This document shows, piece after piece, positions 1 to 64,000 of a stretch of DNA of 64,000 bases (positions are counted from its first letter, which is position 1; each line of letters opens with the position of its first letter). The position numbers were made by a program, and so were the translations under genes. The DNA lies in the IMG/VR virus record IMGVR_UViG_3300011934_000017, positions 124,001-188,000 of that record; one strand, written 5' to 3'. The notes under the pieces were generated by a model. The model was not told the DNA's origin and ran no database searches. It worked only from the letters and a program-made list of their open reading frames with translations.

Positions 1-487
1 CGGGCAATACTGTATTATCAGGCCACCAATCAGGAGGTGGTCGCCTCGTCCACTTGGCAAACGTCTTATCACACAGGTAAAACACATGATATGCTTGAAC
101 GGCATCATCGCATTTATAGGCTTCAGGCATTGCTTGTGCGAAGTCAGTAAGGCCAATATCAGAAAGATTCTTTGGAGGATTCTCTAAGGCTTCTCTACGT
201 TCAAGGTACGTGTTGTGAACTTTGCCGTATCGATACTCGTACTCTGCACAAAGCTCCTCAAACAACTCAAACAACCAAATATAGTTAGACCGTGAAGCAT
301 ACGACCAGAGAGAACAAGGATGCTTTGGATTAAACGACTTGCAAAGGCCATCATGCGTAGCGTTATCTAACAGCAGATGACCTTCGCTCAACATCTGTGC
401 CGTCTCAATAGGCATCTTGATGATATGTTGGTCGCATTGCATTCGTGCGGCTACTTTAGGATTTCGATCCAGCACGAAGATGTTCAC
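1..487 (-). CDS. denV: Pyrimidine-dimer DNA glycosylase / endonuclease V-like (3' end runs off the window; not in ORF track)
   Basis: Manual translation from GTG at 487 (SD AGAGGA upstream): MNIFVLDRNPKVAARMQCDQHIIKMPIETAQMLS...HPCSLW...NYIWL...YGKVH...FAQAMPEAYK...VQAY, the typical Pyr_excise pattern. Confidence 0.85.
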   Translation of the reverse strand, partial: MNIFVLDRNPKVAARMQCDQHIIKMPIETAQMLSEGHLLLDNATHDGLCKSFNPKHPCSLWSYASRSNYIWLFELFEELCAEYEYRYGKVHNTYLERREALENPPKNLSDIGLTDFAQAMPEAYKCDDAVQAYHVFYLCDKTFAKWTRRPPPDWWPDNTVLP

Positions 488-644
488 GATGCGTTCCTCT
501 AAAGAATCTTGAGTCAGGCTTCTTAGGTGTTTCAACTAAAGCGTTAAGCTGTGCACCTAAGTCTTTGGACTGTTTCTGACCTGCCAGAAGTTCTTTGAGA
601 AAATCGTCGTCGCTCATTGTCATAATGCGCTTGTTATTCGTCAT
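456..644 (-). CDS. small hypothetical protein
   Basis: Fills the gap between mgtC and denV with short overlaps; no recognisable motif. Confidence 0.5.
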   Translation of the reverse strand: MTNNKRIMTMSDDDFLKELLAGQKQSKDLGAQLNALVETPKKPDSRFFRGTHREHLRAGSKS

Positions 645-1305
645 ACTTTTCTTCCTTTCGTTCGCGTAAAAGAGTACGGCGTTTTTTAGCCATGCGGATC
701 AAATCACCATCATACCGAGACTTATGGTAGAAAATAAGTTTGGTCGCATCGGCTAGAACATCGTCAAATGAATCTACAACAATCAAGATAATCGCACCGA
801 GAGTTGAAACTTTTATAGCCGTAGCGATAGCACCTACACCAATACATACACCGATCGAGGCTAACAGCCAAACTGTCGCTGCGCTAGTCACACCGTTAAC
901 GCTGCCTTTCTTCGTGAACATCACACCAGCACCAAGAAAGCCAATACCTGAAACGATCTGTCCAATTATGCGGCTTGGATCAGTAACGATAGTAGCATCG
1001 GACATAGGCATATTGTTAGCCATGTGAATTGATACAGCCACAAAGATGTACGAACCTAAAGAAATGAGCATTGACGTTCTCATGCCTATAGGCTTCTTGC
1101 GTAGCTGTCTTTCCCAACCTAAAATGCCGCCACAGAAGAGGGCAGCGAATACGCTTTTCCAGCTTAAAAGACCAAGCTCGGTTATTTGACTCCACACCTC
1201 TTCAATAGATTGACCTGATAAAAGAACCAGAGCAATCGAACCTAGAGCTAGAGGAATGACAGACAAAAAGATTGACGGCATTTTACGCCGTTTGAATATA
1301 ATCAT
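634..1305 (-). CDS. mgtC: MgtC/SapB family membrane protein
   Basis: GGILGWERQ...GMRT..L.SLG, DPSRIIGQIVSGIGFLGAG and GVTSAATVW motifs; several hydrophobic helices. Confidence 0.92.
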   Translation of the reverse strand: MIIFKRRKMPSIFLSVIPLALGSIALVLLSGQSIEEVWSQITELGLLSWKSVFAALFCGGILGWERQLRKKPIGMRTSMLISLGSYIFVAVSIHMANNMPMSDATIVTDPSRIIGQIVSGIGFLGAGVMFTKKGSVNGVTSAATVWLLASIGVCIGVGAIATAIKVSTLGAIILIVVDSFDDVLADATKLIFYHKSRYDGDLIRMAKKRRTLLRERKEEKYDE

Positions 1306-1317
1306 ACAAGATTGCCT

Positions 1318-1818
1318 TTAAGGAGTAGGAAAATCAATATCAAGAAGTTCAGCCGCCTCGATCAAGGTTGCTTCAACTCCTACTATAGTAAAGCGTTTAG
1401 CGCCTTTACCGTATAGAGGTGAGAGTAGAACATTGCTTTTCTCTTCTAAGGCGTTTTCAGTTATCACGCTTTTCTGTTTGCCGTCTAACCAATCAGTTAT
1501 CTGTCGGAATACAGGATAAGATATGCGGCATATTGTCGTTTCTTCCTCCTCTACAAAGTAGTCAACGGTCAACAAAACTCTGCTAATCTTTTCAGACTGA
1601 ACTATCCACGAGTACGTCTTAGGTTCACCTGTTTGTTTGTCAAACGTTTTAGGTGTTCTACGTGTAACGGCAGGGCAACCAAACAATTTAGGAACTTCGT
1701 CGAGTATGCCTATCACCGTGTCTTTCTTGGCTATCTGCTCTTTGATGTTTCGTGTGACGGACGGTGTTTTAACTTCATGACCGTTACGAAATCGAGGACC
1801 ATCTATAAGTCTAAGCAT
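1318..1818 (-). CDS. hypothetical protein
   Basis: 166-aa ORF in tight co-oriented operon. Confidence 0.7.
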   Translation of the reverse strand: MLRLIDGPRFRNGHEVKTPSVTRNIKEQIAKKDTVIGILDEVPKLFGCPAVTRRTPKTFDKQTGEPKTYSWIVQSEKISRVLLTVDYFVEEEETTICRISYPVFRQITDWLDGKQKSVITENALEEKSNVLLSPLYGKGAKRFTIVGVEATLIEAAELLDIDFPTP

Positions 1819-1831
1819 TACAAGGACTCCG

Positions 1832-2347
1832 TTATAAAATAACTTGGGGAAACTGTTGCAATCTTTTCAGATTAACGGCTTTTTGTTGGGGTGTATATTT
1901 CTTAGTGGAATTCCAAGCCCACTGAAGTAAGGCTTGTCGCTGTCTCATTCTTTTGCTTTCATCTTTTAAATTTCCGGACTTGGTAATCTGGCCTTGGTGA
2001 CGCGCAACAAAAGAACACCAGCGATTGATCTGCCACTCGTCTTCTTCGCCAAGTCTTCTACCGTGAAAATAGTTGCAGTACCATTCGAACCAACCGCCGG
2101 GGTCTGTTCGAATCCAACCATTCTTTTTCCACTTGTAAAGAGGCAGACGGGAAGCTACTTCAAACTTGTTGATTGAAACGTCACCCGGCACACCGCGCGG
2201 CAACACGTTCTTATGTTTGTACCACTTCTTGGGCAAACCTTCAATCGCTCTGACATAAGTGCCTTCAAACACACCAAGCTCGATCATCTGTAAAGGCGTA
2301 TAGGAAGGCGTAAACTTTTCAGACCACTCTGGATACTTTCTAGGCAT
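1832..2347 (-). CDS. conserved Trp/Arg-rich protein of unknown function
   Basis: FTP..TP..M...GVF.GTY...DP.GWFEWYC.YF.GRR...D..QI.RW...RQ.LLQWA pattern; first gene behind a conserved promoter. Confidence 0.75.
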   Translation of the reverse strand: MPRKYPEWSEKFTPSYTPLQMIELGVFEGTYVRAIEGLPKKWYKHKNVLPRGVPGDVSINKFEVASRLPLYKWKKNGWIRTDPGGWFEWYCNYFHGRRLGEEDEWQINRWCSFVARHQGQITKSGNLKDESKRMRQRQALLQWAWNSTKKYTPQQKAVNLKRLQQFPQVIL

Positions 2348-2374
2348 AATTGATCACTCTGAGTAAGAATACGC

Positions 2375-2467
2375 GAACGTTAACAAGCGCCGTAACCAAA
2401 TTAACAAGCGCTCTAAGCTCTTGACTAGACGCACTTTCATTATATCATACTCATATATAGAAAGCAA
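2375..2467 (-). promoter_or_regulatory. sigma70-type promoter (TTGCTT-17-TATAAT, extended -10 TG) plus 28-bp downstream element, copy 1
   Basis: -35 at 2467-2462, -10 at 2444-2439, element AATTTGGTTACGGCGCTTGTTAACGTTC at 2402-2375. Confidence 0.85.
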
Positions 2468-2474
2468 ACAAAGC

Positions 2475-2495
2475 AAAAAGGCCCCGTAGGGCCTT
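2475..2495 (-). terminator. intrinsic terminator after recA
   Basis: AAGGCCC-TACG-GGGCCTT followed by T tract on the minus strand. Confidence 0.8.
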
Positions 2496-2499
2496 AGTT

Positions 2500-3990
2500 T
2501 TATTCGTCGTCGTCTTCATCCGATACTGCCGCAGATTTTTTGTTGGTATTGGAAGCACGTTTGAAGTCTACCAAATACTCATAGCCCTTTCCAGTTGCTA
2601 CCTGTTTTCGTAGAAAGTTTCGGAACAACACAGGCTTTTTCATATTCAGTGCATCGCACAGTGTACGAATGTCGGAGCGATCACCTTCAATCATGGTTTT
2701 GAACTGCGTCCATGTCAGTGTGACACCGTCTAAAGGACTCTTGAAGTCTATGTGGTAAGTCTTTTCTTTGCCTGTAGACTTATCACGTTTCGTAACATCA
2801 AAACCACTCAGGAATTTGATCTTCTTACGGGTGCCTCCAACTTGACCTGTCATCTTCAGATATTGATACGCATCCCATGTCGCACAAAAGCCAGTAGCAT
2901 CACCTTCAGCATTCTCAACAACAAGGCGCATCGTGATGGTCTGGTTAGGAACACCCCCAAGCTTGTTCTTGTGGCTGCGAATCTTGATATAGCGGTACGT
3001 ATCATTACCGTCTGCAATAACAGACTCTTCTTCTTCCAACATACCTTTACCGTGCGGAATGCTGACAGAAGACATACGTAGGCGAACGTCTGAGTAAAAC
3101 TTCAGTGCGTCACCGCAAGGCTCAGTCTCGGAAGGACCATACATTGCCATAGGTACTTTACGAAGCTGATTAACGCCGAGTACCACGATACGCTTGGAGC
3201 GCATCATGCCTTTCACACGCTTTAGGCCGTCGGAGAACATACGTGCTTGAAGCGCCAGCGACTTATCGCCTTCTTCTTTCTCGTCTGCAATACCAGGAAG
3301 CATGGCAGGATAAGAGTCAGTAAGAACGATAGCCTGAATACCTCCATCTTCAGCAGGAACACGAAAGCGATTGGTCTTGGTGAAGTATTTCTTGTCGTAT
3401 AAACCTTTAAGCGCTTTCTGATTCTCTTTGGTGTTATCGTAAATGAAATACCATTTGCCGTTCATTCGCACTTTGTCAGGCAAGACTTTACCCATCTTAG
3501 ACAGGTAGTTAAAGAATTTCTCGCCTGTGTCAGGAGCGTAGTAACGAACACGTGGTGCTACTACCCATTCTCCTGTCACGTCATCACGAACACCGAAAAC
3601 TTTCTCTACATCGCCGCTAACACCCATAGAGTGCATGATGTTTTCAATGTAGTCAGCTTGCGAACTACCTTCATAGTCAAAGTAGCTTGCAAAGCCTTTG
3701 AAAGCTTTCTGACCCATGATAGACGCAAGAATGGTCATGGCTGTTGTAGACTTACAGGACTGCTCGCCGCCGAAGCATGTATACCAACCACCACCTAACA
3801 TGCCTCCAGCTAACGCAACATCTAGCGATAGCAGGCCGGTACTGAATCGAGGTTCGTCTTTATCAATAGCCATAGAAGAGAGTCGAAACTTCTTTTCCAT
3901 GCTATCAATTTCAGCATCAATATGGGAGTAGGGATTAAACGCAGGAACCTCAGCTTCTTCAACACTTGTGCTTTTCTTACGCTTTGCCAT
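2500..3990 (-). CDS. recA: RecA/UvsX-like recombinase
   Basis: STG..SLDVAL.GG, Walker A GGEQSCKST, LTDS, ALQARMFS, GVNQLR, GDALKFYSDVRLR. Confidence 0.93.
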   Translation of the reverse strand: MAKRKKSTSVEEAEVPAFNPYSHIDAEIDSMEKKFRLSSMAIDKDEPRFSTGLLSLDVALAGGMLGGGWYTCFGGEQSCKSTTAMTILASIMGQKAFKGFASYFDYEGSSQADYIENIMHSMGVSGDVEKVFGVRDDVTGEWVVAPRVRYYAPDTGEKFFNYLSKMGKVLPDKVRMNGKWYFIYDNTKENQKALKGLYDKKYFTKTNRFRVPAEDGGIQAIVLTDSYPAMLPGIADEKEEGDKSLALQARMFSDGLKRVKGMMRSKRIVVLGVNQLRKVPMAMYGPSETEPCGDALKFYSDVRLRMSSVSIPHGKGMLEEEESVIADGNDTYRYIKIRSHKNKLGGVPNQTITMRLVVENAEGDATGFCATWDAYQYLKMTGQVGGTRKKIKFLSGFDVTKRDKSTGKEKTYHIDFKSPLDGVTLTWTQFKTMIEGDRSDIRTLCDALNMKKPVLFRNFLRKQVATGKGYEYLVDFKRASNTNKKSAAVSDEDDDE

Positions 3991-4003
3991 TCTATAACCT
4001 CAC

Positions 4004-4025
4004 AAAAACTGGCCGAAAGGGCCTT
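4004..4025 (-). terminator. GGCC hairpin plus T tract just upstream of the recA RBS
   Basis: GGCC-CTTTC-GGCC-AGTTTTT on minus strand; short stem. Confidence 0.5.
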
Positions 4026-4032
4026 ACGAAAA

Positions 4033-4100
4033 AGGATACATATCTAATAGTATCGTCTTTTAGATATGTATCCTACTCGCCGAAACTGAACGAGTAGGAT
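4033..4100. repeat. two overlapping perfect inverted repeats (15 bp and 10 bp)
   Basis: AGGATACATATCTAA 4033-4047 / TTAGATATGTATCCT 4060-4074; ATCCTACTCG 4070-4079 / CGAGTAGGAT 4091-4100. Confidence 0.9.
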
Positions 4101-4194
4101 ATTCGTGCCATCTCTATATGTCATCTATACGTTCGGTATTTCTGTCATTGCGCCCGTCTGCAAACTGTTACCACAAAAACAGCGGTTGCGGCGC

Positions 4195-4344
4195 TCACAT
4201 ACTGCCTACTTCTCGGGGCGGCATCAACCTTGAGCAATCTTGATCGTGTTTATAAACGACCTCAGCTACACTACACAGGTTCACGATAATCGGCAGTTGT
4301 GGTACTGCCACCCAAAGCAGTAGGAGAAACAATATGTATAGCAT
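4195..4344 (-). CDS. 49-aa small protein with hydrophobic N-terminus (below ORF-track cut-off)
   Basis: Strong SD TAGGAGA 5 nt before ATG; MLYILFLLLLWVAVPQLPIIVNLC... Confidence 0.5.
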   Translation of the reverse strand: MLYILFLLLLWVAVPQLPIIVNLCSVAEVVYKHDQDCSRLMPPREVGSM

Positions 4345-4377
4345 AAGGATCTCCTATTGTGCTTTGCTCTTTAGGGA

Positions 4378-5481
4378 TTATTCATCCCAGTCGTCTTCAT
4401 CATCATCAAAGGATACTTTCTTCTTCGATGATTTCTTTTTCTTTACAGGCTTTTTCTTCTTCTTCTTAGGTGCTGGCTCGTCTTCATCTTCATCGTCGTC
4501 CAGATCAACCTTCTTTTTCTTTACAGGCTTTTTCTTTTTCTTTACAGGCTTTTTCTTTTTCTTCTTAGGTGCTGGCTCGTCCTCGTCTTCATCTTCATCG
4601 TCGTCCAGATCAACCTTCTTTTTCTTCTTGGTTGACGCGGAAGAACCTAGATCAACATCGTCGTCCAAATCTTCATCCTCGTCATCACCGCCTTCAGACG
4701 TGGATTCGTCGCCAAGAATTTCCATGCGCTTGAAGTCTTCGGCAGCTTGCTTTTCAGACATACGACCTGCAATATCCAAAAGCTCTGGCGTTAGCTGCCA
4801 TACGAGGTACTCGCCTTCTTCATCGCTGAGTGGTGTGCGACCATCGACCTTGTCTGCACTGTACTTGTCAGAACCAGAAGCTTTCGGCTTGTACTTGATA
4901 TTCACGTCAACACCGTACTTCGGATGTGATATATCAAAAGCTTTCTTTTTACCTGTCTTCTTGTTCTTAACGATGTTGGTCTCACCGAGTTCTTGCATAC
5001 GGGAAACCATAGTATTGGTCAGACGGATAACGCGAACAGGAGTCCAAGACTTAGACTTGATATCTTTAAAGCCAGTCTTCTTTTCTTGCTTCGCCAATTC
5101 TGCTTTTCGAGCAGGTTCGTCTTCTTGTAGATCGCGGACGATAGCGTTCACAAGATAAAAGTGCTCGCTACGCATGGTTGCTTCTTGACCACCTTCGGTA
5201 GACAAGTCACAATACGGGCAATGCGCATCAAGCGGCTCTTCTTCGTTTTCTGGATTAAAGCTTACACAGAAACGCGGAATGTTAACCAGCTTCTTTTCTT
5301 TGCCTGCGTAAATCTTGATCCAGTGACGGCGAACAGGTAGAATGTCGGCCTCTAAGAAACGCAGTTGTACCCACTCGTCGGGATGATCGGTAAACTTATA
5401 GATATCTATAAGCTCTTCAAGACGCAACGAATCACGGTTGCCTGTCTTGGGTTTCATTTTACTAAAGCCTTTACCAGACAT
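4378..5481 (-). CDS. single-stranded DNA-binding protein, T4 gp32-like, with blocky acidic/basic tail
   Basis: RFL...RRHW, C...CPYCDL, YLVNAIV pattern as in gp32; lies next to recA; duplicated DDDEDEDEPAPKKKKKKPVKKKK tail. Confidence 0.7.
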   Translation of the reverse strand: MSGKGFSKMKPKTGNRDSLRLEELIDIYKFTDHPDEWVQLRFLEADILPVRRHWIKIYAGKEKKLVNIPRFCVSFNPENEEEPLDAHCPYCDLSTEGGQEATMRSEHFYLVNAIVRDLQEDEPARKAELAKQEKKTGFKDIKSKSWTPVRVIRLTNTMVSRMQELGETNIVKNKKTGKKKAFDISHPKYGVDVNIKYKPKASGSDKYSADKVDGRTPLSDEEGEYLVWQLTPELLDIAGRMSEKQAAEDFKRMEILGDESTSEGGDDEDEDLDDDVDLGSSASTKKKKKVDLDDDEDEDEDEPAPKKKKKKPVKKKKKPVKKKKVDLDDDEDEDEPAPKKKKKKPVKKKKSSKKKVSFDDDEDDWDE

Positions 5482-5524
5482 AGTAATCTCCTGTCAATGA
5501 AATGAAATGAATGTGTTCGAGCAC

Positions 5525-5532
5525 TATTTACA
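5525..5532 (-). promoter_or_regulatory. TGTAAATA motif (candidate phage-sigma promoter)
   Basis: Intergenic, about 45 nt upstream of ssb, correct orientation. Confidence 0.6.
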
Positions 5533-5534
5533 GT

Positions 5535-6551
5535 TTAAGAAATGCCTTCTTCTCGCATCTGGTTTTGCATCAAGGCCAATTCGTCGGCGGTAAAATATTC
5601 ACCTATGTCAAGGTAAAGCCTAGCACACCCAGAAATATCAGCATGTTTAGCTAAGTACATAACGATAGAGTCCGTTTCACCTCGTTCAAAATCGTGGTGT
5701 ATATCTTGGCCGTCACCTAAGACATTGTGCAAGCTTTTGGAGTCGTCTTCACCTGCAAGTTCATCTAGGCTGACGCTGTGATTCATAAAGCCGGTGTTTT
5801 TCTCTGCAATCTTTTTACGGTGGGATTGAGGAACGACATAGGCAATACCGTATTCGTGCTCTACCGTATTGCAGGTCTGAGCATTGAGAATCCACCAATT
5901 TAGATAGGAAGTCAAGGCACCCTTGTTACTATCATACTTATCAATCGCCAGCAAAATGCTTTTAAGAATAGACTGCCGAACATCATGAAAATCAAAATTA
6001 CTTCCGTTTGCATCTATGTGGATTTTGGCTTGCTTGGAAGAAAGCTTTAGATAGTGGTCTAACACTTTGGATCGACATTCATAAAATTTGGCTAAATAGG
6101 AAGCACTGATAGACATAATGCGATAAAAGCCTTGTCTGTCTGTGCGAAGCTGTGAAGCCTGTTTGTCCAATCTTTGCTTTAACTGGAGCCTGTGATTTCT
6201 ATCTGTCGTCATCATAGTGCTGTAGTCAGACAGGTAGTTAGGAAACATACGAAGAACTCTGCCTACGAAAACGTGCAGGAAGGAGCGTTCAAGCCTAGCT
6301 TCTCGTAGGAGTTCGAATTTCTCTGAACGATCCTCAGATACAAGAAACCTACATAGAATTTCTACAGTACGCTCTCTAGGCAAAGAACTGGGTTTTCTTT
6401 TCCTGTTAGCAGACACCAGCACTAAAATATAGGAGACCTGTTCATCAAAAACATCAGAGTTTAATATTATGGGCTCTAAAGCTTTATACAAGAACAGGTC
6501 CATCACTTGCTGGATCTGCTCACCTGTCAAATTTTTAGCAAGCAGAGTCAT
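5535..6551 (-). CDS. phage-encoded sigma70-family RNA polymerase sigma factor
   Basis: Region-2-like DVRQ...LLAIDKYDSNKGALTSYLNWWI; region-3-like SVSLDE. Confidence 0.78.
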   Translation of the reverse strand: MTLLAKNLTGEQIQQVMDLFLYKALEPIILNSDVFDEQVSYILVLVSANRKRKPSSLPRERTVEILCRFLVSEDRSEKFELLREARLERSFLHVFVGRVLRMFPNYLSDYSTMMTTDRNHRLQLKQRLDKQASQLRTDRQGFYRIMSISASYLAKFYECRSKVLDHYLKLSSKQAKIHIDANGSNFDFHDVRQSILKSILLAIDKYDSNKGALTSYLNWWILNAQTCNTVEHEYGIAYVVPQSHRKKIAEKNTGFMNHSVSLDELAGEDDSKSLHNVLGDGQDIHHDFERGETDSIVMYLAKHADISGCARLYLDIGEYFTADELALMQNQMREEGIS

Positions 6552-6559
6552 CGTGTTTC

Positions 6560-7261
6560 CTACTTTTTGAAGTGTTTGCGTACCGCGCGAATGATAAAGC
6601 TGTCGATATTAGTTTTGCTAGGCATGGTACCTGTTTCGGATACGTCCGAAGTGCTTCGGTATGCAATTAAAATATGTTTGGCATTAAGTTCTTCGCCGAC
6701 GATCTTAAAGAAACGATTGGGAATGGAGAATCGAACACCTGCCGTAGCATTGATATACCAGTTCAAGGCTTCTTTGTATTGCTCCAAGTCTTCTTGAAGA
6801 CTTACCTTGTATTCATCCTGCCCTTCTATATAGCGGAGAAGTTCCTTTTGTTCGTGTTTGGCCTCACCAAATTTGTTACGTACTTCATCTAGCGCAGTAA
6901 CGGCTTGTTGGAGCTTAGCCCGTAAAGGTTGTACTTCTTTGTCTTTCGCTTCAAGGTCGGAATTGTGCTGAGCTTCATCCTTATTTTTCTGGGCTTGAAG
7001 CATTTCCACATCGACCAAAGAATCTGCTTCACGCTCAATGAACAGGTCACGTTGAGTACGCAACGCTTTTAGGTTGGCTTCCAACTGCTGACCACGAACC
7101 TGGGACAGATTTAAAGCCTGTTCTGTACGGACAGCCCGTTGATAAAGCTCGTTGTTTTTTGTCGTAACATCGGTCAGTTGAGAACGTAGTTGGCGAATTG
7201 TTTCTTCCAAAGTGAACGGTTCTACGTTTTCAACGACTTCGGTATCTATATTATCAGACAT
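6560..7261 (-). CDS. coiled-coil protein
   Basis: Long heptad-like L/E/Q/K-rich helix. Confidence 0.7.
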   Translation of the reverse strand: MSDNIDTEVVENVEPFTLEETIRQLRSQLTDVTTKNNELYQRAVRTEQALNLSQVRGQQLEANLKALRTQRDLFIEREADSLVDVEMLQAQKNKDEAQHNSDLEAKDKEVQPLRAKLQQAVTALDEVRNKFGEAKHEQKELLRYIEGQDEYKVSLQEDLEQYKEALNWYINATAGVRFSIPNRFFKIVGEELNAKHILIAYRSTSDVSETGTMPSKTNIDSFIIRAVRKHFKK

Positions 7262-7262
7262 T

Positions 7263-7931
7263 TCATTTCTCTTTTCGAATTAGCTCACGAGCGGCCGCTA
7301 CAAGATGTTTGCAAAGACCTGGCGCCATGGACGGGTTTGTTACTACGGGTGGTTCGCCGTTGCCGTACACAATACGACTAGCGCCATGTGCAGCATTGGC
7401 ATACTCAAACGTGAATACATAGGATTCACAACTGCAGGAGCATATAATCTTTCTATGTCGATTAATAGGCTTCTTAGCAGGATTGTTTTCTTTATCCAGC
7501 TCAGCACCTATGATGAAAGTGTTGTGCTTCCGTCGAACTTTGTTCGGTCTAAAAGGGTCGTTCGTTATTGCTACTGCTTTTAACGCAGGCAGTCCAGAAC
7601 GTGTTTTGGTGATCTTCTTTTCGTAAAGCTCAACGTCTTGCGAGTTGTTCACCATGAGTCTTGGTGTGCCACGCACAAGCTGGCGCAACGTCATACCTTT
7701 GCGAGACAAATCCGTTTCAGGTAACTGCTTTGGTGTCTTCGGATTCAGTCCTGATAGCTTGTAAGAATAGTTTGGACGACTCACTTTTGCTTTCTTTGGT
7801 TTTCTCGCTTTAGTCTTGCGTTCCATGTCAGAAGATTTAGACTTTCGCTTTGATGCTTCTACCTTTGCTTTGCTTGGTCGTCTGCTTTTGTTATTTTTGG
7901 ACAAAGGAAGCGCTTTGTGTTTCTTTTTCAT
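7263..7931 (-). CDS. SWIM-type Zn-finger protein with basic N-terminus
   Basis: CSCSCESY...LCKHL (CxC...CKH). Confidence 0.7.
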   Translation of the reverse strand: MKKKHKALPLSKNNKSRRPSKAKVEASKRKSKSSDMERKTKARKPKKAKVSRPNYSYKLSGLNPKTPKQLPETDLSRKGMTLRQLVRGTPRLMVNNSQDVELYEKKITKTRSGLPALKAVAITNDPFRPNKVRRKHNTFIIGAELDKENNPAKKPINRHRKIICSCSCESYVFTFEYANAAHGASRIVYGNGEPPVVTNPSMAPGLCKHLVAAARELIRKEK

Positions 7932-8005
7932 ATAAAACCTCCAGGTTGTCTCTCAAATTACAGAAGCAAAACGCCCTTAAAGTCGAGACATACTAGCTAT
8001 TTACG

Positions 8006-8668
8006 CTATTTGGTTTCAGATTCTTTTTCCACCAAACTGAGAAATTGTAGAATAGAGTCTCTGGACCAGTTGTCAAATGTTTTTCCTACGACCGTTCCAT
8101 CGTACTTGGTTTTTGGATCTAACTTGAACCAGAGAACTTCAATAAGCTCGTCCGTTTCTAAAAGGTCTTCATCTTCTCCTAGAAATTTCGAAGAAGGTCT
8201 TGTGTCTGATCTAACAGTTTCTTCGTGGAAGAGATTGCGCCAGCTTTTAGGTTCTGACTCTTCGAACACCATTTGCTGGCCGGTGTGTTCTACAAGCTTA
8301 GCTTTCGGTCCAATGATGTTACTCATATTTTCCATGATACGGGAAAACACCAGTAAATCCATAGAACTGAAATCATCATCTTTGATGCTGAGTGTGAAAG
8401 TTGCTAGCTTTGCAGTTTCCATCTTGCTCTCCTTAGAATATGGGGATTCTGGTTCAGGAATAGGAGTCTCAACAACATCGAGAATTTTAGACATAAAAAG
8501 CTCGTCCTGTTCACCGTGCAACCAAAGGTGAGAGTCTTCCTCTAGTTCCTCATGAAACGGCTCATAGAACCACTCTAATAAAACCCACTTCTTGAAAGGC
8601 TTTCTATGATTCATAGAGGTCAGTACCCAGTACCAACCTGGCTTTCTATTTTTGTCGTTTGTGTTCAT
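8006..8668 (-). CDS. hypothetical protein (possible internal start at 8422)
   Basis: 220-aa ORF; in-frame ATG at 8422 has SD AAGGAG. Confidence 0.65.
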   Translation of the reverse strand: MNTNDKNRKPGWYWVLTSMNHRKPFKKWVLLEWFYEPFHEELEEDSHLWLHGEQDELFMSKILDVVETPIPEPESPYSKESKMETAKLATFTLSIKDDDFSSMDLLVFSRIMENMSNIIGPKAKLVEHTGQQMVFEESEPKSWRNLFHEETVRSDTRPSSKFLGEDEDLLETDELIEVLWFKLDPKTKYDGTVVGKTFDNWSRDSILQFLSLVEKESETK

Positions 8669-9137
8669 TGATAACCTCGAAGGAGCGCTTAGTTATTTCT
8701 TGATGATGTTCCATCAACTCTTTTCGAACTTCTGTCAAAATGCGACCAAGATGATTTTGACCAGTGCCTTCTACTTTACCCCAGAATCTATCGCCATGAT
8801 TGTTTCCTTCTTCTAACACAGCAGGGTACGTACCGATCAGTGAAATAGATAGATCAGGATTCTGTTTAAATTTCATGCGTACAATATTTTTCATCACGCG
8901 AAGCTTAACGTCTTCCCAGTCTTCACGCATAACAACCTTGTATCCAAAATGCTTTGCTTGCTTGGGCGAAGTAGCTTCAGCGATCTTTCGTTTCATCTGC
9001 CTATCACCAGTCTTGGCTGCCTGATAGGCGTGTTCAGAAGTCGGATAAGTAATGCCCCTACGTTCAATAGGGGCTGCATAGAAGTTGCTGAGGAAAAAAT
9101 ACTTTCCTCGAAAGCGATCAATTAGAGTGACGGTCAT
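8646..9137 (-). CDS. NADAR (YbiA-like) family protein
   Basis: FLSNFY, SEHAYQAAK, W...K..VM....KF.QN, E....DRFWG, G.N.LG..L..VR. Confidence 0.93.
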   Translation of the reverse strand: MTVTLIDRFRGKYFFLSNFYAAPIERRGITYPTSEHAYQAAKTGDRQMKRKIAEATSPKQAKHFGYKVVMREDWEDVKLRVMKNIVRMKFKQNPDLSISLIGTYPAVLEEGNNHGDRFWGKVEGTGQNHLGRILTEVRKELMEHHQEITKRSFEVINEHKRQK

Positions 9138-9540
9138 CTTCTAGCTCCTCTTTCAATAAATCTCTTTCGTCAGGACGTATATTGTGTAGAATTTCAATGG
9201 CACTCTGGATGCGATCTTCTGCCGTCATGATACGACCCTGCACCGAGGAATTACCAAAACGCTTGCTACTTCTAAGTCCTTGGCAGACTGCTACTTGGTC
9301 GGACAGTTTATCTAGCAGGTCATAAAACTCTTTTTCAGGATTTTGCTGGGCTTCGTGCCCAATCTTACGTGCTTTCCACTGAACAACACGCTCTTCAGTG
9401 CTTCTTGGTTCTACGTGCGAATACATAGCATCTTCCGCGTTTTCGAATGCGTTTTTAGGACGCACAACACCTAAAGAAAACAAAGACGGATGCAGGTTGC
9501 GAAAGAAAGAGGTAAATGAGGCTTTACGAAGGATTGACAT
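9118..9540 (-). CDS. hypothetical protein (start trimmed from 9783)
   Basis: ATG at 9540 with SD AAGGA; the longer track ORF overlaps the upstream gene. Confidence 0.65.
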   Translation of the reverse strand: MSILRKASFTSFFRNLHPSLFSLGVVRPKNAFENAEDAMYSHVEPRSTEERVVQWKARKIGHEAQQNPEKEFYDLLDKLSDQVAVCQGLRSSKRFGNSSVQGRIMTAEDRIQSAIEILHNIRPDERDLLKEELEDDRHSN

Positions 9541-9589
9541 GGTGCTTCCTTGTTTTGAACGCGCAACGCGCATTATGTAGAGGTAGAAG

Positions 9590-9835
9590 TTAGATGTTAA
9601 ACGATTGTGATTTTCTGGGATCTGGATCACCGTTGTAGAAATCCCATTCATCACTATTGATAAACCCGAACGTGAAGTCCCAATCAGGAGTGTCTTTAAG
9701 ACGAATAGATTCATTGTTTTTCGTGACGATAATAATCTCCTTGGTTTGGTTATCCCAATACCAGTAGCCAAGAAAGCCAGCACAGGTCATTTTCTTACCG
9801 TGCTTCATCCAGTTAAAAGCTGTTTGGAATCTCAT
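9590..9835 (-). CDS. DUF2829 / Tad2-like small protein
   Basis: M.F..AF..MK.G.K....GYW.W......T...I.SDEW pattern resembles the DUF2829 family. Confidence 0.5.
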   Translation of the reverse strand: MRFQTAFNWMKHGKKMTCAGFLGYWYWDNQTKEIIIVTKNNESIRLKDTPDWDFTFGFINSDEWDFYNGDPDPRKSQSFNI

Positions 9836-9845
9836 AGTATAATCT

Positions 9846-10046
9846 CTAGCCTTCTAATGGTCCGTATTTATGCTTCTTAGCGAATTTGTAACACCACGTT
9901 TCAGAAACCATAGTCGCACAGGTCTGACAGAGAGGCATCACACCGCCTCGCCACCAATACAGCGTTTGCTTTTTACATTTAACGCAATCTTCTATGCCGT
10001 ATTTGAGGAGTTCAGGATCATTTTCTTTGATTACAGGTACAGGCAT
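9846..10046 (-). CDS. small Zn-ribbon protein
   Basis: CVKC...CQTC. Confidence 0.6.
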   Translation of the reverse strand: MPVPVIKENDPELLKYGIEDCVKCKKQTLYWWRGGVMPLCQTCATMVSETWCYKFAKKHKYGPLEG

Positions 10047-10061
10047 CTGGTATCTCCTATG

Positions 10062-10397
10062 CTATAAGCGAAGACTTCTTGCCGACGTAGATCGTGTAGG
10101 CGAGGATTTGACATCAAGGCGATCCGCAATGTTTTGAATTTCTTCCAGTTTAGGAATGTCTTCAGACTCTATTGCTTCTATTTTGCCCAACAGTCGATTG
10201 ATATCCTCTTCACGAGAGCTTGCGTATTTCAAAGCCTCGTCTACCGTATCAAAATCAGGACAAATTTCAGGTGTTTTAGGTTGGGCACCAGAGACCGTAG
10301 AATACTTGGCGTAGACAGCATCATACTTCGCGTTTATACGTGCAACCAGTTCTTTAGCTTTCTTTAGATAGGAAGTTGTTTCTTCAAAGGTACGCAT
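10062..10397 (-). CDS. hypothetical helical protein
   Basis: 111-aa ORF in operon with SD AAGGA. Confidence 0.65.
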   Translation of the reverse strand: MRTFEETTSYLKKAKELVARINAKYDAVYAKYSTVSGAQPKTPEICPDFDTVDEALKYASSREEDINRLLGKIEAIESEDIPKLEEIQNIADRLDVKSSPTRSTSARSLRL

Positions 10398-10406
10398 GAG
10401 GCTTCC

Positions 10407-11078
10407 TTAGTTTTGTTTGAGAATTTTCTTTAGCTTACTATATTTACATTCTTTCGTGACGATACCGACGGTCTTTGCTTTTGTCCTAGAGTGCTGTATA
10501 AACTTGGAGTGTAAGCATGACGTGTCTAAGATTAGACCTGAACTAAAGGCGTCCAAAGCTGCCTTCTCAAAAGATTTTACGTCTACTATGTTTGTGGAAA
10601 GTGCAGGACCGTTGGAGAAGACAAGCGCAAACTTGAAACCATCAGATACAGGCAACAGCTTTAAAAAACTCAGATCGAAGCCTGACTGAAAGGCCGAAAA
10701 CAAAACGCAGTGCAATACGTTAGGTTCTATCAGAATAAAAATCTTTCCGTCGTCTTTAAGAACCCTGCTACAAAAAGTGAAGAAAGGGTCCACGTAGAAA
10801 GCCCATGCTTTAGGATGTAGCAAAGCTCGCACATTGAAGTGATAGTGGTCTGGATATGTCAACACAAGACCAACGGATTTATCACTCAGCTTCCTCATGC
10901 CTTCAGACAGATTGGTATAAAATAAAATGGCAGAGCCGTCATCCGTTTGAAAAGCTTTTTGATCACTGCGCTTAACGCGATCATACGCCGACAGTACGTG
11001 GCCTCCATGTACGTCGCATTCCGAAATAATGGAAACATCTATTGCCGTACAACCACAACTATAGACGTTGATCTTCAC
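10407..11078 (-). CDS. degenerate DNA amino-methyltransferase-like protein
   Basis: LSDKSVGLVLTYPDHY (cf. DLI.TDPPY), RVLKDDGKIFI, GLILDTSCLHS (cf. VLDPF.GSG). Confidence 0.5.
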   Translation of the reverse strand: MKINVYSCGCTAIDVSIISECDVHGGHVLSAYDRVKRSDQKAFQTDDGSAILFYTNLSEGMRKLSDKSVGLVLTYPDHYHFNVRALLHPKAWAFYVDPFFTFCSRVLKDDGKIFILIEPNVLHCVLFSAFQSGFDLSFLKLLPVSDGFKFALVFSNGPALSTNIVDVKSFEKAALDAFSSGLILDTSCLHSKFIQHSRTKAKTVGIVTKECKYSKLKKILKQN

Positions 11079-11449
11079 GACAGCTTTCCTTCGTCTCCGT
11101 CCATAGAGTTATCAGGCGGCACATAGTCGAATTGGCTTTTCATTTCAAAAGACGGACCTACGTAGTCTACAAAAGGAAAGTCTTCTATGTCACCTGACTG
11201 CCAACGTTCAATCGCTTCAACGAATTTGCCAAAAGAAACAAGCACCGCTACTGGTAGATCGGACAGCAGCTTTATCTCCATCATATCAGAGTTAACGACG
11301 GTGAAGCCCATAGCTTTAACGTCCATATCAAAGTAGGATATTAGTCGGTAATCCTCTTCGACAGGCAACACAACATAGGCAGAGCTTTGTACTTCTTGCA
11401 GTTGAGAGTTTAAGTCAAGAATCTCGGACTTTAGATCAGAAAATAACAT
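11075..11449 (-). CDS. hypothetical protein
   Basis: 124-aa ORF overlapping the next gene by 4 nt. Confidence 0.65.
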   Translation of the reverse strand: MLFSDLKSEILDLNSQLQEVQSSAYVVLPVEEDYRLISYFDMDVKAMGFTVVNSDMMEIKLLSDLPVAVLVSFGKFVEAIERWQSGDIEDFPFVDYVGPSFEMKSQFDYVPPDNSMDGDEGKLS

Positions 11450-11450
11450 A

Positions 11451-12155
11451 CTAGCTCCTGTCTATCGAAAACTCCAAAGAGGAAGAAACTAAGTCTTTGG
11501 CGAGGAGTGGTTTATCATGAATGATGCGGCTATCAAACAACGCCATGTATTCATCGTTATCACACACTATGGAAAGAACACGGTTTTTAGCCATCATAAA
11601 GAATGTTTCTGCACCGTTCGCTTCTATGATATCCTGAAGTCTTTTAACTCCTTTCAAAAGGGCTTCTGTGTCAGGATGGGTCTTTAGCAGAATCAAGTGA
11701 TCATACGGAATGGAGCCGGTAGCGGCAAGGTAGTTGTATGTCTTCCAGTGCAAGTCTAGCTTCCACTCCAGTCGTTGGCAAAGCTGGTGCGCATCATGAT
11801 CTTCATACGTAGCAAACCAACGTTGTGGTTCTACCTTTTTCTTCAAGTGACGTATGAACGCAAGCTCTCTGCGGGCTTCGTCAAGGCAAGGCTGTGCGGT
11901 CACCTTACGCGCTTTCTGCTCGTCAATGTTACACTGCGCCAGCATCTTTCCGCTCTTAGACTCTGTATCATCTGAGAGGATAACCTTCGAAGCCAATACT
12001 TTTGCCTGTGCTCGCAAACTTTCAGCCATAGAAGATTGAATGGCAAAGTCTCGATCCTCTTCCAATTCACACAGCACACGGTAGGCTTCATCGCACGTAT
12101 GGCAATTACTCAGAATAAGGTGAGCAATTTCAAACCTTGAATGTTTCCAATGCAT
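11451..12155 (-). CDS. hypothetical helical protein (start trimmed to MHWKHS)
   Basis: ATG at 12155 with SD GGAG. Confidence 0.7.
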   Translation of the reverse strand: MHWKHSRFEIAHLILSNCHTCDEAYRVLCELEEDRDFAIQSSMAESLRAQAKVLASKVILSDDTESKSGKMLAQCNIDEQKARKVTAQPCLDEARRELAFIRHLKKKVEPQRWFATYEDHDAHQLCQRLEWKLDLHWKTYNYLAATGSIPYDHLILLKTHPDTEALLKGVKRLQDIIEANGAETFFMMAKNRVLSIVCDNDEYMALFDSRIIHDKPLLAKDLVSSSLEFSIDRS

Positions 12156-12319
12156 AGTTCTCTCCAAAGCAAAATACCCGTGATGAAAGCAATTCAAAAG
12201 CTAAACTCGAAAGTTCGTTTTGATATTGACTCCCAAACACGGGTATTTATTAACAAGCACCAACATGGTCAGTGCTTGTTGTACCGGCAACGATTTTTAA
12301 TTAGTTTGAAGCGGCAAGC

Positions 12320-12796
12320 TTATAGCTCGTCGTCAAAATCATCGAAGTCGTCAGACTTTGCAGCTTTCTTGGCTTTCTTAGTCTTCTTGCCTTTGGCAGG
12401 AGCAGCTTCATCGGCAGCTTTCTTGGCTTTCTTAGTCTTCTTGCCTTTGGCGGGTGCTTCTTCTTCAGCAGCAGCTTTCTTACCTTTCTTGCCTTTCTTG
12501 CCTTTGGCGGGTGCTTCTTCTTCAGCAGCAGCTTTCTTGCCTTTACCTTTCTTGCCTTTGGCAGGCTTTTCTTCGGCAGCAGCTTTCTTGCCTTTACCTT
12601 TCTTGCCTTTGGCAGGAGCGGCGGCAGCTTCTTCGCCATTTTCTACGACTTCAAGTTGAGCCTGCACGTTTACGATTGCTTCATCGATTTTATTAGCCGC
12701 TTGGCCTAGACTCTTTTCTGAAGCTTGCAAGGCGCGAAGTTCTTTCTTGAGACGTGAAGCTTCGGCGCGCTGTTGAAGTTCTACTGTTTTAGCCAT
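12320..12796 (-). CDS. histone H1-like Lys/Ala-rich protein with tandem repeats
   Basis: Five AAxxxPAKGKKxKKxKK units after an N-terminal coiled coil; ends DDFDDFDDEL. Confidence 0.8.
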   Translation of the reverse strand: MAKTVELQQRAEASRLKKELRALQASEKSLGQAANKIDEAIVNVQAQLEVVENGEEAAAAPAKGKKGKGKKAAAEEKPAKGKKGKGKKAAAEEEAPAKGKKGKKGKKAAAEEEAPAKGKKTKKAKKAADEAAPAKGKKTKKAKKAAKSDDFDDFDDEL

Positions 12797-12852
12797 TTTC
12801 TACTCTCCGAGATTTACTGCAAAAATACAACGTATGTTGTAAGAAGGGATCA

Positions 12853-12880
12853 AAGAACGGAAACAACTTCCGTTCTTTTT
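12853..12880. terminator. hairpin between acidic-protein gene and H1-like gene
   Basis: AAAGAACGGAA-ACAAC-TTCCGTTCTTT. Confidence 0.6.
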
Positions 12881-12887
12881 ATTTACA
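12880..12887 (-). promoter_or_regulatory. TGTAAATA motif
   Basis: Intergenic, upstream of the H1-like gene. Confidence 0.55.
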
Positions 12888-12921
12888 CTTTACCAGGTTT
12901 CTAAAATTAGACGATTAGGAA

Positions 12922-13314
12922 TTATTCGTCCCAGTCATCGTCATCGTCTTCATCTTCATCATCTTCATCATCTTCATCATCTTCATCATCTTCATCATCT
13001 TCATCTTCATCATCTTCATCGTCGTCGAGGTCTTCATCGTCGTCGAGGTCTTCGTCCTCGTCTTCGTCCTCGTCCTCTTCGTCAGCTTCATCTTCATCTT
13101 CATCTTCATCGTCATCGCCGAAGTCATCATCCTCTTCATCATCACCGGAATCATCTTCACCGTCTGGAACGGATTCGGCAACAGCGTCGGTAAGCGTGTC
13201 TAGCGTATAACCAGCAGCCTGGGCTTCGGACAATAGAGTAAGAATTGCGGAAGCAAGCAGTTCTTCCAAGTTCAGTTTTGGAGCTTTTGCTGCGGTTTTC
13301 TTTGACTTCGCCAT
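12922..13314 (-). CDS. highly acidic protein (poly-D/E C-terminal half)
   Basis: Basic N-terminus, short helix, long D/E tract built of 9-nt tandem repeats; ends DDDDWDE. Confidence 0.8.
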   Translation of the reverse strand: MAKSKKTAAKAPKLNLEELLASAILTLLSEAQAAGYTLDTLTDAVAESVPDGEDDSGDDEEDDDFGDDDEDEDEDEADEEDEDEDEDEDLDDDEDLDDDEDDEDEDDEDDEDDEDDEDDEDEDDDDDWDE

Positions 13315-13390
13315 TTTTAATTCCTCAATACTGATAAGATTTAGTCGAGCATATCGACAGATAGTTTTTACACTTTTACTTCAACTTACT

Positions 13391-14059
13391 TCAGAGGTCT
13401 TCGTCATCTAAGTCGTCGTCTTCTTCCTCGTCGTCGTCTTCATCTTCCTCGTCGTCGAGGTCTTCATCTTCCTCGTCGTCGAGGTCTTCATCTTCCTCGT
13501 CGTCCTCGTCCTCCTCTTCATCTTCGAGGTCTTCATCTTCTTCATCAAAATCTTCTTCTACAGGCTTTTTCTTCTTAGCCTTTCGTGAGGACTTTTCGTT
13601 ATCTTCTTCGTCCGCAAAGACTTCGATGTGGACGTTATCGTTTGAAAAGATTGTAGTAATCTCTCCAGTAACGGAATCTTTTACCGTCAAGGTACCTGTA
13701 GCAGCATCGCGGCGAACAAGACCTTTCACCGTGTACATAAGCTCAGACTTGATAAGGGTGATGCTTGACGGCTCACCTGGCTTACCGAAAACTTTGACAA
13801 CATCGCGGATTAAAAATGTTGAAATGCGAGTCTTTTTTGAGGCGTTAGTTTTCTTATGACGAAACACAACGCCTGTTTCATCGTAGGAGACTAGAAAACC
13901 ATTTAGCGTTACAGGTACGCGCATAGCATAGACGTTTACGGTATGTACCGCTTTCTTCGCGTCTAAGCCTACACCAGCTTTGATGCCGCGTAGACGTTTT
14001 GAAATCTTTTCAGACTGTGATAGGCGACCACGAGGTGCGCGTGTTGCTGACTTAGCCAT
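13391..14059 (-). CDS. beta-rich protein with acidic tail
   Basis: Basic N-terminus, globular middle, D/E tract ending DDLDDEDL. Confidence 0.8.
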   Translation of the reverse strand: MAKSATRAPRGRLSQSEKISKRLRGIKAGVGLDAKKAVHTVNVYAMRVPVTLNGFLVSYDETGVVFRHKKTNASKKTRISTFLIRDVVKVFGKPGEPSSITLIKSELMYTVKGLVRRDAATGTLTVKDSVTGEITTIFSNDNVHIEVFADEEDNEKSSRKAKKKKPVEEDFDEEDEDLEDEEEDEDDEEDEDLDDEEDEDLDDEEDEDDDEEEDDDLDDEDL

Positions 14060-14105
14060 TTGAGCTTCCTTCAGATTAAAGAAAATTGCTTGTCTTACGA
14101 ATTAG

Positions 14106-14113
14106 TATTTACA
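14106..14113 (-). promoter_or_regulatory. TGTAAATA motif
   Basis: Between terminator hairpin 14124-14143 and start codon 14059. Confidence 0.6.
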
Positions 14114-14123
14114 CTTTATTGCA

Positions 14124-14143
14124 GAAGGGGCAGATGCCCCTTC
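14124..14143 (-). terminator. GC hairpin after the 14146-15366 gene
   Basis: GAAGGGGCA-GA-TGCCCCTTC. Confidence 0.6.
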
Positions 14144-14145
14144 GA

Positions 14146-15366
14146 TCATACCATCAAAAGAATGTCGGAATTTTCAGGCATCAGCAGTGCGGCTGCTTGC
14201 TGTGCAGTGTTGCCAGCAGGGAACAAACGGTAGATATCGTTATCCAGATCAACCGCACAGTGATGCAAGTAATTCGTGGAGATAATAACCGCTTCGCTTC
14301 CTTCTTCTACTGAGTAATGCTGTAGAAGTTCTACCACAGCAGAATCCAGCAGGTCTTCAGAACTAAAGGCGAAAGTCAGACGGAAGTCATCTTCTTCCAT
14401 GCTTGCGGCTTTAGCGTAGTTAGAAATGATACGCTGAATTGTAGCGAACGGTTTGATCAGCGAAGAGGAGCCTACAAGCAACGGCATCTTCACATTAACA
14501 GCGATGGTCGGACGAATTACGATAGTGCCGTCTTCATCGGTGTCAAACACTGCCCAGGTACCAAAGTGGTAAGATTCTTCGGCAGGAACTGTGTGCGTAG
14601 TAGGAGAAGCCGTAGCATTTACTTCTGTTACGCCAACAGAATCAAGGCCGTCTTCGTCGTCCTCTTCTGTGTCTTCAGTCTCTTCTTCCTGATGGAGTTC
14701 AATGAACTTGAATACAGGGTTCGAAGGATCAGGAAAGGCACCGTACATGATATTGTTGATATCCGCATTCATGTGATCCATCATGGCAGTAACACGATCT
14801 TCTGTGTTAGAGGCAGGACCAAAGAACACAACACTACGGTCAGACATACGGTCAACGTAACGCGCTAGCTCTGCAAGGTTGTCACGAATAAGACCGTACG
14901 GGTTATTCTTTTTACCAATGCCTTTGCGCATCGGGCTGTTCACGCTGTAGAACGCATCACCGATACGAACAACATCAGGAACATCGGCAGTTTCGCGTGA
15001 AACGTTGAGCATGATACGCGGAGCGATTCGCAGGCGCACAGAATCATTGCCTGCAAACAGTTGATTCAAAGTAGGTGCTGTTTCTTCTTCTGCTTCGCCT
15101 TGTTCTGGTTCTTCATCAACTACCATTTGAGTTGATTCGAGTTCAATCTCTGGAACCGATTCAACAGGCTCGCGATCACCTTCTGCGAAAGAACGTGCGG
15201 ACATGGATACGCCGTTATTATCGCGCTTAGCCATAAGCTCTGAAATTTCGGCATCAACATCGCTGTTTTGGGTACGGTTTTGATCAGTCATTTTCTTTAC
15301 CTCTTTTTCGTTTTGGGATACCATCTGCTGGTGAAGCTGGGAGCGTCTACTGCTCACTCTGTCCAT
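14146..15366 (-). CDS. acidic hypothetical protein (alternative start 15291)
   Basis: 406-aa ORF; both ATGs have SD-like sequences. Confidence 0.75.
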   Translation of the reverse strand: MDRVSSRRSQLHQQMVSQNEKEVKKMTDQNRTQNSDVDAEISELMAKRDNNGVSMSARSFAEGDREPVESVPEIELESTQMVVDEEPEQGEAEEETAPTLNQLFAGNDSVRLRIAPRIMLNVSRETADVPDVVRIGDAFYSVNSPMRKGIGKKNNPYGLIRDNLAELARYVDRMSDRSVVFFGPASNTEDRVTAMMDHMNADINNIMYGAFPDPSNPVFKFIELHQEEETEDTEEDDEDGLDSVGVTEVNATASPTTHTVPAEESYHFGTWAVFDTDEDGTIVIRPTIAVNVKMPLLVGSSSLIKPFATIQRIISNYAKAASMEEDDFRLTFAFSSEDLLDSAVVELLQHYSVEEGSEAVIISTNYLHHCAVDLDNDIYRLFPAGNTAQQAAALLMPENSDILLMV

Positions 15367-15376
15367 GTAATGTCTC

Positions 15377-16870
15377 TCACTCGGAAGTAATGATATACAC
15401 TGGAAGCTTCTGTTCTTTATTTACACTTCCCAGTTCTACAGGTCGTGCAATGATTCCAGTGACCTTTTGATCGGGCATACGTTCTGCAAACTTCTCAACG
15501 TATTTACAGTAGGCTTTTTCTGTAAGCGGACCTCCTTTCGTTCTAAGAACCGAGTAGTCGTCAAACAAATTGTCGTTGGTCACAGCAAAACCGTTCGATT
15601 GCAAATGTCGATTAACGTGCTGACCGACAGGTATAGGACGAACGTTACCGCGACTGCCGTAGTAAATGTCAGAAGCGACAAACCTGAAGTAGTTTTCAGG
15701 GCTACGAATGAACTGGTCAATGCGATACTTTGCATTGGCGTCCCGCAGCGAATCGAGGGACCTCTTGAGCTTTTCAATTTTGCTCTGAAGCAGAGGGACA
15801 GCTTTGCCTTGCTTGATTATCTCAGCATTCTTTTTGATAGAAGAGGCGGCAGCTTTAAGTTCGGCTGCCTCTTCGTAATTCTTTTTACGCTTTGCGCGGC
15901 TGTGTTTCTTGCGCGCCTCTTCAAACAGGTCTTTCAGACGTTCTAATTCGGAACCGTCTTTGATTCTTTTAATCTTCTCTTTCTTCTGGTCAATGTCATC
16001 CAATAGATCAACTACTTCAGGGCAGTCTACTATGGGTCTACGTTCTTCGTTCAGAGTACCTAGAAAATAATCGAACAAGGCAGAGACGGACTTAACTTCA
16101 GGTAGATGCGACTTGATGCTGTCTTTCATCGAGTCTGGAACAGTCAGTGTACCAGCCACAACAAAATAGTTTGCAGGACCAGAAAGCAATTCTGATACGT
16201 TACCGTGATAATCAGGATTGATCAGACGTTTGCCGTTAGAGCCAATGTAATTCGGTATGTCTAACTTGATAGCAACATCAAGACTAACGCGCTCACCGTC
16301 TAGGCCACCGATACGCACGTCATACAGGTAACTGTAGCTTCGCTTTTCGGTCTTGTGAATACGATAAACCACAAACATGCGCAGACCTGCGAGAAGTGGT
16401 GATATCAAATAACTGCCTTCAGGCACACCTCGAACAGGCTCTTTTTTGTACTGAGGTAACATCGAGGTATAGATATCATCCAACATCGCAGGATAAGCGT
16501 ATTCTTCAAGATTCGAAATGTGTTTTTTCAAATCACTCTGGCATTCTTCAAACTCAAGAGGACCAGAACCAAGTAGCGCGAAGTTTGCCCACGACATACC
16601 GTGAGCGTCGCTTTCTGGAACACCAAGACCTACAGAATACATCATGGACAGCGTGTACATGTCATCAGTATTACCTGACGTGGCACCTTTAGCAATCTTT
16701 TCGACTACCGTCTTCGCAAGATTAGGCATAATATTTGCGGTCTCTTCATCGGTTAAGTAAAGAGGGAAGTCCAAGATAGAGCCAGGATACGGAGTATGAA
16801 CAACGCAGCGCTCGACCATGAACAAACGGTAAAAAAGATCGCTCAAAGGCTCATGTAACTGATCCATCAT
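15377..16870 (-). CDS. SEL1-repeat plus degenerate NAD-ligase adenylation-like domain with coiled-coil/UVR insert
   Basis: MYTLSMMYSVGLGVPESDAHGMSW (SEL1-like); SPLLAGLRMFVVY, VVAGTL, FVASD, LQSNGF, VTGIIAR in ligase-motif order; NYEEAAELK (UVR-like). Confidence 0.45.
   Translation of the reverse strand: MMDQLHEPLSDLFYRLFMVERCVVHTPYPGSILDFPLYLTDEETANIMPNLAKTVVEKIAKGATSGNTDDMYTLSMMYSVGLGVPESDAHGMSWANFALLGSGPLEFEECQSDLKKHISNLEEYAYPAMLDDIYTSMLPQYKKEPVRGVPEGSYLISPLLAGLRMFVVYRIHKTEKRSYSYLYDVRIGGLDGERVSLDVAIKLDIPNYIGSNGKRLINPDYHGNVSELLSGPANYFVVAGTLTVPDSMKDSIKSHLPEVKSVSALFDYFLGTLNEERRPIVDCPEVVDLLDDIDQKKEKIKRIKDGSELERLKDLFEEARKKHSRAKRKKNYEEAAELKAAASSIKKNAEIIKQGKAVPLLQSKIEKLKRSLDSLRDANAKYRIDQFIRSPENYFRFVASDIYYGSRGNVRPIPVGQHVNRHLQSNGFAVTNDNLFDDYSVLRTKGGPLTEKAYCKYVEKFAERMPDQKVTGIIARPVELGSVNKEQKLPVYIITSE
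15418..15425 (-). promoter_or_regulatory. TGTAAATA motif
   Basis: At the end of the upstream gene, about 50 nt before the 15366 start. Confidence 0.45.
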
Positions 16871-17234
16871 TTTTCTCCACCTGTTTTCGTATTCCGTTTA
16901 CATTGTCTGCAAACTCCAGAATAACATTAATCTCTTCGTCTTCTACTTGGTTATTTACAGCATTGAGAAACAGCTTTCTTTGCATGACACAAATGGCCTC
17001 GTCCGTAATGTGCGTACGGAACGCAACGAGGTCTTCATTAGCATGGATAAAAACATCATTCACCTGCTCTATGAATTTAGGTGAAAGATTGCGTTCACTC
17101 TTTTCAGTCGAGACAAATTCAGGAGAAAACAACACAGGTAAGGGATTGCCTGCTTGTGTTGTACCAGACTCTGATTCCATTATAGCAAAATAACGCTGTA
17201 GAAAAGTTCTTACACTAGGTGTACTCATTTTCAA
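16851..17234 (-). CDS. hypothetical protein
   Basis: 127-aa ORF in operon. Confidence 0.65.
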   Translation of the reverse strand: MKMSTPSVRTFLQRYFAIMESESGTTQAGNPLPVLFSPEFVSTEKSERNLSPKFIEQVNDVFIHANEDLVAFRTHITDEAICVMQRKLFLNAVNNQVEDEEINVILEFADNVNGIRKQVEKNDGSVT

Positions 17235-17268
17235 ACTCCAAAAGAGGCCGAAGCCCCTTGAACGTGTT

Positions 17269-17640
17269 TTACATTTTTGATGCGTCTTTCAGCTTTTTCA
17301 GCGGTGTAATCTTCAGCTTGATAGATGCAGGCTTGGCTTTGAACGTTGTCTCTTCACCGGTGAACGGGCTGATACCTTTACGCGCTTTCTTTGCAGGCAC
17401 TTTCTTGCTGGTAATCTTGAACAGACCGGACAGCATGAACTCACCGATACCACGCTTGCGCACATGACCAAGCATTGTTTCTTCTAGTGCATCCATGACC
17501 TTCTTAACATCTTTCTTGTCCAGCTCAGTCTTCTCTGCCAGATGCTCCAGAAGCTGAGTCTTAGTCATCTTTTCTTTGATGGCCTTGGGAGCAGTTGCTT
17601 TGGTAGCTGCTTTGGCAGTTGCTTTTGGCTTAGTAGTCAT
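17269..17640 (-). CDS. HU/IHF-family DNA-binding protein with Ala/Lys N-terminal tail
   Basis: MTKTQLLEHLAEKTELDKKDV...GLFKI...ARKGISPFTGE...FKAKPA. Confidence 0.92.
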   Translation of the reverse strand: MTTKPKATAKAATKATAPKAIKEKMTKTQLLEHLAEKTELDKKDVKKVMDALEETMLGHVRKRGIGEFMLSGLFKITSKKVPAKKARKGISPFTGEETTFKAKPASIKLKITPLKKLKDASKM

Positions 17641-17671
17641 TTTGAATTCCTTAATAAAATATAAAAGTTGC

Positions 17672-17947
17672 TTAGTGTTGCAGGTCGTTCAGGAGTTTCA
17701 CAATCTTTTCTAGGATGTCACTGCCGTAGCTCTCTACAATATGCGTCTTAGGTGGGTCGCACCGATTAGCGTGAAGCATATCCTCCAGACGCGACACCTC
17801 AGGCTTCAAACTTTTTTGCACCCGTGCCTTGACGCGATGCATGTCATCAGCATGGTGCACTTCGTTTATTTGGAGTTGGTCTTTCAAACTTTTTACCTCA
17901 CGCTCCAATTCCTCGATACGCGCTTGGGCTTCAGCTAATCTACTCAT
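17672..17947 (-). CDS. small coiled-coil protein (start trimmed to MSRLAE)
   Basis: The longer track ORF includes hairpin 17975-17994. Confidence 0.65.
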   Translation of the reverse strand: MSRLAEAQARIEELEREVKSLKDQLQINEVHHADDMHRVKARVQKSLKPEVSRLEDMLHANRCDPPKTHIVESYGSDILEKIVKLLNDLQH

Positions 17948-17974
17948 GACAGTTTCTTGAAAAGTTTGCAGATG

Positions 17975-17994
17975 GGCGGGGCATCTGCCCCGCC
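17975..17994 (-). terminator. GC hairpin after the 18005-19582 gene
   Basis: GGCGGGGCA-TC-TGCCCCGCC. Confidence 0.55.
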
Positions 17995-18004
17995 GTGTCA
18001 CTAC

Positions 18005-19582
18005 TTACAGGGCGTCGTCAAAATCATCGAAGTCGTCTTCGTCTTCGTCTTCGTCTTCGTCTTCGTCTTCGTCTTCAAACTCTTCCTCGTCTTCTTCTAG
18101 GTCATCTTCGTCCTCGTCTTCAAATTCTTCTTCATCGTCTTCATCTTCAAACTCTTCCTCGTCGTCTGCTTCGTCCTCGTCTTCGTCCTCCTCTAGGTCA
18201 TCTTCAAATTCTTCTTCATCGTCGAGGTCCAGATCATCTTCTACCTCTTCTACCGTGTCTTCGATAATCTCCATGCGTACAACTTTTGCTAGATCAACCA
18301 GCTTGACCTCTTCAGTGTCGAGCACGAACAGAACAACTTTTGACTTGGCGTCGGAGAAGCCGATAACGAGGGCTTCACTGCCACGGTACTCAAGCTTGGT
18401 ACCAATGTCAACTTCATCGCCAAGCTTCGGCTCGATCACATCGTCAAAGTTTGCATCCCAGCCTTCGATGGCGCGCGCAATCTTTTTGGTGTCTAACGCA
18501 TCACCTACGATAGCTGCAATCTTTTCTAGGCGAGTATCGTCTTCAGTAGACGATTCTTCGGCTTCAGTCATTGCGGCCGCGTATGCCTCAATATCTTCTT
18601 CAGAGGCGTTGGTGGGCAACAGACCGATTTGAAGGGTCAGGCGTTCTTCGTTGTACATGCCGCCGGTAGTCGCTACGGTCAGGTCAAGACCTGTCAGGTC
18701 TTTCAAGATGTTGCCAATGTTGTCACGCACCGCGTCTTCAATCTTTTTAGTCATCGCATCGTTGAAAGTTGACACAGGCTTCAGCTTCTTGGTGTCACCG
18801 CTTGCGCCACGCTTGCGGCGCTTGATGCCAGAGCTTTCTTTATCTTCGGCAGCGGGCTGCTTGGGCTGCTTGGGTGCTTTCTTTTTGCTGTTCAAAAGTT
18901 CACGCAGCTCGGCGACTTTGACACCACGTGCTTCAGTGCGATCTTCGATCTTACCAGCATCGACCAGTGCTGTGATAAGCTCCTTGCGTGTCATCTTTTT
19001 CTCAGAAGACGCTGCAGGCTGCTTCGGCTGCTTAGGTGCTTTCTTTTTCGCGTGAAGTTCACGCAGTTCCTCGATGGACACGCCTTTGGCTACGCGACGG
19101 TTGCTAATCTTGCCAGCATCTACCAGCGCTGTAATCAGTTCTGTACGTGTCATCTTTTTCTCAGAAGAGGCAGCAGGCTGCTTCGGCTGACGTGGCTGCT
19201 TGGGCTTCTTCTTAGACAACTTTTCTACCATGCTGCGAAGTTCTGTGATGAGAATGCCTTTGGAGTCGGAGCGCTTTTCAAACTTCTTGGCTTCAACGAG
19301 GGCGGTGATGCAATCGCGGCGAGTCATCTTGCTTGCGTCATTTTTCATATCTTTATCTCCGGTTGTCTTGGGTGTAGTTGTCTTGGGTGCATCTTTTGCA
19401 GGGCTGTCGCCAAGCTGCACAAGACCACGTCCTTTCTTTTTCACGTCAGCGGCTTGCACAACGATGCCGCCTTTGGTCTTGTAAGATACGCGACCGACCT
19501 TTGCGATGCGATCTTTTGAATCGTCTGCCAGGGTGATGCTCATGCCTTCGAATGACTGGTCTGCTTTTTGACGTGTAGCCAT
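18005..19582 (-). CDS. repeat protein: three helix-loop-helix (HeH/Rho-N-like) units with PKQP linkers and an acidic tail
   Basis: KMTRxxxITALVxAxKxxxRxxxxGxxxxELR x3; ends DDFDDFDDAL; ATG at 19582 with SD GAGAG. Confidence 0.8.
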   Translation of the reverse strand: MATRQKADQSFEGMSITLADDSKDRIAKVGRVSYKTKGGIVVQAADVKKKGRGLVQLGDSPAKDAPKTTTPKTTGDKDMKNDASKMTRRDCITALVEAKKFEKRSDSKGILITELRSMVEKLSKKKPKQPRQPKQPAASSEKKMTRTELITALVDAGKISNRRVAKGVSIEELRELHAKKKAPKQPKQPAASSEKKMTRKELITALVDAGKIEDRTEARGVKVAELRELLNSKKKAPKQPKQPAAEDKESSGIKRRKRGASGDTKKLKPVSTFNDAMTKKIEDAVRDNIGNILKDLTGLDLTVATTGGMYNEERLTLQIGLLPTNASEEDIEAYAAAMTEAEESSTEDDTRLEKIAAIVGDALDTKKIARAIEGWDANFDDVIEPKLGDEVDIGTKLEYRGSEALVIGFSDAKSKVVLFVLDTEEVKLVDLAKVVRMEIIEDTVEEVEDDLDLDDEEEFEDDLEEDEDEDEADDEEEFEDEDDEEEFEDEDEDDLEEDEEEFEDEDEDEDEDEDEDDFDDFDDAL

Positions 19583-19617
19583 GATGATATCTCTCTCTGT
19601 ATTTGCTTGCTTAAATT

Positions 19618-19709
19618 GAACGTTAACTAGCACCGTAACCAAATTTCTATCTGCTCGTTTTGGCTCGCTGCTACATCTTCATTATATCACATCTACAACC
19701 GCTCTGCAA
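19618..19709 (-). promoter_or_regulatory. sigma70-type promoter plus 28-bp element, copy 2
   Basis: TTGCAG-17-TATAAT (19686-19681); element 19645-19618. Confidence 0.85.
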
Positions 19710-19797
19710 CAACTTTCTGCTGTGGTGGTGTGAGGTGTGCTGTGGTGCAGTCGAATCAAAGATTGCACGGTGAGGGGGCGCTGCCCCCTCTGGTATA

Positions 19798-20169
19798 TCA
19801 GCTTTCTAGTTCGCGTACGGTCTGTGCCACGTAGCTGTCTTCTCCGAGCAAGGTCGCTAATCTTTTCGCCAGCGCTACATGACCAGGAAAATCTTTCCAG
19901 GACTTGGTGCGACCCTCAAAGACCACATCAACGTAGGATGCCAGCGCTGAAAAGTTCTTGCGCTTGTGGCCATGCAGAGAAAAGACTTGCAGGTACGGAC
20001 CAGATACTTGGCTGTGGTTTTCGATCATTTCGAAAATGTAGCCTCGGTCCTCAACGATGATAACGTGGGTGTGCTCACCCTGATCATCAACGTCTTCCAG
20101 TTCAAACTTTTCACCGCCCTGTGCTACCAGTGCTTCTTCCATTGCTAAGATGTCGGCTAGCTGAGTCAT
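19798..20169 (-). CDS. early protein, paralog family member A
   Basis: GGEKFELE.D..G...VI / AL...VD....KSW...HVALA.RL. Confidence 0.8.
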   Translation of the reverse strand: MTQLADILAMEEALVAQGGEKFELEDVDDQGEHTHVIIVEDRGYIFEMIENHSQVSGPYLQVFSLHGHKRKNFSALASYVDVVFEGRTKSWKDFPGHVALAKRLATLLGEDSYVAQTVRELES

Positions 20170-20200
20170 GATGTTGCCTCTTCAATTTACAGTTTAGGTT

Positions 20201-20292
20201 GAACGTTAACAAGCGCCGTAACCAAATTGCGCTGCTCTCGTTTTTGCTTGGTCTTACATCTTCATTATATCACATCTGAGACCACACCACAA
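20201..20292 (-). promoter_or_regulatory. sigma70-type promoter plus 28-bp element, copy 3
   Basis: TTGTGG-17-TATAAT (20269-20264); element 20228-20201. Confidence 0.85.
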
Positions 20293-20319
20293 CGACTTTC
20301 TGCTGTGGTGTGGTGCGTA

Positions 20320-20694
20320 TTAGCGCATGTGGAGCGCTTCTTTTGCCTCGGGTACAAAATTCGCATCAGGAGCAAACTCTACCAGGCGTACAACTAGAGC
20401 CACGTGGGTGCTAGATTCTACCCACGACTTGATGCCGGGTAGCTGTGCTGGTGAGGCCCAGAGAAGATCAAGTGCCGACACCAATGAGTCAATATCATCA
20501 TAGGCATCCGTCAGTTTAAAAGTTCGTATTCTCTGGCTGTCACCGTCTGCGGACGATTCGAACAACACCGCACTGCCGTCTTTCGGAAGCAGGATCACGG
20601 CAGTATAATCACCGGTCTGATCTGGGCATTCTAGTTCGAACCGCTCACCGCCGATCTGAAGCAGTGCGTTTTCCATAGCTGTCATGAAATGCAT
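20320..20694 (-). CDS. early protein, paralog family member B
   Basis: GGERFELE.PD..G.YT.VI / LD..W...KSW...HVALV.RL. Confidence 0.8.
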   Translation of the reverse strand: MHFMTAMENALLQIGGERFELECPDQTGDYTAVILLPKDGSAVLFESSADGDSQRIRTFKLTDAYDDIDSLVSALDLLWASPAQLPGIKSWVESSTHVALVVRLVEFAPDANFVPEAKEALHMR

Positions 20695-20701
20695 GTTGTC
20701 A

Positions 20702-20798
20702 CCTCTACAAACTTTACAAGGCAGCGAACATCAACAAACGCCGTAACCAAGTTCTGCTGTGCTCGCTGAGGGGTTGGTACTACATCTTCATTATATCA
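20702..20798. repeat. 97-bp perfect direct repeat, copy 1 (RBS, 28-bp element and extended -10 promoter; promoter copy 4)
   Basis: Identical to 23922-24018; element 20753-20726, -10 at 20795-20790. Confidence 0.95.
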
Positions 20799-20825
20799 CG
20801 TCAGGAGTCAAAAGAACAGCATTTT

Positions 20826-21155
20826 CTATGAGGCGGTCTTTACAATGCTTGGTATGCTCGATTCGGGTACGATTTCTGCTAGACGTTGGGCTAACTTGAC
20901 GTGGATGGGACAGTCTAACCAGCAGCGCTTACCACTGTTTTTTGACCCCCAGAAAAGATCGACGTGCCAGGCCAGTGCTTCGAAATTGCTTCGGGATGTG
21001 GCTGCATCTTTTAAAAAGATCACCTCTTGAACGCTACAATCATCAAAATAGGTACAAGCTGTAGCTCTACCTTGACTGGCTTCTAACATGACCACGATGC
21101 AAAAATCGGAATCAATCTGCTCAAGGGCGAATCTTTCAAGGTGGTTAACGGGCAT
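20826..21155 (-). CDS. early protein, paralog family member C
   Basis: ERFALE...D / FEALA.HVD.FW...CW.D.P.HVKLA.RL. Confidence 0.75.
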   Translation of the reverse strand: MPVNHLERFALEQIDSDFCIVVMLEASQGRATACTYFDDCSVQEVIFLKDAATSRSNFEALAWHVDLFWGSKNSGKRCWLDCPIHVKLAQRLAEIVPESSIPSIVKTAS

Positions 21156-21165
21156 AATGGTTCTC

Positions 21166-21489
21166 CTAGTAGAGTAGTTTGCGAAGCGCTTTGGCGCCAG
21201 AACAAGAGGCAGTACCTAAGCCTGCCTCTAAGTGCAGGTAATGATAGAGTGCATCCCAATGAAAGGTACCTCTATCCGTTTCGGGATAGAACGCTTTAGT
21301 CGATAGAAAAGTCTGGCCGTTACTCTGAAGGTCTCCGTGAAGTACAACGACCGTACATTCTTCACTGTAGAAAACGTCTGTCTTGGGATACAAAAGCGGA
21401 CCTTCAATCGCGCTGTTTCGGAAGAGAAAGTGTGTGAAGTCAGTATCGGACTTCAAAGACTGGACTAACCTATCAATATGTTTTTGCAT
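21166..21489 (-). CDS. hypothetical protein
   Basis: 107-aa ORF in operon. Confidence 0.65.
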   Translation of the reverse strand: MQKHIDRLVQSLKSDTDFTHFLFRNSAIEGPLLYPKTDVFYSEECTVVVLHGDLQSNGQTFLSTKAFYPETDRGTFHWDALYHYLHLEAGLGTASCSGAKALRKLLY

Positions 21490-21499
21490 CTTTACATCC

Positions 21500-22255
21500 T
21501 CAGTTTTTATGTATCATGTAGTCGGCAACGATCTTGGCAGCGTCACGTCCTACAGAGTCATCATTAGCCAGATGTATATTCAGGCGTAGCATATCTTCAT
21601 GCTGTCCAAAATGTCCCCACATGTTTTCATACTCGTCTTTGGTAGGTGCACCTCGATCCAAAAAGCTTGATTGACCTCCGCTTTTCGTCAACTGACACCA
21701 GCGACCGAAAACACCTGTCTGTGACTCCAGAATAATCTCAAAGACGATCAGGCTAACGCGAATATAACGCATAGCAGGATCATTATGAAACATGACAGGT
21801 ATATCCACGTACATTCTTGAAGTGGGATGATCTTGACCTAACAGGTAAGAGTTTAGTCGCAGAGGCAGCTTCGTTCCTGGGCGCAGCGGGTGGTCAAACC
21901 AGCGTAGTGAGTGTGCGAAGTATTTATCCAGGTGTGTCTTATCGATCAGTGGGTAGAAAGGGGCACCAACTGCTTTTACAGGACGGGGCCATTCGCGGTT
22001 CTCCAAAGAGAACATCGAAGGTGCGCAAATAACATCAGGTGAATCCAGTGAGGCGACGGAATACCCGTGTGTAGAAAAGGCAGGCTTCAACCGAAGCTCG
22101 TTATACATGAAATCCAAGATCAACTTTCCACCTTCTTCGATAGTCTCACCTGCGTCTTCGAACACATACTCCATGTAGAAATAAGGAATCGAATGGCCTT
22201 CTTTACTGAGTGAGGCACCTTGAATCAAATTTTCTAAATACAAGCGGTCGTTCAT
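21500..22255 (-). CDS. hypothetical protein
   Basis: 251-aa ORF with SD GAGG. Confidence 0.7.
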   Translation of the reverse strand: MNDRLYLENLIQGASLSKEGHSIPYFYMEYVFEDAGETIEEGGKLILDFMYNELRLKPAFSTHGYSVASLDSPDVICAPSMFSLENREWPRPVKAVGAPFYPLIDKTHLDKYFAHSLRWFDHPLRPGTKLPLRLNSYLLGQDHPTSRMYVDIPVMFHNDPAMRYIRVSLIVFEIILESQTGVFGRWCQLTKSGGQSSFLDRGAPTKDEYENMWGHFGQHEDMLRLNIHLANDDSVGRDAAKIVADYMIHKN

Positions 22256-22265
22256 AATTAGTACC

Positions 22266-22532
22266 TCATTTACGGTTAGTTCTTAGGTGAACGCTGCGAT
22301 CTGGAAACGGCGGTGAAACACGTCCCAGAATCTTCACAACATAGGACATTCGTATGTTGAAAGTTCTTGACGACATAGGACACCAAACAGTAAGCTCGGC
22401 CATTCCAGAACGTGCTCCGTTTAGATTTAACATGCCAGGCGAAAGCAACAACACAGTATAATCGGGATCACCGTTGTTCCCAAGAATCTGTAGCCACGTA
22501 CCGCTCATTAAATTGTCAGTGCCTAGTTTCAT
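22266..22532 (-). CDS. hypothetical protein (start trimmed; ATGA-coupled to upstream gene)
   Basis: ATG 22532-22530 overlaps TGA 22531-22529 and has SD GGAG. Confidence 0.65.
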   Translation of the reverse strand: MKLGTDNLMSGTWLQILGNNGDPDYTVLLLSPGMLNLNGARSGMAELTVWCPMSSRTFNIRMSYVVKILGRVSPPFPDRSVHLRTNRK

Positions 22533-23080
22533 TTCTTTGCTCCAAGTTGTTTTTCCAACGACCGATAAAGCTCTTCTTTTCGCTGCTGTATTGTCAGTTC
22601 CATCTGGCAAAGTTCGTGATACTCCATAAGCGCTACAGCCTTTTCACCTATATTCAACGCGGTAGGTGACTCTCTCTCTTCGACGCGAGGTTGAGAAGCA
22701 ATCTCTTTGTGCTCGGCCAGGTGTTCTGGATTAATCACTCTACGTCCGTGTGCCAAACCGATACGATAACCATACGACGCTCTGCCGTGCATGTACTTTG
22801 GTTGAATACGACGATTGGTGCGATATACATCGGAAAGTCCTTTTCTATGTGCTTGACTCAATACCGAAGAAATGGCAGAAATAAAAGAACGTACATCGTG
22901 GCTTTCTAGGCTTTCAATCTTTATGCATTGCCGATCGAGAATGCAGAAAGCAATGTCAACCGAGGTGTAGAAAACGGACGAGTCAACATTTACCATAGCA
23001 CCGAGAGTGCCAATCACACGGGTTCTAAAACCGTAATCAAGGATATTTGAGACGCGCTTATCTGAGAATGTTTGAAACAT
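22529..23080 (-). CDS. hypothetical protein
   Basis: 183-aa ORF with SD GGAG. Confidence 0.7.
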   Translation of the reverse strand: MFQTFSDKRVSNILDYGFRTRVIGTLGAMVNVDSSVFYTSVDIAFCILDRQCIKIESLESHDVRSFISAISSVLSQAHRKGLSDVYRTNRRIQPKYMHGRASYGYRIGLAHGRRVINPEHLAEHKEIASQPRVEERESPTALNIGEKAVALMEYHELCQMELTIQQRKEELYRSLEKQLGAKK

Positions 23081-23130
23081 GATACAACTCCAAGAATAAA
23101 AGAAGTGAGGGACATCGCGCCCCTCTAGGT

Positions 23131-23421
23131 TTAACCGTACGTGAAAAGAAACGACTCGCCGTCTTTCTTGAGACGAATGGCTCGAATCAGTGGACCGAAC
23201 GAATCGCTTTCAAGATCATACCACTTACCTGCGGCAAACCCTTTGGCCTTAAAAAGATTTGTCGCTGTCTCCTCTCACGACTCAAAACTTTTTGCTATAC
23301 AAGGTAAACCATGTTCCACTCTGTGCTTGTTAGCGTGGCGGATAACGTCATGCGTCATACAGAAGCCTGACTCGTCGGACGTATCAAGCTCCGGGAAATC
23401 ATCAATCGTTAAATGAGGCAT
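23131..23421 (-). pseudogene. 96-codon frame split by one in-frame TGA (23277-23275)
   Basis: SD GGAG + ATG at 23421; MPHLTIDDFPEL...KSFES*EETATNLF...LFTYG-TAA stays in one frame. Confidence 0.55.
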
Positions 23422-23434
23422 AGTCTTTCTCCAG

Positions 23435-23455
23435 AAAAGCGGGGCCTAGCCCCGC
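23435..23455 (-). terminator. intrinsic terminator
   Basis: GCGGGGC-TAG-GCCCCGC-TTTT on the minus strand. Confidence 0.75.
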
Positions 23456-23464
23456 GAGTAGAAG

Positions 23465-23914
23465 TTAGAAACAGTTCTTGATTGCGCCCATCACTTCAGG
23501 CAAGCGACCAGTAACAAGCGAACTTTCGTACATGAATTTCGGCTGAGCACCGTTGAACACATCGTGCTCGGTGTTTTCATCTTCAATGAAGGCTAGGTAC
23601 ATATCGCTGTTGACAGAACTCTGGCCAACAGGCAAGCGACCGTGCTTGATGTTGAAGGTACCAGGCTCAACTTCTGCACCGAGCATGACAACGACTCGGC
23701 GACGATCAATAAGACCAATACTGAATCCTTCTGCAAACTCTGTATCGTGTAGTTTCACCGAAGCCACGTCCTGTTCAGACACACCAGAAAGGTCATGTGC
23801 AAACTTCGCAAGCTCGCGGCAGGCAGAAATCGAACCGGCTTTCATATCTTCACCGAGGCGTGAAATAACAGACCAGATAATACCGAGACCAGAAATTTTA
23901 TCGTATGCGTACAT
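23465..23914 (-). CDS. hypothetical early protein
   Basis: Directly behind repeat copy 2 (RBS GAGG). Confidence 0.75.
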   Translation of the reverse strand: MYAYDKISGLGIIWSVISRLGEDMKAGSISACRELAKFAHDLSGVSEQDVASVKLHDTEFAEGFSIGLIDRRRVVVMLGAEVEPGTFNIKHGRLPVGQSSVNSDMYLAFIEDENTEHDVFNGAQPKFMYESSLVTGRLPEVMGAIKNCF

Positions 23915-23921
23915 GATATAT

Positions 23922-24018
23922 CCTCTACAAACTTTACAAGGCAGCGAACATCAACAAACGCCGTAACCAAGTTCTGCTGTGCTCGCTGAGGGGTTGGTAC
24001 TACATCTTCATTATATCA
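23922..24018. repeat. 97-bp perfect direct repeat, copy 2 (promoter copy 5; -35 TTGTAT at 24038-24033)
   Basis: Identical to 20702-20798. Confidence 0.95.
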
Positions 24019-24038
24019 TACCCAGCACCTGAATACAA

Positions 24039-24314
24039 CTACTGAAGCAGGAGCTCAAGATCAGCTAGGCTGGTACCTAGAATAGCATCCTCAGAGAAAG
24101 TTGAAATAAGCCGTGCGTTATACCAATGAGCGCTGGGATGCTCGTTAGGTATCTTACGACACATCTGCGCCATTACGTACATGGCAAAGTGCGGGTATTC
24201 GTATGCTGAATAGCTTTCAGGATTATCCGGCATCTTCATACCCGAGTTGGAAGCTGCTTGAGCCAGACTGCGAATATCCATGAGGGCGTTGAAGTCTTCG
24301 GTACGCTTATTCAT
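24039..24314 (-). CDS. hypothetical protein
   Basis: ATG at 24314 with SD GGAG. Confidence 0.7.
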   Translation of the reverse strand: MNKRTEDFNALMDIRSLAQAASNSGMKMPDNPESYSAYEYPHFAMYVMAQMCRKIPNEHPSAHWYNARLISTFSEDAILGTSLADLELLLQ

Positions 24315-24582
24315 CTTCTTCTCCAATTAGTTCTTCACGTTTAGCAACACGAATGGCTTTCTTGACGGCAGCCAGCAGATCGTACAGGTCTTCGACAGGT
24401 ACTGACAAGCCTTTCGAGGTAGGTGCAAACTTTTCCATCTTCTCCGTCTTGTAGTAGCGACGAAGATCAACCATAGACTTCTCTTCAAACTCGTTTATGA
24501 CCATTCGCACCTCTGAACCTTTAGCGCTGTTCAGGCGAGCGATACGATGAACGGAGTTAGGCTTAACGTAGTTCTTAGGCAT
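24307..24582 (-). CDS. PC4/p15 (transcriptional coactivator-like) ssDNA-binding protein
   Basis: EVRMVINEFE...VDLRRYY......PTSKGLSV. Confidence 0.85.
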   Translation of the reverse strand: MPKNYVKPNSVHRIARLNSAKGSEVRMVINEFEEKSMVDLRRYYKTEKMEKFAPTSKGLSVPVEDLYDLLAAVKKAIRVAKREELIGEEDE

Positions 24583-24631
24583 GATAAAAATCCTTTGCAG
24601 AATAGCCCCGGACTGTCCGGAGCATGAGAGT

Positions 24632-24967
24632 TTATACGGAAAAGATTACGTCGTACTTGGAGAGGAGAACAGGTCCCAATTCCCAGACGTAAGCATCATA
24701 CAGGAAGTCATTGTCTTCCTGCTTGCTCCAAGTTTCTTGCTTCTCGATCCAGTCGATCATCTGATCCACAGTATCAAAGAAGGCAGCGTGAATATTCCCC
24801 CAGCCACAAGGCCACGCTTTCTTGCGATACACGCAGGCATACACAGCGGTGTCTGGCCAGATATGCCCATGAAGATCGTGGTCTTCAATGTGCGACTGAA
24901 GGGCCGATACAAACTTTTCAGGTGCAGTTGAAAATACGGTACCGGGCTGCTGAATGATGTAGGGCAT
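24632..24967 (-). CDS. hypothetical early protein
   Basis: SD GGAG; first gene behind promoter copy 6. Confidence 0.7.
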   Translation of the reverse strand: MPYIIQQPGTVFSTAPEKFVSALQSHIEDHDLHGHIWPDTAVYACVYRKKAWPCGWGNIHAAFFDTVDQMIDWIEKQETWSKQEDNDFLYDAYVWELGPVLLSKYDVIFSV

Positions 24968-24988
24968 GATGTTTCTCCAAGATACAAG

Positions 24989-25080
24989 GAACGTTAACTA
25001 ACGCCGTAACCAAATTGCGTTACGCTCGTTAGGGGCAGGTGCTACATCTTCATTATATCACAATTTAAGCTGTCCTACAA
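24989..25080 (-). promoter_or_regulatory. sigma70-type promoter plus 28-bp element, copy 6
   Basis: TTGTAG-17-TATAAT (25057-25052); element 25016-24989. Confidence 0.85.
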
Positions 25081-25106
25081 GGACTCTAATTGCTGAGGAG
25101 AATACT

Positions 25107-25583
25107 ATGCATTTCTACGATGAAATTCAAAAGAACAAACCACGCAAGGTCGAGGTAGAAAAAGCACCGACCGACGTTTTGATTCTGAAGCGGGAGTACA
25201 TGCGCGAAGGCACACACGGTACGTTTATCTTTCCCGACGGCAGCAAGCTAGACACTCTGGAGCTTCCGTGGAACGATAACAAGCAACGGGTGTCCTGCAT
25301 TCCCGAAGGAAAGTATAAGCTGAGAAAGCGTTACTCTCCTGTCGTGAAGCGATCTTCTGGAAATGAGTTCGCTAACGGGTGGGAAGTAACAAACGTAGAG
25401 AACAGGACCTACATCATGATTCACCCTGGAAACTACGTGCGCAACTTCTTAGGTTGTATTGGTGTTGGGTTGAGTAAAGGTTTCCAAGGCAACTCACCTG
25501 TCATCTGGAACAGCCGTGCAGCTTTTCGCAAGTTCATGGCTAAGATGAAAGTTCACGAAGAGTGGACGCTTATCGTAGAGTAA
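25107..25583 (+). CDS. DUF5675 family protein (putative L,D-transpeptidase-fold cell-wall enzyme)
   Basis: R......T.G......TLELPW.DN....SCIPEG.Y...R.YI.IHPGN......GCI.VG. Confidence 0.85.
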   Translation: MHFYDEIQKNKPRKVEVEKAPTDVLILKREYMREGTHGTFIFPDGSKLDTLELPWNDNKQRVSCIPEGKYKLRKRYSPVVKRSSGNEFANGWEVTNVENRTYIMIHPGNYVRNFLGCIGVGLSKGFQGNSPVIWNSRAAFRKFMAKMKVHEEWTLIVE

Positions 25584-25584
25584 C

Positions 25585-25624
25585 AAAAAGCCCCGCTATC
25601 CTTAATTGGACGCGGGGCTTTTTT
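25585..25624. terminator. bidirectional terminator between convergent genes
   Basis: AAAAAGCCCCGC...GCGGGGCTTTTTT. Confidence 0.85.
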
Positions 25625-26147
25625 ATCGGTGACGCACTCTGTTTTTGCCGCAGCGACGACAAGGTCTTGGAGCTATTGACCTGCGAATGATGTTGAGATT
25701 CTTGTTCTGTGGTGTGATGCTTGCTGTAGACTGACCGAACTTGGCAGCGTGTCTCTCCATGACTAGACTCTCATTAAACATATCCTTGTACGACCATGCT
25801 TTTTGGTGTGCAAGCTCCCATGCGGGAATATCAATAGCTTCGTCTAGTAGAGACAGTACCATTCCCCGTGGTATTACTTTCTGCGGCTTTCCCTGACCTA
25901 CCTTGAGCACTGTGCAATCATCTTCGGCAATAACAATCGGGGAATGATGCTCGATGTTATTGTTGATGATAAGGTAGTGATCTTTGCCTTCTGTGCCGGG
26001 AGAACGAAAAGCAGGAACGCGCAACCAAGAGTCTTCCCACGGTTCTTCAGTCTTTGGGTCCCAAGGCAAATTCCAAGAACGCAGAAAGACCAAGACGTAA
26101 GCGTTGAAAGTGATATTGCTGGGATTGTTGTGAACGTAGACTTCCAT
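25623..26147 (-). CDS. hypothetical protein with C-terminal CxxC
   Basis: 174-aa ORF with SD GAGG. Confidence 0.7.
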   Translation of the reverse strand: MEVYVHNNPSNITFNAYVLVFLRSWNLPWDPKTEEPWEDSWLRVPAFRSPGTEGKDHYLIINNNIEHHSPIVIAEDDCTVLKVGQGKPQKVIPRGMVLSLLDEAIDIPAWELAHQKAWSYKDMFNESLVMERHAAKFGQSTASITPQNKNLNIIRRSIAPRPCRRCGKNRVRHR

Positions 26148-26155
26148 ATAAACCT

Positions 26156-27715
26156 CTACAATGTAAGACCCGACTTCACTTTGTCCGGATTCTTCAGATA
26201 AGCCGCAACACGCTTCTGTGTGTCTTTAGCTGCGCGAGCACCAGGGTCTTTCAAGTCTTTAGTCAGACCTTCAATTTCTTTTCGTAAGGCTGCAATCTTT
26301 GTTTTCAGATCGGCTGCTTCCAACTTAGCCAGCTTACGCACCTGACGATTCAGAATGATAGTGGCGTCTGCTTCGGGCATCTTCATTGCCTTGGCCAGTG
26401 TCGCGTCAGGATTATCTGCTACCAGCACTTTAGGCAGCACCTTCAACAACTTCTCCATATTCTCAACAGCGAACAGGTAGACCTCTTGTAAGTGAAGCTC
26501 TTTCTTGGCTTTCTCAAGCAGGTTCTCAACCAACCGTAGCTCCAGAGCAATGCGATACTTGATCCAAGCACTAAAGAACTTGTCGTATCCAAGATAGTGG
26601 AAAGCATTGCGGTCATCTTCTTTTCGAACCGTGATACCAAGACGATAGCTTACTTTACTGGTAGTCTGCTTTTCTACCTTCTCTACAATATCGTAGAAGT
26701 CTTCAGTGCCGAGACCTTTCTGGCACTCAATGATAAACAAGGCGCCGTACGGGCCACTGCCTTTAGACTTCTTGCCTTGCTTGCTGTAACACTTGCGAAC
26801 ACCGTCAATGTTGCTAATCTTTTCCAGTGTCTTATCAATCTGGACAGTAGATGACAAACCAGAAGGAACGAAAGAACGGATGTATAGGGTCTTCTTATCG
26901 TAGTCCTCTTCAAACAGCGGAGCATACGTAACACTGCCTTTGCCTGTCTTTACCATTTCCTCCATGTCGGCTCTTTCAATAGACGCATCGCATCCCCAAG
27001 CGTGTTGCACCTCTAGCATAGATGCTAACTTCTTGGAGCTAATCGTCTTGCCTTTGAGCAGTGCAATAACTACCTTGGCTACGCTGCGAAACGAGAAGCT
27101 TGGGTTACCTGCGCGAACGCCGTATGCTGGCGCTGGTATGTTACCATTAAACAATGCATACGGTAGTAGTGATGGAAGAAACAGGGGAATCGTATCGTCA
27201 CCACTGAAGTTGGGAACCTTCGGCACAACCTCTAAGTAGTCACGGTCTAGCATGAAGCTATTCGTAAACTTACTCATACGTGCTTCAGTGTAACGCTGAG
27301 CAGCAGGAGGATTGATCGGTGTACCCCAGTTACCTTGACCGTCTACCGCAGGTGGCATTGTGTTTGCAATCGTAACCATCGCACCGTAAGCAGCGCTATC
27401 ACCATGCGGGTGATATTTACCGATGGTGTCACCAACAGTACGTGCAGACTTTTTATACGAGCTGGACGGACGCAAGTTAAGACCAGCTAATGACCAAAGT
27501 AATGCGCGGTGCACAGGCTTCAGACCGTCACGATAATCGGGTACCGCACGATCTTCTACAACGTAGGCACCGTAGATGCTAAGTGCTTCGGCTGTGAACT
27601 TGTCTAAGCCTTGGTCCCGTAATGTGGTGTCAGTGATACCAGGCATCGGGAAAATAGACAGGTCATCAGTCTTTGCAACTTGAGTGGTCTTTGCTTTGCG
27701 TGTTTGCTTTACCAT
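26156..27715 (-). CDS. gyrA: type IIA topoisomerase subunit A (GyrA/ParC-like), no C-terminal pinwheel
   Basis: DGLKPVHR, KKSARTVGDTIGKYHPHGD, GQGNWG, AAQRYTEARMS (catalytic Tyr). Confidence 0.95.
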   Translation of the reverse strand: MVKQTRKAKTTQVAKTDDLSIFPMPGITDTTLRDQGLDKFTAEALSIYGAYVVEDRAVPDYRDGLKPVHRALLWSLAGLNLRPSSSYKKSARTVGDTIGKYHPHGDSAAYGAMVTIANTMPPAVDGQGNWGTPINPPAAQRYTEARMSKFTNSFMLDRDYLEVVPKVPNFSGDDTIPLFLPSLLPYALFNGNIPAPAYGVRAGNPSFSFRSVAKVVIALLKGKTISSKKLASMLEVQHAWGCDASIERADMEEMVKTGKGSVTYAPLFEEDYDKKTLYIRSFVPSGLSSTVQIDKTLEKISNIDGVRKCYSKQGKKSKGSGPYGALFIIECQKGLGTEDFYDIVEKVEKQTTSKVSYRLGITVRKEDDRNAFHYLGYDKFFSAWIKYRIALELRLVENLLEKAKKELHLQEVYLFAVENMEKLLKVLPKVLVADNPDATLAKAMKMPEADATIILNRQVRKLAKLEAADLKTKIAALRKEIEGLTKDLKDPGARAAKDTQKRVAAYLKNPDKVKSGLTL

Positions 27716-27726
27716 AACAACCCCTT

Positions 27727-29772
27727 TTAATCTTTAAGACCGAGTAAGCGACGACGATAAACAGCATCTTCAGCCACAACACCGCGGAAGAAACGCTCCT
27801 GCTCTTTGTCAGCAAACGGATTGATTCGAATCATCTTACGTGTACCAGGATTGAATGCGATCGGTTCAAGGTATGTTTCATCAACTTCACCCCAACCTTT
27901 GATACGTACAATATCTTTATCTTTCACTGAGGCTGGCGCTTGTGCTCGTGCTTCTGCAAACGTCATACCGCCGTAAAGTTTGTTATTCTTTACAACTGCG
28001 TAAAGCGGAGCTTCGATACACCACACGCGGCCTTCTTTGAACATATCTGGCAACAGGCGATAGATAGCAGCTAGATACAGGACAGCAATGTGACCACCAT
28101 CTGGATCAGGGTCAACCAAAAGAATGACGTTCGCTGTGCGCAACTTTGCCGTGGACAGCGTTGGGTTCTCTGCTTTAGGGTCAAGTGTCTTTACATCAGC
28201 ACCAAGGGCCGTAAGCATCTGCTGAATTTCAGAGTGTGCCAGCACTTTAGACAACGGTGCTTTGAGAGCATTCAGCGGCTTACCACCAGCGGGAAGCACC
28301 TCTTGGTAGTCAGAGTTGCGAGCATCAATCGCGGTTCCAGCCGCGCTGTCACCCTCCACAATATAGAGTTCACGTTCACTGGGCTTGGCACGATCAGCGA
28401 CAGCAAGACCTGCAGGAAGCGCAGAGCCTTTAGTCTTCTTTTTCACATCAGCCATAGAACGCACAACAGCCGCAAGATCGGTACGACCTTTACCCATAGC
28501 CTGTGCGCGTTTAACGATGGCTTTAGCGGTCTTCTTATTTTTATCAAAATACTCTTCAATCGCAGGAAGCAAAGCATCGTAAACTTCACGGTCTACTTTC
28601 GACGCCAGCTTATCTTTTACCTGAGACGTATACTGTGCCCCATGCATTCGAAAGTCAAACAGACCTGTAAGGCCAATCAGCAGGTCAGAGCCTTTGAAGC
28701 CGAGCGCACGACCTTTACCTTTGGTAGTAGGTGTGAAGGGCTTGATTGCTTGTACGACAGCATCCGTAAAGCCTTTAACGTGCCAACCACCGTCGGCCGT
28801 GGGACTTGTATTGACAAAGCTCAAAAAGTTGTCGATATCAGGATGATCTGCCCATGTCACTGCGCAGCTAATGTAGTCGGACTTGAATGTGAATGGTTTG
28901 CCAAGCGGCGTAAGCTCTCGGCTATCACACATGGTCTTGGGAATCCATGAAAGGTCTTTCTTATTCTGAAAGACAGCACTCTTAACTTTTTCTTTGCGCA
29001 CGACTGTAAGGCGAATGACCAGACCTGGATTAAGATTAGCCATGTACTTCAACCAATCAGCAACTTTCTTTGCGTCAGGTTCTGCCTTAACAAAATTCTT
29101 GGGCAGCTTCTTTCCACGTCGTGCGGATTCTGACACTACATCTTGGTCAAGGCGACACGCGATAATAGTGCCGTACTTCTGGACTTTCTTGTCTTTCAAA
29201 AGCGCCATAACATCAGCGTCAACTTTCTTTACTTTGACAGGATGATCGCCTTTGGTGGTAATCTCACCTTGCTCGAAGCTTTGATAGACCAGATTGCCGT
29301 TGTAAGTAGACCATGCGCGTAGACTTGAACTGATAGCATTCACGGCAGCTACACCTATACCGTGTGTGCCCGCACTGGTCTTGTAGGCTTTGTCGTTGAA
29401 CTTACCGCCTGCGTGTGTGCGTGTCAGTGCAGCGGTCATGATTGTAATCTTTTCACCGCTTTTCAATTTCTTAAAGTCGGTTGGAATACCACCTGCACCA
29501 TCGGCAACAACTAACAGGTCATTATCATAGTCGATGACCACTTCGATCAGATTGTTACGACCGCTGATATGTTCGTCGTAGGAGTTGTCAACTTTTTCTT
29601 TCAGAGCACGGCGAGCCATTTCTTCACCAAGCTCACCTAGGTACATGGTAGGGTTGGCGCGGATACCTGAAAGTCCCTCCATTATTTCGAAGCCTTCTTG
29701 TGAAGCTGACTTCTTTTTAGTTTTCGAAGAGCCTGTCACGTCTACCTCTTGAACACCTTTCTTTCTGGCCAT
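27727..29772 (-). CDS. gyrB: type IIA topoisomerase subunit B (GyrB/ParE-like)
   Basis: EKVDNSYDE, DGAGGIP, HAGGKF, GTHGIGV (GHKL ATPase); EGDSAAG, DPDPDGGHI (TOPRIM); KGWGE. Confidence 0.95.
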   Translation of the reverse strand: MARKKGVQEVDVTGSSKTKKKSASQEGFEIMEGLSGIRANPTMYLGELGEEMARRALKEKVDNSYDEHISGRNNLIEVVIDYDNDLLVVADGAGGIPTDFKKLKSGEKITIMTAALTRTHAGGKFNDKAYKTSAGTHGIGVAAVNAISSSLRAWSTYNGNLVYQSFEQGEITTKGDHPVKVKKVDADVMALLKDKKVQKYGTIIACRLDQDVVSESARRGKKLPKNFVKAEPDAKKVADWLKYMANLNPGLVIRLTVVRKEKVKSAVFQNKKDLSWIPKTMCDSRELTPLGKPFTFKSDYISCAVTWADHPDIDNFLSFVNTSPTADGGWHVKGFTDAVVQAIKPFTPTTKGKGRALGFKGSDLLIGLTGLFDFRMHGAQYTSQVKDKLASKVDREVYDALLPAIEEYFDKNKKTAKAIVKRAQAMGKGRTDLAAVVRSMADVKKKTKGSALPAGLAVADRAKPSERELYIVEGDSAAGTAIDARNSDYQEVLPAGGKPLNALKAPLSKVLAHSEIQQMLTALGADVKTLDPKAENPTLSTAKLRTANVILLVDPDPDGGHIAVLYLAAIYRLLPDMFKEGRVWCIEAPLYAVVKNNKLYGGMTFAEARAQAPASVKDKDIVRIKGWGEVDETYLEPIAFNPGTRKMIRINPFADKEQERFFRGVVAEDAVYRRRLLGLKD

Positions 29773-29802
29773 AATACAATTCCTGATATCGATTGTCTTC
29801 TA

Positions 29803-29810
29803 TATTTACA
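29803..29810 (-). promoter_or_regulatory. TGTAAATA motif
   Basis: Between terminator and gyrB start. Confidence 0.6.
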
Positions 29811-29824
29811 CTAATCTCAGAAAC

Positions 29825-29855
29825 AAAAAGACCTCACAATTAAGGAGGTCTTTTT
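29825..29855. terminator. intrinsic terminator
   Basis: AAAAAGACCTC-ACAATTAAG-GAGGTCTTTTT. Confidence 0.85.
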
Positions 29856-29875
29856 GATATTGCTTTAGCGATTGA

Positions 29876-30244
29876 TCACGGTGCATAGTCCATCAGCATT
29901 TCTGCTAATGTTTCACAGTTTCGGCGAGTAAACTTCATACGCGCTTTTTTCATGTAATCCGCACAAAGATCAATAATCTCGCCTTCATCTTCTACATCTT
30001 CCATGTCTGGAAGTTCTTCACCAGTGGTCGTCTGAATACGATCCCGAACGTAGTCGTCAAGAAAGTTTGCAAACTTTTGGCGCTTACTCATTCCCATCAT
30101 CCGAGAAGAACCATAGTCTGTCTGGTTGCTGATTTCCAAAATCATTGCATCTTGTTTCTTCACGTCTCTAGGAACATTACCATCAATAGCGTTTTTGATA
30201 CATTCAGGAATATCGGAAGCGGCGGTGCTGATATAAACTTTCAT
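29876..30244 (-). CDS. hypothetical protein
   Basis: 122-aa ORF, SD GAGG; starts MKVYISTA. Confidence 0.7.
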   Translation of the reverse strand: MKVYISTAASDIPECIKNAIDGNVPRDVKKQDAMILEISNQTDYGSSRMMGMSKRQKFANFLDDYVRDRIQTTTGEELPDMEDVEDEGEIIDLCADYMKKARMKFTRRNCETLAEMLMDYAP

Positions 30245-30260
30245 AGTATAAACCTCTGAG

Positions 30261-30695
30261 TTAAGACTTTATTGAGCTAAGTAACGAAAACACATCAAGA
30301 CCGCGAAACAGATAATCAACAGGTGCTTCCCACAATATGACTCTATTGCCTCGCGTATCAATGCGCACCACGTTGAAATAAATTATGTTGTTTTCCGCAC
30401 TTAACACGATGTTGGCTATGGCGGACAACGGCCCTACAATGTCCAACTGAAGTTCAGCACCGTCTCGAAAAGAAAATCGAATACGGTATTGAGGAAACAC
30501 TGTGCGAAGATAGTCTATAAGATCAGAAGCATTTTTCTGAAACATAGGATCAACAAGAGGATTGTATTGTACGTCCGCACGATTGCGAAAGTCTTCCCGT
30601 GCGGACATATTTAAAAGAACGAGCTTATGGACGATAAACGCGCCATCTACAATGACGTTCCGCGTGTCTGGAGCTAAGCTATAAGCGCTGGTCAT
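30261..30695 (-). CDS. hypothetical protein
   Basis: SD GAGGTG; behind promoter copy 7. Confidence 0.7.
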   Translation of the reverse strand: MTSAYSLAPDTRNVIVDGAFIVHKLVLLNMSAREDFRNRADVQYNPLVDPMFQKNASDLIDYLRTVFPQYRIRFSFRDGAELQLDIVGPLSAIANIVLSAENNIIYFNVVRIDTRGNRVILWEAPVDYLFRGLDVFSLLSSIKS

Positions 30696-30710
30696 AATTC
30701 ACCTCAATCT

Positions 30711-30784
30711 AAACGTTAACTAAGTCCGTAACCAAGTTTAAAAGTTCTCTATAATGGAGCTGTCTTGCTTTTACAGTATATCAC
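30711..30784 (-). promoter_or_regulatory. extended -10 promoter (GTGATATACT) plus 28-bp element, copy 7
   Basis: -10 at 30780-30775; element 30738-30711; -35 not evident. Confidence 0.75.
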
Positions 30785-30804
30785 GTTTAGAAAGAAAAAG
30801 ATAG

Positions 30805-31617
30805 TTAAATCGACCGTGCGTTTTCTCGCTGCCAGAACGTAGCGATGGTCTTCACACCCCCAATCACTGGAGTGCCCCCATGCAGACTGTTTGGGTCTAT
30901 AGAGCCTGTATCATTAATGTTGGCGAAGAACACAGCATCACCTTTCTGAGGAGATACTTCGAAGCCAGCTTTCGGAAAAGAAGTTTTACCTCCAGAATTA
31001 GCTGCGTGTAGATAGACCACGGTAGTACCTACTCTTTGACCACCTCCGTTTAAATGCTTTTTAGAGCCTTCGATATTGGGATTAAACCAGTCATAGTGCG
31101 GCTTGTATTGTTGTCCTATTTCATATCGTAGAATCTGAAACAGTTCTGAATTTTCTACAGGCCATTGGGTCATTGTGGATATGCGATTAGCCACATCATT
31201 CAATACAGGGCATTCCTCATACGTAAGATGGCAACCAGAAGAGGTACGTGCGTCATGCTTCACACTACCTCCACCTTCATAGTCCACAACACCAGAAGGC
31301 TTCAGTCCTTTTTGTTCTGTTGCCTCTAGTATTGTATCGGCTTCTTGTTCTGAAATAAGTCCACGAATTAAAACGGCATGTGGGTTGTTTAAACGGCACA
31401 GAACATGGATATCGTGACCGCCAATAGAAAAATGATCTTCAACGATGCGAGGTCGTGACACTTCAAAGCCAAAAGCTTCGGCTAACGCTTCTGAAGCATC
31501 TGAAGGAGACCAACAAATTCTTACCATTTCTAGTTTCAGTTGCGTTCTGTCACAGCCACGAGAAACGCTTTCCTCGAGCCAGTTACGCCAATCAGTACCA
31601 TGCATATCCATCTTCAT
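30805..31617 (-). CDS. 2OG-Fe(II) dioxygenase, prolyl 4-hydroxylase-like
   Basis: QILRYEIGQQYKPHYDWF (HxD), GQRVGT..VYL, GGKTSFP, SLHGG.PV..G.K. Confidence 0.92.
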   Translation of the reverse strand: MKMDMHGTDWRNWLEESVSRGCDRTQLKLEMVRICWSPSDASEALAEAFGFEVSRPRIVEDHFSIGGHDIHVLCRLNNPHAVLIRGLISEQEADTILEATEQKGLKPSGVVDYEGGGSVKHDARTSSGCHLTYEECPVLNDVANRISTMTQWPVENSELFQILRYEIGQQYKPHYDWFNPNIEGSKKHLNGGGQRVGTTVVYLHAANSGGKTSFPKAGFEVSPQKGDAVFFANINDTGSIDPNSLHGGTPVIGGVKTIATFWQRENARSI

Positions 31618-31625
31618 AGAAATAC

Positions 31626-32201
31626 CTAATCCAAAGAAAATTCTGAAAATGCGGAGTAGTCATCAAACTTATGCATATTGTGGTCGCTTAGAAAGTCCGT
31701 CAGCAACACAGGATTTTTCTTAGAGCCACCGAGAATTACATTAGCTATCCAACGTCCGTATTTACCTGACTTTTTAGTTCGTATAACGTAGCTTTTGTTC
31801 AGCAGTAGGTCTTCCGCCATTTGAGAAGCTAAGATACCGTGTGCAAGTTCCGCAGCGTTAGCTGACCGCCACGTAGGTTCAGGAGTATCGAAGTCTTCAA
31901 GACGGAAAGTCTCTTGTACGGATACGTTGAAACCAAGATCGACGTTGGCCTCAAACGTATCACCGTCGATGATACGTGTTATGGTAGCACGATAATAAAA
32001 TAAGTCTTGGCCTTCGAAGATCAACGTGGCTTCTATAGCATCTGCCTTTTCCTTGTACTCTTTGTTCCAAGCGTGAAGCACAACATCTTGATGATGAAAG
32101 GCACCGCACTTAGGACATTCAGTAACGAAGTATGGCACAGGGAACCACGAAAGCGTTCCATCACAATCCTCACTAGGACAAGGTGAAGTAATTGCATTCA
32201 T
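31626..32201 (-). CDS. SNase/thermonuclease-family nuclease with N-terminal Zn ribbon
   Basis: RIIDGDTF..VDLGF...RL..FDTPE...KYGRW; CPSEDC...CPKC. Confidence 0.85.
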   Translation of the reverse strand: MNAITSPCPSEDCDGTLSWFPVPYFVTECPKCGAFHHQDVVLHAWNKEYKEKADAIEATLIFEGQDLFYYRATITRIIDGDTFEANVDLGFNVSVQETFRLEDFDTPEPTWRSANAAELAHGILASQMAEDLLLNKSYVIRTKKSGKYGRWIANVILGGSKKNPVLLTDFLSDHNMHKFDDYSAFSEFSLD

Positions 32202-32206
32202 AAAGG

Positions 32207-32632
32207 TTATTTACCTAACATCTTAACATGAGAAACAAGAAAGTTTTGGACATTGTTCACATACTGAGGAACAGTAGGGAGCTTAGCTACCTGTAAAAAC
32301 GCTCTCACATGTTGAGGCTCAATAGGCACATCGACGCCAACAGTACCCTTGTCACTCCATACGACTTTTTGAAAACGTTTCCAGATAACGTCTCGGAAGA
32401 ATTGATGTACCATAGCTTGAAAGCGTTTATCTTTGGCCACCAAGCTGTATGTACGTCCTATAAAGTCGAGCACATCAGGCGCTTGCTTGGGCTTTATGGT
32501 GCCGTTTCTAAGATCGAGGAGGGTATCTTTATCTTTTGCGGAGGAACACTCTGCAATAAAGTCAAGGGAGCCGTCAATATTGTTGCTCGCCTGAATTGTT
32601 CTAGTTTTAGCCATGCTAAGTTCAATCTGCAT
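32207..32632 (-). CDS. hypothetical protein
   Basis: 141-aa ORF; starts MQIELSMA. Confidence 0.7.
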   Translation of the reverse strand: MQIELSMAKTRTIQASNNIDGSLDFIAECSSAKDKDTLLDLRNGTIKPKQAPDVLDFIGRTYSLVAKDKRFQAMVHQFFRDVIWKRFQKVVWSDKGTVGVDVPIEPQHVRAFLQVAKLPTVPQYVNNVQNFLVSHVKMLGK

Positions 32633-33116
32633 CTTCTTCTCCTTCGTCTTCTGAGTCTTCTTCTAGGTCTGCATCCTCGTCTTCCTCTTCTCCTAGGTCT
32701 GCATCCTCGTCAGCATCTTCGTCTGGCTCGTCATCATCTGCATCGTCATCTGACTCGCCATCATCGTCCCCATCATTGGCATCGCCGCCATCAGCATCAT
32801 CGGCATCATCGTCGGCATCATCATCACCAGCATCGTCATCACCTTTTTCTTTGGAATCATCGTCATCAAGATCAAGACCTTTAGTAAGATCGTCACCTTC
32901 TTCTTCGGGCTTCTCTTCACCATCTTTCTTTTCTTCACCTTTTTCTTTTTGCTCTTTCTTAGCTTCTTCTTTCTTCTGCTCTCGGTCTTCTTTCTTTTCT
33001 TCTGCCTCTTCTTCTTCGGAAGGCTCAGTTTGAATAGCCGTTCCAGGATCGGTAGGTCCATAAGAAGCTAACACTTCGCGCATGGAGTTTTCATCAAATG
33101 ATATGGAAATAAACAT
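32622..33116 (-). CDS. acidic low-complexity protein
   Basis: SD AGGTG; starts MFISISFD; E/K block followed by D/A/E tract. Confidence 0.7.
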   Translation of the reverse strand: MFISISFDENSMREVLASYGPTDPGTAIQTEPSEEEEAEEKKEDREQKKEEAKKEQKEKGEEKKDGEEKPEEEGDDLTKGLDLDDDDSKEKGDDDAGDDDADDDADDADGGDANDGDDDGESDDDADDDEPDEDADEDADLGEEEDEDADLEEDSEDEGEEDAD

Positions 33117-33128
33117 GTTCTTCACCTG

Positions 33129-34166
33129 CTATTCGATATTTATGGCTGAAATAAGCTCTTGCTTATCTTCCTCGTCGGAAGGGTGTTCAGACATAAAATC
33201 TTTGAGTGTTTTTCGGAGTTTCTTATCGTTAAAGCAGACACCTAACATAGGACATTCCTTATAGTAGGCAATCTCTTTCTCATAAAACGCCAACGTCTTG
33301 CAAGGTTTATGCTTTATTGCCTTATCTGGATTTTGTTGTTTGAAGCTTTCTACTCCAGCCTTAAACTTCAATCTTTCGTTCTTTATGAGCGCCGCGCATT
33401 CTTCGTCCCACTTGTCTGTCCAGGTTTCTGAGTATTCGAAGAAATTAAACGGGTTGTCGCGGCTAAAATAAATCAGACTAAATCCTGCAATATCCATGTT
33501 GTACTTCTTCTTCAGAACCCAACAGTATGTAGGAAGCTGCTTTAAGTGACCTCTCTGAGGAAGCTTACCGCTGTCCATTTTATTCTTGGTGGTAGTCTTA
33601 TAATCCGCTACCCAGTATCTTCCATCTTGCATCTTTATGATACAGTCAATATGACCCTTTAAACCGCGGTAATTGATTTCTTTCTCAACGTACTCCATAC
33701 CGCTTTTGCATATAGGGCACTTATTATTTGTACTATTCTTCCGTGTGAGCTTTCCTTTACGCACTATTTGACCGTGTTTGTCGTAAAGATCGAGTCCTCT
33801 GGCACCTTTTTTGCATTTATGATTAATGCACTTCCAGTCACCAAAAATCTTTCCAGAAAAACCCATGTGAAATTGAATGTTCTCGTGGGCTTTTGTGCCT
33901 ATAGAGGTGAAGTAGTCCCCTGAGGCGGAACACTCGCTCTCGAAATAACCTATAGAGGCTCCTTTTGTAAGCTTCATGAAAACTAATATGCTACACAAAG
34001 GAAAAGCAGAGGGTCTATACTCAGGTCTTCTTCCTTCTTTTGTAGAGTATACGTTTTCCATAGCGTTCTCGTAGAGCTTGCCCGCTATAGATGTGGCTTT
34101 TGATCGTCTCGGAGGAAAACCACCTTTGGTAAACGTTTTCTTCTTAGGGATACGTGAATTAAACAC
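33129..34166 (-). CDS. Cas4-like / PD-(D/E)XK exonuclease (solo)
   Basis: RPS..P.C, GT..H, GHIDC...ADYKT, QL.TY, C-terminal C...CP...C; internal CxxC. Confidence 0.85.
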   Translation of the reverse strand: MFNSRIPKKKTFTKGGFPPRRSKATSIAGKLYENAMENVYSTKEGRRPEYRPSAFPLCSILVFMKLTKGASIGYFESECSASGDYFTSIGTKAHENIQFHMGFSGKIFGDWKCINHKCKKGARGLDLYDKHGQIVRKGKLTRKNSTNNKCPICKSGMEYVEKEINYRGLKGHIDCIIKMQDGRYWVADYKTTTKNKMDSGKLPQRGHLKQLPTYCWVLKKKYNMDIAGFSLIYFSRDNPFNFFEYSETWTDKWDEECAALIKNERLKFKAGVESFKQQNPDKAIKHKPCKTLAFYEKEIAYYKECPMLGVCFNDKKLRKTLKDFMSEHPSDEEDKQELISAINIE

Positions 34167-34179
34167 AAGTGAATCCTCG

Positions 34180-34216
34180 TGTAAATATAGTCATTATTTA
34201 CACATAAATGTAAATA
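34180..34216. promoter_or_regulatory. three TGTAAATA motifs in the divergent Cas4-like/primase gap
   Basis: Plus 34180-34187, minus 34195-34202, plus 34209-34216. Confidence 0.6.
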
Positions 34217-34249
34217 GCATCTATATAAATTACAGCTTGGGATGTTTGC

Positions 34250-35230
34250 ATGAGCGATGCCCGTCAAATAATATTCGATGAAATAACGTCCAAGATAGGT
34301 GGTAGCAAAAAGCTGGCTGGCGACACCTATATGATATGTTGCCCTTACCACAGCGACAGCACACCGTCTGGAGGTATCAACCTGGCGGTAGAGTCGAACA
34401 TACCACTAGGCTACTATCACTGCTTTGGTTGTGGAGAGAAACGTCATTGGAACTCATTGGCTGAGACGCTAGGTCTTCACCAGTTCAAAGATTGGGAATT
34501 GTCTTTCAAAGGAAATGGAGGCACAGAAAAGAGAAAATCAAAGACGGTAACCTATGAGACACATAAACAAGAATTGCGTCGGTCACTCAACACGTATGAA
34601 AGCATCGACTGGCCTGCGAATATGTCATGGCGAGGCTATAACGGTACCCTACTGCGTAAGCTTGGTGGCGTCTTTTATAATGATCCGATGACAGATCAAG
34701 TAATGCTGTTCTTTCCTGTGTACATAAATAAAAAGTACAAAGGTGGCGTAAGAGCTTACCTAGAAAAACAAACAAACGGCCTTAGCTATCTGACAACGAA
34801 AGGAGAGTGGGTAAAAGACTACGGTCTTCTTGGTTACGAGTACATAAAACGTATTATGCGAAAGCGACAGTATACTGCGGTCGTGCTTGTTGAAGGACCA
34901 AGAGATATGCTTCGACTGATAGACAACAAGATACCTGCATTGGCTGTACTAGGTTCCGAAAACTTCTCAGAGAAAAAGCTTTTACGTGTGCTGGCGCTTA
35001 ATTCTTATATAGAAACAATATACGTGATGCCAGATAACGATAAAGCAGGAACCAAGATGTACTCAATCGTTAAACGAGTAGCCAAAGATATGGTAAAAGT
35101 GAAAAGACTGAAGCTGCCTCGTGAGAAAGACATGGAAGGCAATCTGATTAAAATGGATCCAGATGATGCACCGATCGGTCTTATTCAGCAAGTGAAAAAG
35201 ATTATAGAAGCAAGCCGAAAAGCCGCGTAA
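34250..35230 (+). CDS. dnaG: DNA primase (Zn finger plus TOPRIM)
   Basis: CPYH.D..PS...HCFGC; LVEGPRD; MPDNDKAG. Confidence 0.92.
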   Translation: MSDARQIIFDEITSKIGGSKKLAGDTYMICCPYHSDSTPSGGINLAVESNIPLGYYHCFGCGEKRHWNSLAETLGLHQFKDWELSFKGNGGTEKRKSKTVTYETHKQELRRSLNTYESIDWPANMSWRGYNGTLLRKLGGVFYNDPMTDQVMLFFPVYINKKYKGGVRAYLEKQTNGLSYLTTKGEWVKDYGLLGYEYIKRIMRKRQYTAVVLVEGPRDMLRLIDNKIPALAVLGSENFSEKKLLRVLALNSYIETIYVMPDNDKAGTKMYSIVKRVAKDMVKVKRLKLPREKDMEGNLIKMDPDDAPIGLIQQVKKIIEASRKAA

Positions 35231-35252
35231 TAAAAACACACAGTTCAGACAC

Positions 35253-35280
35253 AAAAAAGGCCGCATTTGCGGCCTTTTTT
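35253..35280. terminator. bidirectional terminator
   Basis: AAAAAAGGCCGCA-TT-TGCGGCCTTTTTT. Confidence 0.9.
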
Positions 35281-35306
35281 GTGTCTATGGTAAATGCTTA
35301 GAAGAT

Positions 35307-35927
35307 TTATTCGTCTTCCATTACATCCATAGCTTCGACACACCATGCTTTCAGCTCGGCACTGGATGTGTTATCCATGAGGTACTGGACGTCTTTTGCG
35401 TTCATTGTATCAAGCTTAGTCTCAAGCTCTACAATCAAGTCCTCAACGCCTTCTTCTGAAGCGCGTAGCAGAATGTTTTGTACAAACTGGCTAACGTCAT
35501 CTTTGGCTTTCGGAGGCTCTGCGTTAACGCTTTCTTCGACAGGTGCTTGGAAGCTCAGGTCGTTGTCTTCTTGCAGAACGTCGAAGATGCGGTCGTATTC
35601 TTTCTGGGCACGAGGATCTTGTAGAAATTCCTCTGCGCTTTCGCTGCTAACGATATGTACGAAACCGCGAGCAACCAAACGACGGAAGTTAGGGTTGCGA
35701 AGAACGTCTTCTTTGGTAGCAAAGGTAGATAGATCGACCGGAATGAAAGTAACCGGTACCTGTACAGAAATTTTCTGTTGACCAGAATCTACCACAACAA
35801 AGTTTACGTTGCCGCGCGGATTGCTTTTGTTCAGCACGTAAATTTGTGAAGAGTCAGACTTTTCAGCCTGTGCTACGTTTTGACGATCCATTTTTACTTT
35901 AATAGGCATTATTGTCTCCTCAGACAA
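35307..35927 (-). CDS. hypothetical protein
   Basis: 206-aa ORF overlapping the upstream stop; SD GAGG. Confidence 0.75.
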   Translation of the reverse strand: MSEETIMPIKVKMDRQNVAQAEKSDSSQIYVLNKSNPRGNVNFVVVDSGQQKISVQVPVTFIPVDLSTFATKEDVLRNPNFRRLVARGFVHIVSSESAEEFLQDPRAQKEYDRIFDVLQEDNDLSFQAPVEESVNAEPPKAKDDVSQFVQNILLRASEEGVEDLIVELETKLDTMNAKDVQYLMDNTSSAELKAWCVEAMDVMEDE

Positions 35928-36474
35928 CGTTATTGAAAAGGGTGTTTCCAGAGTCCAGAATCTTCAAAGCTTTTTGTGCAGCTAGAAAATCCTTATTGCT
36001 AAGTTGAAGGGCGTCTTTGAGTTTGAATTTGGCTCCTACTATTGAGGTTGTAAGGCTTTCATCAAATATCAGAGTAAGCATCCAAGTTTCGAAATGAAGC
36101 TTTTTCAGAGTCAAAGGTTCAGAGGTTATCAGGTCGTCGATTATATTGGATTTGCCTTCTACATAATTGAAACCATCTGTCTCTGTTTTTGTTTCAGTCA
36201 GAACAGAAATAATCCGCTGTAACATAATCAAATGTTTAACCTGCTCAACAGCCCTTTTTCTCAGTTTAGTAACGTCTTTTACCGAAAGCTCCTTGTGCGG
36301 AAACTTGTAGTGTAAGAGTTCATGGTCCGAAAAAGGCTTGTCTTCAGAACTAAACGTTATGTCTAGCCCTAAACAGTTATTCCGTGTTCGTGTTGAGTGG
36401 AACTTGCACGTAGTAACGCAACACTTGGTCTTAAACTTGTAACCTGAATGCAAAGGGCACGTCTTTATTTCCAT
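35920..36474 (-). CDS. Cys/His-rich N-terminus hypothetical protein
   Basis: CPLH...CC..TCKFH...C. Confidence 0.7.
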   Translation of the reverse strand: MEIKTCPLHSGYKFKTKCCVTTCKFHSTRTRNNCLGLDITFSSEDKPFSDHELLHYKFPHKELSVKDVTKLRKRAVEQVKHLIMLQRIISVLTETKTETDGFNYVEGKSNIIDDLITSEPLTLKKLHFETWMLTLIFDESLTTSIVGAKFKLKDALQLSNKDFLAAQKALKILDSGNTLFNNVV

Positions 36475-36499
36475 GAAACCTCCAGTCCGCGTAGTAGTG

Positions 36500-36507
36500 T
36501 ATTTACA
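36500..36507 (-). promoter_or_regulatory. TGTAAATA motif
   Basis: At the ruvC stop, about 25 nt upstream of start 36474. Confidence 0.55.
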
Positions 36508-37087
36508 ACTTTGGACTAGATTCGAAGTGGTTTAGGAAAGAGTTTAGTCTGTTAGGTCCTTCCAAACATTCAAATGGTTCTAAGTCAAAATGCTTGCAAG
36601 CATGATAGATTCCCATAAGCGAACAGTCCAGTTCGTGCACCGTTTTTCTTTCAGCTTTTGGCAGAGGTTTTACCAGCTCTTTGAGTTCATCGTAAAGCTC
36701 ATTCAGAGGTTTAACGTCTTCCTCTTTGAACCTTCGGTTGAAGCTGTTCTTCCAGGTCGATGCGGTGTACAGATGGAGTTGCGGGTACAAAGTCACAAGA
36801 ATACCGAGCATCATGTTGATGGACTCTATGGTAATTCCTTTGAGACCTCTTGATTGAAAGCGTTCAGCAACAACCAAATCAAAAGGACCGAACTCGCTTT
36901 CCAGACTAAGAATTTCTGCCATGAAGCTGCGATACTCGTTACGAATCGTAGCAGGGTTTTTAATCGTGTCGTAAACAAGCTTGGTTCCCATAACGCGAAT
37001 TTTTAAGCGGGAGCTTGATGCGAGTTTAATAACGGATGCGGCGTAGTTTGTGGTGCCGGGGTCCATTGAGAGTACAGTTATTGTCAT
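36503..37087 (-). CDS. ruvC: RuvC-like Holliday junction resolvase
   Basis: VLSMDPGTTNYA, VVAERF, TWK, HELDC; ATG at 37087 with SD GGAGG. Confidence 0.8.
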   Translation of the reverse strand: MTITVLSMDPGTTNYAASVIKLASSSRLKIRVMGTKLVYDTIKNPATIRNEYRSFMAEILSLESEFGPFDLVVAERFQSRGLKGITIESINMMLGILVTLYPQLHLYTASTWKNSFNRRFKEEDVKPLNELYDELKELVKPLPKAERKTVHELDCSLMGIYHACKHFDLEPFECLEGPNRLNSFLNHFESSPKL

Positions 37088-37172
37088 GGGGACCCTCCAT
37101 AGGTATATAGCGCAAATTACTAAACGAAGGTCTGATAATTTCAATTACATGCTAGAGTCTCAGGAGAATGAC

Positions 37173-38327
37173 ATGGCTAGAATACGCAGAGGTACGGGAG
37201 GCAAGCTCCGTAAAAATGCAAAGAACTTTACGCACAAACAAGCGCAAGCACGTTTGCAAGAAACGGTAGCACCCTTTAACAAACAGGTAGATAACTCGCT
37301 ACGAGTAAATGCTGTAGAGATTGATTATTACCAGACACAAAACAAAATAGGCAGACCATGTACTTGCGACAAGATACAAATATATGATGAACAAAAGACG
37401 CGAGACGGTGGCAGCAATTCAAATCATATAGAACCAGTTGTACCTACCGTAGACGAAGACAGTAGCTCAAGATTAGATATTGAGCTTCAGGACGACAATC
37501 TGTTTGGTGATGGGCCTGCTGAAAAGCTGTACGGTGAAAACGTATATGATGTTAGTGGTTCCGACAATCTGAAAGACGACGATATTCCTGACGAAATATA
37601 TCGAAACATGTTGGCAGGCGAAGGCGACGTAGCCATGTCTGAAACCTCCATGTTCGGTTCAAATGCTAACTGTGGAATATGCTATCGTGTAGGTTTCCAG
37701 CCGGGGTACAAGTCATACGGCAAACAGCGTACATTGTTGACCACGTGGGACATTAAAGACATAAGCAGTTATAATGTTGTCACGACCGAGACACCTAATA
37801 AGATGCGGCGTCAAGGCCCCAAAACAGACTACACGTTTGTTGAGTTCACCTTGTTCGTTCCGAAGTATTTCAAGTCTTGTATTTTCAGCATTCGAAACAA
37901 CACACAGATTCTACAAGGTGAGCGGATTCGAGCGTTTAACCAACCGCTGACTTTGAAAACGTTGAAAGACAATGCAGGCAAAGAAATTGTGGTTCGAGTG
38001 GATGCGTTGGAGTTCACGCATATTGTTGTCGAGTTTGATCTAGGTGTTCAAAAGACATATGCCAATCTAGGACCAGAAAGCCAAGCGCTTGACTATTCCA
38101 AGATGGATGCGCTTTCAAACTTTCCTTTAGTTCTTCCTCCTTCTATTCACGAGGTCAATACAGGTGATGTTATAGTCATCAAAGACCGAAAACTGGTACT
38201 AAAAATCATAGACCTGGAGAGAAAGATAACAGCAGATAAGAGGCAATTAGAATGGACAGTTCAAACTCGACTAATCCAAAAAACAGAACCCTTGAGAGAC
38301 ATTGCGAAGGGCATGAAGATTCTGTAG
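37173..38327 (+). CDS. probable virion/structural protein
   Basis: SD CAGGAG before ATG 37173; CTC and CGIC..VGF..GY motifs; beta-rich C-terminus; function is inference. Confidence 0.7.
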   Translation: MARIRRGTGGKLRKNAKNFTHKQAQARLQETVAPFNKQVDNSLRVNAVEIDYYQTQNKIGRPCTCDKIQIYDEQKTRDGGSNSNHIEPVVPTVDEDSSSRLDIELQDDNLFGDGPAEKLYGENVYDVSGSDNLKDDDIPDEIYRNMLAGEGDVAMSETSMFGSNANCGICYRVGFQPGYKSYGKQRTLLTTWDIKDISSYNVVTTETPNKMRRQGPKTDYTFVEFTLFVPKYFKSCIFSIRNNTQILQGERIRAFNQPLTLKTLKDNAGKEIVVRVDALEFTHIVVEFDLGVQKTYANLGPESQALDYSKMDALSNFPLVLPPSIHEVNTGDVIVIKDRKLVLKIIDLERKITADKRQLEWTVQTRLIQKTEPLRDIAKGMKIL

Positions 38328-39742
38328 GAAGAAAGAATTACATTGTCACCGTAAAAAGAAATGTCGTCAAAGAAGACGTGCTGGATGAATTACAGCGCCC
38401 AGAATGCGGATGCGTCCATCGAAGCGTCGAAGTAACCGACTTCCAATCGTTGAGCAGAAGGAATTTCACAGTAGCTTTGACTGTGGAAGAGCGGGATATC
38501 CTGAGAGAAAGCGACAATGTGGTTGATGTTGTTTTGGAAGAAGGCTTCAATAGAATGAAGCCTGTGCTTGAAGAGCAACTGATTAATCCTGCTTTTGAGA
38601 ATAGCGCTTCAAGCACCCACGACAACTGGGCTCTGGATCATTGTGCGTTTCGAAACGGATACAAGTACATTTACTCGCACACCGGAAAGAACGTAGACAT
38701 AATCTTCATTGACTCAGGTGTGGACCCTAATCACTCTGAGTTCGAACAGAACGGTGTATCCAGAGTCCGCGTTATTGAATGGGAAGCTGGACAGTTCAGC
38801 ACTAAGCCAGATCAATACGTAGACACGGAGGGTCATGGGACTGGTGTGTCTAGCTGTGGTGTAGGCAAAAGACAAGGCTTCGCAAAAGACAGTGACATAT
38901 ATAGCATAAAGATTTTTGATAATGATGCCTACAGCCCGTTAAAAGCGTTGCAGCTTGCGCGTACTTGGCACAATCAAAAGACGAACGGTCGTCCTACCAT
39001 AGTGAACAATAGCTGGGGATATTCAGCGGAGTATCCACCTGGGCATCCTAAAGCAGGACAAAAGCATCCTGTTCAAGTAGCTGTGATAGATGCTGAAATC
39101 GAATCCATGATAGACGCGGGCATTATAGTAGTAAGCGCAGCAGGAAATGAAAATCACCACGTAGCCGCAGAAGGCACTGCCGAATACGATGATTTTTACT
39201 ACACAGACAGCAGCGGTAACTACACCGAAATTATGGAGGATGCTGCATACTTTGATAGGAACAATCGATACACGCCGGGCGGTTCTGCCGAGACGATATG
39301 CGTTGGTTCAATAGGTGAGTTCTATCCTACTTCCAGATTCATAAGGTCATGGTTTTCTAATTTTGGAAGTAGGGTAGACATATTTGCTCCAGGACGTGTG
39401 ATTCAGTGTGCTCAGTCCTTAACAACAAACGATCTAAAGAAAACCAATGGTACTTCTTTTTCTTCCGGCATTCTGAGCGGTATAATTGCGCTTTGGTTAG
39501 AGATAAACCCGACTGCGAATCAAATGGATGTTAGAAAATGGCTGAGTAGGCATGCCTTTTCAAGCGAGGTCGTAGGCAGTTTAGAAGGTGCAGAAAATCA
39601 AACAGCCAGAGTATTGTTCAACGGTGTCAGAGCAGCTAAAGACACTCCTCATACAATACTGTTGAAGCAAGGTAATCAATGGTATCCAGTACAACATATA
39701 ACCAGCAATAAACGAGCCGTATATGGCAGGAGAATTTCATGA
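38252..39742 (+). CDS. subtilisin-like S8 serine protease
   Basis: Triad motifs IFIDSGV (D), GHGT (H), NGTSFS (S); oxyanion AAGNE; I9-like NYIVTVK prodomain. Confidence 0.9.
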   Translation: MDSSNSTNPKNRTLERHCEGHEDSVGRKNYIVTVKRNVVKEDVLDELQRPECGCVHRSVEVTDFQSLSRRNFTVALTVEERDILRESDNVVDVVLEEGFNRMKPVLEEQLINPAFENSASSTHDNWALDHCAFRNGYKYIYSHTGKNVDIIFIDSGVDPNHSEFEQNGVSRVRVIEWEAGQFSTKPDQYVDTEGHGTGVSSCGVGKRQGFAKDSDIYSIKIFDNDAYSPLKALQLARTWHNQKTNGRPTIVNNSWGYSAEYPPGHPKAGQKHPVQVAVIDAEIESMIDAGIIVVSAAGNENHHVAAEGTAEYDDFYYTDSSGNYTEIMEDAAYFDRNNRYTPGGSAETICVGSIGEFYPTSRFIRSWFSNFGSRVDIFAPGRVIQCAQSLTTNDLKKTNGTSFSSGILSGIIALWLEINPTANQMDVRKWLSRHAFSSEVVGSLEGAENQTARVLFNGVRAAKDTPHTILLKQGNQWYPVQHITSNKRAVYGRRIS

Positions 39743-40356
39743 ACGACAAGAGCCTAGAAATTTCAAAGAACATGGTAGTATTAGCACGTCGTCGCAAAGG
39801 TAAAGGAAAGAAGCGTGGTTCAGCGCGTAGCCAGATGCTAAAGATGGTCATGCCTATGCTTTCCCGTGAACATGGAGAGAAACTAGCAGAAGCTATCGAA
39901 CACAATAACGTAAGTCTGCTACGCCGCACATGGGATTCAATTAAACATGATCTATCGGAAAAGCTGGCGAATGAAGCTACTGCCAGCGACTTTGCTTCTG
40001 AAGTCCAAGAAATCTTTGATAAAGTCTTTAAAGACCTTGAAGAAGAGTTTCTTTCACAATCAGCGTCTAAGAACAGAGGACGTTTGTTAACAGGCACCGC
40101 GCGTATTCCCTCTTTGACTCGTGATCTAATTGCAGATGGTTATGTTGAATTTACCGATGCAAAAAATAACGTCTATACTGTGACTATCACGCAGCTTGGT
40201 GTTAAGAAAGTTGGAAATCCTCAACCAATAATCTATGCAGGCGCTTTAATTACCTCTGATTCCGGAATGAAAGAAGGTATATCTGCTTCTGGAATTTATG
40301 CTGACGTTTGTTCGGAGATTATTATTTCTGCTATGTCGCTGTCAGAAAACGATTAA
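39739..40356 (+). CDS. hypothetical protein
   Basis: ATGA-coupled to the protease gene. Confidence 0.75.
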   Translation: MNDKSLEISKNMVVLARRRKGKGKKRGSARSQMLKMVMPMLSREHGEKLAEAIEHNNVSLLRRTWDSIKHDLSEKLANEATASDFASEVQEIFDKVFKDLEEEFLSQSASKNRGRLLTGTARIPSLTRDLIADGYVEFTDAKNNVYTVTITQLGVKKVGNPQPIIYAGALITSDSGMKEGISASGIYADVCSEIIISAMSLSEND

Positions 40357-40372
40357 ACCTACCGAAACCTCT

Positions 40373-40400
40373 AAAAAGGGCGGCAAATGCTGCCTTTTTT
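40373..40400 (+). terminator. intrinsic terminator
   Basis: AAAAAGGGCGGC-AAAT-GCTGCC-TTTTTT. Confidence 0.75.
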
Positions 40401-41360
40401 CGTGTCTGAAGCGTGACGCTGAAACATCAAATGTAACAGAGTGTTAACCATGCAAAAGCACTCTACAGGGCTGTTTGAAAGCATTGGGGGCGTCATCCAT
40501 GCAAAACCAATGCTTTTGCATGTCTGTAAGCAAAATACCTTGTTACAATTCGTTACAAAAAAGTTTTGTGTGGAAGAAATGCGTTTTTAGACCGTTTGGA
40601 GCCTCTGTCCTGTTAAAAAACGTCAAAATATCAACCTTGTTTTTTAGACGCCTTAAAATCAGGCTAAAAATCACTCATTTTTAACGATTTCCTCAAAACC
40701 AAAAAGTGTCAATACGCAGTATTGGCGCAGATTGCGTTGAGCAGCAAAGCGTGAAGAGCTAAGCGAGGCGCAGCCGAGCATTAGCGATGATGCTTGAGTA
40801 ATGCCTCAGCAAACAAGAGACGCTAGGCGGCGCGAACACTTAGAGCCCGTCTCGTCCAGAAGCGTTGAGCGCAGCGAATAAGCGAAGGGGTTCCAAGCGA
40901 AGCGTTAAGCGTTCCAAGCGCTGCGAGGCAGCGCGATAGCAACGAGCGTAGCGAGTTGCTTAAAAGAACCTATCCTACGCGATCCTACGACTGATTCATT
41001 TAAAGAACGTTAAGCAATTAAAAATTGCATTCTTTTGGATCATGTTAAAACAGGCCGAACTCTGTCTTTGCTAAGACCATAGCAGACCTTAAAACAAGGT
41101 GAATTAATAGGACGTGTGGAATTAAATGAGCCAGTCGTAGGACTGCGTAGTGTTGTATAATGTTAAAGGTCCAACTCGCTACGCTCGTCGTCCCTAACGC
41201 TGCTTCGCAGCGTTTCTCTAATCCTTTCCGCTTCGCGGTACCGCGGGCTAACGCCCGCTCTCGCTCACTTCGTTCGCTCACCTTAAAAAACCTAATTTGT
41301 CAGTTCAAAAATCAAAGTCTTTTCAAGACAAACTTTTTAAATGAAAAACTTTTGTTGCGC
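40401..41360. other. about 1-kb non-coding region, candidate replication origin
   Basis: A/T tracts, then a purine-rich GCGAAGC/GAGCG flank, an AT-rich core and a mirror pyrimidine-rich hairpin flank; 17-bp inverted repeat 40942-40958 / 41172-41188. Confidence 0.5.
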
Positions 41361-41368
41361 GCTTTAAG

Positions 41369-41376
41369 TGTAAATA
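41369..41376 (+). promoter_or_regulatory. TGTAAATA motif upstream of the modification operon
   Basis: 33 nt before ATG 41410. Confidence 0.6.
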
Positions 41377-41409
41377 TTGAACAGATTATATGGAAAACCG
41401 GAGATTACG

Positions 41410-42885
41410 ATGGGAAAACAGTTACCCGAAGAGCTAAGGTATCAGCTTCTTGTTTTCGACTATAAGAAAGCTAACAAGGCACGCAAGCTCTGGAAAAAAC
41501 GTAAAGGAGATAAGGATAAAGAAGCCCATAAAAAGTTTTGCTATGGATTAGGAGCAAAGCTAGACGTTTCTCCGAAAGTAGTTAGCTTCATCGTCAAAAA
41601 CAATAAATGGGCAGATCAAAAGCCCGCAGAGCATGTAAAATCATTACCAACAGGCCTTCAAGAATACGATAAACCTTCTTTGAAGCCTGAAGCCTTAGTC
41701 AGAGGAAGAGAATTATACATATCTCCTAAAAACTGGCGCAGGCTCAACGAGCATTACACCAAAGGAAAAATAAAGAAAGCTATTGTTCGCGCTGTTAGAA
41801 AGCTAGATTTACCTGCACCTGTTCAACCTATAAGCCAAGAGCAAGCAGATGATAGCTTTCGAGCACTGAAAAAGTTGCGTTCTGACAGCATGATAAAACG
41901 TATGCCTACCTGCACACGGTGGGATTATAAATACGGTATTTCCGACGTTGTTATTGACGCACCTCGAACAGGAAACGAATGCTCAAACTTTTATCATCAG
42001 GAGTCACGTTGGTGGTGCGACTATCAGAGTATTCCGTCACCGATGAAAGTATGGAATTCTGATCTTCACATGTATTCCATGATGAATGCTTTATGGACGT
42101 TGAAGTTTAAGAAGATTACAGGACCAGAGCTTCGCACAGCTATAAGTGTCCGTAAATATGTGGCTAGTCAGTTTAAACCTTCTGCCGCCAAAGCGTTTTA
42201 CGAGCTATTTGACTGCAAGCACGTTTACGATCCTTCCAGTGGCTGGGGAGACCGTCTAGCAGGCTTCATGGCAGCTAAATGCACCAAGTCCTATTGCTCT
42301 ACGGATCCCAACAGCAGACTGTACGACGACTATGAATTGCAGAAAAATCGGTACGGTGGAAAGAAAGAAATAAACATGTACTGTCACGGTAGTGAAATCA
42401 AAGGTGGTGTTCGCAAGATGTACGGACACAGAGTTGATACTGTCTTTACTTCGCCTCCTTATTTCAATGCCGAACGCTACAGCGAAGACGAAGGCCAAAG
42501 CTTTAGGCAGTTTGATGAAATAAGTGCGTGGCGTGAAAATTTCCTGTTTCCTTCTTTGAAAAATGCGTGGAATGCTTTGACTTCAGAAGGTGAACGCGGT
42601 GGCATTCTAGCAATCAATATTTCGGACATATACAACTCTTCGGATAAAACTCGCGGTGAGATATGCGACCCTATGAACGATTACATATCTTCGCTGAAAG
42701 GTGCTCGATACATCGGTTGTATTGGTTTGCGTCTAGCTAAACGTCCTGAGAGCGGTGCACTTGAAGGTAAACAAGGTGCAAGTATCGAACCTATCTGGGT
42801 CTGGGCTAAAGGTGGCTCTTGGGAGCTAGACGATTATATAGATAACGGATTTAAGACTAAGAAAGTAAAAGGTCTTTGGGGATAA
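41410..42885 (+). CDS. DNA amino-methyltransferase (N4-C/N6-A type)
   Basis: FKPS.AK, SAM motif YDPSSGWGDRL, catalytic FTSPPYF; SD GGAG before ATG 41410. Confidence 0.85.
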   Translation: MGKQLPEELRYQLLVFDYKKANKARKLWKKRKGDKDKEAHKKFCYGLGAKLDVSPKVVSFIVKNNKWADQKPAEHVKSLPTGLQEYDKPSLKPEALVRGRELYISPKNWRRLNEHYTKGKIKKAIVRAVRKLDLPAPVQPISQEQADDSFRALKKLRSDSMIKRMPTCTRWDYKYGISDVVIDAPRTGNECSNFYHQESRWWCDYQSIPSPMKVWNSDLHMYSMMNALWTLKFKKITGPELRTAISVRKYVASQFKPSAAKAFYELFDCKHVYDPSSGWGDRLAGFMAAKCTKSYCSTDPNSRLYDDYELQKNRYGGKKEINMYCHGSEIKGGVRKMYGHRVDTVFTSPPYFNAERYSEDEGQSFRQFDEISAWRENFLFPSLKNAWNALTSEGERGGILAINISDIYNSSDKTRGEICDPMNDYISSLKGARYIGCIGLRLAKRPESGALEGKQGASIEPIWVWAKGGSWELDDYIDNGFKTKKVKGLWG

Positions 42886-42886
42886 T

Positions 42887-43597
42887 ATGGCACATATCAT
42901 TGAAGCAAACAGTATCGACAGTCTTTGGTATCGTACTATGAATACCTTACTGACTGAAGGCGATAAGATTAGCGGTATTCAAGAAATTCCTAATCTGATC
43001 TTGGTTCTTAAAAAGAATTTTCGATCCTCTGAGTTTTTCGATAAAGAGTTTCGTCGTATTTTTGGAGACGAACGAATAGACTTTGCATCTTCTGTAACGT
43101 TTGTTCCTCCGAAAGAAGGCATGGTAAGTCCTTCATACGAACAGAATGAGCCCAAAGCTAAGTGGACGAAAACTTACTGGGGTCGTATGATCAGTTTTGA
43201 CGGAAGTGTTAATCAGATTGAGGAAGCAATCAAAAAGCTTTCTAAAGGTAAGAATACCAAGATGATTTCTATAGGTATTTATGCGCCTTCTTCCGATCAT
43301 CGCAAAGTCATGGGTGGTGTGCCTTGTATGACTGCTATCGATATAAAGCCTAGAAATGGAAAGATTGATCTATCTGTTTTCATGAGGTCTATGCGATTCT
43401 CTAAGTCGGGTTATGGAGACGTTCATGCCTTGTGTGAACTAGGTAAATATATCTGTGAGCGCTCTAACATGGAAATGAACAGCCTCACCATGTTTGCGAC
43501 CTCTGGACACACTTTTTACTCTGGTGAAGAGTTTACAAACTGTAAAGCTCTTATGGAATCAATGAAAGAACGCAAAGCAGAGAAGGTAAGAATATGA
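42887..43597 (+). CDS. thymidylate-synthase-fold nucleotide-modifying enzyme (atypical)
   Basis: YWGRM...NQI, VPC (nucleophile Cys), RNGKI...FMRS, final D eleven residues after R, GHTFY. Confidence 0.75.
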   Translation: MAHIIEANSIDSLWYRTMNTLLTEGDKISGIQEIPNLILVLKKNFRSSEFFDKEFRRIFGDERIDFASSVTFVPPKEGMVSPSYEQNEPKAKWTKTYWGRMISFDGSVNQIEEAIKKLSKGKNTKMISIGIYAPSSDHRKVMGGVPCMTAIDIKPRNGKIDLSVFMRSMRFSKSGYGDVHALCELGKYICERSNMEMNSLTMFATSGHTFYSGEEFTNCKALMESMKERKAEKVRI

Positions 43598-44409
43598 AGC
43601 TCAGCCTTAATAATCCAGTTGAAACCCATCGTATTGGCAAATACGAAGTCTTTGTCAAGCGTGATGATATGATGGGTGATAATAAAATTCTTCCACCTTG
43701 GGGAAAGATGGACGCCATTGATAGTATTCTTCAAAGAATGGATCTTAGCGTACCTCTTATACAACTGAATGTCTTTGGTTCTTGGAGTGGTTGGGCACTC
43801 GCACGTCTCGCTAAAAAGTATGATTGCGAAGTACATGTGGTTCATCCTAAGACGAAGAAAATCACTGACGACTATATAGGTGTGATGGAAGAAGCAGGTG
43901 CTATCATTCATCCTATTCGACATAATATGATGCGCGTTTTGTACGCTCAGACGAACAACAGGGCGAAAGAAGAAGGTATGAGAATGCTGCCGTATGCATT
44001 CAACACACCGAAATATCTAAACGCTATGGCAAGACGTTTACGCGCTACTTTAGAAGAGCTGGGTCCCATAGATAACTTGGTGGTAAGCTCTGGTAGTGGT
44101 GTGACTGTTACGGGACTGTCTAAACCTTTTCTTGATCTAAATCCTAAAGGTCAAGTCTACACTGTTTGCGTTTCGTCCGAAAATTCGATTCGTAAAACGT
44201 TTAACAGTCGTGAAGTCAGCACTGATCCTGTTCACATTATCAAGTCACCGTATGAGTTTGGTGATACGATGCCTAAAGTTGAAGTTCCTTTCTCTTGTAA
44301 TCAGTTTTGGGATAAGAAAGCTTGGCATTGGTTGACGGAGAACAAGAGCATTCTTAAAGGTAAGCGTACACTGTTCTGGAATCTAGGTGGTGAGTATACA
44401 TTTTTGTGA
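43594..44409 (+). CDS. PLP-dependent fold-type II enzyme (ACC deaminase/D-Cys desulfhydrase-like)
   Basis: VFVKRDD...WGK, VVSSGSGVT..GL, LFWNLGG. Confidence 0.8.
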   Translation: MKLSLNNPVETHRIGKYEVFVKRDDMMGDNKILPPWGKMDAIDSILQRMDLSVPLIQLNVFGSWSGWALARLAKKYDCEVHVVHPKTKKITDDYIGVMEEAGAIIHPIRHNMMRVLYAQTNNRAKEEGMRMLPYAFNTPKYLNAMARRLRATLEELGPIDNLVVSSGSGVTVTGLSKPFLDLNPKGQVYTVCVSSENSIRKTFNSREVSTDPVHIIKSPYEFGDTMPKVEVPFSCNQFWDKKAWHWLTENKSILKGKRTLFWNLGGEYTFL

Positions 44410-44420
44410 GGATTGAATAA

Positions 44421-45263
44421 ATGGGCAAGCCGAAAGTTAAAGAATGTTTGATACGTAACCTGGAAAGATATGACGGACCTTTTGCTGTTCTTCTGTCGGG
44501 TGGTGCAGACAGTCACGCTAATCTTTTCGCATTACTTGAGATGGGCGCAGACGTACACGTATATAGCTGCACCTTAGAAGACAGGGAAAGCAGGGATTTT
44601 ATTTGTGCTCGCAGGACTGCTGAAATCTTTGATCTACCTTTCACACCTGTTATTTTACCTACAGACCTCGACCAGCTCCTTGTAGATATTCGAGAGAACA
44701 TGAGTCTTATCGGAACAAAAGGCAAGGTAGAGGTAGAAGCTTTATGGGCGTTTCGTAAAGCCGTTGATATTATAACAGAACCTAGTATCGTCAGCGGTCT
44801 GTCAGCAGGTATGTATTTTTGTTTGACCAAGAAAGGCAGCATACACTACGCACATACAGGAAGAATCGACGAATATCGTAGAGAGACATTTAAAAGAGCC
44901 TCTAATCCTAATAATCAAGGGGCCAAGATGAAACGATATTCGAAAAGCGTTGGAAAGAAGTGGATAAATCCTTGGATAACCCGAGGAATGCTAAAGACGT
45001 TCTTAGGAACTACATGGGAAGATGTAAATAAACCACGACAAAAAGAAGCGATCCGCGCAGACTTTGAAAAATACTTTGCAAAAACCAAAGTGTTTAATCA
45101 ACGAGACATGCACAAAGGTGATAGCGGTATGTCTGAGCTATTCGCTAAATTGTTGGAAGACCCTAAGGTAAATGTTAGGAATCATAAATCTGTTGTTGGT
45201 ATCTACAATATGATACGAGCAGAAGAGCTGGCCAGAGTAAATAAAGGCCCTGGCTTGTTCTAG
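44421..45263 (+). CDS. asparagine-synthetase C-terminal-like PP-loop ATP pyrophosphatase (no glutaminase domain)
   Basis: AVLLSGGADS, D...AR..A..F.L, VSG.SAG, NPW, KE..R..F. Confidence 0.8.
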   Translation: MGKPKVKECLIRNLERYDGPFAVLLSGGADSHANLFALLEMGADVHVYSCTLEDRESRDFICARRTAEIFDLPFTPVILPTDLDQLLVDIRENMSLIGTKGKVEVEALWAFRKAVDIITEPSIVSGLSAGMYFCLTKKGSIHYAHTGRIDEYRRETFKRASNPNNQGAKMKRYSKSVGKKWINPWITRGMLKTFLGTTWEDVNKPRQKEAIRADFEKYFAKTKVFNQRDMHKGDSGMSELFAKLLEDPKVNVRNHKSVVGIYNMIRAEELARVNKGPGLF

Positions 45264-45275
45264 TCGGAGAATGCA

Positions 45276-45938
45276 ATGCTTACTTTCCAACATTTAGATA
45301 AACTCACCATAAACGAATTTTTTGAAAGCGACTTGTTTTTTGAGTTGCACTCTCTGTCTGGTATGAGCATATTTAGCGGTAGTACGGAAACAGTAAAAGA
45401 GAAATTGCTAGATTCTGTACACAACCAACAAGAAAAGGTTTCACACAACCTCGTATGTTCGAATGGAAAACCTGTTGGTTTCTTTTCTTTGAAGACGCAC
45501 AGTACCTACTTTTACTACGACACCTTTACAGATACAGTAGAAGACTTAGGTAATGCGGTAGAGTTTTCTAGTTGGTTTGTTTCTAGTAGCTATAAAAATC
45601 TAGTTTCTCCTACCGCCGCTATAATGAGAAAAAGCTTAGAAATGGCAAGTGACATTGGACGCATTGCTGTGTTTGGTGTGCGAGCACAGTATTACGAAGA
45701 CGGTACTCCAATGTTTCTTTCTGCGAATAGAGATTGTTGGAGTCACGAACCGCGACCAGACTACAATATATCTAATGGGCCTAAAAACTTGTCTGTGACG
45801 CATCCTTCTTTTCATCCTGATTCTTTTGGTATTTTAAAAGCTGCTCACCTGTTTGGCTTTAATATGTTTGGTTTAGATGCTTACGACGGGAGTCCTAAAT
45901 ATCGCAAGTTTCTTTCTTCAATGAAATCTGTTGAATGA
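45276..45938 (+). CDS. GNAT-like protein
   Basis: NGKPVGFFSL...EFSSWFVSSSYK...IMRKSLEMA follows GNAT strand/helix order; weak. Confidence 0.45.
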   Translation: MLTFQHLDKLTINEFFESDLFFELHSLSGMSIFSGSTETVKEKLLDSVHNQQEKVSHNLVCSNGKPVGFFSLKTHSTYFYYDTFTDTVEDLGNAVEFSSWFVSSSYKNLVSPTAAIMRKSLEMASDIGRIAVFGVRAQYYEDGTPMFLSANRDCWSHEPRPDYNISNGPKNLSVTHPSFHPDSFGILKAAHLFGFNMFGLDAYDGSPKYRKFLSSMKSVE

Positions 45939-45982
45939 GATTCTGCAATATCCACTATGTAATGGTTTGATGAGGATAAATA

Positions 45983-46963
45983 ATGTCGATTACCGTAGAA
46001 AAAGACGATTATATAATCGTTCGTTACCGCAACAAGTCCGTTCTTTGTTTTGTGTTGAATGGAAAAAGCTGTAGAGGCGTTATAGAAAAAACGCTTCATA
46101 CCGATGATCCTGAGAATATCACTTACGAAAGTGAAAACGTTCTCTGTAATCTGGGTCCCAACCCACAAAATGGCAAAATCTACGGCATTGATGTTACACC
46201 GTATCGAAGCACCATAGATACAAAGACGTTTGGCCCCATTCATCTATTCCGTGACGTTCCTAAAAAGGAGCTTAAAGCGCTTCGTTCTGCAATGAAGACG
46301 GTGCACAAGAAATTTGAGAAAGAGGCGAGCACTGCCTTTCTACCTTTGTATCAAATGCACATTCTACCGAAGAAGGGCAAGTATGCAGGGTCATATCTAG
46401 CCAAGTCTAAAGGCAGTGAAGTATGGGACCAGATTAAACTGCATCCCGACACATTCGTTGATCCTATCTATAACGAATACCTGATTGCCCACGAGTTTGC
46501 ACACGGCCTCTGGTACCGCTGTGTGCCTATGGATATCCGAGCTAAGTGGATCAATCTATATCAAAAGCGTCGTAAGCTAAACTCTATTAATCAAAAGCAT
46601 CTGGACGAGCTTTACCAAGAGCTTATGCGTTATGAAGGTGGTATTCGTGATTACATCAAAGAAGTAGCCGACGATGAAGAAAAACTGGTAATCAAGGAAG
46701 TGTTGAACTACTTCAAGCGTTACCAGAGTATGTCTTCAGATGATGTGGAGCTCTTGTTGTTACATGATAGTGGCAAGCTTGCTGATATGTGGCCGAGCCG
46801 TGCTCTACTATCAGAGACCAGTCCCGACATTTCCACCTATTCTATGGTCAAGGTAGAAGAATTTTTTGCAGAGGCTGTGGCTTATCATTTTACAGGAAGA
46901 ACGTTACCTAAAGATGTTCAGAAAGGCATTTCTATCACCTTCAAAAAGTGCAAACAAGCTTAA
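45983..46963 (+). CDS. zincin-like metallopeptidase
   Basis: AHEFAHG (HExxH) and distal EEFFAEA. Confidence 0.75.
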   Translation: MSITVEKDDYIIVRYRNKSVLCFVLNGKSCRGVIEKTLHTDDPENITYESENVLCNLGPNPQNGKIYGIDVTPYRSTIDTKTFGPIHLFRDVPKKELKALRSAMKTVHKKFEKEASTAFLPLYQMHILPKKGKYAGSYLAKSKGSEVWDQIKLHPDTFVDPIYNEYLIAHEFAHGLWYRCVPMDIRAKWINLYQKRRKLNSINQKHLDELYQELMRYEGGIRDYIKEVADDEEKLVIKEVLNYFKRYQSMSSDDVELLLLHDSGKLADMWPSRALLSETSPDISTYSMVKVEEFFAEAVAYHFTGRTLPKDVQKGISITFKKCKQA

Positions 46964-47009
46964 TTCTAGCAGGGAAGCTTTTTAGCTTCCCTTTTTTAGG
47001 TTCAAATAG

Positions 47010-47017
47010 TGTAAATA
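47010..47017 (+). promoter_or_regulatory. TGTAAATA motif
   Basis: Intergenic, 35 nt before ATG 47053. Confidence 0.55.
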
Positions 47018-47052
47018 TTACTCAATATAACGCTATACTTAAGGCAATACTC

Positions 47053-47766
47053 ATGAACCTAACTAAAATCATGGAAAACAATTCAAGGCTGTTCTCTCAC
47101 GTTATAATCCCTAGACGAAGCGCTCCTACAAAAATTCGTCCCATTTTACCTCTCAAGATTAAGTTTCTAACAAAACCTAATTCTAAGCAAATCCTTTATT
47201 CTGGTTTGTACTTTTGCATTCCAGATAATCTTCTGTTTTACGAAATGGACTTACTAGAAAAGGCAATTATAAGCAGGTTGCCTGACATTTCTCAACCTTT
47301 GAACATACCGTATAGTCTGGTTACGAAACTAGATCCGTCATTTTATGGATACATAAATGGATTTCACGTCGAAGACAATAAGGCTTATATAGAATCTGCG
47401 AATTGTCTTTTTGTTAATCCTGACTCACCTTTATTACCTACGTCGCTCGAAGACCCTGCTTATGGTGTACTGCTTCCCCTTTATGAGGCGTCTGCTTGCT
47501 TATCTTATCTGTTAGCTTCCATATCCCTATATAGAGCTGGTGACTTTGATACTCTACCTACGATGCTAGAGAAGACTTGGAGTAAAGTAGAAAAAGCTTC
47601 AGGTGTAAATATGACTAAAGCATCTTTCATCGACGGTATGTTTAGAATCGGTCCTGACTTATTTGGTAACTCTATAGAAGATGATTGTGTGGCTCCCGGA
47701 CTTGCGCATCTTCTAGGTAGCTTTTTGTCTTTAGATACTGACGTGTCGAAACATTTGGAGTGGTAA
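47053..47766 (+). CDS. hypothetical protein (start trimmed)
   Basis: The track ORF's GTG start overlaps the upstream gene; first ATG is at 47053. Confidence 0.65.
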   Translation: MNLTKIMENNSRLFSHVIIPRRSAPTKIRPILPLKIKFLTKPNSKQILYSGLYFCIPDNLLFYEMDLLEKAIISRLPDISQPLNIPYSLVTKLDPSFYGYINGFHVEDNKAYIESANCLFVNPDSPLLPTSLEDPAYGVLLPLYEASACLSYLLASISLYRAGDFDTLPTMLEKTWSKVEKASGVNMTKASFIDGMFRIGPDLFGNSIEDDCVAPGLAHLLGSFLSLDTDVSKHLEW

Positions 47767-47768
47767 TC

Positions 47769-48914
47769 ATGGCTAAGAAAGCAAAAGCAGCACCAATTGA
47801 GACAACTACTAGCGGTGCACTGGCTGTAAAATACAGACCTGCAAAACTGAAAGACTTGTCTGGTCAACCACATATCACTACTCAGCTAAAAGGCATGTTC
47901 AAGTCTCGAAAAGTACCTGGCGCTTTTTTGATTGAAGGTCAAACAGGCGGCGGTAAGACGACTCTAGCGCGTATCATTCATAGGTACTTGAACTGCGAGA
48001 AAGGTACGGCTTGCGGTAAATGTGAGTCATGCCGTATTGACCCTAAGAACCATCCTGATCTTGTTGCTATAAACGCAGGTACTGATGGTAAAGTAGACGA
48101 CATTCGAAAGCTTGTCAAAGGTGCGCGTGTTGCTCCTTACCACAACAAACGTATTATCCTGATCGACGAGGCACATAAGCTAACAGGTGCTGCGGCAGAA
48201 GCTTTGCTGGTACCTTTGGAAGAACCAAGTCGTGATACCATCTGGATTTTGTGTACAACGAATCCTGAAAAGATGCTACCTACGATGATCAATCGTTGTG
48301 TGCATTTCACAATGAAGCCAGTCGAGCACCAAGATATCGTTAGTCGCCTTACTTTCATTGCAGAGAAAGAGAAAGTAGATTTAAGCGGGGAAGACGGTCA
48401 AGAAGCTTTGAGCCTGATCGCTGACTTTTCCAACGGCAGTATGCGTCATGCTGTAGCGCTTCTGGAGTCTGTGCTTTATGCTGTCGCTGGCGGTGCAGAT
48501 ATCAGTAACAAAGAGGTACTGTCGGCGTTTATTCAAAACTCCGAAGTTGATTTAGACAAGGCTGCCGTCAGTCTAGTCGCTGCACTAATGAATAATGATC
48601 TTAAAGGTGCTATTCGCTTTGTACGTAAAGCAGGTAACACACGCGGTCTTGTAAGCAAGTCACGTTGGTTAATTGACTACTGTATAGGCGCTAAGACTAA
48701 GACAGCCAAGTTCAAGCCGTACTCCGGTCGATTGTTTGAGAAGCTGGTCTCCGACAAAGGTATTGACGTTCGATTGGATGCTTTGCTGTTGCTTCAGATG
48801 ACCATTGTCGATGCTGAAATGAAGATGAATAGCACGTCCATCGATGAATCCGTTATTCTCCAAACAGCTATCGCCAAATACGCCTTCGATAATGTTGAGG
48901 AAGAGGAAGAGTAA
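47769..48914 (+). CDS. dnaX: clamp-loader AAA+ subunit, DNA Pol III gamma/tau-like
   Basis: KYRP...GQ, GGGKTT.AR, CGKCESC, IDEAH.L, LEEP, TTNP...NRC. Confidence 0.93.
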   Translation: MAKKAKAAPIETTTSGALAVKYRPAKLKDLSGQPHITTQLKGMFKSRKVPGAFLIEGQTGGGKTTLARIIHRYLNCEKGTACGKCESCRIDPKNHPDLVAINAGTDGKVDDIRKLVKGARVAPYHNKRIILIDEAHKLTGAAAEALLVPLEEPSRDTIWILCTTNPEKMLPTMINRCVHFTMKPVEHQDIVSRLTFIAEKEKVDLSGEDGQEALSLIADFSNGSMRHAVALLESVLYAVAGGADISNKEVLSAFIQNSEVDLDKAAVSLVAALMNNDLKGAIRFVRKAGNTRGLVSKSRWLIDYCIGAKTKTAKFKPYSGRLFEKLVSDKGIDVRLDALLLLQMTIVDAEMKMNSTSIDESVILQTAIAKYAFDNVEEEEE

Positions 48915-51292
48915 TGATAGAAGTCGATTCCTTTATTCTCCGAAATATCGTCTACTTCAACGAAGCCAAAGTTCCTGTACGTAAGAATAATGGTTTCGTT
49001 ATCATTTCTGGTCTAAACAAAGACAGTCGTATTGCAGAAGATCAAAACAACGGTGCAGGTAAGTCATTGCTTTGGTCGGCGTTTCCTAACGCATTGTACG
49101 CGGCTGCTCCTTCTAGCACAGCTAAGAACACAAAGAAGGACATGCTGGACAGTTCTAAGTCTGAGATTGAAATACGTTTTAAGAACAACAGGCAGCAGAA
49201 GGTAAAGGTAGTTCAAAAGCCTTCTAAGTGGCTAGTGTACGAAGAAGAACCTGATGGTTCCCTGAAAGATATCAAGTCACACCGCGTATCTAATCAGCAA
49301 GAAAAAATAGCAGAACACTTTCCTCTTTCACAGGACGAGTTCTATGCTTACACATACCTATCCAGTATTCAAGGCCAGCGCCTGCACTTTCAAGTAGAAA
49401 AGCCTGCTGAACGCCTTAAGTTTATCACTTCTATTTTTCAGTTAGATGCTTATGACAAGCTGAAGAAATATTTTACCAACATGCTTGGTAGAATCAAGGA
49501 TGAACAGACTAGGTTCTCCGTTCTTGAGTCGAAGCTTTTAAACGCTAACGTCCAGCTTGAAAGAATCCAATGGACTGAAGAATCAGTAGAGAAAGCCAAG
49601 AGAGCCAAGGAAAGCTTTGCTGATCTAAAAGTGAGGCGTGATAGTATAGCAAGAAGCGTTTCTAAAGGTGAGACACGAGTAGGTCAAATAAAGTCTTTGG
49701 TTCGTCTGCTAGAAAAGAAAGAAGCGTTAGGTATTCCAGAAGATACCGATGTTGACGATATGAAAGCCAAGCTTTGTGTACGGATGAAAATCATTCGAGA
49801 CTATGAAGCTTACCTCAAGGAGCTAAAATCGTACCAAAAGCGTGTGTCTAAAATCGAAGAGGCTTTGGAAGAACTCAACACCAAAGACTTGACCGATAAA
49901 AAGACGTTGAACAAAAAGCTTCCTAAGCTTCACAGTAAAGCAGAAGATTTGGTTGCTGATATTGAAAGGGCGCGGGAAAGCGAACGTAAAAGAAGCAGGC
50001 TTGCCGATAAAGTAAAAGAGTGCCGTAAAGAACTCAAAAGCTTAGGCTTCTCCTCTGCTGATGACGTTGATACAGATACCGATTTGGACGATGATATTTC
50101 TATCTGTCGTACCACACTCCAGTTAAAGAAGCTTTTAGACTCCAGCTCCGACTCTACTTGTCCTACCTGTATGCAGTCAGTAGACCTGAAGTCCATCAAG
50201 ACCAGTGTTAAGAAAGCAGAAAAGCGTCTGAAGAAACTGGAGACATTGAACAAGGCACGGCGTGTTCTTACCGAGCTGCAAGACTTTGAAACAGAGCTAG
50301 AGTCTGTGGAGAAAGTTGATTCTGTCGATAGTCTAAAAGAAACATTGAATGATACCAAATCGAAAATTCAAGCTGCCGAGAAAGAACTCAAATTGCACGG
50401 TCGCTTGCAAGAATTAAAAGAACAGCTTGCGGAAGAGGAAGAACCTAAGGCACCTAAAAAGACGCCACCTAAAAACGCCTCCATAGATGACATAGATGAA
50501 AAGCTGGCGCTGTTGAATGAGTTTGCCAAGATCGACCATTCTATCGAAGTGTTGATCGACGGTAGTAGCTTTTTGCTAAAGGCTTCCAAGAGTCCTGAGA
50601 AAGCATTGTCTAAGACCAAGATACAGTTAGATGATCTTTCGGCACAACTGGCTAAGCTTGATGCCGCCTATAAGATGGTGTCTAAACTTGTTAGTGAGTA
50701 CGACCTGCGTCTCGGCGAATACAGGGTTCTTTCAAAACAGAAGATTGAGCTGGAAGCCGAGTTAGAAGAGATTAAACCTATTCTTGAAAAGAGGGACCTG
50801 TACAAAGCACTAGAAAAAGCGTATAGCGCAAAAGGCTTGAAAGTATCTAAGGCTAATGAGATTGTACGTCTATTGGAAGCCAACCTGAATCGTTACTCTA
50901 ATCTGATCTTTGCAGAACCATTTACGTTCAAAGTATACGCGACTGAGCAAGGTGTCTTTTGCGACGTAGACCGAAACTCTGGTAAAGATTCTGATGTGCG
51001 CCTGCTTTCCGGCTCCGAGTCTGATAGTTTCCGTCTGCTGTTTATGCTAAGTCTATTACTTATGGTTCCGTCAGATCGCCGTACAAACTTCGTGGTGTTA
51101 GATGAACCTGAGTCACACATGGATCCCAGAACGCGCAATCTGTTTGCAGAGCGTTACATTCCTTTTCTACGCGAAGTAGTTCCACACCTATTCTTGATTA
51201 CTCCACAAGACCATCATATCTATAGTGACTTTGATCATTGGACTGTCGAGAAAGCTAACGGTGTTTCTACTCTCAAAATCAATTCACTGTAA
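48914..51292 (+). CDS. sbcC: SbcC/Rad50/gp46-like ABC ATPase
   Basis: NGAGKS, long coiled coils, Zn hook CPTC, LSGSE, LDEPESHMD. Confidence 0.93.
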   Translation: MIEVDSFILRNIVYFNEAKVPVRKNNGFVIISGLNKDSRIAEDQNNGAGKSLLWSAFPNALYAAAPSSTAKNTKKDMLDSSKSEIEIRFKNNRQQKVKVVQKPSKWLVYEEEPDGSLKDIKSHRVSNQQEKIAEHFPLSQDEFYAYTYLSSIQGQRLHFQVEKPAERLKFITSIFQLDAYDKLKKYFTNMLGRIKDEQTRFSVLESKLLNANVQLERIQWTEESVEKAKRAKESFADLKVRRDSIARSVSKGETRVGQIKSLVRLLEKKEALGIPEDTDVDDMKAKLCVRMKIIRDYEAYLKELKSYQKRVSKIEEALEELNTKDLTDKKTLNKKLPKLHSKAEDLVADIERARESERKRSRLADKVKECRKELKSLGFSSADDVDTDTDLDDDISICRTTLQLKKLLDSSSDSTCPTCMQSVDLKSIKTSVKKAEKRLKKLETLNKARRVLTELQDFETELESVEKVDSVDSLKETLNDTKSKIQAAEKELKLHGRLQELKEQLAEEEEPKAPKKTPPKNASIDDIDEKLALLNEFAKIDHSIEVLIDGSSFLLKASKSPEKALSKTKIQLDDLSAQLAKLDAAYKMVSKLVSEYDLRLGEYRVLSKQKIELEAELEEIKPILEKRDLYKALEKAYSAKGLKVSKANEIVRLLEANLNRYSNLIFAEPFTFKVYATEQGVFCDVDRNSGKDSDVRLLSGSESDSFRLLFMLSLLLMVPSDRRTNFVVLDEPESHMDPRTRNLFAERYIPFLREVVPHLFLITPQDHHIYSDFDHWTVEKANGVSTLKINSL

Positions 51293-51302
51293 GGGTACCA
51301 CC

Positions 51303-51635
51303 ATGTTCCGTCAGCGATTTTCTTGTCTGAATCTTCCTCAGCACCAGTTCAACGATACGTTTCGACTTTGGTTATCGGACTTGGATATCGCTAGACCCTT
51401 TTTGTTGGATGCTGATTGTGAAGAGTATTTTGTAATAGGTCAAAACGCTTTCAGCTTCATTGTACGTATGGAAGATCGAAGCTACCATTCTGTGCCTGCA
51501 CAAGGATTAGATAATTATCTAGGCTTGCTAAACAATGTAAAAGTCTACGGTAACGCATTAAGCAAATCCGATAATAAAAAAGCTTTTGACCTACACGACA
51601 ACGACATTGAATATAGGATAGAATACAAATGTTAG
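51303..51635 (+). CDS. hypothetical protein
   Basis: ATG at 51303 after AAGGG. Confidence 0.6.
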   Translation: MFRQRFSCLNLPQHQFNDTFRLWLSDLDIARPFLLDADCEEYFVIGQNAFSFIVRMEDRSYHSVPAQGLDNYLGLLNNVKVYGNALSKSDNKKAFDLHDNDIEYRIEYKC

Positions 51636-52387
51636 TTCTTGGTTCCGCTAACCACTCTCCCGATTTTATTTTGGTTTACCTGAAAAAGAAACTCAAAGCA
51701 GAAGAAAACAGAATAGCGCTGATAGCCTCCGAGACACGTATAGTAAACAAACGAAAGCCTTTCGACTTCTATATTTTTCTGAATCCTAAGGCGTTGCGTC
51801 GGAACCTGAAAATCGTGAATAAATTGGACAGTGTAGGTATTGTTTGCGGTCCACCTATTGAGCTAAACAACTTCGAAAATTTAATGCCTTTAGATCACGA
51901 AGAGTCTGACTCTCCACATCTGGAGGCTTTTTTGTTGGACACAATAGATAGAAACTCCTTTAAGCCGAAACAGTCACAACCTATTGTGTATCGTTCTATT
52001 GACTATGCTATGGTTGTGCAGGACAAAGTGGAGTCTTTTACAGGTATCCTCACGTCTTTTATGACGTTTGTTTATACGATGCCTAGCTCTTCGCACCAGA
52101 AACCCGTTAAAGAATTGGCGTGTAAATGGTTGGTCAGCGGAGCGTCTTTGGAGCAGCTAGAGAAAAAGCTCCAAGAGCTAACGAAAGACGTATACCTTAC
52201 AGATAAGCAGAAGGCCCGATTCCTTTCGTTGTTGAGTTCTGAATCGGCATTGGCATACAAGGACGCCTTACAAGAAGCTAAACAATACTCCATAGACAGC
52301 ATAGATTTCCGCAATATTGCAGACAAGCATTCCGTGTCAGCTTACGAAATGCGCTATATGCTGTCCGTTGTAAAAGCTCTGAAGTAG
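51629..52387 (+). CDS. hypothetical protein in the replication block
   Basis: 252-aa ORF overlapping the previous stop. Confidence 0.7.
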   Translation: MLVLGSANHSPDFILVYLKKKLKAEENRIALIASETRIVNKRKPFDFYIFLNPKALRRNLKIVNKLDSVGIVCGPPIELNNFENLMPLDHEESDSPHLEAFLLDTIDRNSFKPKQSQPIVYRSIDYAMVVQDKVESFTGILTSFMTFVYTMPSSSHQKPVKELACKWLVSGASLEQLEKKLQELTKDVYLTDKQKARFLSLLSSESALAYKDALQEAKQYSIDSIDFRNIADKHSVSAYEMRYMLSVVKALK

Positions 52388-52395
52388 TGTAAATA
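52388..52395 (+). promoter_or_regulatory. TGTAAATA motif
   Basis: In a 31-nt gap upstream of 52419. Confidence 0.6.
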
Positions 52396-52418
52396 GTTTC
52401 TACACAAGGAGATTAATA

Positions 52419-52604
52419 ATGCCTAAAAATTGCTGTAACGAATCGCTTGCTCTTGTATCGGTATACGATGCTCCTGAATCGGGCTATGCGTATAATCTGT
52501 TTGTCTGCCAGTCTTGCGGCACCATAATCAAAGAAGATGTTTGGAGCAATTCAGGCACCTTGACAGTAAAGACAAACGGTGAGGTAGTACATGAGCGTTC
52601 TTGA
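52419..52604 (+). CDS. small Zn-ribbon protein
   Basis: SD AAGGAG; NCC...CQSCG. Confidence 0.65.
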   Translation: MPKNCCNESLALVSVYDAPESGYAYNLFVCQSCGTIIKEDVWSNSGTLTVKTNGEVVHERS

Positions 52605-53655
52605 GGGTATTGCAACTGCGGACTGGCATTTTGGTGGACTAGCTAAGCACTTTCCAGATCACGTTCAACGGACCATATACGAAATAGACAAGGTATATCG
52701 GTACGCTATAGAGAACGGTATTCAACACGTATTTATGCCGGGTGATGTTAGCGATACACCACACATGCCTTACGAAGTGTATATCGCGCTTGTCCTGTTC
52801 CTTAAGAAATACGACGGTCTGATTAATACCTATTACATTCCTGGCAATCACGATTTTTCAGACGTTAAGAAAACAAGCATGGACCTTCTTAACGTTCTTT
52901 ACCAAAATCAGTTCTTCGAGACATTCCATCTACATCTACAGTACAAAGAAGATGAAATTGATGGGGTGCCTATTAATTTCCTTCCTTATCCTATGAAAGA
53001 AGCGCCTGCTTCTAATATTCCTCACCTAAATTTCTCTCACATAACATATAACGGCGCCATTGGTGATAACGGACGCAAGCTTAGGGTAAACGACGAGTTT
53101 ATACAGAATCCCGGTGATTTTAATATAAGTGGGCATATTCACCAGTACCAGTATATGAAGTCTAAGCGAGCCGTTTATTGTGGTAATCCATTTCAGAAAA
53201 ACTTTGGAGAGAAACTGCCAAAAGGCTCCATTCATTTCAAAGCTTCTGGTGGAAAAGAGAAGATTGGATTTAAGCACAAATTTGTAGACAACAAACCTGA
53301 CTTCAAGCTTCTTAACATCAAGATAGAAAGCAGGGATGACTTTGCAAAACTATCTACATCCGATGCTTATCGCTACAAACTATGGATAGCTCCGGGTATC
53401 GAACTTCCCAAAGACTTGCGTGTTCGCTTCCCTAACATAACAGGTGGCATTTTCGATCTTGAGTCCAAGGTAAAAACAAAAGAGATTGAAGCCGCTAGAG
53501 ATTTGGCTACGGGTTCTGTTTCGAACAGAGTAGACCTTACTTCTGGTCTTAAAACTTATATGAAGAAATCTGGCTTCAAAAAGAGAGAATACCAAGAAGC
53601 CAAGTCTATAGTCAAGCAAGCCGCCAACGAACTCGGTTTAGATTTAGGAGAATGA
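52591..53655 (+). CDS. sbcD: SbcD/Mre11/gp47-like metallophosphoesterase nuclease
   Basis: ADWH, GDVSD, GNHDF, SH, GHIH. Confidence 0.92.
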   Translation: MSVLEGIATADWHFGGLAKHFPDHVQRTIYEIDKVYRYAIENGIQHVFMPGDVSDTPHMPYEVYIALVLFLKKYDGLINTYYIPGNHDFSDVKKTSMDLLNVLYQNQFFETFHLHLQYKEDEIDGVPINFLPYPMKEAPASNIPHLNFSHITYNGAIGDNGRKLRVNDEFIQNPGDFNISGHIHQYQYMKSKRAVYCGNPFQKNFGEKLPKGSIHFKASGGKEKIGFKHKFVDNKPDFKLLNIKIESRDDFAKLSTSDAYRYKLWIAPGIELPKDLRVRFPNITGGIFDLESKVKTKEIEAARDLATGSVSNRVDLTSGLKTYMKKSGFKKREYQEAKSIVKQAANELGLDLGE

Positions 53656-53656
53656 A

Positions 53657-54004
53657 ATGCCAAAACGTCTTTATTATATCTGCGATCCTAATTTACCCGT
53701 AGCGACTCCTAAACGTATTCAGCTTTCGGGTCGTTGTCTTCATTTTTTCGATCTGAAGGACCTAACGTACATAGGACAATCTTATGGAGCTTTAGCTCTA
53801 TCGCATAGAGGTATTTCTATCTGTGTAGGTCTTGAAATGGCTAAGAAACTTTCCAGCCGGAACAAAGATTACGTGTACGTGTTTGACACATTAAATATAG
53901 AAGTAAGCGATACTGAAGCCTTTTGTCGATCCATAATAGAAATGTTACGTGATAGAATGGAGGCGACTTGGTATCCGCCTGCAGGATTTGAAAGAGGAGT
54001 CTGA
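53657..54004 (+). CDS. hypothetical protein
   Basis: 115-aa ORF with SD AGGAG. Confidence 0.65.
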   Translation: MPKRLYYICDPNLPVATPKRIQLSGRCLHFFDLKDLTYIGQSYGALALSHRGISICVGLEMAKKLSSRNKDYVYVFDTLNIEVSDTEAFCRSIIEMLRDRMEATWYPPAGFERGV

Positions 54005-54106
54005 TTTATATAAATGTAGGAGTTTCTTTGGTTTTGTAATTTATCTATGAAAAGTCGCTATATACTTTTCCTACTTTATCCGACAAATAGTAATTTGTTA
54101 ATGTCA

Positions 54107-54147
54107 CTGAAGCATAGAGTGACCCGGGCGCAAGCTCTATGTTTCAG
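54107..54147 (+). other. 13-bp RNA hairpin in the 5' leader of the basic-protein gene
   Basis: CTGAAGCATAGAG 54107-54119 / CTCTATGTTTCAG 54135-54147 (one G-U pair). Confidence 0.6.
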
Positions 54148-54190
54148 AAGCATTGCTCATTGATAAGTTTCAAAAACTGGAGGCTCCAAC

Positions 54191-55084
54191 ATGGCCACTC
54201 GTAATAAAGTAAAAGATCCGCTTGACAAGAAAAAGCGGAAAAAGGTAGACAATAGTCCTGAAGCCAAAAAGCGTCGTAAAGACGCGAAAAAGGACTACAA
54301 CAAAAACAAGAACAAGGCCAAGCAATCGCGTAAGAAAGCTGAAGCCAAAATGACGCCTAAGCAGGAACGTCTGAAGAAAGAACGTGGTTACGTCCTACGT
54401 CTTCGGAATAAAGGCGTCAGTGAAGCTGAAGTTAAGCGCAAGCTGAAAGATTACCGTGCCAAGCTGAAAGGCGAGCCTACTTCTGCGGCCAAACGCAAAG
54501 CAGCTACAAAAGCTCTACGTGAAAAATTCGGCGCAGCCCGTAAAAAGATCATTTCCGATCGTCGGGAAGCTCGCGGTATTTACAAGAAAGCTCGTGAAGC
54601 CAACAAGAAGTTGGAGTCACCGGCCAAGCGTAAAGCCGCTAACTTGAAAGCTAAAGGTAAGTTCCAGAAAAAGCTTGCTGCTCTGACTAAGCGCCGTACT
54701 AAGCTTATCGAGTCTCGCAAGAAAGCTTCTGAGAATATTAAGGCCAAGTATCCTCGTGCCCCTCGTGCAACGGGCGGTAAGAAGCCTACTCCTACGAAGC
54801 CGAAGCCGGGACGCAAGCCTGGCAGTCGCAAGCCTGCTGATAAACTTCCGCCGAAGAAAGATGGCCGTAAAAAGCCGAAAACCGGTGATAAGAAGCCAAA
54901 AGCTGGAGGCACAGGCAAGAAAGGCGGAGACCGTAAGCCAAAAGCTGGAGGCAAGAAGCCAACTTTGAAGACTGATGGACCGAAGCCCGGCGGCAAGAAG
55001 CCGAAAGCTGGAGGCACAGGCAAGAAAGGTGGAGATCGTAAGCCGAAAGCTGGCGCTAAAGTACCACGTCGCGCCAAGAAGTAA
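54191..55084 (+). CDS. extremely basic K/R/A/G/P-rich protein (protamine/histone-like)
   Basis: SD GGAGG; repeated KKPKAGGTGKKGGDRKPKAG units. Confidence 0.8.
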   Translation: MATRNKVKDPLDKKKRKKVDNSPEAKKRRKDAKKDYNKNKNKAKQSRKKAEAKMTPKQERLKKERGYVLRLRNKGVSEAEVKRKLKDYRAKLKGEPTSAAKRKAATKALREKFGAARKKIISDRREARGIYKKAREANKKLESPAKRKAANLKAKGKFQKKLAALTKRRTKLIESRKKASENIKAKYPRAPRATGGKKPTPTKPKPGRKPGSRKPADKLPPKKDGRKKPKTGDKKPKAGGTGKKGGDRKPKAGGKKPTLKTDGPKPGGKKPKAGGTGKKGGDRKPKAGAKVPRRAKK

Positions 55085-55122
55085 AACGCTATCAAGCTTA
55101 GTTAAGTACGGCTAATGCCGTG

Positions 55123-55162
55123 AAACGCGCAATAAGGCCGAGCCCTGTTGCGCGTTTTTTTT
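55123..55162 (+). terminator. intrinsic terminator
   Basis: AAACGCGCAA...TTGCGCGTTT followed by T tract. Confidence 0.75.
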
Positions 55163-55180
55163 GTTTCCAAGGAATTTTTT

Positions 55181-56281
55181 ATGAGCACACCACTAAAAAT
55201 TGCAGACCAGAGTCAGAATATGGAAGACCTGCGCAATGCCCGTTCTTATAATGATATTGTGGTTGTTTTAACTCGCATAATGACAGCATCAAATTCTATT
55301 CGCTCTAAAGTATCCAAATATCTGCTAAAAGTTTCCAATACTGATCTTGATATTGATTCTGGTGAAATTCAATTTGATAGAGGTGATCTACGTAAGGTAC
55401 ATGCGGATCTAACTACACTCGAAGTGGCTGTTTATGAAGTGCGTTATGCCCGATCTATAGTCCACATTGTACCTTCCGACGAAAAGCTAAGTAAGCTGGA
55501 AACTTTATTCACTCGACTAGACAATCAGTTGGTTCGTTCGAAAAACACTTGCTTTAAATACTTGGACGAGGTAGGTAAACGTTTAGAGCCTGAAAAACTT
55601 CAAGATTTCTATACCTTTGTTACCAAGGTTCTGTCTCGCAGTCTTCCTCAAGTACGTATTTCTACGTTTTTGATTCCTACACCTGATGATAAGACTTCCA
55701 TCGTTCGTTACATAGTTCTCAGAGGCTTGACCACAAAAGGCGGTTATACTGTCCCAGAGTTTCTGATAGCGCTTCATGCCCAAAACAATTTTGATGACTC
55801 TTATTCCTATCTCATTTCTTTTCCTGTTCGTCCGCTAGATACGGAGAACAAGGTATCGATAGCTTCGAAAGGTAAACTGGAAAGTCTGTTGAGAGATAAG
55901 ATATCTAACCTATTTCAGGTGAAAAAAGTAAAGTCTATCTCCATTAAGACTCGCAGACCTATTGAATTGTTGTCCAGTGTACGTTCTGTGGAAGTTGACA
56001 GAGGGGAAGTAAGAGTGAACCTCGAATCAGGCTCAACAGGTTCTGACATAAACCAGATTCTAAGTCGTTGCCTGCCTTTACTTCATGCTGCCTTTGAGAC
56101 AAAAGACCCTAGAATTGACATTCTACACAGGGTAGAGGCCAAGTCTGACGGTTCAAAACTGATCACATTTCTTGTGGCTAATCGTAATTTTCATGATAAG
56201 AAGGCTCTTGATGCGTTTCGAGACGTTTTGAATCTTGGAAACGAATCTTACACCAATCTACTCAATTCACTGGACGACTAA
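55181..56281 (+). CDS. probable virion protein
   Basis: ATG at 55181 with SD AAGGA; context inference. Confidence 0.7.
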   Translation: MSTPLKIADQSQNMEDLRNARSYNDIVVVLTRIMTASNSIRSKVSKYLLKVSNTDLDIDSGEIQFDRGDLRKVHADLTTLEVAVYEVRYARSIVHIVPSDEKLSKLETLFTRLDNQLVRSKNTCFKYLDEVGKRLEPEKLQDFYTFVTKVLSRSLPQVRISTFLIPTPDDKTSIVRYIVLRGLTTKGGYTVPEFLIALHAQNNFDDSYSYLISFPVRPLDTENKVSIASKGKLESLLRDKISNLFQVKKVKSISIKTRRPIELLSSVRSVEVDRGEVRVNLESGSTGSDINQILSRCLPLLHAAFETKDPRIDILHRVEAKSDGSKLITFLVANRNFHDKKALDAFRDVLNLGNESYTNLLNSLDD

Positions 56282-56282
56282 T

Positions 56283-57470
56283 ATGCTACCCAATTTCATG
56301 AAAAAATTGCGGTCTTTCCGCGATGTTTTGAACTTCATTCGCACGGCTCCTGCTGCTGCTATAATGCGTCTTTTTACTTCGCGTAAAAGCAAATATGATG
56401 AACTAATGCGCAAGGTAGATGGATTCGTTACTATCCTTGAGGCCAGCGACAACGTAACTACTCTCGATGTGTCTGGAGGACCTGTAAAGAAAGGCGGAAA
56501 GACTGTAAGCTTTAAAGACCGTGCTGCCGTACCTATCGACAACTTCAAGGTACCGAATCGGAGTAAGCTTGCCGAAGACGTTCAACTGTTTGAAGGATTG
56601 GAGCAGTCCCTCGAAGAGCTTGAAGCAATGATGCTTGGTATCAGAAACCGAAAAGATCCTGCATCCCGCAAGTTTATGAAAGAAATGAAAGAATATCACG
56701 TTAACATGACCAAACAACGGGATAAACTTCACGATGCTATGGATGACCTGTCCAATAAGCATCTTCCGCCTGAAATGAAAAAGCTGATTGCGGCACTGCT
56801 TCGACACGTCGATGCCACTATTCCTAAGGATTCTTACGAAGGCATGAGTCGTGACGTGTATGTTACCTCTCACAATTCTTTAGGTAACGACAAAGACAAC
56901 GAGCCTATAGAGTTTACCTGTTATCTGTATATAGAAGGTCTGATGGAAGATGCTTTTAGAACAAAAGAGTTGATTTTGGTACTTACAGGTACTGTTCATG
57001 AAGACGTATCGAAAGCAGGTTCTTCCTTCTATCTGACATTCAACCTCACTGCTCTGACACGTTTTGCTAATCCAGGTGCTTTCAAAGAAGGCAAAGATTT
57101 AGCAGGTACCAATCTATCTAGTCTGATCAAGTCTATGGAGAAAGAAGCTACTCGCCTTATTTCTATGAACTCTATGATGCCGCATATTGGACGTAGAAAG
57201 CTGAAAGCAACACCTCAGCAGATTCAATACAGCGGCATTATGGACGTTGACGGTGTACTGGACGTTGGTGTTGAAGAGGACAATGTTGTTATCAAAGTCA
57301 TCGATATGGACGACGATGTTATCAACGAAGATCTGTGGCCCGAAATCATCGTCTATCTGCGCAAGGTACTTCGTGCGCCTCGCAAGTCCTCTTTCGTATA
57401 CACAATAGAGAAAGCAAAAGGCGTTAAGTATATTCGGGTATCCAGCGTAAACAACCCAGCGAGTGTTTAA
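56283..57470 (+). CDS. probable virion protein
   Basis: ATG 1 nt after the upstream stop; context inference. Confidence 0.7.
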   Translation: MLPNFMKKLRSFRDVLNFIRTAPAAAIMRLFTSRKSKYDELMRKVDGFVTILEASDNVTTLDVSGGPVKKGGKTVSFKDRAAVPIDNFKVPNRSKLAEDVQLFEGLEQSLEELEAMMLGIRNRKDPASRKFMKEMKEYHVNMTKQRDKLHDAMDDLSNKHLPPEMKKLIAALLRHVDATIPKDSYEGMSRDVYVTSHNSLGNDKDNEPIEFTCYLYIEGLMEDAFRTKELILVLTGTVHEDVSKAGSSFYLTFNLTALTRFANPGAFKEGKDLAGTNLSSLIKSMEKEATRLISMNSMMPHIGRRKLKATPQQIQYSGIMDVDGVLDVGVEEDNVVIKVIDMDDDVINEDLWPEIIVYLRKVLRAPRKSSFVYTIEKAKGVKYIRVSSVNNPASV

Positions 57471-57493
57471 GTCACCGCTCAGGAGGTGACATA

Positions 57494-58498
57494 ATGTATA
57501 TTCATCAAAGAGCTGGGTTCATCCATCAAAGAACTGGCTCAAACTTTCGAGTAACACCTTGGCCGACTTCTGGCGCAGGGCATTTTCGACTATTTAACAA
57601 ACCTAAGCTAAGCACCGATCTATCTGTTATTGCGGAGTATATAGCGGAAGCCCTTTTCAATACTAACAGAGCGTTCGTTAGGCATTCCACTTTCACACTG
57701 GTCAATGTTGTGTCACCTATCGCTAATCTCAGCTATGGGTACAACAAAGAACCGTATGAATCCATACGTCGTTTTCATCCCCTGTCATTTACGTTCGCGT
57801 TTACTCGACGTGATACTTACAACGGTGTGTATCGCCCTCGTTTTATGCTGCGTCCGTATCCTCAAACTACATTCTGGGGATTCACGTTATTAGGAAATTC
57901 TGACTTTCTCACAGTCAATATTCCTAAGCGTGTTATGAGAGAAGCGGGACTACTCATTCCCAACATGCGTGAAATGGAATGGCTGTACATGGCGATAGGA
58001 GCTTTCTCTAAAGGCTTTGCACGACAGTTTGATTTCTATACGACGAAAGGAATGTTTCGACAGAAGCCTATTTCCGTAGAAGTAGCTAAAAGTAGATTCT
58101 ATCACGCTCGCTTTCAAGCCATGTTAAAGCGGGTGCCTTATAACTACTGGGGCTACAACAGGGATATGTGGCAGCTTGCTCCCAACTTCATTAGTCCTCG
58201 TGCTGCAAACGAAGACTTTCTGGACTTCTACTGCCGCTATCTGTCGGAAGAGTTTTACGAACAGTACAAGACCAACAATGTTAAACGCATTGAACGTGCA
58301 GCCCGTGATTACCTGAAGCCAGGTGTACAGCAAGCGATTAATGCTGTTAACGCACAGTCGATTCCTGATAACCCTAGTAGAAATTTCTTGACCGTTCAAC
58401 ACATGCTAGACAACAATATCAGCAGTCTAGGCAGAAAAACTGGTGTGGATAACATCGTTCAAGATTTACTATCCAACAACTTTGGAGAAGATTCATGA
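57494..58498 (+). CDS. aromatic/Arg-rich hypothetical protein
   Basis: Strong SD AGGAGGT. Confidence 0.75.
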   Translation: MYIHQRAGFIHQRTGSNFRVTPWPTSGAGHFRLFNKPKLSTDLSVIAEYIAEALFNTNRAFVRHSTFTLVNVVSPIANLSYGYNKEPYESIRRFHPLSFTFAFTRRDTYNGVYRPRFMLRPYPQTTFWGFTLLGNSDFLTVNIPKRVMREAGLLIPNMREMEWLYMAIGAFSKGFARQFDFYTTKGMFRQKPISVEVAKSRFYHARFQAMLKRVPYNYWGYNRDMWQLAPNFISPRAANEDFLDFYCRYLSEEFYEQYKTNNVKRIERAARDYLKPGVQQAINAVNAQSIPDNPSRNFLTVQHMLDNNISSLGRKTGVDNIVQDLLSNNFGEDS

Positions 58499-59730
58499 GT
58501 AACGTTGTTTCCGTACTAGAAGGTGATACGTGTACGCTTGTTGAGCAGTTTGTGGATGACTTTGAGGATCCACTGTCGCTTGCCAACACTGAAGCGGGTC
58601 CAATGATTCGGGTGTACGATGATGATCATGACTTGATTGTAGAGCAGATTGCTGTACCAGATCATAAAGGTCAACCTGGTGATTGGTCTGTTGATATCAC
58701 AATTCCTCAGATCGGTCTGACTGAAAAGAAACAGTTCACTGTCATTTGGACGTTCAAGACTTCAGACAATGAGGTGCACCGCTCCAAGCAAGCCATCTTT
58801 GTTGAACCCGATAGCGAAACCCGTGAGTCGGATATAATCGTTGTGGTAGGGCGTGATCGTATCATGCAGGTAGCACTGCCTGTAGACTTCACACCAACCG
58901 TAGTTGAGACACCTGGTGATCCTGCAACAAAGACTCCTGCTGTTCGAGGTGTAGAAGGTGACACTCTTCGATTCTCATTATTCCGCAACAATATTCCTTT
59001 GTTCGGCGAAGAGGGTCTTATTTATGGCGCCAAAGACTCGGGTATTAAGCTTACGCAGCATATAGGTAAGACCGTTGCTACGCTGCCTGCTTCAGTAGGA
59101 AAAGCTAAGCTTGAACCTCTGATTTTGATGGTAGACTATTCAAAGCCCGGCATGATCATACCCACTACGTTGACGTACAAGGTGTGGCCTATAACGCCTC
59201 AAGTTTTGATTGCTGCTTCTCAGATGGAAGACTTCATCAACAAGGCGCGTATTCAAAACGTCATTCCAGAGCTTGATTACACTCAGCCTGATTTGATTCA
59301 ATACCTGTATCGAGGTCTAGCGTTACTTAATTCGTTTCCTCCTCACACAACGAATTTTACTGGTACCAACATGCAGGGTATTTTGTTGGATGCTTGGTTG
59401 CAGTGTAGTTCTTACTACGCATTAGCCTCACAGCTTCAGGCAGAAGGCGCAATGGCTTTTGACTTCTCAGGTCAAACCGTAAGCCTTAACATTGACCGTA
59501 CTCCTGCTATCGAAAGTGCGTTAGGTCGGGTAGAGACCGCATTAGATCAAAACGTTAAACCACTTAAAAAGCTACTTGCTAAAGCAGGCGTTCTTGATGG
59601 TGACGGTTCAGCAGGCGGTCAAGCTATAAACGGTGCGCATCATCTGGGTACTTTGGGCGTTATGAATGCTCCTACTACACGTCTTCCACATGCTGGGCAC
59701 AAAGGTTCCTGGTTCCGTCCATTCTATTAA
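58495..59730 (+). CDS. probable head-tail connector/neck protein
   Basis: Ig-like N-terminal strands; C-terminal helical region AFDFSGQ.VSLNIDRT; role is inference. Confidence 0.55.
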   Translation: MSNVVSVLEGDTCTLVEQFVDDFEDPLSLANTEAGPMIRVYDDDHDLIVEQIAVPDHKGQPGDWSVDITIPQIGLTEKKQFTVIWTFKTSDNEVHRSKQAIFVEPDSETRESDIIVVVGRDRIMQVALPVDFTPTVVETPGDPATKTPAVRGVEGDTLRFSLFRNNIPLFGEEGLIYGAKDSGIKLTQHIGKTVATLPASVGKAKLEPLILMVDYSKPGMIIPTTLTYKVWPITPQVLIAASQMEDFINKARIQNVIPELDYTQPDLIQYLYRGLALLNSFPPHTTNFTGTNMQGILLDAWLQCSSYYALASQLQAEGAMAFDFSGQTVSLNIDRTPAIESALGRVETALDQNVKPLKKLLAKAGVLDGDGSAGGQAINGAHHLGTLGVMNAPTTRLPHAGHKGSWFRPFY

Positions 59731-59742
59731 TAGGTATTTACT

Positions 59743-61077
59743 ATGATTATTCATCACGATAACACTGTCCTCGCTGCTGCCAATAAGGATCCGCGCAATT
59801 ATGGTTGGTACGAACTCACGGGCGCAAAAGCTACCTTCGAACATGCTCACAAGACACATGAGCTAATTCTATCTCGCGGTGAGAAATATGGCCTTAAGGA
59901 GTACCGAGGTAAAGTATTTCTAGTAGACGGCAGTGATTTGAGTATTCAATTCAGTCTTACACTGGATGAAGCTACTAAGCTTGTTAAGAAGTCTAAGCCT
60001 TGGTCAGGAAAGATCAGTCGCTACAAAGTAAATGCTGGCGCTCCTAAGCTGTCTGGACCTAAAGCTTCTGGACCTAAAACGATTGTTACAACGCCTAGTT
60101 CTGCTCCCAGCGATTCGCTAAAAGGCTTAGACATTCTAAAAGCATTAGGCAAAAGTAAACCAGAAAGTGACAAAGAAAACGGTATTTCGTTTAAGCGCGT
60201 TGTCGCTTCTGGTACTCCATCTACTGTAATGCGTAAGCTCACTAAGATGGGTTTGGCTAAAGCGCAAAAACATAATGAGGAGCCTTTTGTTGAGTGCGAT
60301 GACGGTGTTCTGCTCGTCAAACGTCACGAGTTGAAAGAATCGCTTATCATGTTCTTCAAGCCTACGACATGGAAAAAGTATAAGAACCTAGAAGCACAGC
60401 CTGTTAAGACTCCGAAGACGCCTAAGACTCCTAAAGAGCCCGTGTCCGCTCGTCCTCCAAAGCCACCTAAGACTACAACTACTAATTCAGGTCAAAAGGT
60501 ACAGCACACACCTCGTACGGAAGCTGTCAAACTGATGGATTCTGTTAACGGAGCACCTCTAAGTGCAACGTCTATGCCTGTAGAGCTAAAAGACCCTGAA
60601 GTTTATGCAGCGTCCTTGTACGGTCGTGAAGTTAGCACAGGGCGTCGAACATCTCCTAGATCCGTGACTACTGTAGGTTATGCTCACATCAAAGGCAAAT
60701 TCTGTCTTGTCGGAGTCTCCACCAGTATGAAAGGTGTCAATATTGTAGGCTTTCCCCTCACTGATGTAGAGAAACATGCTACAAAACGACTTCAGGATCC
60801 TCAGCTTTCTTATAAAGATTTCTTGTATATGAGGAATTTAGCTTCAAATGAAATAAACAACATTCATGAGCGCAGAGCCAACACCAAAGAGGAATCCCAC
60901 GAGAAGTTTGAACGTATGAATCCGCAACCGGGTATGCGAGCCACTATTAAGTTTTCCAACGGAACGCAGTCTACGACTATCGTAGATGTACGACGTTCTG
61001 ACGCTACTATTGGAATTAAGGGAAGTGGCAAGAAGCTTCGTTGGATTCCAATGAGCATGGTAAAGTTTGTTGAATAA
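59743..61077 (+). CDS. probable virion protein, shared N-terminal domain paralog 1
   Basis: VLAAANKDPRNYGWY...GEKYGLK..RG..F..D...GKI; PKTPK linker. Confidence 0.75.
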   Translation: MIIHHDNTVLAAANKDPRNYGWYELTGAKATFEHAHKTHELILSRGEKYGLKEYRGKVFLVDGSDLSIQFSLTLDEATKLVKKSKPWSGKISRYKVNAGAPKLSGPKASGPKTIVTTPSSAPSDSLKGLDILKALGKSKPESDKENGISFKRVVASGTPSTVMRKLTKMGLAKAQKHNEEPFVECDDGVLLVKRHELKESLIMFFKPTTWKKYKNLEAQPVKTPKTPKTPKEPVSARPPKPPKTTTTNSGQKVQHTPRTEAVKLMDSVNGAPLSATSMPVELKDPEVYAASLYGREVSTGRRTSPRSVTTVGYAHIKGKFCLVGVSTSMKGVNIVGFPLTDVEKHATKRLQDPQLSYKDFLYMRNLASNEINNIHERRANTKEESHEKFERMNPQPGMRATIKFSNGTQSTTIVDVRRSDATIGIKGSGKKLRWIPMSMVKFVE

Positions 61078-61092
61078 CTCTGGGATTCCATT

Positions 61093-62721
61093 ATGATAAC
61101 GCAAATGTATAGAGAGGTTCTTTCTGCTTCTAATCGAGATCCTCTACAGTATGATTGGTACAAGGTAGTTTCTGACACAAAGACCAAGATTGATCTTGGC
61201 ACTGTCGTCATGGAGCTATCTAAGGGTGAGAAGTTTGGCATCAAGAAGACACGCGGCTCATTCTTCATTATTGACGAAGACAACCTCGCTAAGCAGTATA
61301 AGGTAGAAGAACGTCACGTCAACCGTATTTTGAAACGTTCGAATTCTTTCCGAGGTAAAATCGACGGAATTAAGGTGGGCGGAGCTTCGAGTTCTGCTAA
61401 AGAGCCTCGTGCTCCGAAGCAACCCAAAGAGCCTGTAACACCTAAAGCACCTAGTGCCCCGAAGCGACCTAAAGAGTCTGCAACACCTAAAGCACCTAGA
61501 GAGACTTCAGGTATAATACGAAGAAGGCCCAAACAGCCTAAACAACCTGAATCTTCTGATGGACCTAAGGCACCTAAACAACCTAACGCACCGAAGCAGC
61601 CTCGTGCTCCTAAGCAGCCCAAAGAACCTAAGCAGCCCAAAGAACCTAAGTCGTCTACTATAACACGTAGAGCACCTAAAGAGCCTGTTATCGACGACGA
61701 GCTGGATACGGACATTGATGACGAGCTGGACGAAGACTGGGAAGAAGAAGACCTCGATCTTGAAGGGGATGAGGACTTAGAGGATGAGGACTTAGAGGAT
61801 GAGGACTTAGAGGAAACTGTTAACGCAAAGCCTGATATCAACGACGATGACGACGCTTTGTTAGCAGCTTTTCCTAAAGCTAGAGGGCGTATAAGAAAGA
61901 AAACTCCTTATCAGAAAATGTTAGAAGAGGACGCAGCAGAAGAACAAGCGGCCCGTGAGGTTAGGAAAGAAGAAGTCAAGCCGTCTCCTGTATATGATGC
62001 TCCCGCACCTGTGAAGCGCGATATATCGAAGATTAAAGTTCCTTCTGTTTCCGAACTTCCACAACCTATTGACGATGCCGATTTTAAAAGGCTCGCAAAG
62101 GCCGCGCAAGCCCTTTCTATTGCATTGTCTCGTAAAGAAAATTCTTTGCCGAAAGAGTCTCAAGAAGTTTTAACTTGGCTCAACGCTTTGACTTCCAATA
62201 TCTCTCCGCTTGAAGAGGAATTTGCAGTCAAATTCCCTAAGAGAAGCATGTGGCCTTCCATCGAAGAGTTTAGAAACTTCCTTAACGACTGTCTGCAAAA
62301 CGCCTTAAATCGCACAGTGTCTTTGGCTGTGGGTAACATTGAAAACGAAGTTGACCTTCTTTTGGGCGAGTATGCTGAGCATAAATTCCAAGAAAGCGCT
62401 TGGCGAGCCAACATCACCAAGACAGAGTACCATATCGAAGATGTGCTAAGCAATCTAGGCTTTGAACAGAAAGACGACTCTGCCGTTCTAACTTTGGATT
62501 CGTCCTCTTTTATTCAAGCAGCGTATAACCCAGAAGGCAAAGGCATCAAATTAGAGGTTCAGAAACACAGCTTGCAGCAGGTAGAGACTCAACCCGATGA
62601 TGAAGGTCTTGTTAAGAAAACCGAGAAGATTTTACCTGACGGTCCAGCTAAAAAGCTTCTAATTCCTTTCTCAAAAACTGCTAAAGCCAATATAGAGCGC
62701 CTAGTAAACGCTGTTCGGTAA
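61093..62721 (+). CDS. probable virion protein, shared N-terminal domain paralog 2, with PKQP repeats and acidic tract
   Basis: VLSASNRDPLQYDWY...GEKFGIK..RG..F..D...GKI; (DEDLE)3 encoded by a 15-nt tandem repeat at 61768-61812. Confidence 0.75.
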   Translation: MITQMYREVLSASNRDPLQYDWYKVVSDTKTKIDLGTVVMELSKGEKFGIKKTRGSFFIIDEDNLAKQYKVEERHVNRILKRSNSFRGKIDGIKVGGASSSAKEPRAPKQPKEPVTPKAPSAPKRPKESATPKAPRETSGIIRRRPKQPKQPESSDGPKAPKQPNAPKQPRAPKQPKEPKQPKEPKSSTITRRAPKEPVIDDELDTDIDDELDEDWEEEDLDLEGDEDLEDEDLEDEDLEETVNAKPDINDDDDALLAAFPKARGRIRKKTPYQKMLEEDAAEEQAAREVRKEEVKPSPVYDAPAPVKRDISKIKVPSVSELPQPIDDADFKRLAKAAQALSIALSRKENSLPKESQEVLTWLNALTSNISPLEEEFAVKFPKRSMWPSIEEFRNFLNDCLQNALNRTVSLAVGNIENEVDLLLGEYAEHKFQESAWRANITKTEYHIEDVLSNLGFEQKDDSAVLTLDSSSFIQAAYNPEGKGIKLEVQKHSLQQVETQPDDEGLVKKTEKILPDGPAKKLLIPFSKTAKANIERLVNAVR

Positions 62722-62814
62722 TCCTGCCCTATGTTGTGCTGTTGAAAACCTGTCCAATATCGTAATTTAACTTGCTATAGCAAGCATTTACCTTCCTATG
62801 TAGGAGAATCAAAA

Positions 62815-63693
62815 ATGAGTAACCACTCACGTTCCGTTGTGAACACCATGGTATCCGAACTCAATCGCAGCAAGAAGCCGCGTATCAATATTGTTGATGT
62901 TCAGCGTACCGCAAACGAAGGCTACGCTCGAATCACCGCCTCCGTTACCCACACTACTGCCAGCCGAAACGACCACGATCTGGTCATGCAGGCTATCAGT
63001 GATGTTGCTGGCGCTAAAGTTCGTCCAGTCGAAGGGTCTTTTCACGCACTGGCCTCCAGCGATGTTGGTGACACCATTACAGGTATCGTTACGTCAAATC
63101 CTGAGACTGTTGCATACGATGAAGCCGACTCGCAATTCAAGGCTGTATCAAGCAACATGTTTATGGATGAAGAAGAACAGCTTTGGGCACTTCGTACTAC
63201 CGAAGCTGGTGATCTGCTGGTCAAGAGTCGCGGCAAAGAAGACGCTGATATCATTGCAGACCTAATGACCAGCCTTTCAAGCTCCGATGTTGGCACTCTG
63301 GCGTTCGAAGCAACCGCTTCTGCTAACCGTGACAAGGGTGTACGTAACAGTGTAGAAGGCGGTGACTTTCTTTCATTCGTTAATCCGCAGACTGAGCAAG
63401 TTGAGTTCGGTGCTGTTGTTGCATCCGTGTTAGATTATAACGGCTCTGAAATGAATCAACTGGTTGTCCAATCTTCGAACGGATCCTCTCCTGTTCAGAT
63501 TGACCGTGCTTTGGCTCTTGGTGTGTTCGACGACGTAGACTACGATGATTCTGGTCTGATCGACGAAAATAGTGTCGAGGCTTCTGCTCACACGTTGGAC
63601 TTCATTGCGTCTTACTACCAGAAAGTCTTTCAGCGCGATCCTTCGTACTTCGATAAGTTCATGGAACGTTGGATGAACCACAAGTTCTGCTAA
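62815..63693 (+). CDS. probable structural (head-associated) protein
   Basis: SD TAGGAG, highly biased codons, own terminator; function is inference. Confidence 0.75.
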   Translation: MSNHSRSVVNTMVSELNRSKKPRINIVDVQRTANEGYARITASVTHTTASRNDHDLVMQAISDVAGAKVRPVEGSFHALASSDVGDTITGIVTSNPETVAYDEADSQFKAVSSNMFMDEEEQLWALRTTEAGDLLVKSRGKEDADIIADLMTSLSSSDVGTLAFEATASANRDKGVRNSVEGGDFLSFVNPQTEQVEFGAVVASVLDYNGSEMNQLVVQSSNGSSPVQIDRALALGVFDDVDYDDSGLIDENSVEASAHTLDFIASYYQKVFQRDPSYFDKFMERWMNHKFC

Positions 63694-63700
63694 GTCTACT

Positions 63701-63727
63701 GGGGGAACTTTTCGTTCCCCCTCTTTT
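63701..63727 (+). terminator. intrinsic terminator
   Basis: GGGGGAAC-TTTTC-GTTCCCCC-TCTTTT. Confidence 0.75.
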
Positions 63728-63742
63728 GGAGGTTAGTCGCCT

Positions 63743-64000
63743 ATGGCTCGCAAAAAAGGAGCAACTGAGATAGATGTATCAGGCAGTGGGTTTATTGATG
63801 ATCGAGGTCGTCATGTTAACACTGATATACCTGAAGACGCGCGCCGTTCTAGCTCTGGTAAATCCAACTCGAAGCAACGCTTAAAGGATAAGCAAAGCAA
63901 GGCGGCTAAACGCAAAAAGGAGATTGAAGAGGAGAACGAGCAAGCTAAAGCACCTTCACAGCGTAAGAAGAAAAAGAAGAAAGAAGACACGTATTCCTTA
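63743..64000 (+). CDS. 5' part of a gene running off the window (not in ORF track)
   Basis: SD GGAGGT; MARKKGATEIDVSGSGFIDDRGRHV...; open to window end. Confidence 0.8.
   Translation, partial: MARKKGATEIDVSGSGFIDDRGRHVNTDIPEDARRSSSGKSNSKQRLKDKQSKAAKRKKEIEEENEQAKAPSQRKKKKKKEDTYSL

What the first reader, a model, noticed from the sequence alone, without database searches (positions are those of the whole stretch)
12320..19582. Chromatin-like cluster: H1-like protein, two poly-acidic proteins, HU and a DNA-binding repeat protein in one block
Seen: within 7 kb lie a PAKGKK-repeat basic protein, two D/E-tract proteins, a tailed HU and a triple helix-loop-helix protein. Several have their own TGTAAATA motif. 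Established: poly-acidic proteins act as histone chaperones or DNA mimics, and HU and H1-like proteins compact DNA. Inference: this may be a histone-plus-chaperone style system for organising or shielding the phage chromosome.
Basis: partly seen in the sequence, partly recalled or inferred. Interest (0 to 1): 0.6.

Follow-up and report, generated by a model that had tools for sequence, protein, structure and literature searches.

The report
Charged DNA-protein gene block, jumbo phage
A 220-kb phage from a stromatolite metagenome, and its PaBG/Lu11-like relatives, keep a conserved block of extremely charged proteins (an HU, a lysine-rich H1-like protein, a 59% Asp/Glu protein and two acid-tailed proteins) beside their replication genes. 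The block most likely coats or organises replicating phage DNA, but nothing shows that the acidic proteins are histone chaperones.

Summary
All five proteins are at the stated coordinates on the minus strand, each with a ribosome-binding site, and their repeats are true tandem repeats. The block is syntenic in about 12 related jumbo-phage genomes (PaBG, Lu11, HRDY3 and metagenomic contigs).

Only HU is a family member by test (PF00216, 58.7 bits). The "H1-like" protein is H1-like by composition only: coiled coil, five PAKGKK repeats and a conserved DFxDF acidic tip, with no Hc1 or H1 match. The "triple helix-loop-helix" is a window-specific triplication with no SAP/HeH match.

One "poly-acidic" protein (222 aa) belongs to an uncharacterised family of 79 clusters. 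Most listed members have a basic N-arm, a beta domain, a K-rich linker and a short acidic tip. That is the tail logic of SSB or gp32, and the long acid tail here is a clade-specific expansion.

The phage's own SSB and RecA-like proteins nearby carry similar tips. TGTAAATA is a phage promoter core shared with replication and nucleotide-metabolism genes.

Best reading (about 0.42): these are middle-expressed DNA-coating or replisome-associated proteins whose acidic tails autoregulate binding or dock partners. The histone-plus-chaperone idea is neither excluded nor supported. I rate it a new variant of a known kind, of moderate interest.

The parts
12320..12796 (-). H1-like protein, 158 aa. Coiled coil (1-55), five PAKGKK repeats (56-147, net +24), acidic-aromatic tip SDDFDDFDDEL.
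   Evidence: Orthologues in 12 loci all keep the coiled coil and the APAKGK start of the basic tract. Ten of the 12 keep a [FY]xDF[DE] tip. phrog_36478, E = 1.4e-13.
12880..12887 (-). TGTAAATA promoter core, 84 nt upstream of the H1-like ATG. The hairpin at 12852-12878 follows it directly.
12922..13314 (-). Poly-acidic protein, 130 aa. Basic MAKSKK... start, conserved helical hairpin (14-50), 80-aa D/E tail (net -71) ending DDWDE.
   Evidence: Orthologues in 10 loci have net charge -72 to -107.
13391..14059 (-). 222-aa protein. Basic N-arm (1-36, net +9), beta domain (37-150), K-rich linker, 54-aa acid tail ending DDEDL.
   Evidence: The family has 79 cluster representatives. The model reaches pLDDT about 90 over residues 40-150.
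14106..14113 (-). TGTAAATA promoter core, 47 nt upstream of the 222-aa gene.
14146..15366 (-). 406-aa acidic protein of unknown function. It always precedes the 222-like gene, also in distant relatives.
15418..15425 (-). TGTAAATA promoter core, 52 nt upstream of the 406-aa gene.
15377..16870 (-). 497-aa protein with one Sel1-like repeat and a coiled coil. Homologue of PaBG_00128.
16952..16959 (-). TGTAAATA promoter core, 82 nt upstream of the 497-aa gene.
16851..17228 (-). 125-aa acidic protein, unknown function. A conserved positional homologue is present in the relatives.
17269..17640 (-). HU-family protein, 123 aa, with a 24-aa K/A/T/P-rich N-terminal tail.
   Evidence: PF00216, 58.7 bits. 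PDB matches to HU 1hue, ASFV pA104R and SPO1 TF1. It is the only HU in the genome. HU occupies the same position in L006, L007, L008 and L013, with 40-70-aa basic tails.
17672..17947 (-). 91-aa coiled-coil protein between the 525-aa gene and HU.
   Evidence: An 83-aa counterpart is present in L013.
18005..19582 (-). 525-aa multi-domain protein. N-terminal beta module, three helix-loop-helix repeats (85-240, net +21), alpha/beta mid domain (268-345), SH3/Tudor/KOW-like beta barrel (380-441), and an 84-aa acid tail with four EEFED motifs and the tip DDFDDFDDAL.
19681..19709 (-). Sigma-70-like promoter with an extended -10 (TTGCAG, 17 nt, TGaTATAAT), 99 nt upstream of the 525-aa ATG. Read by eye; the scan tool did not list it.
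   Evidence: Sequence. Its -35 element matches only 3 of 6 positions, which is why one search missed it.
4378..5481 (-). Context: phage SSB (59% identical to the PaBG SSB; phrog_15004). It has a 112-aa tail of alternating K blocks and D/E blocks and ends FDDDEDDWDE.
2500..3990 (-). Context: RecA/UvsX-like recombinase ending SDEDDDE.

Best explanation
The block encodes a set of abundant, non-sequence-specific nucleic-acid-binding proteins of a PaBG/Lu11-like jumbo phage. They are made together with the replication machinery and coat, bend or bridge replicating phage DNA.

Proposed roles:
- HU bends DNA.
- The H1-like protein oligomerises through its coiled coil and binds DNA through its lysine-rich repeats.
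- The 222-aa protein binds through its basic arm and beta domain.
- The 525-aa protein binds through its basic helix-loop-helix region.

The acidic C-terminal tails and their conserved acid-plus-aromatic or acid-plus-leucine tips would work as they do in SSB, T4 gp32, T7 gp2.5, Hfq and HMGB1 (my own knowledge). They fold back on the protein's own basic surface to tune or limit binding. They also serve as docking motifs for shared partners, because the phage's SSB and RecA-like proteins carry similar tips. The free poly-acidic protein would act as a soluble polyanion that buffers or hands over the basic proteins.

Shown: the genes, the HU membership, the conservation, the tip motifs, and the shared promoter class.
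Inferred: DNA binding by the non-HU proteins, the function of the tails, and the expression timing.
For: - HU membership is established.
- The block lies between the gyrase/exonuclease genes and the sigma/SSB/RecA genes, here and in PaBG, Lu11, HRDY3, L007 and L008. L013 shows the block itself but not these flanking genes. In distant relatives the order 406-like, 222-like, H1-like sits beside gyrB/topoisomerase genes, with a PC4-family gene just upstream.
- TGTAAATA precedes four genes of the block. It also precedes the SSB, dCMP deaminase, thymidylate-synthase-like, PolA, gyrB, primase and PD-(D/E)XK nuclease genes. The two sheath genes have none just upstream. The Lu11 record annotates the same core, AAAACTGTAAATAC, as a 'putative middle/late promoter'.
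- Tips are conserved despite 25-40% overall identity. The H1-like tip [FY]xDF[DE] is present in 10 of 12 loci. The tip FDDFDD[EA]L ends the window protein and its four closest relatives in the 525 family (FDDFDD invariant). The SSB ends W-D-D in six genomes.
- The 222 family has 79 cluster representatives. Most of those listed read 'basic arm, beta domain, K-rich linker, short acidic tip ending L/F/M/Y/W'. That is the SSB architecture.
- The beta domain is confidently modelled (pLDDT about 90). Its best, though weak, matches are Sm/Hfq/SH3-like barrels (Z up to 5.6).
- None of PaBG gp124-131 is among the 14 virion bands identified in PaBG (PMC7412058, Table 1).
Against: - No experiment exists on any member.
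- Only HU is a tested family member.
- Fold matches for the 222 domain and the 525 C-terminal domain are below Z 8, the range the tool calls common arrangements. Foldseek found nothing significant.
- The tail of the 222 family is purely basic in Lu11 and HRDY3, so an acidic tail is not essential to that family.
- The poly-acidic gene is missing from distant relatives.
- Synteny in collinear phage genomes is weak evidence of functional coupling.
- The PaBG virion proteome was shallow (14 gel bands).
- Expression timing is inferred from promoter motifs alone. No RNA data exist for this phage.
Confidence: 0.42

Rival explanations
1. Histone-plus-chaperone pair. The poly-acidic protein is a dedicated chaperone for the H1-like protein, HU, or both. 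It would form a disordered high-affinity polyelectrolyte complex like linker histone H1 with prothymosin-alpha. It would control loading and unloading on phage DNA, possibly driving a condensate that holds the phage chromosome.
For: - The poly-acidic and H1-like genes are adjacent in all 10 PaBG-clade loci.
- Net charges are opposite and large: +16 to +31 against -72 to -107.
- The acid tails carry spaced F, L or W residues, for example four EEFED motifs. Acid-aromatic motifs of this kind occur in histone-chaperone tails (my own knowledge).
- The poly-acidic protein has a conserved small helical N-domain that could tether it.
Against: - There is no chaperone domain match, and no histone fold or H1 globular domain in the genome.
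- Distant relatives keep the H1-like and 222-like genes without a poly-acidic gene.
- The charges of the two proteins correlate only weakly (r = 0.40, n = 10 non-independent genomes).
- The complex prediction of the two N-domains gave no answer.
- In the window the H1-like gene has its own promoter and a hairpin separates the two genes.
Confidence: 0.18
2. Virion cargo. The charged proteins are packaged in the capsid with the DNA, as internal or ejection proteins or packing counter-ions, and are injected with it.
For: - Jumbo phages often package many internal proteins (my own knowledge).
- A recent paper on another jumbo lineage speculates that a phage H1-like protein (PF07432) compacts the genome during packaging (PMC12619734).
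- The Lu11 record labels the promoter class 'middle/late'.
Against: - None of the PaBG homologues is among the identified virion bands.
- The genes lie in the replication module and share the promoter motif with replication genes, not with the sheath genes.
- A free 100-residue polyanion packed next to DNA is physically unattractive (inference).
Confidence: 0.1
3. Anti-host weapons. The acidic proteins are DNA or SSB-tail decoys that soak up host nucleoid proteins, host SSB partners or defence nucleases. The basic proteins condense and silence the host chromosome.
For: - Acidic DNA-mimic proteins of phages are a known class, for example Ocr and Arn (my own knowledge).
- The poly-acidic tip DDWDE equals the phage SSB tip in the window and in L007.
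- Chlamydial Hc1 shuts down transcription when over-expressed (cited in PMC12619734).
Against: - Known DNA mimics are folded proteins with fixed charge arrays. Here the one acid tail that was modelled is mostly low-confidence and lacks predicted secondary structure.
- PADLOC defence and anti-defence libraries were not searched.
- Most genes of the block carry the middle promoter class rather than an early one, whereas take-over genes are usually early. The 525-aa gene does have a sigma-70-like promoter.
Confidence: 0.12
4. No system. These are independent low-complexity proteins that sit together only because the whole genome region is collinear among relatives. The acid tails are neutral, slippage-prone expansions.
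For: - Acid tracts occur in five other proteins elsewhere in the genome, and clustering of tracts is not significant (p about 0.14).
- Tail lengths and even tail charge vary between relatives.
- The tails are encoded by tandem DNA repeats of 3 to 27 nt.
Against: - Tip motifs are conserved across deep divergence, while the tracts before them vary.
- Acidic tips are concentrated in this region (p about 0.013, post hoc).
- The genes share a promoter class.
Confidence: 0.18

Closest known systems
HU/IHF family, including phage and viral members (SPO1 TF1, ASFV pA104R) and tailed HUs such as mycobacterial MDP1/HupB
   Same: The 123-aa protein matches PF00216 over 88 of 90 positions. It matches the solved HU 1hue, pA104R and TF1 by sequence. 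It and its orthologues carry K/A/P-rich disordered tails like MDP1 (PMC5974015 describes the MDP1 tail).
   Different: The tail is N-terminal and short here (24 aa), and N- or C-terminal in relatives. In the printed alignment, the segment that reads RNP in Bacillus HU (1hue) reads ISP here. HU is absent from this position in PaBG, Lu11 and HRDY3.
Bacterial H1-like lysine-rich proteins (Chlamydia Hc1, PF07432; Pseudomonas AlgP and PhaF tails) and the H1-like proteins reported in 'moraphages'
   Same: A lysine/alanine/proline-rich repeat tract that is 86% K/A/P/G. PhaF-type proteins also combine an N-terminal helical oligomerisation part with a basic repeat tail (my own knowledge). H1-like proteins have been noted in jumbo phages (PMC12619734).
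   Different: There is no match to PF07432 or to any H1 family. The protein carries a conserved acidic-aromatic C-terminal tip, which I do not know from those proteins.
C-terminal acidic tails of single-stranded-DNA-binding proteins (bacterial SSB tip DDDIPF, T4 gp32 A-domain, T7 gp2.5) and the acidic tip of Hfq
   Same: The architecture is a nucleic-acid-binding domain, a disordered linker, and an acidic tip ending in a hydrophobic or aromatic residue. It is seen in the 222 family, the H1-like family, the 525 family and the phage's own SSB.
   Different: The tails here reach 54-84 residues of nearly pure D/E. The folded domains are not OB folds by any test. The function of the tips is untested.
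Linker histone H1 with prothymosin-alpha, and nucleoplasmin-type acidic chaperones
   Same: A highly basic disordered DNA binder is encoded next to a highly acidic disordered protein of opposite charge.
   Different: There is no homology. The only hit is a low-complexity match of the SSB tail to the nucleoplasmin tail (E = 0.3). There is no nucleosome or histone fold to serve.
NusG/Spt5 (NGN plus KOW) and Tudor-like RNA-polymerase-binding domains (CarD, UvrD C-terminus)
   Same: The C-terminal beta barrel of the 525-aa protein (380-441) aligns to the Spt5 KOW, SMN Tudor, UvrD C-terminal and CarD domains. Z is 5.5-6.5 over 50-56 residues at rmsd 1.9-2.6. Foldseek's top weak hits are Spt4:Spt5 (E = 0.065).
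   Different: The KOW (PF00467) and NGN (PF02357) models find nothing in the genome even at E up to 10. A profile search of the PDB sequences finds no NusG. Z below 8 may be only a common small barrel.

Membership tests
HU/IHF (PF00216, Bac_DNA_binding) | Match to the family model above the curated cut-off, covering the dimerisation helices and the beta arm. | tested here: met
   58.7 bits against a cut-off of 22.4, covering positions 1-88 of 90. Also matches 1hue (E = 1e-6), pA104R and TF1.
HU/IHF (PF00216) | Proline at the tip of the beta arm (intercalating residue). | tested here: met
   The alignment to 1hue places P of 'GISPFTGEE' opposite P of 'GRNPQTGEE'. The functional role of this residue is from my own knowledge.
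Linker histone H1 / chlamydial Hc1 (PF07432) | Match to the family model. | tested here: not met
   The Pfam scan of the protein at E up to 0.1 gave only a sub-threshold RasGAP_C hit and no H1 or Hc1 family. PF07432 found nothing in the whole genome at E up to 1.
Linker histone H1 / Hc1 | Lysine/alanine/proline-rich basic repeat tract. | tested here: met
   Residues 56-147 have 35 K+R, net +24 and 86% K/A/P/G, with five PAKGKK repeats. This is composition only, not homology.
SAP / HeH / LEM / Rho-N helix-extension-helix DNA-binding motifs | Match to a family model. | tested here: not met
   Each repeat, and the three together, were scanned against Pfam at E up to 10. No SAP, HeH, LEM or Rho_N hit appeared.
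SAP / HeH / LEM | Two helices joined by an extended loop, about 35 residues. | tested here: inconclusive
   The AlphaFold model gives helix, short helix, helix for repeats 2 and 3 at pLDDT 76-86.
Histone-fold proteins | Any histone-fold gene in the genome for a chaperone to serve. | tested here: not met
   PF00125 and PF00808 found nothing at E up to 1 in the 220-kb genome.
Histone chaperones (nucleoplasmin, NAP, etc.) | A recognisable chaperone core domain. | tested here: not met
   No Pfam family was found for the poly-acidic protein or its N-domain. Hits for the 222-aa protein (CDC45, BUD22) are below cut-off and lie in the acid tract.
SSB-type acidic-tip proteins (architecture, not homology) | A disordered linker followed by a short acidic tip that ends in a hydrophobic or aromatic residue, conserved across the family. 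| tested here: met
   The 222 family has 79 cluster representatives, and most of those listed end in ...DDDDL...DDEDF...EDDFED...DDDWE and the like after a K-rich linker. The H1-like tips are and the SSB tips.
SSB-type acidic-tip proteins | An OB-fold or other proven single-strand-binding domain. | tested here: inconclusive
   The 222 beta domain gives only weak Sm/Hfq/SH3-like matches (Z up to 5.6). Foldseek, Pfam and a PDB profile search gave no match.
DNA-mimic proteins (Ocr, ArdA type) | A folded scaffold displaying acidic residues with DNA-like spacing. | tested here: inconclusive
   In the two modelled proteins (222 aa and 525 aa) the acid tails lack predicted secondary structure and score about pLDDT 33-55. 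The poly-acidic protein itself was not modelled. This does not exclude disordered mimicry.
NusG/Spt5 | NGN and KOW domains recognisable by model. | tested here: not met
   PF02357 and PF00467 found nothing at E up to 10. Only weak fold similarity was seen.

The most novel reading that the evidence does not exclude
PaBG-like jumbo phages lack the genes of a phage nucleus as far as I know (not tested here). They may build a membrane-less, charge-driven compartment for their replicating chromosome. The components would be an H1-like polycation, a tailed HU, polyampholyte-tailed SSB and beta-domain proteins, and a dedicated polyanion of about 100 residues. The polyanion would act as an H1/prothymosin-alpha-style chaperone and set the fluidity and accessibility of this phage chromatin.
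Probability: 0.12. Interest if true: 0.8.

Novelty: new variant of a known kind. Interest (0 to 1): 0.5.

Why it matters
Phage-encoded DNA-architectural proteins are known mainly as single cases (TF1, phi29 p6). Here a whole conserved set sits inside the replication module of one jumbo-phage lineage, and that lineage has culturable members (PaBG on P. aeruginosa PAO1, Lu11 on P. putida). The set comprises an HU, an H1-like polycation, a free polyanion and at least two uncharacterised protein families.

The work also defines an uncharacterised family of 79 sequence clusters, with a basic arm, a beta domain and an SSB-style acidic tip. It further shows that one short acidic-aromatic motif is shared by several replication-region proteins, which gives a concrete handle for finding a common partner.

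If the polyanion/polycation pair works like H1 and prothymosin-alpha, it would be a bacterial-virus example of disordered polyelectrolyte chaperoning. If not, the block is still a useful annotation for a set of 'hypothetical proteins'.

Tried and rejected
- Megablast of the block against 50,697 phage records found no match. Relatives are seen only at protein level.
- A single-protein scan of IMG/VR with the 497-aa protein found nothing.
- Pfam and PHROG scans of all nine block proteins named only HU. Scans of the isolated domains also found nothing.
- Fold searches gave nothing significant. For the 222 model see Foldseek on the PDB and VIA-align wide (Z up to 5.6). For the 525 model see Foldseek and VIA-align wide (Z up to 6.5, C-terminal barrel only). 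The 525 model is poor overall (mean pLDDT 54.8), so its N-terminal module and mid domain remain unassigned.
- ESM Atlas look-ups for the 222 domain and the H1-like protein gave no usable lead.
- A word search with the H1-like coiled coil alone found nothing. Its orthologues are known only through synteny.
- The NusG/Spt5 idea for the 525-aa protein was rejected as membership. It is kept only as a weak fold lead.
- The complex prediction of H1-like(1-60) with poly-acidic(1-56) returned 'no answer' (score 0.02). It is not evidence either way.
- A profile of the 222 family against PDB sequences gave only chance-level rows.
- Charge co-variation between the H1-like and poly-acidic orthologues is weak (r = 0.40, n = 10, related genomes).
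- The search for sequencing runs found only two DNA holders, both stromatolite metagenomes that may be the source, and no RNA.
- The plus-strand ORF 12141-12659 (172 aa) was rejected as a gene. It is the antisense reading of the lysine repeats, and the minus-strand protein is the one conserved in relatives.

Full report
**Where the window lies.** The window is bases 124,001-188,000 of a 220,237-bp IMG/VR virus record with direct terminal repeats. The only sequencing runs that hold the stretch are stromatolite metagenomes, and no RNA run was found. Nucleotide search finds no isolated relative. Protein search ties it to the jumbo Pseudomonas phages PaBG, Lu11 and HRDY3 at 22-59% identity.

**Observation.** Nine genes lie head to tail on the minus strand between 12320 and 19582. 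Each of the five named genes has a Shine-Dalgarno-like sequence before its ATG.

- H1-like protein (158 aa). It has a 55-residue predicted coiled coil, then a 92-residue tract of net charge +24 with five PAKGKK repeats. The DNA period is 54 nt, 4.7 copies, 88% matches. The tip is SDDFDDFDDEL.
- Poly-acidic protein (130 aa). It starts with a basic MAKSKK... segment, then a conserved helical hairpin, then 80 residues of net charge -71 ending DDWDE.
- 222-aa protein. It has a basic arm, a beta domain, a K-rich linker and a 54-residue acid tail.
- HU (123 aa). It scores 58.7 bits on PF00216 against a cut-off of 22.4. It matches solved HU, ASFV pA104R and SPO1 TF1.
- 525-aa protein. It has three 53-residue repeats with a 159-nt DNA period. 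Two of the units are modelled as helix-loop-helix at pLDDT 76-86; the first unit scores lower. It ends in an 84-residue acid tail with four EEFED motifs and the tip DDFDDFDDAL.

The longer plus-strand ORF over the H1-like gene is an antisense artefact.

**Chance.** Inside this genome alone the clustering is modest. Eight of 237 ORFs have a strong acid tract, and three of them fall within nine neighbouring genes (p about 0.14). Acidic C-terminal tips are more concentrated (p about 0.013). Both tests are post hoc. The weight of evidence comes from relatives.

**Conservation.**
- PaBG, Lu11 and HRDY3 keep the order: large beta-repeat/acid protein..., 497-like, 406-like, 222-like, poly-acidic, H1-like, 234-like.
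- Five metagenomic contigs or IMG/VR records (L006, L007, L008, L013, and the Lu11-like L015/L017/L019) keep it too. L006 holds only part of it. The window-like ones also have HU directly after the 525-like gene.
- Two distant contigs (L011, L012) keep 406-like, 222-like and H1-like beside gyrase B and topoisomerase genes, with a PC4-family gene just upstream. They lack the poly-acidic gene.
- The helix-loop-helix unit is single-copy in the four closest homologues, so the triplication is specific to this phage.

**What the proteins are.** Only HU is a member of a named family. The H1-like protein matches no H1 or Hc1 model. The genome has no histone fold. The helix-loop-helix units match no SAP/HeH/LEM model.

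The C-terminal barrel of the 525-aa protein resembles KOW/Tudor/CarD-type SH3-like barrels only weakly (Z 5.5-6.5; Foldseek E = 0.065 to Spt5). KOW and NGN models find nothing.

The 222-aa protein was the most informative.
- An exhaustive profile search with its N-domain found 79 cluster representatives. Those checked carry no informative name and most lie on large contigs.
- Most of those listed share one plan: a basic N-arm, a beta domain, a lysine-rich linker and a short acidic tip ending in L, F, M, Y or W.
- The beta domain models at pLDDT about 90. It has only weak Sm/Hfq/SH3-like matches and no Pfam or PDB sequence match.
- In Lu11 and HRDY3 the tail is purely basic. In PaBG it is basic with a short acidic tip. 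The long acid tail in the window is therefore a clade-specific expansion of a short tip, not the essence of the protein.

**A shared tail code.**
- The H1-like tip [FY]xDF[DE] is kept in 10 of 12 loci.
- The tip FDDFDD[EA]L ends the window's 525-aa protein and its four closest relatives; FDDFDD is invariant.
- The phage SSB has a long tail of alternating lysine and acid blocks and ends in W-D-D-type tips in six genomes. It is 59% identical to the PaBG SSB and matches phrog_15004 at E = 1.5e-116.
- The poly-acidic protein ends DDWDE, like the SSB, in the window and in L007.
- The RecA-like protein ends SDEDDDE.

From my own knowledge, this is the pattern of bacterial SSB, T4 gp32 and T7 gp2.5/gp4. 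In those proteins the acidic, aromatic-ended tails both occupy the protein's own DNA-binding surface and dock replisome partners.

**Regulation.** TGTAAATA is a real, oriented, intergenic motif.
- It occurs 18 times in the window against 2.15 expected and 34 times in the genome against about 6.7. 25 of the 34 lie within 150 nt upstream of a same-strand ATG.
- It precedes the H1-like, 222, 406 and 497 genes.
- Elsewhere it precedes the SSB, dCMP deaminase, a thymidylate-synthase-like gene, PolA, gyrase B, a DnaG-like primase and a PD-(D/E)XK nuclease.
- The two tail-sheath genes have none just upstream.
- The Lu11 record annotates the same core (AAAACTGTAAATAC) as 'putative middle/late promoter'.
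- The 525-aa gene instead has a sigma-70-like extended -10 promoter, read by eye.

I infer that most of the block is expressed with the DNA-metabolism regulon. There are no RNA data to confirm this.

**Explanation.** I think the block most likely encodes DNA-coating and replisome-associated architectural proteins whose acidic tails autoregulate binding and dock partners (confidence about 0.42). The free polyanion would act as a buffer.

The rivals are:
- no system at all (0.18);
- anti-host decoys or condensers (0.12);
- virion cargo (0.10).

The PaBG virion proteome lists none of gp124-131, but it covered only 14 gel bands (PMC7412058). The complex prediction for the two N-domains gave no answer.

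**Known or new.** Phage HUs are known (TF1). H1-like proteins have been noted in another jumbo lineage (PMC12619734). Acidic SSB tails are textbook. I found no description of this conserved block, of the H1-like family with its tip, of the free polyanion gene, or of the 222 family. I rate it a new variant of a known kind, of moderate interest, and directly testable in PaBG or Lu11.

**Limits.** The two structure jobs went to the 525-aa and 222-aa proteins, so the small domains could not be folded separately. Read laying was not used because only DNA contigs of the likely source samples exist.

Noticed in passing
window 19798-20169, 20320-20694, 20826-21155 (minus strand): Three tandem paralogous genes of 109-124 aa, 28-43% identical to each other (E = 1e-8 to 1e-12). 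They have no Pfam or PHROG match and lie directly upstream of the 525-aa gene. A fourth ORF, 21166-21489, has no significant BLAST match to them; in a forced alignment it shares only a few positions.
   Followed up: partly
window 14127-14140, 17978-17991, and about 19775-19789: GC-rich palindromes (GGGGCAGATGCCCC, GGGGCATCTGCCCC, and a similar GGGGGCAGCGCCCCC). Each lies just 3' of a stop codon, of the 406-aa gene, the 525-aa gene and the gene at 19798. The pattern occurs twice against 0.04 expected. They are probably terminators or RNA-processing hairpins that split the block into transcription units.
   Followed up: partly
window 12852-12878: An 11-bp-stem hairpin lies immediately downstream of the TGTAAATA core of the H1-like gene, between the poly-acidic stop and the H1-like start. 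It could be a terminator for the upstream gene or a 5' stem-loop of the H1-like mRNA. This is unresolved.
   Followed up: no
window 54191-55084 (+): A 297-aa protein with pI 11.2 and 39% K+R, with no Pfam or PHROG match. It is another extreme polycation, encoded far from the block.
   Followed up: partly
window 4378-5481 (minus strand): The phage SSB carries a 112-residue tail of alternating lysine blocks and Asp/Glu blocks, with repeated F-D-D-D motifs. The feature is conserved in PaBG, Lu11, HRDY3, L007 and L008. It is unusual for an SSB and may promote self-association or condensation.
   Followed up: partly
G000:C1:110281-113613 (outside the window) and loci L008, L011: Inteins with LAGLIDADG domains interrupt large replication genes in this phage and its relatives: a 1110-aa gene here, RecA and another gene in L008, and gyrB and a topoisomerase gene in L011.
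   Followed up: no
G000:C1:95230-96369 (outside the window): A thymidylate-synthase-family protein of 379 aa, in which the 266-position model is spread over residues 2-374, so it carries large insertions. A dCMP-deaminase gene lies at 34597-35418. This might point to modified bases, which would be relevant because the phage HU TF1 prefers hydroxymethyluracil DNA (my own knowledge).
   Followed up: no
window 5535-6551 (minus strand): A sigma-70-like factor, 52% identical to the PaBG RpoD-like protein, is encoded next to the SSB. It is a candidate reader of the TGTAAATA promoters.
   Followed up: no
loci L005, L006, L011, L012: A PC4-family (PF02229) single-strand-binding or coactivator-like small gene lies a few genes upstream of the block in several relatives. 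I did not look for it in the window.
   Followed up: no

What the first reader, a model, noticed from the sequence alone, without database searches (positions are those of the whole stretch)
20702..24018. Perfect 97-bp direct repeat of a whole promoter-leader-RBS cassette bracketing 3.2 kb of small early genes
Seen: 20702-20798 is identical to 23922-24018, ending just ahead of the start codons of unrelated genes. Established: in T4-type phages, repeated early-promoter cassettes (PeSL elements) drive modular shuffling and mini-circle excision of small ORFs. Inference: recombination between these copies would excise or amplify 20702-23921 (about seven ORFs), making this a plug-and-play accessory region.
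Basis: partly seen in the sequence, partly recalled or inferred. Interest (0 to 1): 0.6.

Follow-up and report, generated by a model that had tools for sequence, protein, structure and literature searches.

The report
Two promoter cassettes made identical
Two copies of a conserved early promoter-and-leader cassette in a giant phage from a stromatolite were recently made identical by copying one over the other; they could now recombine to drop or double seven small genes, but no data show that this has happened.

Summary
Window 20702-20798 and 23922-24018 are exactly identical over 97 bp. This is the longest internal exact repeat in a 220-kb phage genome related to Pseudomonas phage PaBG, not a T4-type phage.

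The genes lie on the minus strand. Read there, each copy is an extended -10 promoter (TGATATAAT), a leader of about 85 nt with a conserved box (TTGGTTACGG...), GAGG, 7 nt and ATG.

The genome holds eight such cassettes. Related phage lineages, PaBG included, carry the same architecture. All other pairs compared are 41-73% alike.

The 3.2-kb module between the copies is old. Relatives L065 and L066/L070 have the same genes between the same two cassette positions, flanked by diverged cassettes.

So the identity is a recent, lineage-specific gene conversion, probably from the cassette ahead of g149 onto the one ahead of par124. It is not the footprint of a newly inserted module.

Across lineages, gene content and order do change at cassette borders: par gene number varies from 1 to 3, g149 from 0 to 2 copies, and the module order is swapped in one lineage.

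The read-level test for excision could not be run. The cassette fits PeSL elements in function but lacks their terminator stem-loop.

Verdict: real, moderately interesting, a new variant of a known kind.

The parts
20702..20798 (-). Cassette P3, repeat copy 1. Extended -10 TGATATAAT at 20798-20790, leader, box TTGGTTACGGCG at 20750-20739, GAGG at 20705-20702. It drives par124. Probably the recipient of the conversion.
   Evidence: Its flanks are homologous to the flanks of P1 and P2 (alignment A1). It lacks the TTG -35 that most copies have.
23922..24018 (-). Cassette P4, repeat copy 2. Extended -10 at 24018-24010, box at 23970-23959, GAGG at 23925-23922. It drives g149. Probably the donor of the conversion.
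   Evidence: It is most like the cassette at the same position in the closest relative, L065 (77%). TTGTAT sits 17 bp upstream of the -10.
23465..23914 (-). g149, the first gene after P4. Function unknown.
   Evidence: Homologues at 57% in L065 and at 35% and 32% (two tandem copies) in L066/L070. No homologue detected in G001.
23439..23455 (-). GC-rich hairpin followed by a T run: a terminator-like site directly after g149.
   Evidence: Absent at this place in L065 and L070.
23131..23421 (-). g99 homologue with an in-frame TGA at 23277-23275. Similarity to intact homologues continues in frame past the stop.
23107..23125 (-). Terminator-like hairpin between the g99 homologue and g183. A comparable GC-rich hairpin lies at the same junction in L065 and L001.
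22529..23080 (-). g183. Function unknown. Conserved in all relatives that carry the module.
22266..22532 (-). g88. Function unknown.
21500..22255 (-). g251, the largest gene of the module. Function unknown.
21166..21489 (-). g107. Present or absent among lineages.
20826..21155 (-). par109, a member of the par family without a cassette of its own. It lies just upstream of P3.
20320..20694 (-). par124, driven by P3.
20177..20272 (-). Cassette P2, ahead of par123 (19798-20169).
19590..19689 (-). Cassette P1, ahead of the 525-aa protein with an acidic tail (18005-19582).
24975..25060 (-). Cassette P5, ahead of g111, the PC4-like gene and g91.
2348..2447 (-). Cassette P0.
30696..30783 (-). Cassette P6, with -10 TATACT.

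Best explanation
The two 97-bp copies are members P3 and P4 of a family of eight early promoter-leader cassettes. The host genome is a jumbo phage of about 217 kb of unique sequence, related to PaBG, from a stromatolite metagenome.

Anatomy, shown by sequence: each cassette is an extended -10 promoter (TGnTATAAT), usually with TTG 17 bp upstream. A 23-nt box, TGGTTACGsnnnTwGnTnAsGTT, starts 30-41 nt after the -10. A Shine-Dalgarno sequence and the ATG follow.

Inferred: the host sigma-70 RNA polymerase fires these promoters early in infection. The box, which keeps a fixed distance from the promoter and not from the ATG, is a cis site for a factor that controls early transcripts. Its function is unknown.

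The cassette positions and the genes between them are old and shared with relatives. Ordinary copies are 41-73% alike.

P3 and P4 are identical because one was recently copied over the other by non-reciprocal recombination (gene conversion). The direction was probably P4 onto P3. The copied tract runs from the shared promoter block to the shared GAGG, which is where the two sites stop being alike.

Consequence, inferred: two 97-bp direct repeats 3,220 bp apart are a substrate for homologous recombination. That would delete the seven-ORF module as a circle, or duplicate it.

Over long times the same kind of exchange between cassettes plausibly accounts for the varying par copy number and for the swapped module order in one lineage.
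For: Identity and anatomy.

Family:
- Eight copies in the genome, all on the gene strand; 7 of the 10 TGNTATAAT sites on that strand belong to cassettes, against 3 sites on the other strand.
- The other pairs compared are 41-73% alike.
- Consensus of 37 cassettes from related phages, PaBG included: TG at -15/-14 in 36 of 37, and the -10 to box distance is 30-41 nt. The reversed-pattern control found nothing in any genome.

Dependence on host polymerase: no RNA polymerase beta family match in the genome while the control rang in 14 of 14 genomes, and one sigma-70-family ORF. PaBG is described with sigma factor genes (PMC7412058).

The module is old:
- L065 has g91-[cassette]-g149-g99-g183-g88-g251-g107-par109-[cassette] at 50-71% protein identity.
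- L066/L070 has the same order.
- The two flanking cassettes in L066/L070 are clearly diverged (alignment A3). The Logan contig L070 runs through all four cassettes without a break.
- The L065 cassette at the P3 position starts TGC, whereas its P4-position cassette starts TGA.

Direction: P3=P4 is most like the L065 cassette at the P4 position, 77% against 72% or less for the others. They share TCAGCGAGC, GTTCGCT and CTTGTAAAGTTTG. P3 keeps flanks homologous to those of P1 and P2.

Long-term change at cassette borders.
Against: - No reads could be examined. Neither conversion polymorphism nor deletion or circle junctions were seen.
- The L065 contig ends 16 nt into the cassette at the P3 position, so the unconverted state in the closest relative is known only for those bases.
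- The margin for direction is small: 77% against 72%.
- The AAAGTTTG motif in the 3' leader also occurs in cassettes at other positions, so it does not mark the P4 position.
- The 3' end of the tract lies in only 4-5 nt of certain homology (GAGG), unless the old P3 resembled P2 there.
- Promoter activity, the transcription start and any role of the box are inferred from sequence alone.
- A tree of the cassettes is unresolved. Within-genome similarity exceeds similarity between orthologous positions only slightly: 76% and 69% against 65%.
Confidence: 0.7

Rival explanations
1. PeSL-type mobile module. The repeats would be the footprint of a 3.2-kb cassette-plus-ORF circle that integrated by recombination at a cassette, and that still excises and amplifies as a plug-and-play unit.
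For: - The direct repeats bracket seven small genes of unknown function.
- The PeSL precedent, with mini-circles shown by inverse PCR (PMC2839356).
- In the G001 lineage the same module lies on the other side of the par gene, and this is the only local order change among 252 conserved ORF pairs.
- Gene number varies next to the cassettes.
Against: - The module sits between the same two cassette positions in L065 and L066/L070, at 32-71% protein identity, with diverged flanking cassettes. Partial contigs L073, L074 and L075 show the same order at the P3 end. So the module was not recently inserted.
- A crossover between diverged cassettes gives hybrid cassettes, not two identical ones.
- No lineage shows a clean loss or gain of the whole interval.
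- No recombinase, transposase or homing nuclease family was found in the interval.
- The GC content of g149 is ordinary.
Confidence: 0.12
2. The identity is kept by selection or by continuing conversion, because par124 and g149 must be expressed from exactly the same leader. On this view the repeat is old and actively maintained, not recent.
For: - The cassettes are much better conserved than the proteins around them. The par proteins are 30-40% alike while their cassettes are 61-73% alike.
- There are genome-specific variants of the box: TTGGTTACGG in 7 of 8 copies in this genome, against mostly GTGGTnACGG in G001. That hints at concerted evolution.
Against: - The other six cassettes of the genome work with 27-59% different sequence.
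- In L066/L070 the cassettes at the two positions are diverged, and in L065 they differ at least in the -10 element.
- The variable parts of the leader are also identical, which function does not require.
Confidence: 0.12
3. Assembly artefact: a repeat collapsed or chimerically joined by the assembler.
For: The genome comes from a metagenome, and repeats are common sites of misassembly.
Against: - Two assemblies of the phage agree at 100%.
- The ENA record name carries k127. By MEGAHIT's naming convention (my own knowledge) that is a final k-mer longer than the 97-bp repeat, so each copy would be joined to both of its flanks by words seen in reads.
- Contigs from a second run break exactly 30 nt inside the repeat on the expected sides.
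- Both copies sit in sensible positions, 7 nt before an ATG.
Confidence: 0.02

Closest known systems
PeSL (promoter-early stem-loop) cassettes of T4-type phages: RB49/phi1, T4/PST, KVP40/nt-1 (PMC2839356, PMC4122927)
   Same: - Repeated composite cassettes built round a strong sigma-70-type early promoter and ending in an SD and start codon.
- Placed ahead of small genes of unknown function in a variable early region.
- Differences in gene content and order between relatives lie at cassette borders.
- Short homologies serve as recombination substrates.
   Different: - A different phage lineage (related to PaBG, no T4 core).
- The promoter is of the extended -10 type with a weak -35 and no AT-rich upstream tract.
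- No consistent terminator stem-loop is attached to the promoter.
- The conserved extra element is a 23-nt box in the transcribed leader at a fixed distance from the -10.
- Mini-circles were not tested.
- Cassette positions are stable across several lineages.
Gene conversion and concerted evolution of dispersed repeats, for example rRNA operons or repeated regulatory elements (general knowledge)
   Same: Non-reciprocal copying makes two diverged paralogous sequences identical over exactly the stretch where they are homologous. The flanks stay different.
   Different: Here the unit is a 97-bp regulatory cassette in a virus, and only one pair of eight is homogenised.
Start-associated sequences (SAS/ESAS) of Cluster K mycobacteriophages. 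Recalled from memory, not checked here.
   Same: A conserved short sequence, repeated many times per genome, sits just upstream of the start codons of a subset of genes and includes the ribosome-binding site. In the PaBG clade the box likewise runs into the SD.
   Different: - Unrelated sequence and host.
- The box here keeps its distance to the promoter, not to the ATG. In this genome it lies 25-40 nt before the SD.
- The function of both elements is unknown.
Lambda nut and HK022 put sites: promoter-proximal RNA elements that make RNA polymerase read through terminators (general knowledge)
   Same: A conserved element sits at a fixed short distance downstream of early promoters. Terminator-like hairpins lie between the promoter and downstream genes that have no promoter of their own (g183 to par109).
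   Different: - No sequence match at the conserved box positions to boxA.
- No conserved two-hairpin fold.
- No Rfam hit.
- Purely a functional analogy, untested.

Membership tests
PeSL cassettes (T4-type phages) | Strong sigma-70-type early promoter inside the repeated motif | tested here: met
   TGnTATAAT in 7 of 8 copies and TGATATACT in the eighth. TG at -15/-14 in 36 of 37 cassettes across relatives. TTG 16-18 bp upstream in 20 of 37. By sequence only; activity was not measured.
PeSL cassettes (T4-type phages) | Stable stem-loop within or next to the promoter that acts as terminator or attenuator for upstream transcription | tested here: not met
   - Only 20-47 nt separate the upstream stop codon from P4, P3 and P2, and the scan found no terminator there.
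- A hairpin in the early leader scores z below -2 in only 9 of 30 cassettes, and in none of P1-P5.
- One relative (L070, cassette at the P4 position) has a hairpin over the -35 region.
PeSL cassettes (T4-type phages) | AT-rich tract upstream of the -35 | tested here: not met
   The upstream consensus of 37 cassettes shows no conserved AT-rich tract, and the sequences upstream of P1-P5 are not AT-rich.
PeSL cassettes (T4-type phages) | Ends in the SD and start codon of the downstream gene | tested here: met
   GAGG, 7 nt, then ATG after both identical copies. The other copies are similar.
PeSL cassettes (T4-type phages) | Clustered in variable regions; insertions, deletions and replacements between relatives lie at cassette borders | tested here: met
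   - Seven of the eight cassettes lie within 28 kb.
- 4 of 8 cassettes (G000) and 6 of 8 (G001) lie in or at segments without a counterpart in the other genome.
- The only local order change among 252 conserved ORF pairs is bounded by cassettes.
- Copy numbers of par, g149 and g107 vary next to the cassettes.
- Caveat: the relatives are distant, and most unconserved segments of the genome (41 of 45) have no cassette.
PeSL cassettes (T4-type phages) | Mini-circles formed by recombination between neighbouring cassettes | not testable with these tools
Logan contigs (k=31) cannot resolve junctions across a 97-bp repeat.
PeSL cassettes (T4-type phages) | Host genome is a T4-type myovirus | tested here: not met
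   The best phage match of the topoisomerase subunit is Pseudomonas phage PaBG (Baikalvirus) at 68%. The genome is collinear with relatives of PaBG.
Rfam RNA families | Match to a curated covariance model | tested here: not met
   No relevant hit at E up to 1 in window 18000-32000.

The most novel reading that the evidence does not exclude
Phages related to PaBG carry an undescribed composite regulatory element: an extended -10 early promoter coupled at a fixed 30-41 nt to a 23-nt box, TGGTTACGsnnnTwGnTnAsGTT.

The novel reading has two parts.
- The box is the site of a phage factor that switches early transcripts, by read-through of the terminators inside the modules or by shut-off.
- The cassettes exchange sequence with one another, and through that exchange they reorder, multiply and delete the small early genes they drive. 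That would be a PeSL-like system that arose independently of the T4 lineage.

On this reading the 97-bp identity is the newest such exchange, caught before any mutation.
Probability: 0.3. Interest if true: 0.6.

Novelty: new variant of a known kind. Interest (0 to 1): 0.42.

Why it matters
If cassette-to-cassette recombination shapes the early regions of these jumbo phages, the PeSL way of shuffling accessory genes is not a T4 peculiarity. It would be a recurrent solution, arrived at with a different promoter type and a different companion element.

The identical pair gives a natural, datable conversion event. It also gives a ready test bed: one pair of PCR primers, or one read-mapping run, would measure how often a 97-bp repeat deletes or doubles 3.2 kb in a natural phage population.

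The conserved box is a defined 23-nt target for finding the factor that governs early gene expression in a phage group whose regulation has not been described. The PaBG paper mentions promoters once, and the PaBG record annotates none in the stretch examined.

Tried and rejected
- Megablast of 7 kb against phage records: no match. blastn of one cassette against phage records: only chance-level hits.
- Pattern scans for the box or cassette. The first, strict pattern found nothing in viral contigs. The promoter-plus-box pattern found only the G001 genome in viral contigs and in metagenome contigs. A loosened pattern in genome contigs gave 17 single hits in unrelated MAGs, which I take as chance.
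- The search for related loci with g251 in viral contigs: nothing.
- Rfam: nothing relevant.
- Pfam, PHROGs and PADLOC on the module proteins: no family, except a PC4-like domain and one PHROG of unknown function, both in genes outside the interval. The protein atlas gave no usable hit for g251 or g149.
- Word-based protein search: g149 and par124 found only themselves. For g149 this was a false blank, because homologues exist in L065 and L066/L070. I withdrew an earlier 'ORFan' reading.
- A conserved RNA fold for the leader. Local 5' hairpins occur in part of the PaBG clade. In other cassettes the box itself pairs with an upstream GTAAC, and in P3/P4 a 16-bp stem encloses the box. The registers differ, so no common structure could be claimed.
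- Other ideas for the box that I dropped: similarity of its 3' half to boxA (8 of 10 in this genome only, and not at the conserved positions); complementarity to 16S rRNA (6 nt only); the box as a second promoter (no -10 at a fixed distance).
- Tree of the 16 cassettes from G000 and G001: unresolved.
- Sigma-70 promoter scan: it does not list the cassettes because their -35 hexamers are weak, and it found no more sites than in shuffled sequence.
- T7-type RNA polymerase family search: no hit, but the control did not ring either, so it is uninformative.
- An earlier working idea, that P3 was the donor because its flanks are native, was reversed once L065 was found.
Full report
**1. The observation**

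Window 20702-20798 and 23922-24018 are identical at all 97 positions, and the match does not extend by one base on either side. The whole genome is one contig of 220,237 bp, of which the window is 124001-188000. Its ends repeat each other over 3,172 bp. Apart from that, the 97-bp pair is the longest exact repeat. The next are 58 bp, near the terminus, or lie in low-complexity coding repeats.

The same phage is present in an ENA assembly of run SRR3341855, from a stromatolite metagenome. That contig, named k127_128995, carries both copies in the same contexts at 100% identity. In Logan's assembly of a second run, ERR1924357, contig L013 equals window 23951-20769 and contig L011 equals window 20731-18047. 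Both end exactly 30 nt inside the repeat, which is the behaviour of a k=31 graph at a repeat with two exits. The repeat is therefore real.

**2. What the repeat is**

All genes here run on the minus strand. Read on that strand, the repeat has these parts in order:
- It starts with TGATATAAT, a perfect extended -10 element (TGnTATAAT).
- It continues with GAAGATGTAG and a leader.
- The leader contains TTGGTTACGGCG.
- It ends in GAGG.
- An ATG follows 7 nt later in both copies, par124 at 20694-20692 and g149 at 23914-23912.

The two proteins are unrelated.

The genome holds eight such cassettes, all on the gene strand. Seven are in the window, with boxes at 2388, 19631, 20214, 20739, 23959, 25002 and 30724. 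The eighth is at genome position 103,512. Seven of the ten TGNTATAAT sites on that strand belong to cassettes, and the other strand has three such sites. Among the twelve cassettes compared (seven from this window and five from G001), every pair other than P3/P4 is 41-73% identical over about 100 nt.

No RNA polymerase beta family match was found in the genome, although the control rang in 14 of 14 genomes. There is one ORF of the sigma-70 family. The PaBG paper likewise describes sigma factor genes (PMC7412058). I infer that the cassettes are early promoters read by the host polymerase. This rests on sequence only.

**3. The phage and the family of cassettes**

The topoisomerase II subunit next to the region is 68% identical to that of Pseudomonas phage PaBG (Baikalvirus) and less to Erwinia, Dickeya and Yersinia jumbo phages. 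This is not a T4-type phage.

Related contigs carry the same composite element. In 37 cassettes from these phages:
- TG stands at -15/-14 in 36.
- The distance from the end of the -10 to the box is 30-41 nt, with a median of 39.
- The box reads TGGTTACGsnnnTwGnTnAsGTT, with G1, G2, T3, A5, G7, T16 and A18 invariant.

The same pattern read backwards found nothing in any genome.

In the PaBG clade the 3' end of the box runs into the SD and the ATG follows within a few bases. In this genome and in G001 the ATG is about 40-65 nt beyond the start of the box. So the box keeps its place relative to the promoter, not relative to the start codon.

A hairpin early in the leader scores z below -2 in 9 of 30 cassettes, always with a different sequence. 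In other cassettes the box pairs with an upstream GTAAC, and in P3/P4 a 16-bp stem encloses it. I could not define one common fold. Rfam has no match. The function of the box is unknown. My best guess, at low confidence, is that it is a site on the nascent early transcript, or on the DNA just downstream of the promoter, for a factor that controls early transcription.

**4. Why two copies are identical**

The decisive evidence came from closer relatives, found through g251 and through a profile of the par family.

- **L065** (run SRR29340318). Its proteins are 50-71% identical to the window's. The order is g113, PC4-like, g91, cassette, g149, an intact g99 homologue, g184, g89, g251, g114 (the g107 homologue), g111 (the par109 homologue), cassette. 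The contig ends 16 nt into that last cassette.
- **L066/L070/L071** (runs SRR24908325, SRR24908200 and SRR24908301). The proteins are 32-66% identical. The order is PC4-like, g97, cassette, two tandem g149 homologues, then the g99, g183, g88, g251 and g107 homologues, cassette, par genes, cassette, par, cassette, and the homologue of the 525-aa protein.

So the 3.2-kb interval has sat between these two cassette positions since before these lineages split.

In L066/L070 the two flanking cassettes are clearly diverged (alignment A3). Logan's contig L070 runs through all four cassettes, so no two of them share 31 nt. In L065 the contig passes the P4-position cassette unbroken. The P3-position cassette there begins TGCTATAAT, against TGATATAAT at the P4 position.

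The perfect identity is therefore a derived state of the window's lineage. It requires copying, because a crossover between diverged cassettes gives hybrids, not two identical copies.

**5. Direction of the copying**

The shared sequence is closest to the L065 cassette at the P4 position: 77% overall and 73% without the promoter block. The figures for the others are 72/67 for P2, 72/66 for P5, 66/59 for P1, and 67/65 for the L066 cassette at the P3 position. It shares with the L065 cassette the strings TCAGCGAGC, GTTCGCT and CTTGTAAAGTTTG.

P3 has kept its own flanks:
- Upstream it aligns with the sequence upstream of P1 and P2.
- Downstream, GACAACATG resembles GCAACATCATG of P2 and GCAACACCATG of the L066 cassette at the P3 position.

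The par proteins are only 30-40% alike, so that tandem array is old.

I conclude that P4 was probably copied onto P3, with the tract ending in the shared promoter block and at the shared GAGG.

Three caveats apply. The margin is small. The AAAGTTTG motif also occurs in cassettes at other positions. The unconverted P3 of the closest relative is known for only 16 nt.

With no difference in 97 bp between the copies, the event is recent relative to the roughly 21-29% nucleotide divergence from L065.

**6. Does the region shuffle?**

Whole-genome comparison with G001 (225 kb, topoisomerase subunit 76% identical) gives 252 conserved ORF pairs in one collinear order. There is a single local order change: in G001 the par gene precedes the g99-g183-g88-g251 module, while in the window it follows. 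Each block starts with a cassette.

The window's order is shared by L065 and L066/L070. The partial contigs L073, L074 and L075 also have g251 followed by a cassette and par genes. G001's order is found only in its own lineage, which includes L067-L069.

Gene number varies at cassette borders:
- g149 has 0, 1 or 2 copies just after the P4 position.
- g107 and par109 are present or absent just before the P3 position.
- One to three par genes follow the P3 position, with one or two cassettes among them.

Of the eight cassettes, 4 in this genome and 6 in G001 lie in or at segments with no counterpart in the other genome. However, 41 of the 45 such segments in this genome have no cassette.

That condition is not met. 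But no lineage shows loss or gain of the whole P4-P3 interval either.

**7. Comparison with PeSLs**

PeSLs are defined as a strong sigma-70-type promoter with an AT-rich upstream tract, joined to a stem-loop that terminates upstream transcription, and ending in an SD and ATG. They are dense in hyperplastic regions. Recombination between them explains indels between close relatives and yields mini-circles detectable by inverse PCR (PMC2839356; PMC4122927).

Here the promoter, the SD/ATG end and the association with variable small genes are met. [quoted passage not shown] Mini-circles could not be tested. The host phage is of another lineage.

I therefore describe the element as working like a PeSL but not as a member of that family. 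The companion element, a box at a fixed distance in the leader, is specific to this group of phages.

**8. What the repeat can do now**

This part is inference. Two 97-bp direct repeats 3,220 bp apart are a substrate for homologous recombination. T4-type systems need about 50 bp or less, as cited in PMC2839356. An exchange within one molecule would release a 3,220-bp circle carrying one cassette and seven ORFs. It would leave g91-cassette-par124, a junction like that of G001, where a cassette after g82 and g146 is followed directly by par. An unequal exchange between two genomes would double the module.

Whether the deletion is viable is unknown. The module genes are conserved across lineages, which suggests they are useful. 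Within the module, terminator-like hairpins follow g149 (in the window only) and the g99 homologue (a comparable hairpin lies at that junction in L065 and L001). So g183 to par109, which have no promoter of their own, depend on read-through from P4.

**9. Limits**

No reads, no expression data and no experiment are available. The relatives are distant: the closest has about 71-79% nucleotide identity. All module proteins are of unknown function.

Noticed in passing
window 23131-23421 (-), stop at 23277-23275: The g99 homologue carries an in-frame TGA at codon 49. Similarity to the intact homologues of L001 (99 aa), L065 (97 aa) and L066/L070 (118 aa) continues in the same frame to the normal end. 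It is either a fresh nonsense mutation or a read-through site. The Logan contig from the second run is identical here.
   Followed up: partly
window 23439-23455 (-) and 23107-23125 (-): Two terminator-like GC-rich hairpins with T runs lie inside the module. The one after g149 is absent from L065 and L070. A comparable hairpin lies between g99 and g183 in L065 and L001. The genes downstream have no promoter cassette of their own.
   Followed up: partly
window 25107-25583 (+): A DUF5675 gene is the only plus-strand gene in this stretch. It sits directly upstream of cassette P5 and points the other way. It is present at the same place in L065 and L070 and has no counterpart in G001.
   Followed up: partly
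window 4370-4630, 12320-13620 and 18005-18230 (-): Several proteins end in long acidic tails built from D/E repeats, or contain K/A/G-rich repeats. These produce most of the 'direct repeat' families in the window. The 525-aa protein after P1 is one of them.
   Followed up: no
genome 1-3172 = 217066-220237; also 3016 and 3115 (outside the window): The genome has a 3,172-bp direct terminal repeat. 58-bp repeats spaced 99 bp apart lie near its inner edge.
   Followed up: no
L005 (PaBG) 6601/6671; L002 7373/7443 and 13807/13879: In PaBG and one relative some cassettes stand back to back on opposite strands, about 70 bp apart, so that two boxes flank two divergent promoters. In this window all the cassettes point the same way.
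   Followed up: no
window 20708-20718 and 23928-23938; genome 103485; L032, L038, L042, L046, L074: A second short motif, AAAGTTTGCA(C) (AAAGTTTGTAG in P3/P4), recurs between the box and the SD in a subset of cassettes from several phages. It also occurs inside the PC4-like gene and g149 on the gene strand. Its significance is unclear and may be nil.
   Followed up: partly
L065 4027-4584: In the closest relative, a 185-aa ORF without a Pfam hit lies between the two topoisomerase II subunit genes. These genes are adjacent in the window.
   Followed up: no
L070 7534-8340: In lineage L066/L070, the first gene after the P3-position cassette is a 268-aa protein. The par-family profile matches it in two stretches, so it looks like a fused tandem duplicate.
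   Followed up: no
genome 110281-113613 (outside the window): A 1,110-aa ORF matches a 640-aa ORF of G001 at 77% identity. About 1.4 kb in its middle (111118-112482) has no counterpart in G001, which may be an inserted element such as an intein.
   Followed up: no
window 5535-6551 (-): An ORF with a sigma-70 region 2 match (E 1.7e-6) is the phage's own sigma factor candidate.
   Followed up: no
L064 (PaBG record) 98072-98485: The PaBG record leaves a 414-bp gap unannotated. A cassette there is followed by GAGGTTAAGATG, so a small gene has probably been missed.
   Followed up: no

Follow-up and report, generated by a model that had tools for sequence, protein, structure and literature searches.

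What does the largest non-coding gap in a jumbo phage genome do, and is it a replication origin, as its sequence alone had suggested? The gap lies in a 64,000-nucleotide stretch (hereafter, the window) spanning bases 124,001-188,000 of a 220,237-bp IMG/VR phage record that has a 3,172-bp terminal repeat. The same DNA is found in two stromatolite metagenome runs, as contigs only, and its nearest cultured relatives are the PaBG/Lu11 group of jumbo phages, with 43% amino acid identity to PaBG in a gp157-like protein encoded next to the gap. An earlier sequence-only reading described an AT-rich core between a purine-rich flank and a pyrimidine-rich flank, each carrying GCGAAGC mini-hairpins, and proposed a bidirectional origin with one priming site per strand, with a packaging site or a non-coding RNA (ncRNA) as the alternative. 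Here, we find that the observation holds in every particular, while the interpretation is only partly supported: the gap contains a self-pairing non-coding element of roughly 600 bases, kept at the same position in a clade of PaBG-like jumbo phages, that looks more like a new large structured RNA gene than a DNA replication origin, although neither has been tested at the bench.

An imperfect palindrome in a large non-coding gap

The gap runs from 40357 to 41409 (1053 nt) and is the largest in the window; by a crude ORF map it is also the largest in the whole genome, the next largest being 737 nt. No open frame across it exceeds 84 codons, apart from one 104-codon frame that runs into the next gene. 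All features described from sequence alone are present and far beyond chance. GCGAAGC occurs on the + strand at 40897 and on the - strand at 41202 and 41230, or three times in 1.05 kb against a genome rate of 0.15 per kb. A perfect 17-bp inverted repeat joins 40942-40958 to 41172-41188, and ATCCTACG occurs twice, 10 nt apart, at 40972-40979 and 40982-40989, with an inverted copy at 41135-41143. The left flank is 61% purine and the right flank 31% purine, the core (41004-41121) is 36% GC and an A/T-tract zone (40555-40705) is 33% GC, against about 44% for the genome, and gene orientation switches at 34166/34250.

Three further properties had been missed. First, the 17-bp repeat is one segment of a nested series of inverted repeats (40975-41003/41122-41150, 40942-40958/41172-41188, 40916-40933/41198-41215, 40897-40909/41224-41236 and 40866-40885/41261-41280), so that the two flanks are the arms (40860-41003 and 41122-41282) of a single imperfect hairpin of about 420 nt around a 118-nt AT-rich spacer, with an RNA-fold z of -10. 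This is the only long-range inverted repeat in the genome. Second, the 250-nt segment starting at 40705 has the highest AGCG/CGCT density in the genome, 16 against a mean of 1.9 (sd 1.5). Third, AGCG-N1-2-AGCG doublets occur 16 times genome-wide, and 5 of these lie in the gap. The left arm carries the AGCG repeats, doublets at 40868, 40896 and 40945, the GCGAAGC at 40897 and the ATCCTACG direct repeat, while the right arm contains a hairpin we term H6 (41196-41214) and further hairpins at 41227-41237 and 41243-41258. A TATAAT hexamer on the + strand at 41156-41161, at a poorly matched stretch of the arm alignment, has no -35 partner, was not reported by a sigma-70 promoter scan, and has no known function.

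The palindrome's form raises the possibility of a packaging (pac) site, a mobile palindromic element (MITE) or an invertible promoter switch: repeat arrays flanking a centre recall the P1 pac site, imperfect palindromes of this size are typical of MITEs, and inverted repeats flank the TATAAT hexamer. We consider these readings, even taken together, the least likely. Dispersed copies, which would mark a MITE, were sought and not found: there is a single copy in the genome, an exact composite pattern scan of a collection of genome contigs found none, and syntenic inheritance across a clade (below) argues against mobility. Both orientations of the core, as predicted for an invertible switch, were likewise not seen; contigs from two samples are identical and show one orientation, with no variants, joints or inversions, and no recombinase was found among the neighbouring genes scanned. 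As for packaging, the record's terminal repeat lies about 55 kb away, and in PaBG the large terminase is gene 108 while the gap lies between genes 159 and 160 (PMC7412058), which leaves a pac site neither supported nor excluded; the physical genome ends were not determined. A family of minus-strand promoter-leader units in this genome does not extend into the gap.

Tests of a replication origin

The element sits within the replication module: genes for topoisomerase II subunits, a Cas4-like nuclease, a DnaG-type primase, a RuvC-like resolvase (as annotated in PaBG) and a clamp loader all lie within about 15 kb. In a DNA-level origin, arrays of short repeats (AGCG doublets, TCCTACG, GTTACA) would bind an initiator on both sides of an AT-rich unwinding core, and replication would start there bidirectionally. 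The AT-rich core and A/T tracts fit this model, and the repeats are mirror-oriented here and in PaBG. The motif GAGCG-N1-2-AGCGA is also almost confined to the syntenic gap, with 4 of 5 genome-wide matches in PaBG, 4 of 4 in Lu11 and 1 of 2 in HRDY3. As evidence for an iteron array these repeats leave the matter undecided, because the units are only 9-12 nt long, no binding protein is known, and the AT-rich relatives (the contig labelled L004, phage NCTB and the Erwinia phage; below) lack the doublets.

Nothing found here shows replication starting at the element. Whole-genome GC skew, proposed in advance as a check on the origin model, turns elsewhere: the cumulative minimum is at genome position 157,864 (window 33,864), 6.5 kb to the left, where minus-strand and plus-strand gene blocks diverge beside the primase gene, and skew is positive and similar on both sides of the element (+0.10 against +0.12-0.14). 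Since phage skew mostly follows transcription, this is a weak test, and as the data consist of assembled contigs, no read-depth gradient was measured. The gap contains no DnaA boxes. No initiator gene could be recognized next to it: the flanking proteins (the gp157-like protein, an S8 peptidase, a 205-aa protein and a 491-aa methylase-like protein) match no initiator family in Pfam or PHROGs. The gp157-like protein got no function from either database, and additionally gave nothing against PDB sequences or the ESM Atlas; its structure was not predicted. Finally, the d(GCGAAGC) heptamer is not what is conserved at the right-arm hairpin, where loops in relatives read UUC, UCU, UCC or GGA. We regard a DNA-level origin as a live but unlikely rival.

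Synteny and sequence homology in related phages

A gap of 0.5-1.5 kb follows the same block of genes (Cas4-like on the - strand, primase on the + strand, three or four minus-strand genes, and gp157-like on the + strand) in Pseudomonas phages PaBG (1,477 nt, record 116,153-117,629), Lu11 (about 750 nt, covered only by two tiny annotated ORFs) and HRDY3 (630 nt), in phage NCTB (about 720 nt, with the record start lying in a 37-nt poly(A) run), in the Erwinia Alexandravirus pEa_SNUABM_3 (about 490 nt), and in 12 metagenomic contigs. The latter include the IMG/VR contig behind L004 (759 nt) and a closer set found by searching with the gp157-like protein, which returned 63 homologues. The contigs of this closer set (labelled L049, L050, L052-L057 and L060-L062; 58-87% amino acid identity) all carry a gap of 0.8-1.35 kb at the same place. 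In contrast, relatives found through the downstream 491-aa protein (L005, L017-L031) have a different gene order and no gap there. GCGAAGC/GCTTCGC is the top shared non-AT 7-mer in the syntenic gaps of five phages, but the distant relatives PaBG, Lu11 and HRDY3, while sharing motifs, fold only slightly better than shuffles (z about -1.5 to -1.7). A BLAST search of the gap against INPHARED phages found no match. The exact 17-mer gave 10 IMG/VR hits, about what chance predicts; three copies in promoter regions of Klebsiella phage May and the repeats of a sequence labelled L016 were examined and set aside as not homologous. A pattern built on the 5' block found only the TARA-like contig again.

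In the closer relatives the gap DNA is homologous to ours, with identities of 86% in L049, whose contig ends inside the palindrome, 75% in L050 and 72% in L052. They share the same layout: an invariant 5' motif, AAAGTGTCAAYRC, a purine-rich half full of AGCG repeats, a conserved core, TGTTAAA...TCTGTCTT, and a pyrimidine-rich 3' block. In more detail, ordered blocks run across 9-12 sequences, beginning with GTTACA repeats and an A tract, then CAAAAAGTGTCAAYRC...TTGGCG(C/A)AG...GC(A/T)GCAA, hairpins H3 and H4, AGCG arrays, TGTTAAA...TCTGTCTT, a triloop hairpin, CCGCTCTCG.TCGCT.CGCTCACC, and a weak or strong terminator followed by the late promoter of the next gene. A purine-rich 5' part and a pyrimidine-rich 3' end appear in all 11 elements compared.

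In our copy, the left half of the gap (40429-40572) contains conserved TGTAAC/GTTACA hexamer repeats and then GTTACA-N5-GTTACAAAAAAGTTTT, a protein-binding or promoter-like zone. The same block occurs in L049, L050, L052, L055 and L060, and BLAST finds 27 nt at 89% identity to L049 and L050. Zones comparable to the A/T-tract zone at 40555-40705 precede the element in PaBG, and NCTB and L004 carry poly(A) runs of 37 and 29 nt at the same place. The core contains the conserved block TGTTAAA...CTCTGTCTT at 41044-41076, with 71% identity to L050 over 40988-41086. The 3' block, CCGCTCTCG..TCGCT.CGCTCACC at 41254-41283, is conserved and has a look-alike in PaBG.

Conserved base pairing

Several helices keep their pairing while their sequences change. 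Helix H1 (40709-40723, + strand), CAATAC-gca-GTATTG, pairs 6 of 6 in 12 of 12 relatives; L053 and L054 carry the double compensatory form CAACGC/GCGTTG, and L055 and L057 carry G·U intermediates on the + strand that would be A·C mismatches on the other strand. Helix H4 (40819-40856, + strand) consists of a 4-bp outer stem, an asymmetric internal loop, a 7-bp inner stem and an 11-nt loop that reads GAGAGTCCGTA in L050, L055 and L057. The same shape appears in seven homologous segments, in which 96% of cells pair and 7 of 11 pairs change on both sides; 0 of 500 shuffles reach this, and slid controls pair only 26-49%. H6 recurs as a triloop hairpin with different stems in L052, L053, L054, L055 and L057. 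Between H1 and H4, a local hairpin, H3 (40763-40810, + strand; GAGGC...GAGCAT-tagcg-ATGATGCTT...GCCTC), is present in the MFE and centroid folds and is nearly identical in sequence in L049, L050 and L052, though we did not test it for covariation.

At longer range, nearly every relative's MFE fold pairs the AGCG segment with the CGCT segment, over 290-520 nt. In ours and in 9 of the 10 folded relatives (not L056) the fold also closes the core with a helix of unrelated sequence: TCCTACGACTG in ours, ACTTCCCCAGATC in L050, AGCTCCTCCG in L054 and CAACGACTGGCTC in L060. All 11 elements fold better than dinucleotide shuffles on both strands (z = -2.6 to -14). The covariation nonetheless rests on 7-12 related sequences, and alignments outside the short helices are poor: RNAalifold on the whole divergent alignment recovers only short helices, and the giant palindrome is not recovered column by column. 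The gaps of all roughly 60 homologous contigs and of the 66 INPHARED relatives were not aligned with a structure-aware aligner or tested with R-scape. Fold energies also do not pick a strand, with + better in 8 of 11 elements, and in our copy G:T and A:C mismatches between the arms number 10 against 8; the lack of strand bias in fold energy counts in favour of a DNA-level origin. On the other hand, helices whose sequences change while pairing is kept, with 11-nt loops and 118-225-nt spacers, are not what a duplex-binding site or an extruded cruciform predicts, and the pattern fits an ncRNA better than a double-stranded origin.

Transcription signals and non-coding status

The phage has a late-type promoter motif, aaa[CG]TGTAAATA, with 30 copies in the genome, most of them 30-90 nt upstream of gene starts. 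One canonical copy, GTGTAAATA, lies at 41368-41376 (+ strand), before the downstream gene whose ATG is at 41410. The element itself begins with AAAAAGTGTCAATA (40701-40714, + strand), which differs from the motif by one base; GTGTCAA within it is invariant in 12 of 12 close relatives and present in PaBG. Lu11, HRDY3, NCTB and L004 carry the canonical CTGTAAATA motif at the matching place, 370-600 nt before the next gene, and it is annotated as a promoter in Lu11; counting ours and PaBG, a late-type motif lies inside the gap 370-700 nt before the next gene. The variant, GTGTCAATA, is not used upstream of any other gene in our genome. It also overlaps the 5' arm of H1, so that if the motif is a -10 element H1 cannot be in the RNA, an overlap we did not resolve. 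Upstream, a bidirectional intrinsic terminator at 40376-40400, with a G+C stem, an A run before it and a T run after it, closes the + strand operon at 37149-40356; a terminator scan reports its minus-strand reading, and it is related to a palindrome at 35247-35286.

At the 3' side, our copy has only a weak hairpin followed by a T run (AGTCTTttcAAGAC aaaCTTTTT, 41316-41340, + strand), a possible transcript end that falls below the scan's threshold. L062 has a strong terminator, GCGGCCtcgGGCCGC-TTTTTT, at the matching place, and L053, L054, L056 and L057 have weaker ones. Taken together, these signals do not settle whether the element has its own promoter and terminator. Nor was a transcript looked at directly, although RNA-seq had been suggested beforehand as a test for an ncRNA, as no RNA data exist for this phage and the only runs that contain it are DNA contigs. 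Non-coding status is supported by the short frames and by the minus-strand ORFs called over the element in L052 and L054, which are unrelated to each other. No Rfam family (GOLLD, ROOL, OLE, riboswitches, CRISPR repeats and others) matches by covariance-model search at the gathering score, in our region (where nothing appeared even at E up to 10, apart from two chance-level hits) or in 120 kb of sequence from 10 relatives.

These signals bear on two further readings. The gap could be a long regulatory 5' leader or operator array, in which repeats bind a phage regulator that times expression of the downstream operon, with no independent RNA function. Clusters of short repeats are typical of operators, and in Lu11, HRDY3, NCTB and L004 the internal late-type motif is the only one found in the gap before the next gene. 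However, our phage and several relatives have a second, canonical promoter right before the downstream gene, L062 has a strong terminator between the element and that gene, and the downstream genes differ between phages while the element stays, making this reading improbable. Alternatively, a purine-rich transcript from the internal promoter could stay hybridized to its template and prime leading-strand synthesis, as at ColE1 RNA II or T4 oriF/oriG, in which case both the structured RNA and the origin reading would be true. A purine-rich segment (55-65% purine) follows a promoter-type motif in all relatives, its size and many helices recall RNA II, and it lies next to primase, RuvC-like resolvase and topoisomerase genes. 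The evidence for such an R-loop origin is purely circumstantial: there is no skew signal, the purine bias is modest, and no RNase H site or hybrid can be inferred from sequence. We hold it as a doubtful possibility, somewhat less likely than a DNA-level origin.

Discussion

The anatomy recognized from sequence alone is real and conserved, and the element is thus functional. We propose, at a confidence no better than even, that the gap encodes a structured ncRNA of about 580-640 nt, read left to right on the + strand from roughly 40705 to 41290/41340, which would represent a new family conserved in PaBG/Lu11-like jumbo phages. In this model, transcription starts at or just upstream of AAAAAGTGTCAATA, the 5' third forms H1, H3 and H4, and the purine-rich AGCG-repeat segment pairs over a long range with the pyrimidine-rich 3' segment to enclose an AT-rich core domain with the conserved sequence UGUUAAA...UCUGUCUU, with the transcript ending before the separate late promoter at 41368. 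Our analysis demonstrates synteny (in the cultured phages above, L004 and 10 closer contigs), sequence homology, pairing conserved through compensatory changes, non-coding status and absence from Rfam; that the element is transcribed, where the RNA begins and ends, and what it does are inferences. Our guess at function is a protein-binding scaffold that acts in DNA replication or DNA metabolism, based on the repeated (G)AGCG-N1-2-AGCG(A) and GAA/UUC-triloop motifs and on the element's fixed place inside the replication gene module.

Helices kept by compensatory change, conserved loop and core sequences, a fixed polarity and promoter-type boundaries are the signature of a structured RNA, while the place in the replication module, the repeat arrays and the AT-rich zones keep an origin alive. 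A more speculative and unlikely combination is that the element is a new class of large structured phage RNA that also serves as the replication-origin primer, with a purine-rich late-promoter transcript forming an R-loop at the AT-rich core; this would be the first mapped origin mechanism for the clade. Large structured RNAs with no known function are rare and are prized as windows on new RNA biochemistry, and this candidate is conserved across cultured jumbo phages with tractable hosts, including PaBG on P. aeruginosa PAO1, Lu11 on P. putida, and the Erwinia and Dickeya phages. If the element is instead the origin, it would be the first located in this clade, whose published genome description mentions no replication origin, GC skew or such intergenic element (PMC7412058). 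Either way, it marks a conserved cis element that current annotations leave blank or cover with spurious small ORFs, such as Lu11 gp130/gp131 and the minus-strand calls in L052 and L054.

Comparison with known systems

The closest known systems are the large structured ncRNAs of phages and prophages, GOLLD and ROOL, which are established Rfam families. Like these, the element is several hundred nucleotides long and phage-borne, with many helices kept by covariation, no coding capacity and no known function. It differs in that it matches no Rfam model in sequence or structure, lies in the replication module of PaBG-like jumbo phages rather than beside tRNA genes, and has an architecture dominated by one long purine/pyrimidine pairing with AGCG repeats; its expression has not been shown. 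With ColE1 RNA II and the promoter-plus-unwinding-element origins T4 oriF/oriG, it shares a promoter feeding a structured, purine-biased transcript of about 0.5 kb beside an AT-rich zone near replication genes, as inferred here, but there is no evidence of hybrid formation, processing or initiation at this place, no antisense partner was seen, and GC skew gives no signal.

Palindromic origins of eukaryotic DNA viruses, such as the SV40 core origin with its GAGGC pentamers and HSV oriL/oriS, similarly have short repeats in mirror orientation on both sides of an AT-rich centre. Those palindromes are short and bind a known initiator, whereas here the spacer is 118 nt, the helices covary in sequence, and no initiator is recognizable. 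Finally, the shared GCGAAGC/GCTTCGC 7-mer recalls d(GCGAAGC) mini-hairpins and the primosome or primase hairpin sites of phage G4 and phiX174 type. In the element, however, the heptamer arises from adjacent AAGCG units and the loop of the conserved right-arm hairpin varies, and these phages have double-stranded genomes with DnaG-type primases.

Expression signals and repeats

The minus strand of the window carries seven copies of a promoter-plus-leader unit, at window positions 2310-2504, 19552-19746, 20141-20331, 20664-20871, 23893-24074, 24932-25116 and, as a partial copy, 30712-30792. The unit comprises a sigma-70-like TTGnnn-N17-TGATATAATGAAGATGTA, followed by a purine-rich leader and then the conserved TTGGTTACGGCG..GTTAACGTTC just before the ribosome-binding site, and it looks like an early-gene expression cassette with a shared leader element. 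We also identify a phage-specific promoter motif, aaa[CG]TGTAAATA, at 30 sites genome-wide (for example, window 34179 on the plus strand, 34203 on the minus strand, and 41368 and 52387 on the plus strand), mostly 30-90 nt upstream of gene starts. The same motif is annotated as a putative middle/late promoter in phage Lu11. In addition, a 40-bp near-perfect palindrome lies between the primase gene and the convergent gene (window 35247-35286), and is similar in sequence to the terminator at the start of the non-coding gap (window 40373-40410), so it appears to be a reused bidirectional terminator.

The left half of the gap, upstream of the structured element, contains conserved TGTAAC/GTTACA hexamer repeats and GTTACA-N5-GTTACAAAAAAGTTTT (window 40429-40572). 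These are found in the gaps of the metagenomic relatives L049, L050, L052, L055 and L060, and could be binding sites for a regulator or an initiator. The AT-rich relatives carry poly(A) runs in the syntenic gap, of 29 nt in the IMG/VR contig L004 (L004:6825-6853) and 37 nt in phage NCTB (LT598654.1). The NCTB record begins inside its run, which is probably an assembly break rather than a physical end. The contig of the closest relative, L049, stops (L049:8168) exactly where the left arm of the palindrome ends, as expected if the inverted repeat breaks short-read assembly. In our phage, the terminal repeat is 3,172 bp (genome 1-3172 = 217066-220237), with tandem repeats of about 99 bp at its inner boundary (genome 3005-3286). 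While the physical ends were not confirmed here, this repeat is too long to be a k-mer overlap artefact.

Gene content around the gap

Window 41410-45938 encodes a gene cluster that looks like thymidine hypermodification, comprising a 491-aa methylase-like protein, a thymidylate-synthase-like protein, a PLP-dependent enzyme and an Asn-synthase/QueC-like protein. The cluster is shared at 52-63% aa identity, in a different order, with a 277-kb phage (L005/L017), and relatives carry other DNA-modification genes at this spot, such as C5 methylases, some with inteins, and TAGT. On the other side, a subtilisin-like S8 peptidase gene (window 38252-39742) sits between the gp157-like gene and the gap; it is present in most close relatives but absent from L055, from a further metagenomic relative, L057, from L060 and from PaBG.

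Similar sequences in other phages

The window's 17-mer ACGAGCGTAGCGAGTTG, or a close variant of it, recurs three times in Klebsiella phage May (MG428991.1: 69077-69098, 23942-23963 and 116592-116619), upstream of the sliding-clamp and baseplate genes, with each copy followed by ATTAATATA-like sequence. It looks like a May-specific regulatory motif, and the match to our phage is at chance level for the size of the collection. A second case is the IMG/VR record L016 (IMGVR_UViG_638275427_000001), which over positions 500-8800 carries many copies of a palindromic repeat of about 250 nt, with pyrimidine-rich CTCGCTACGCTCG arrays on the left, a conserved core (TGTAAATTTCGAGTCTCAAAATCC...), and purine-rich arrays on the right. 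This repeat looks like a MITE, has the opposite polarity to our element, and is unrelated in origin.
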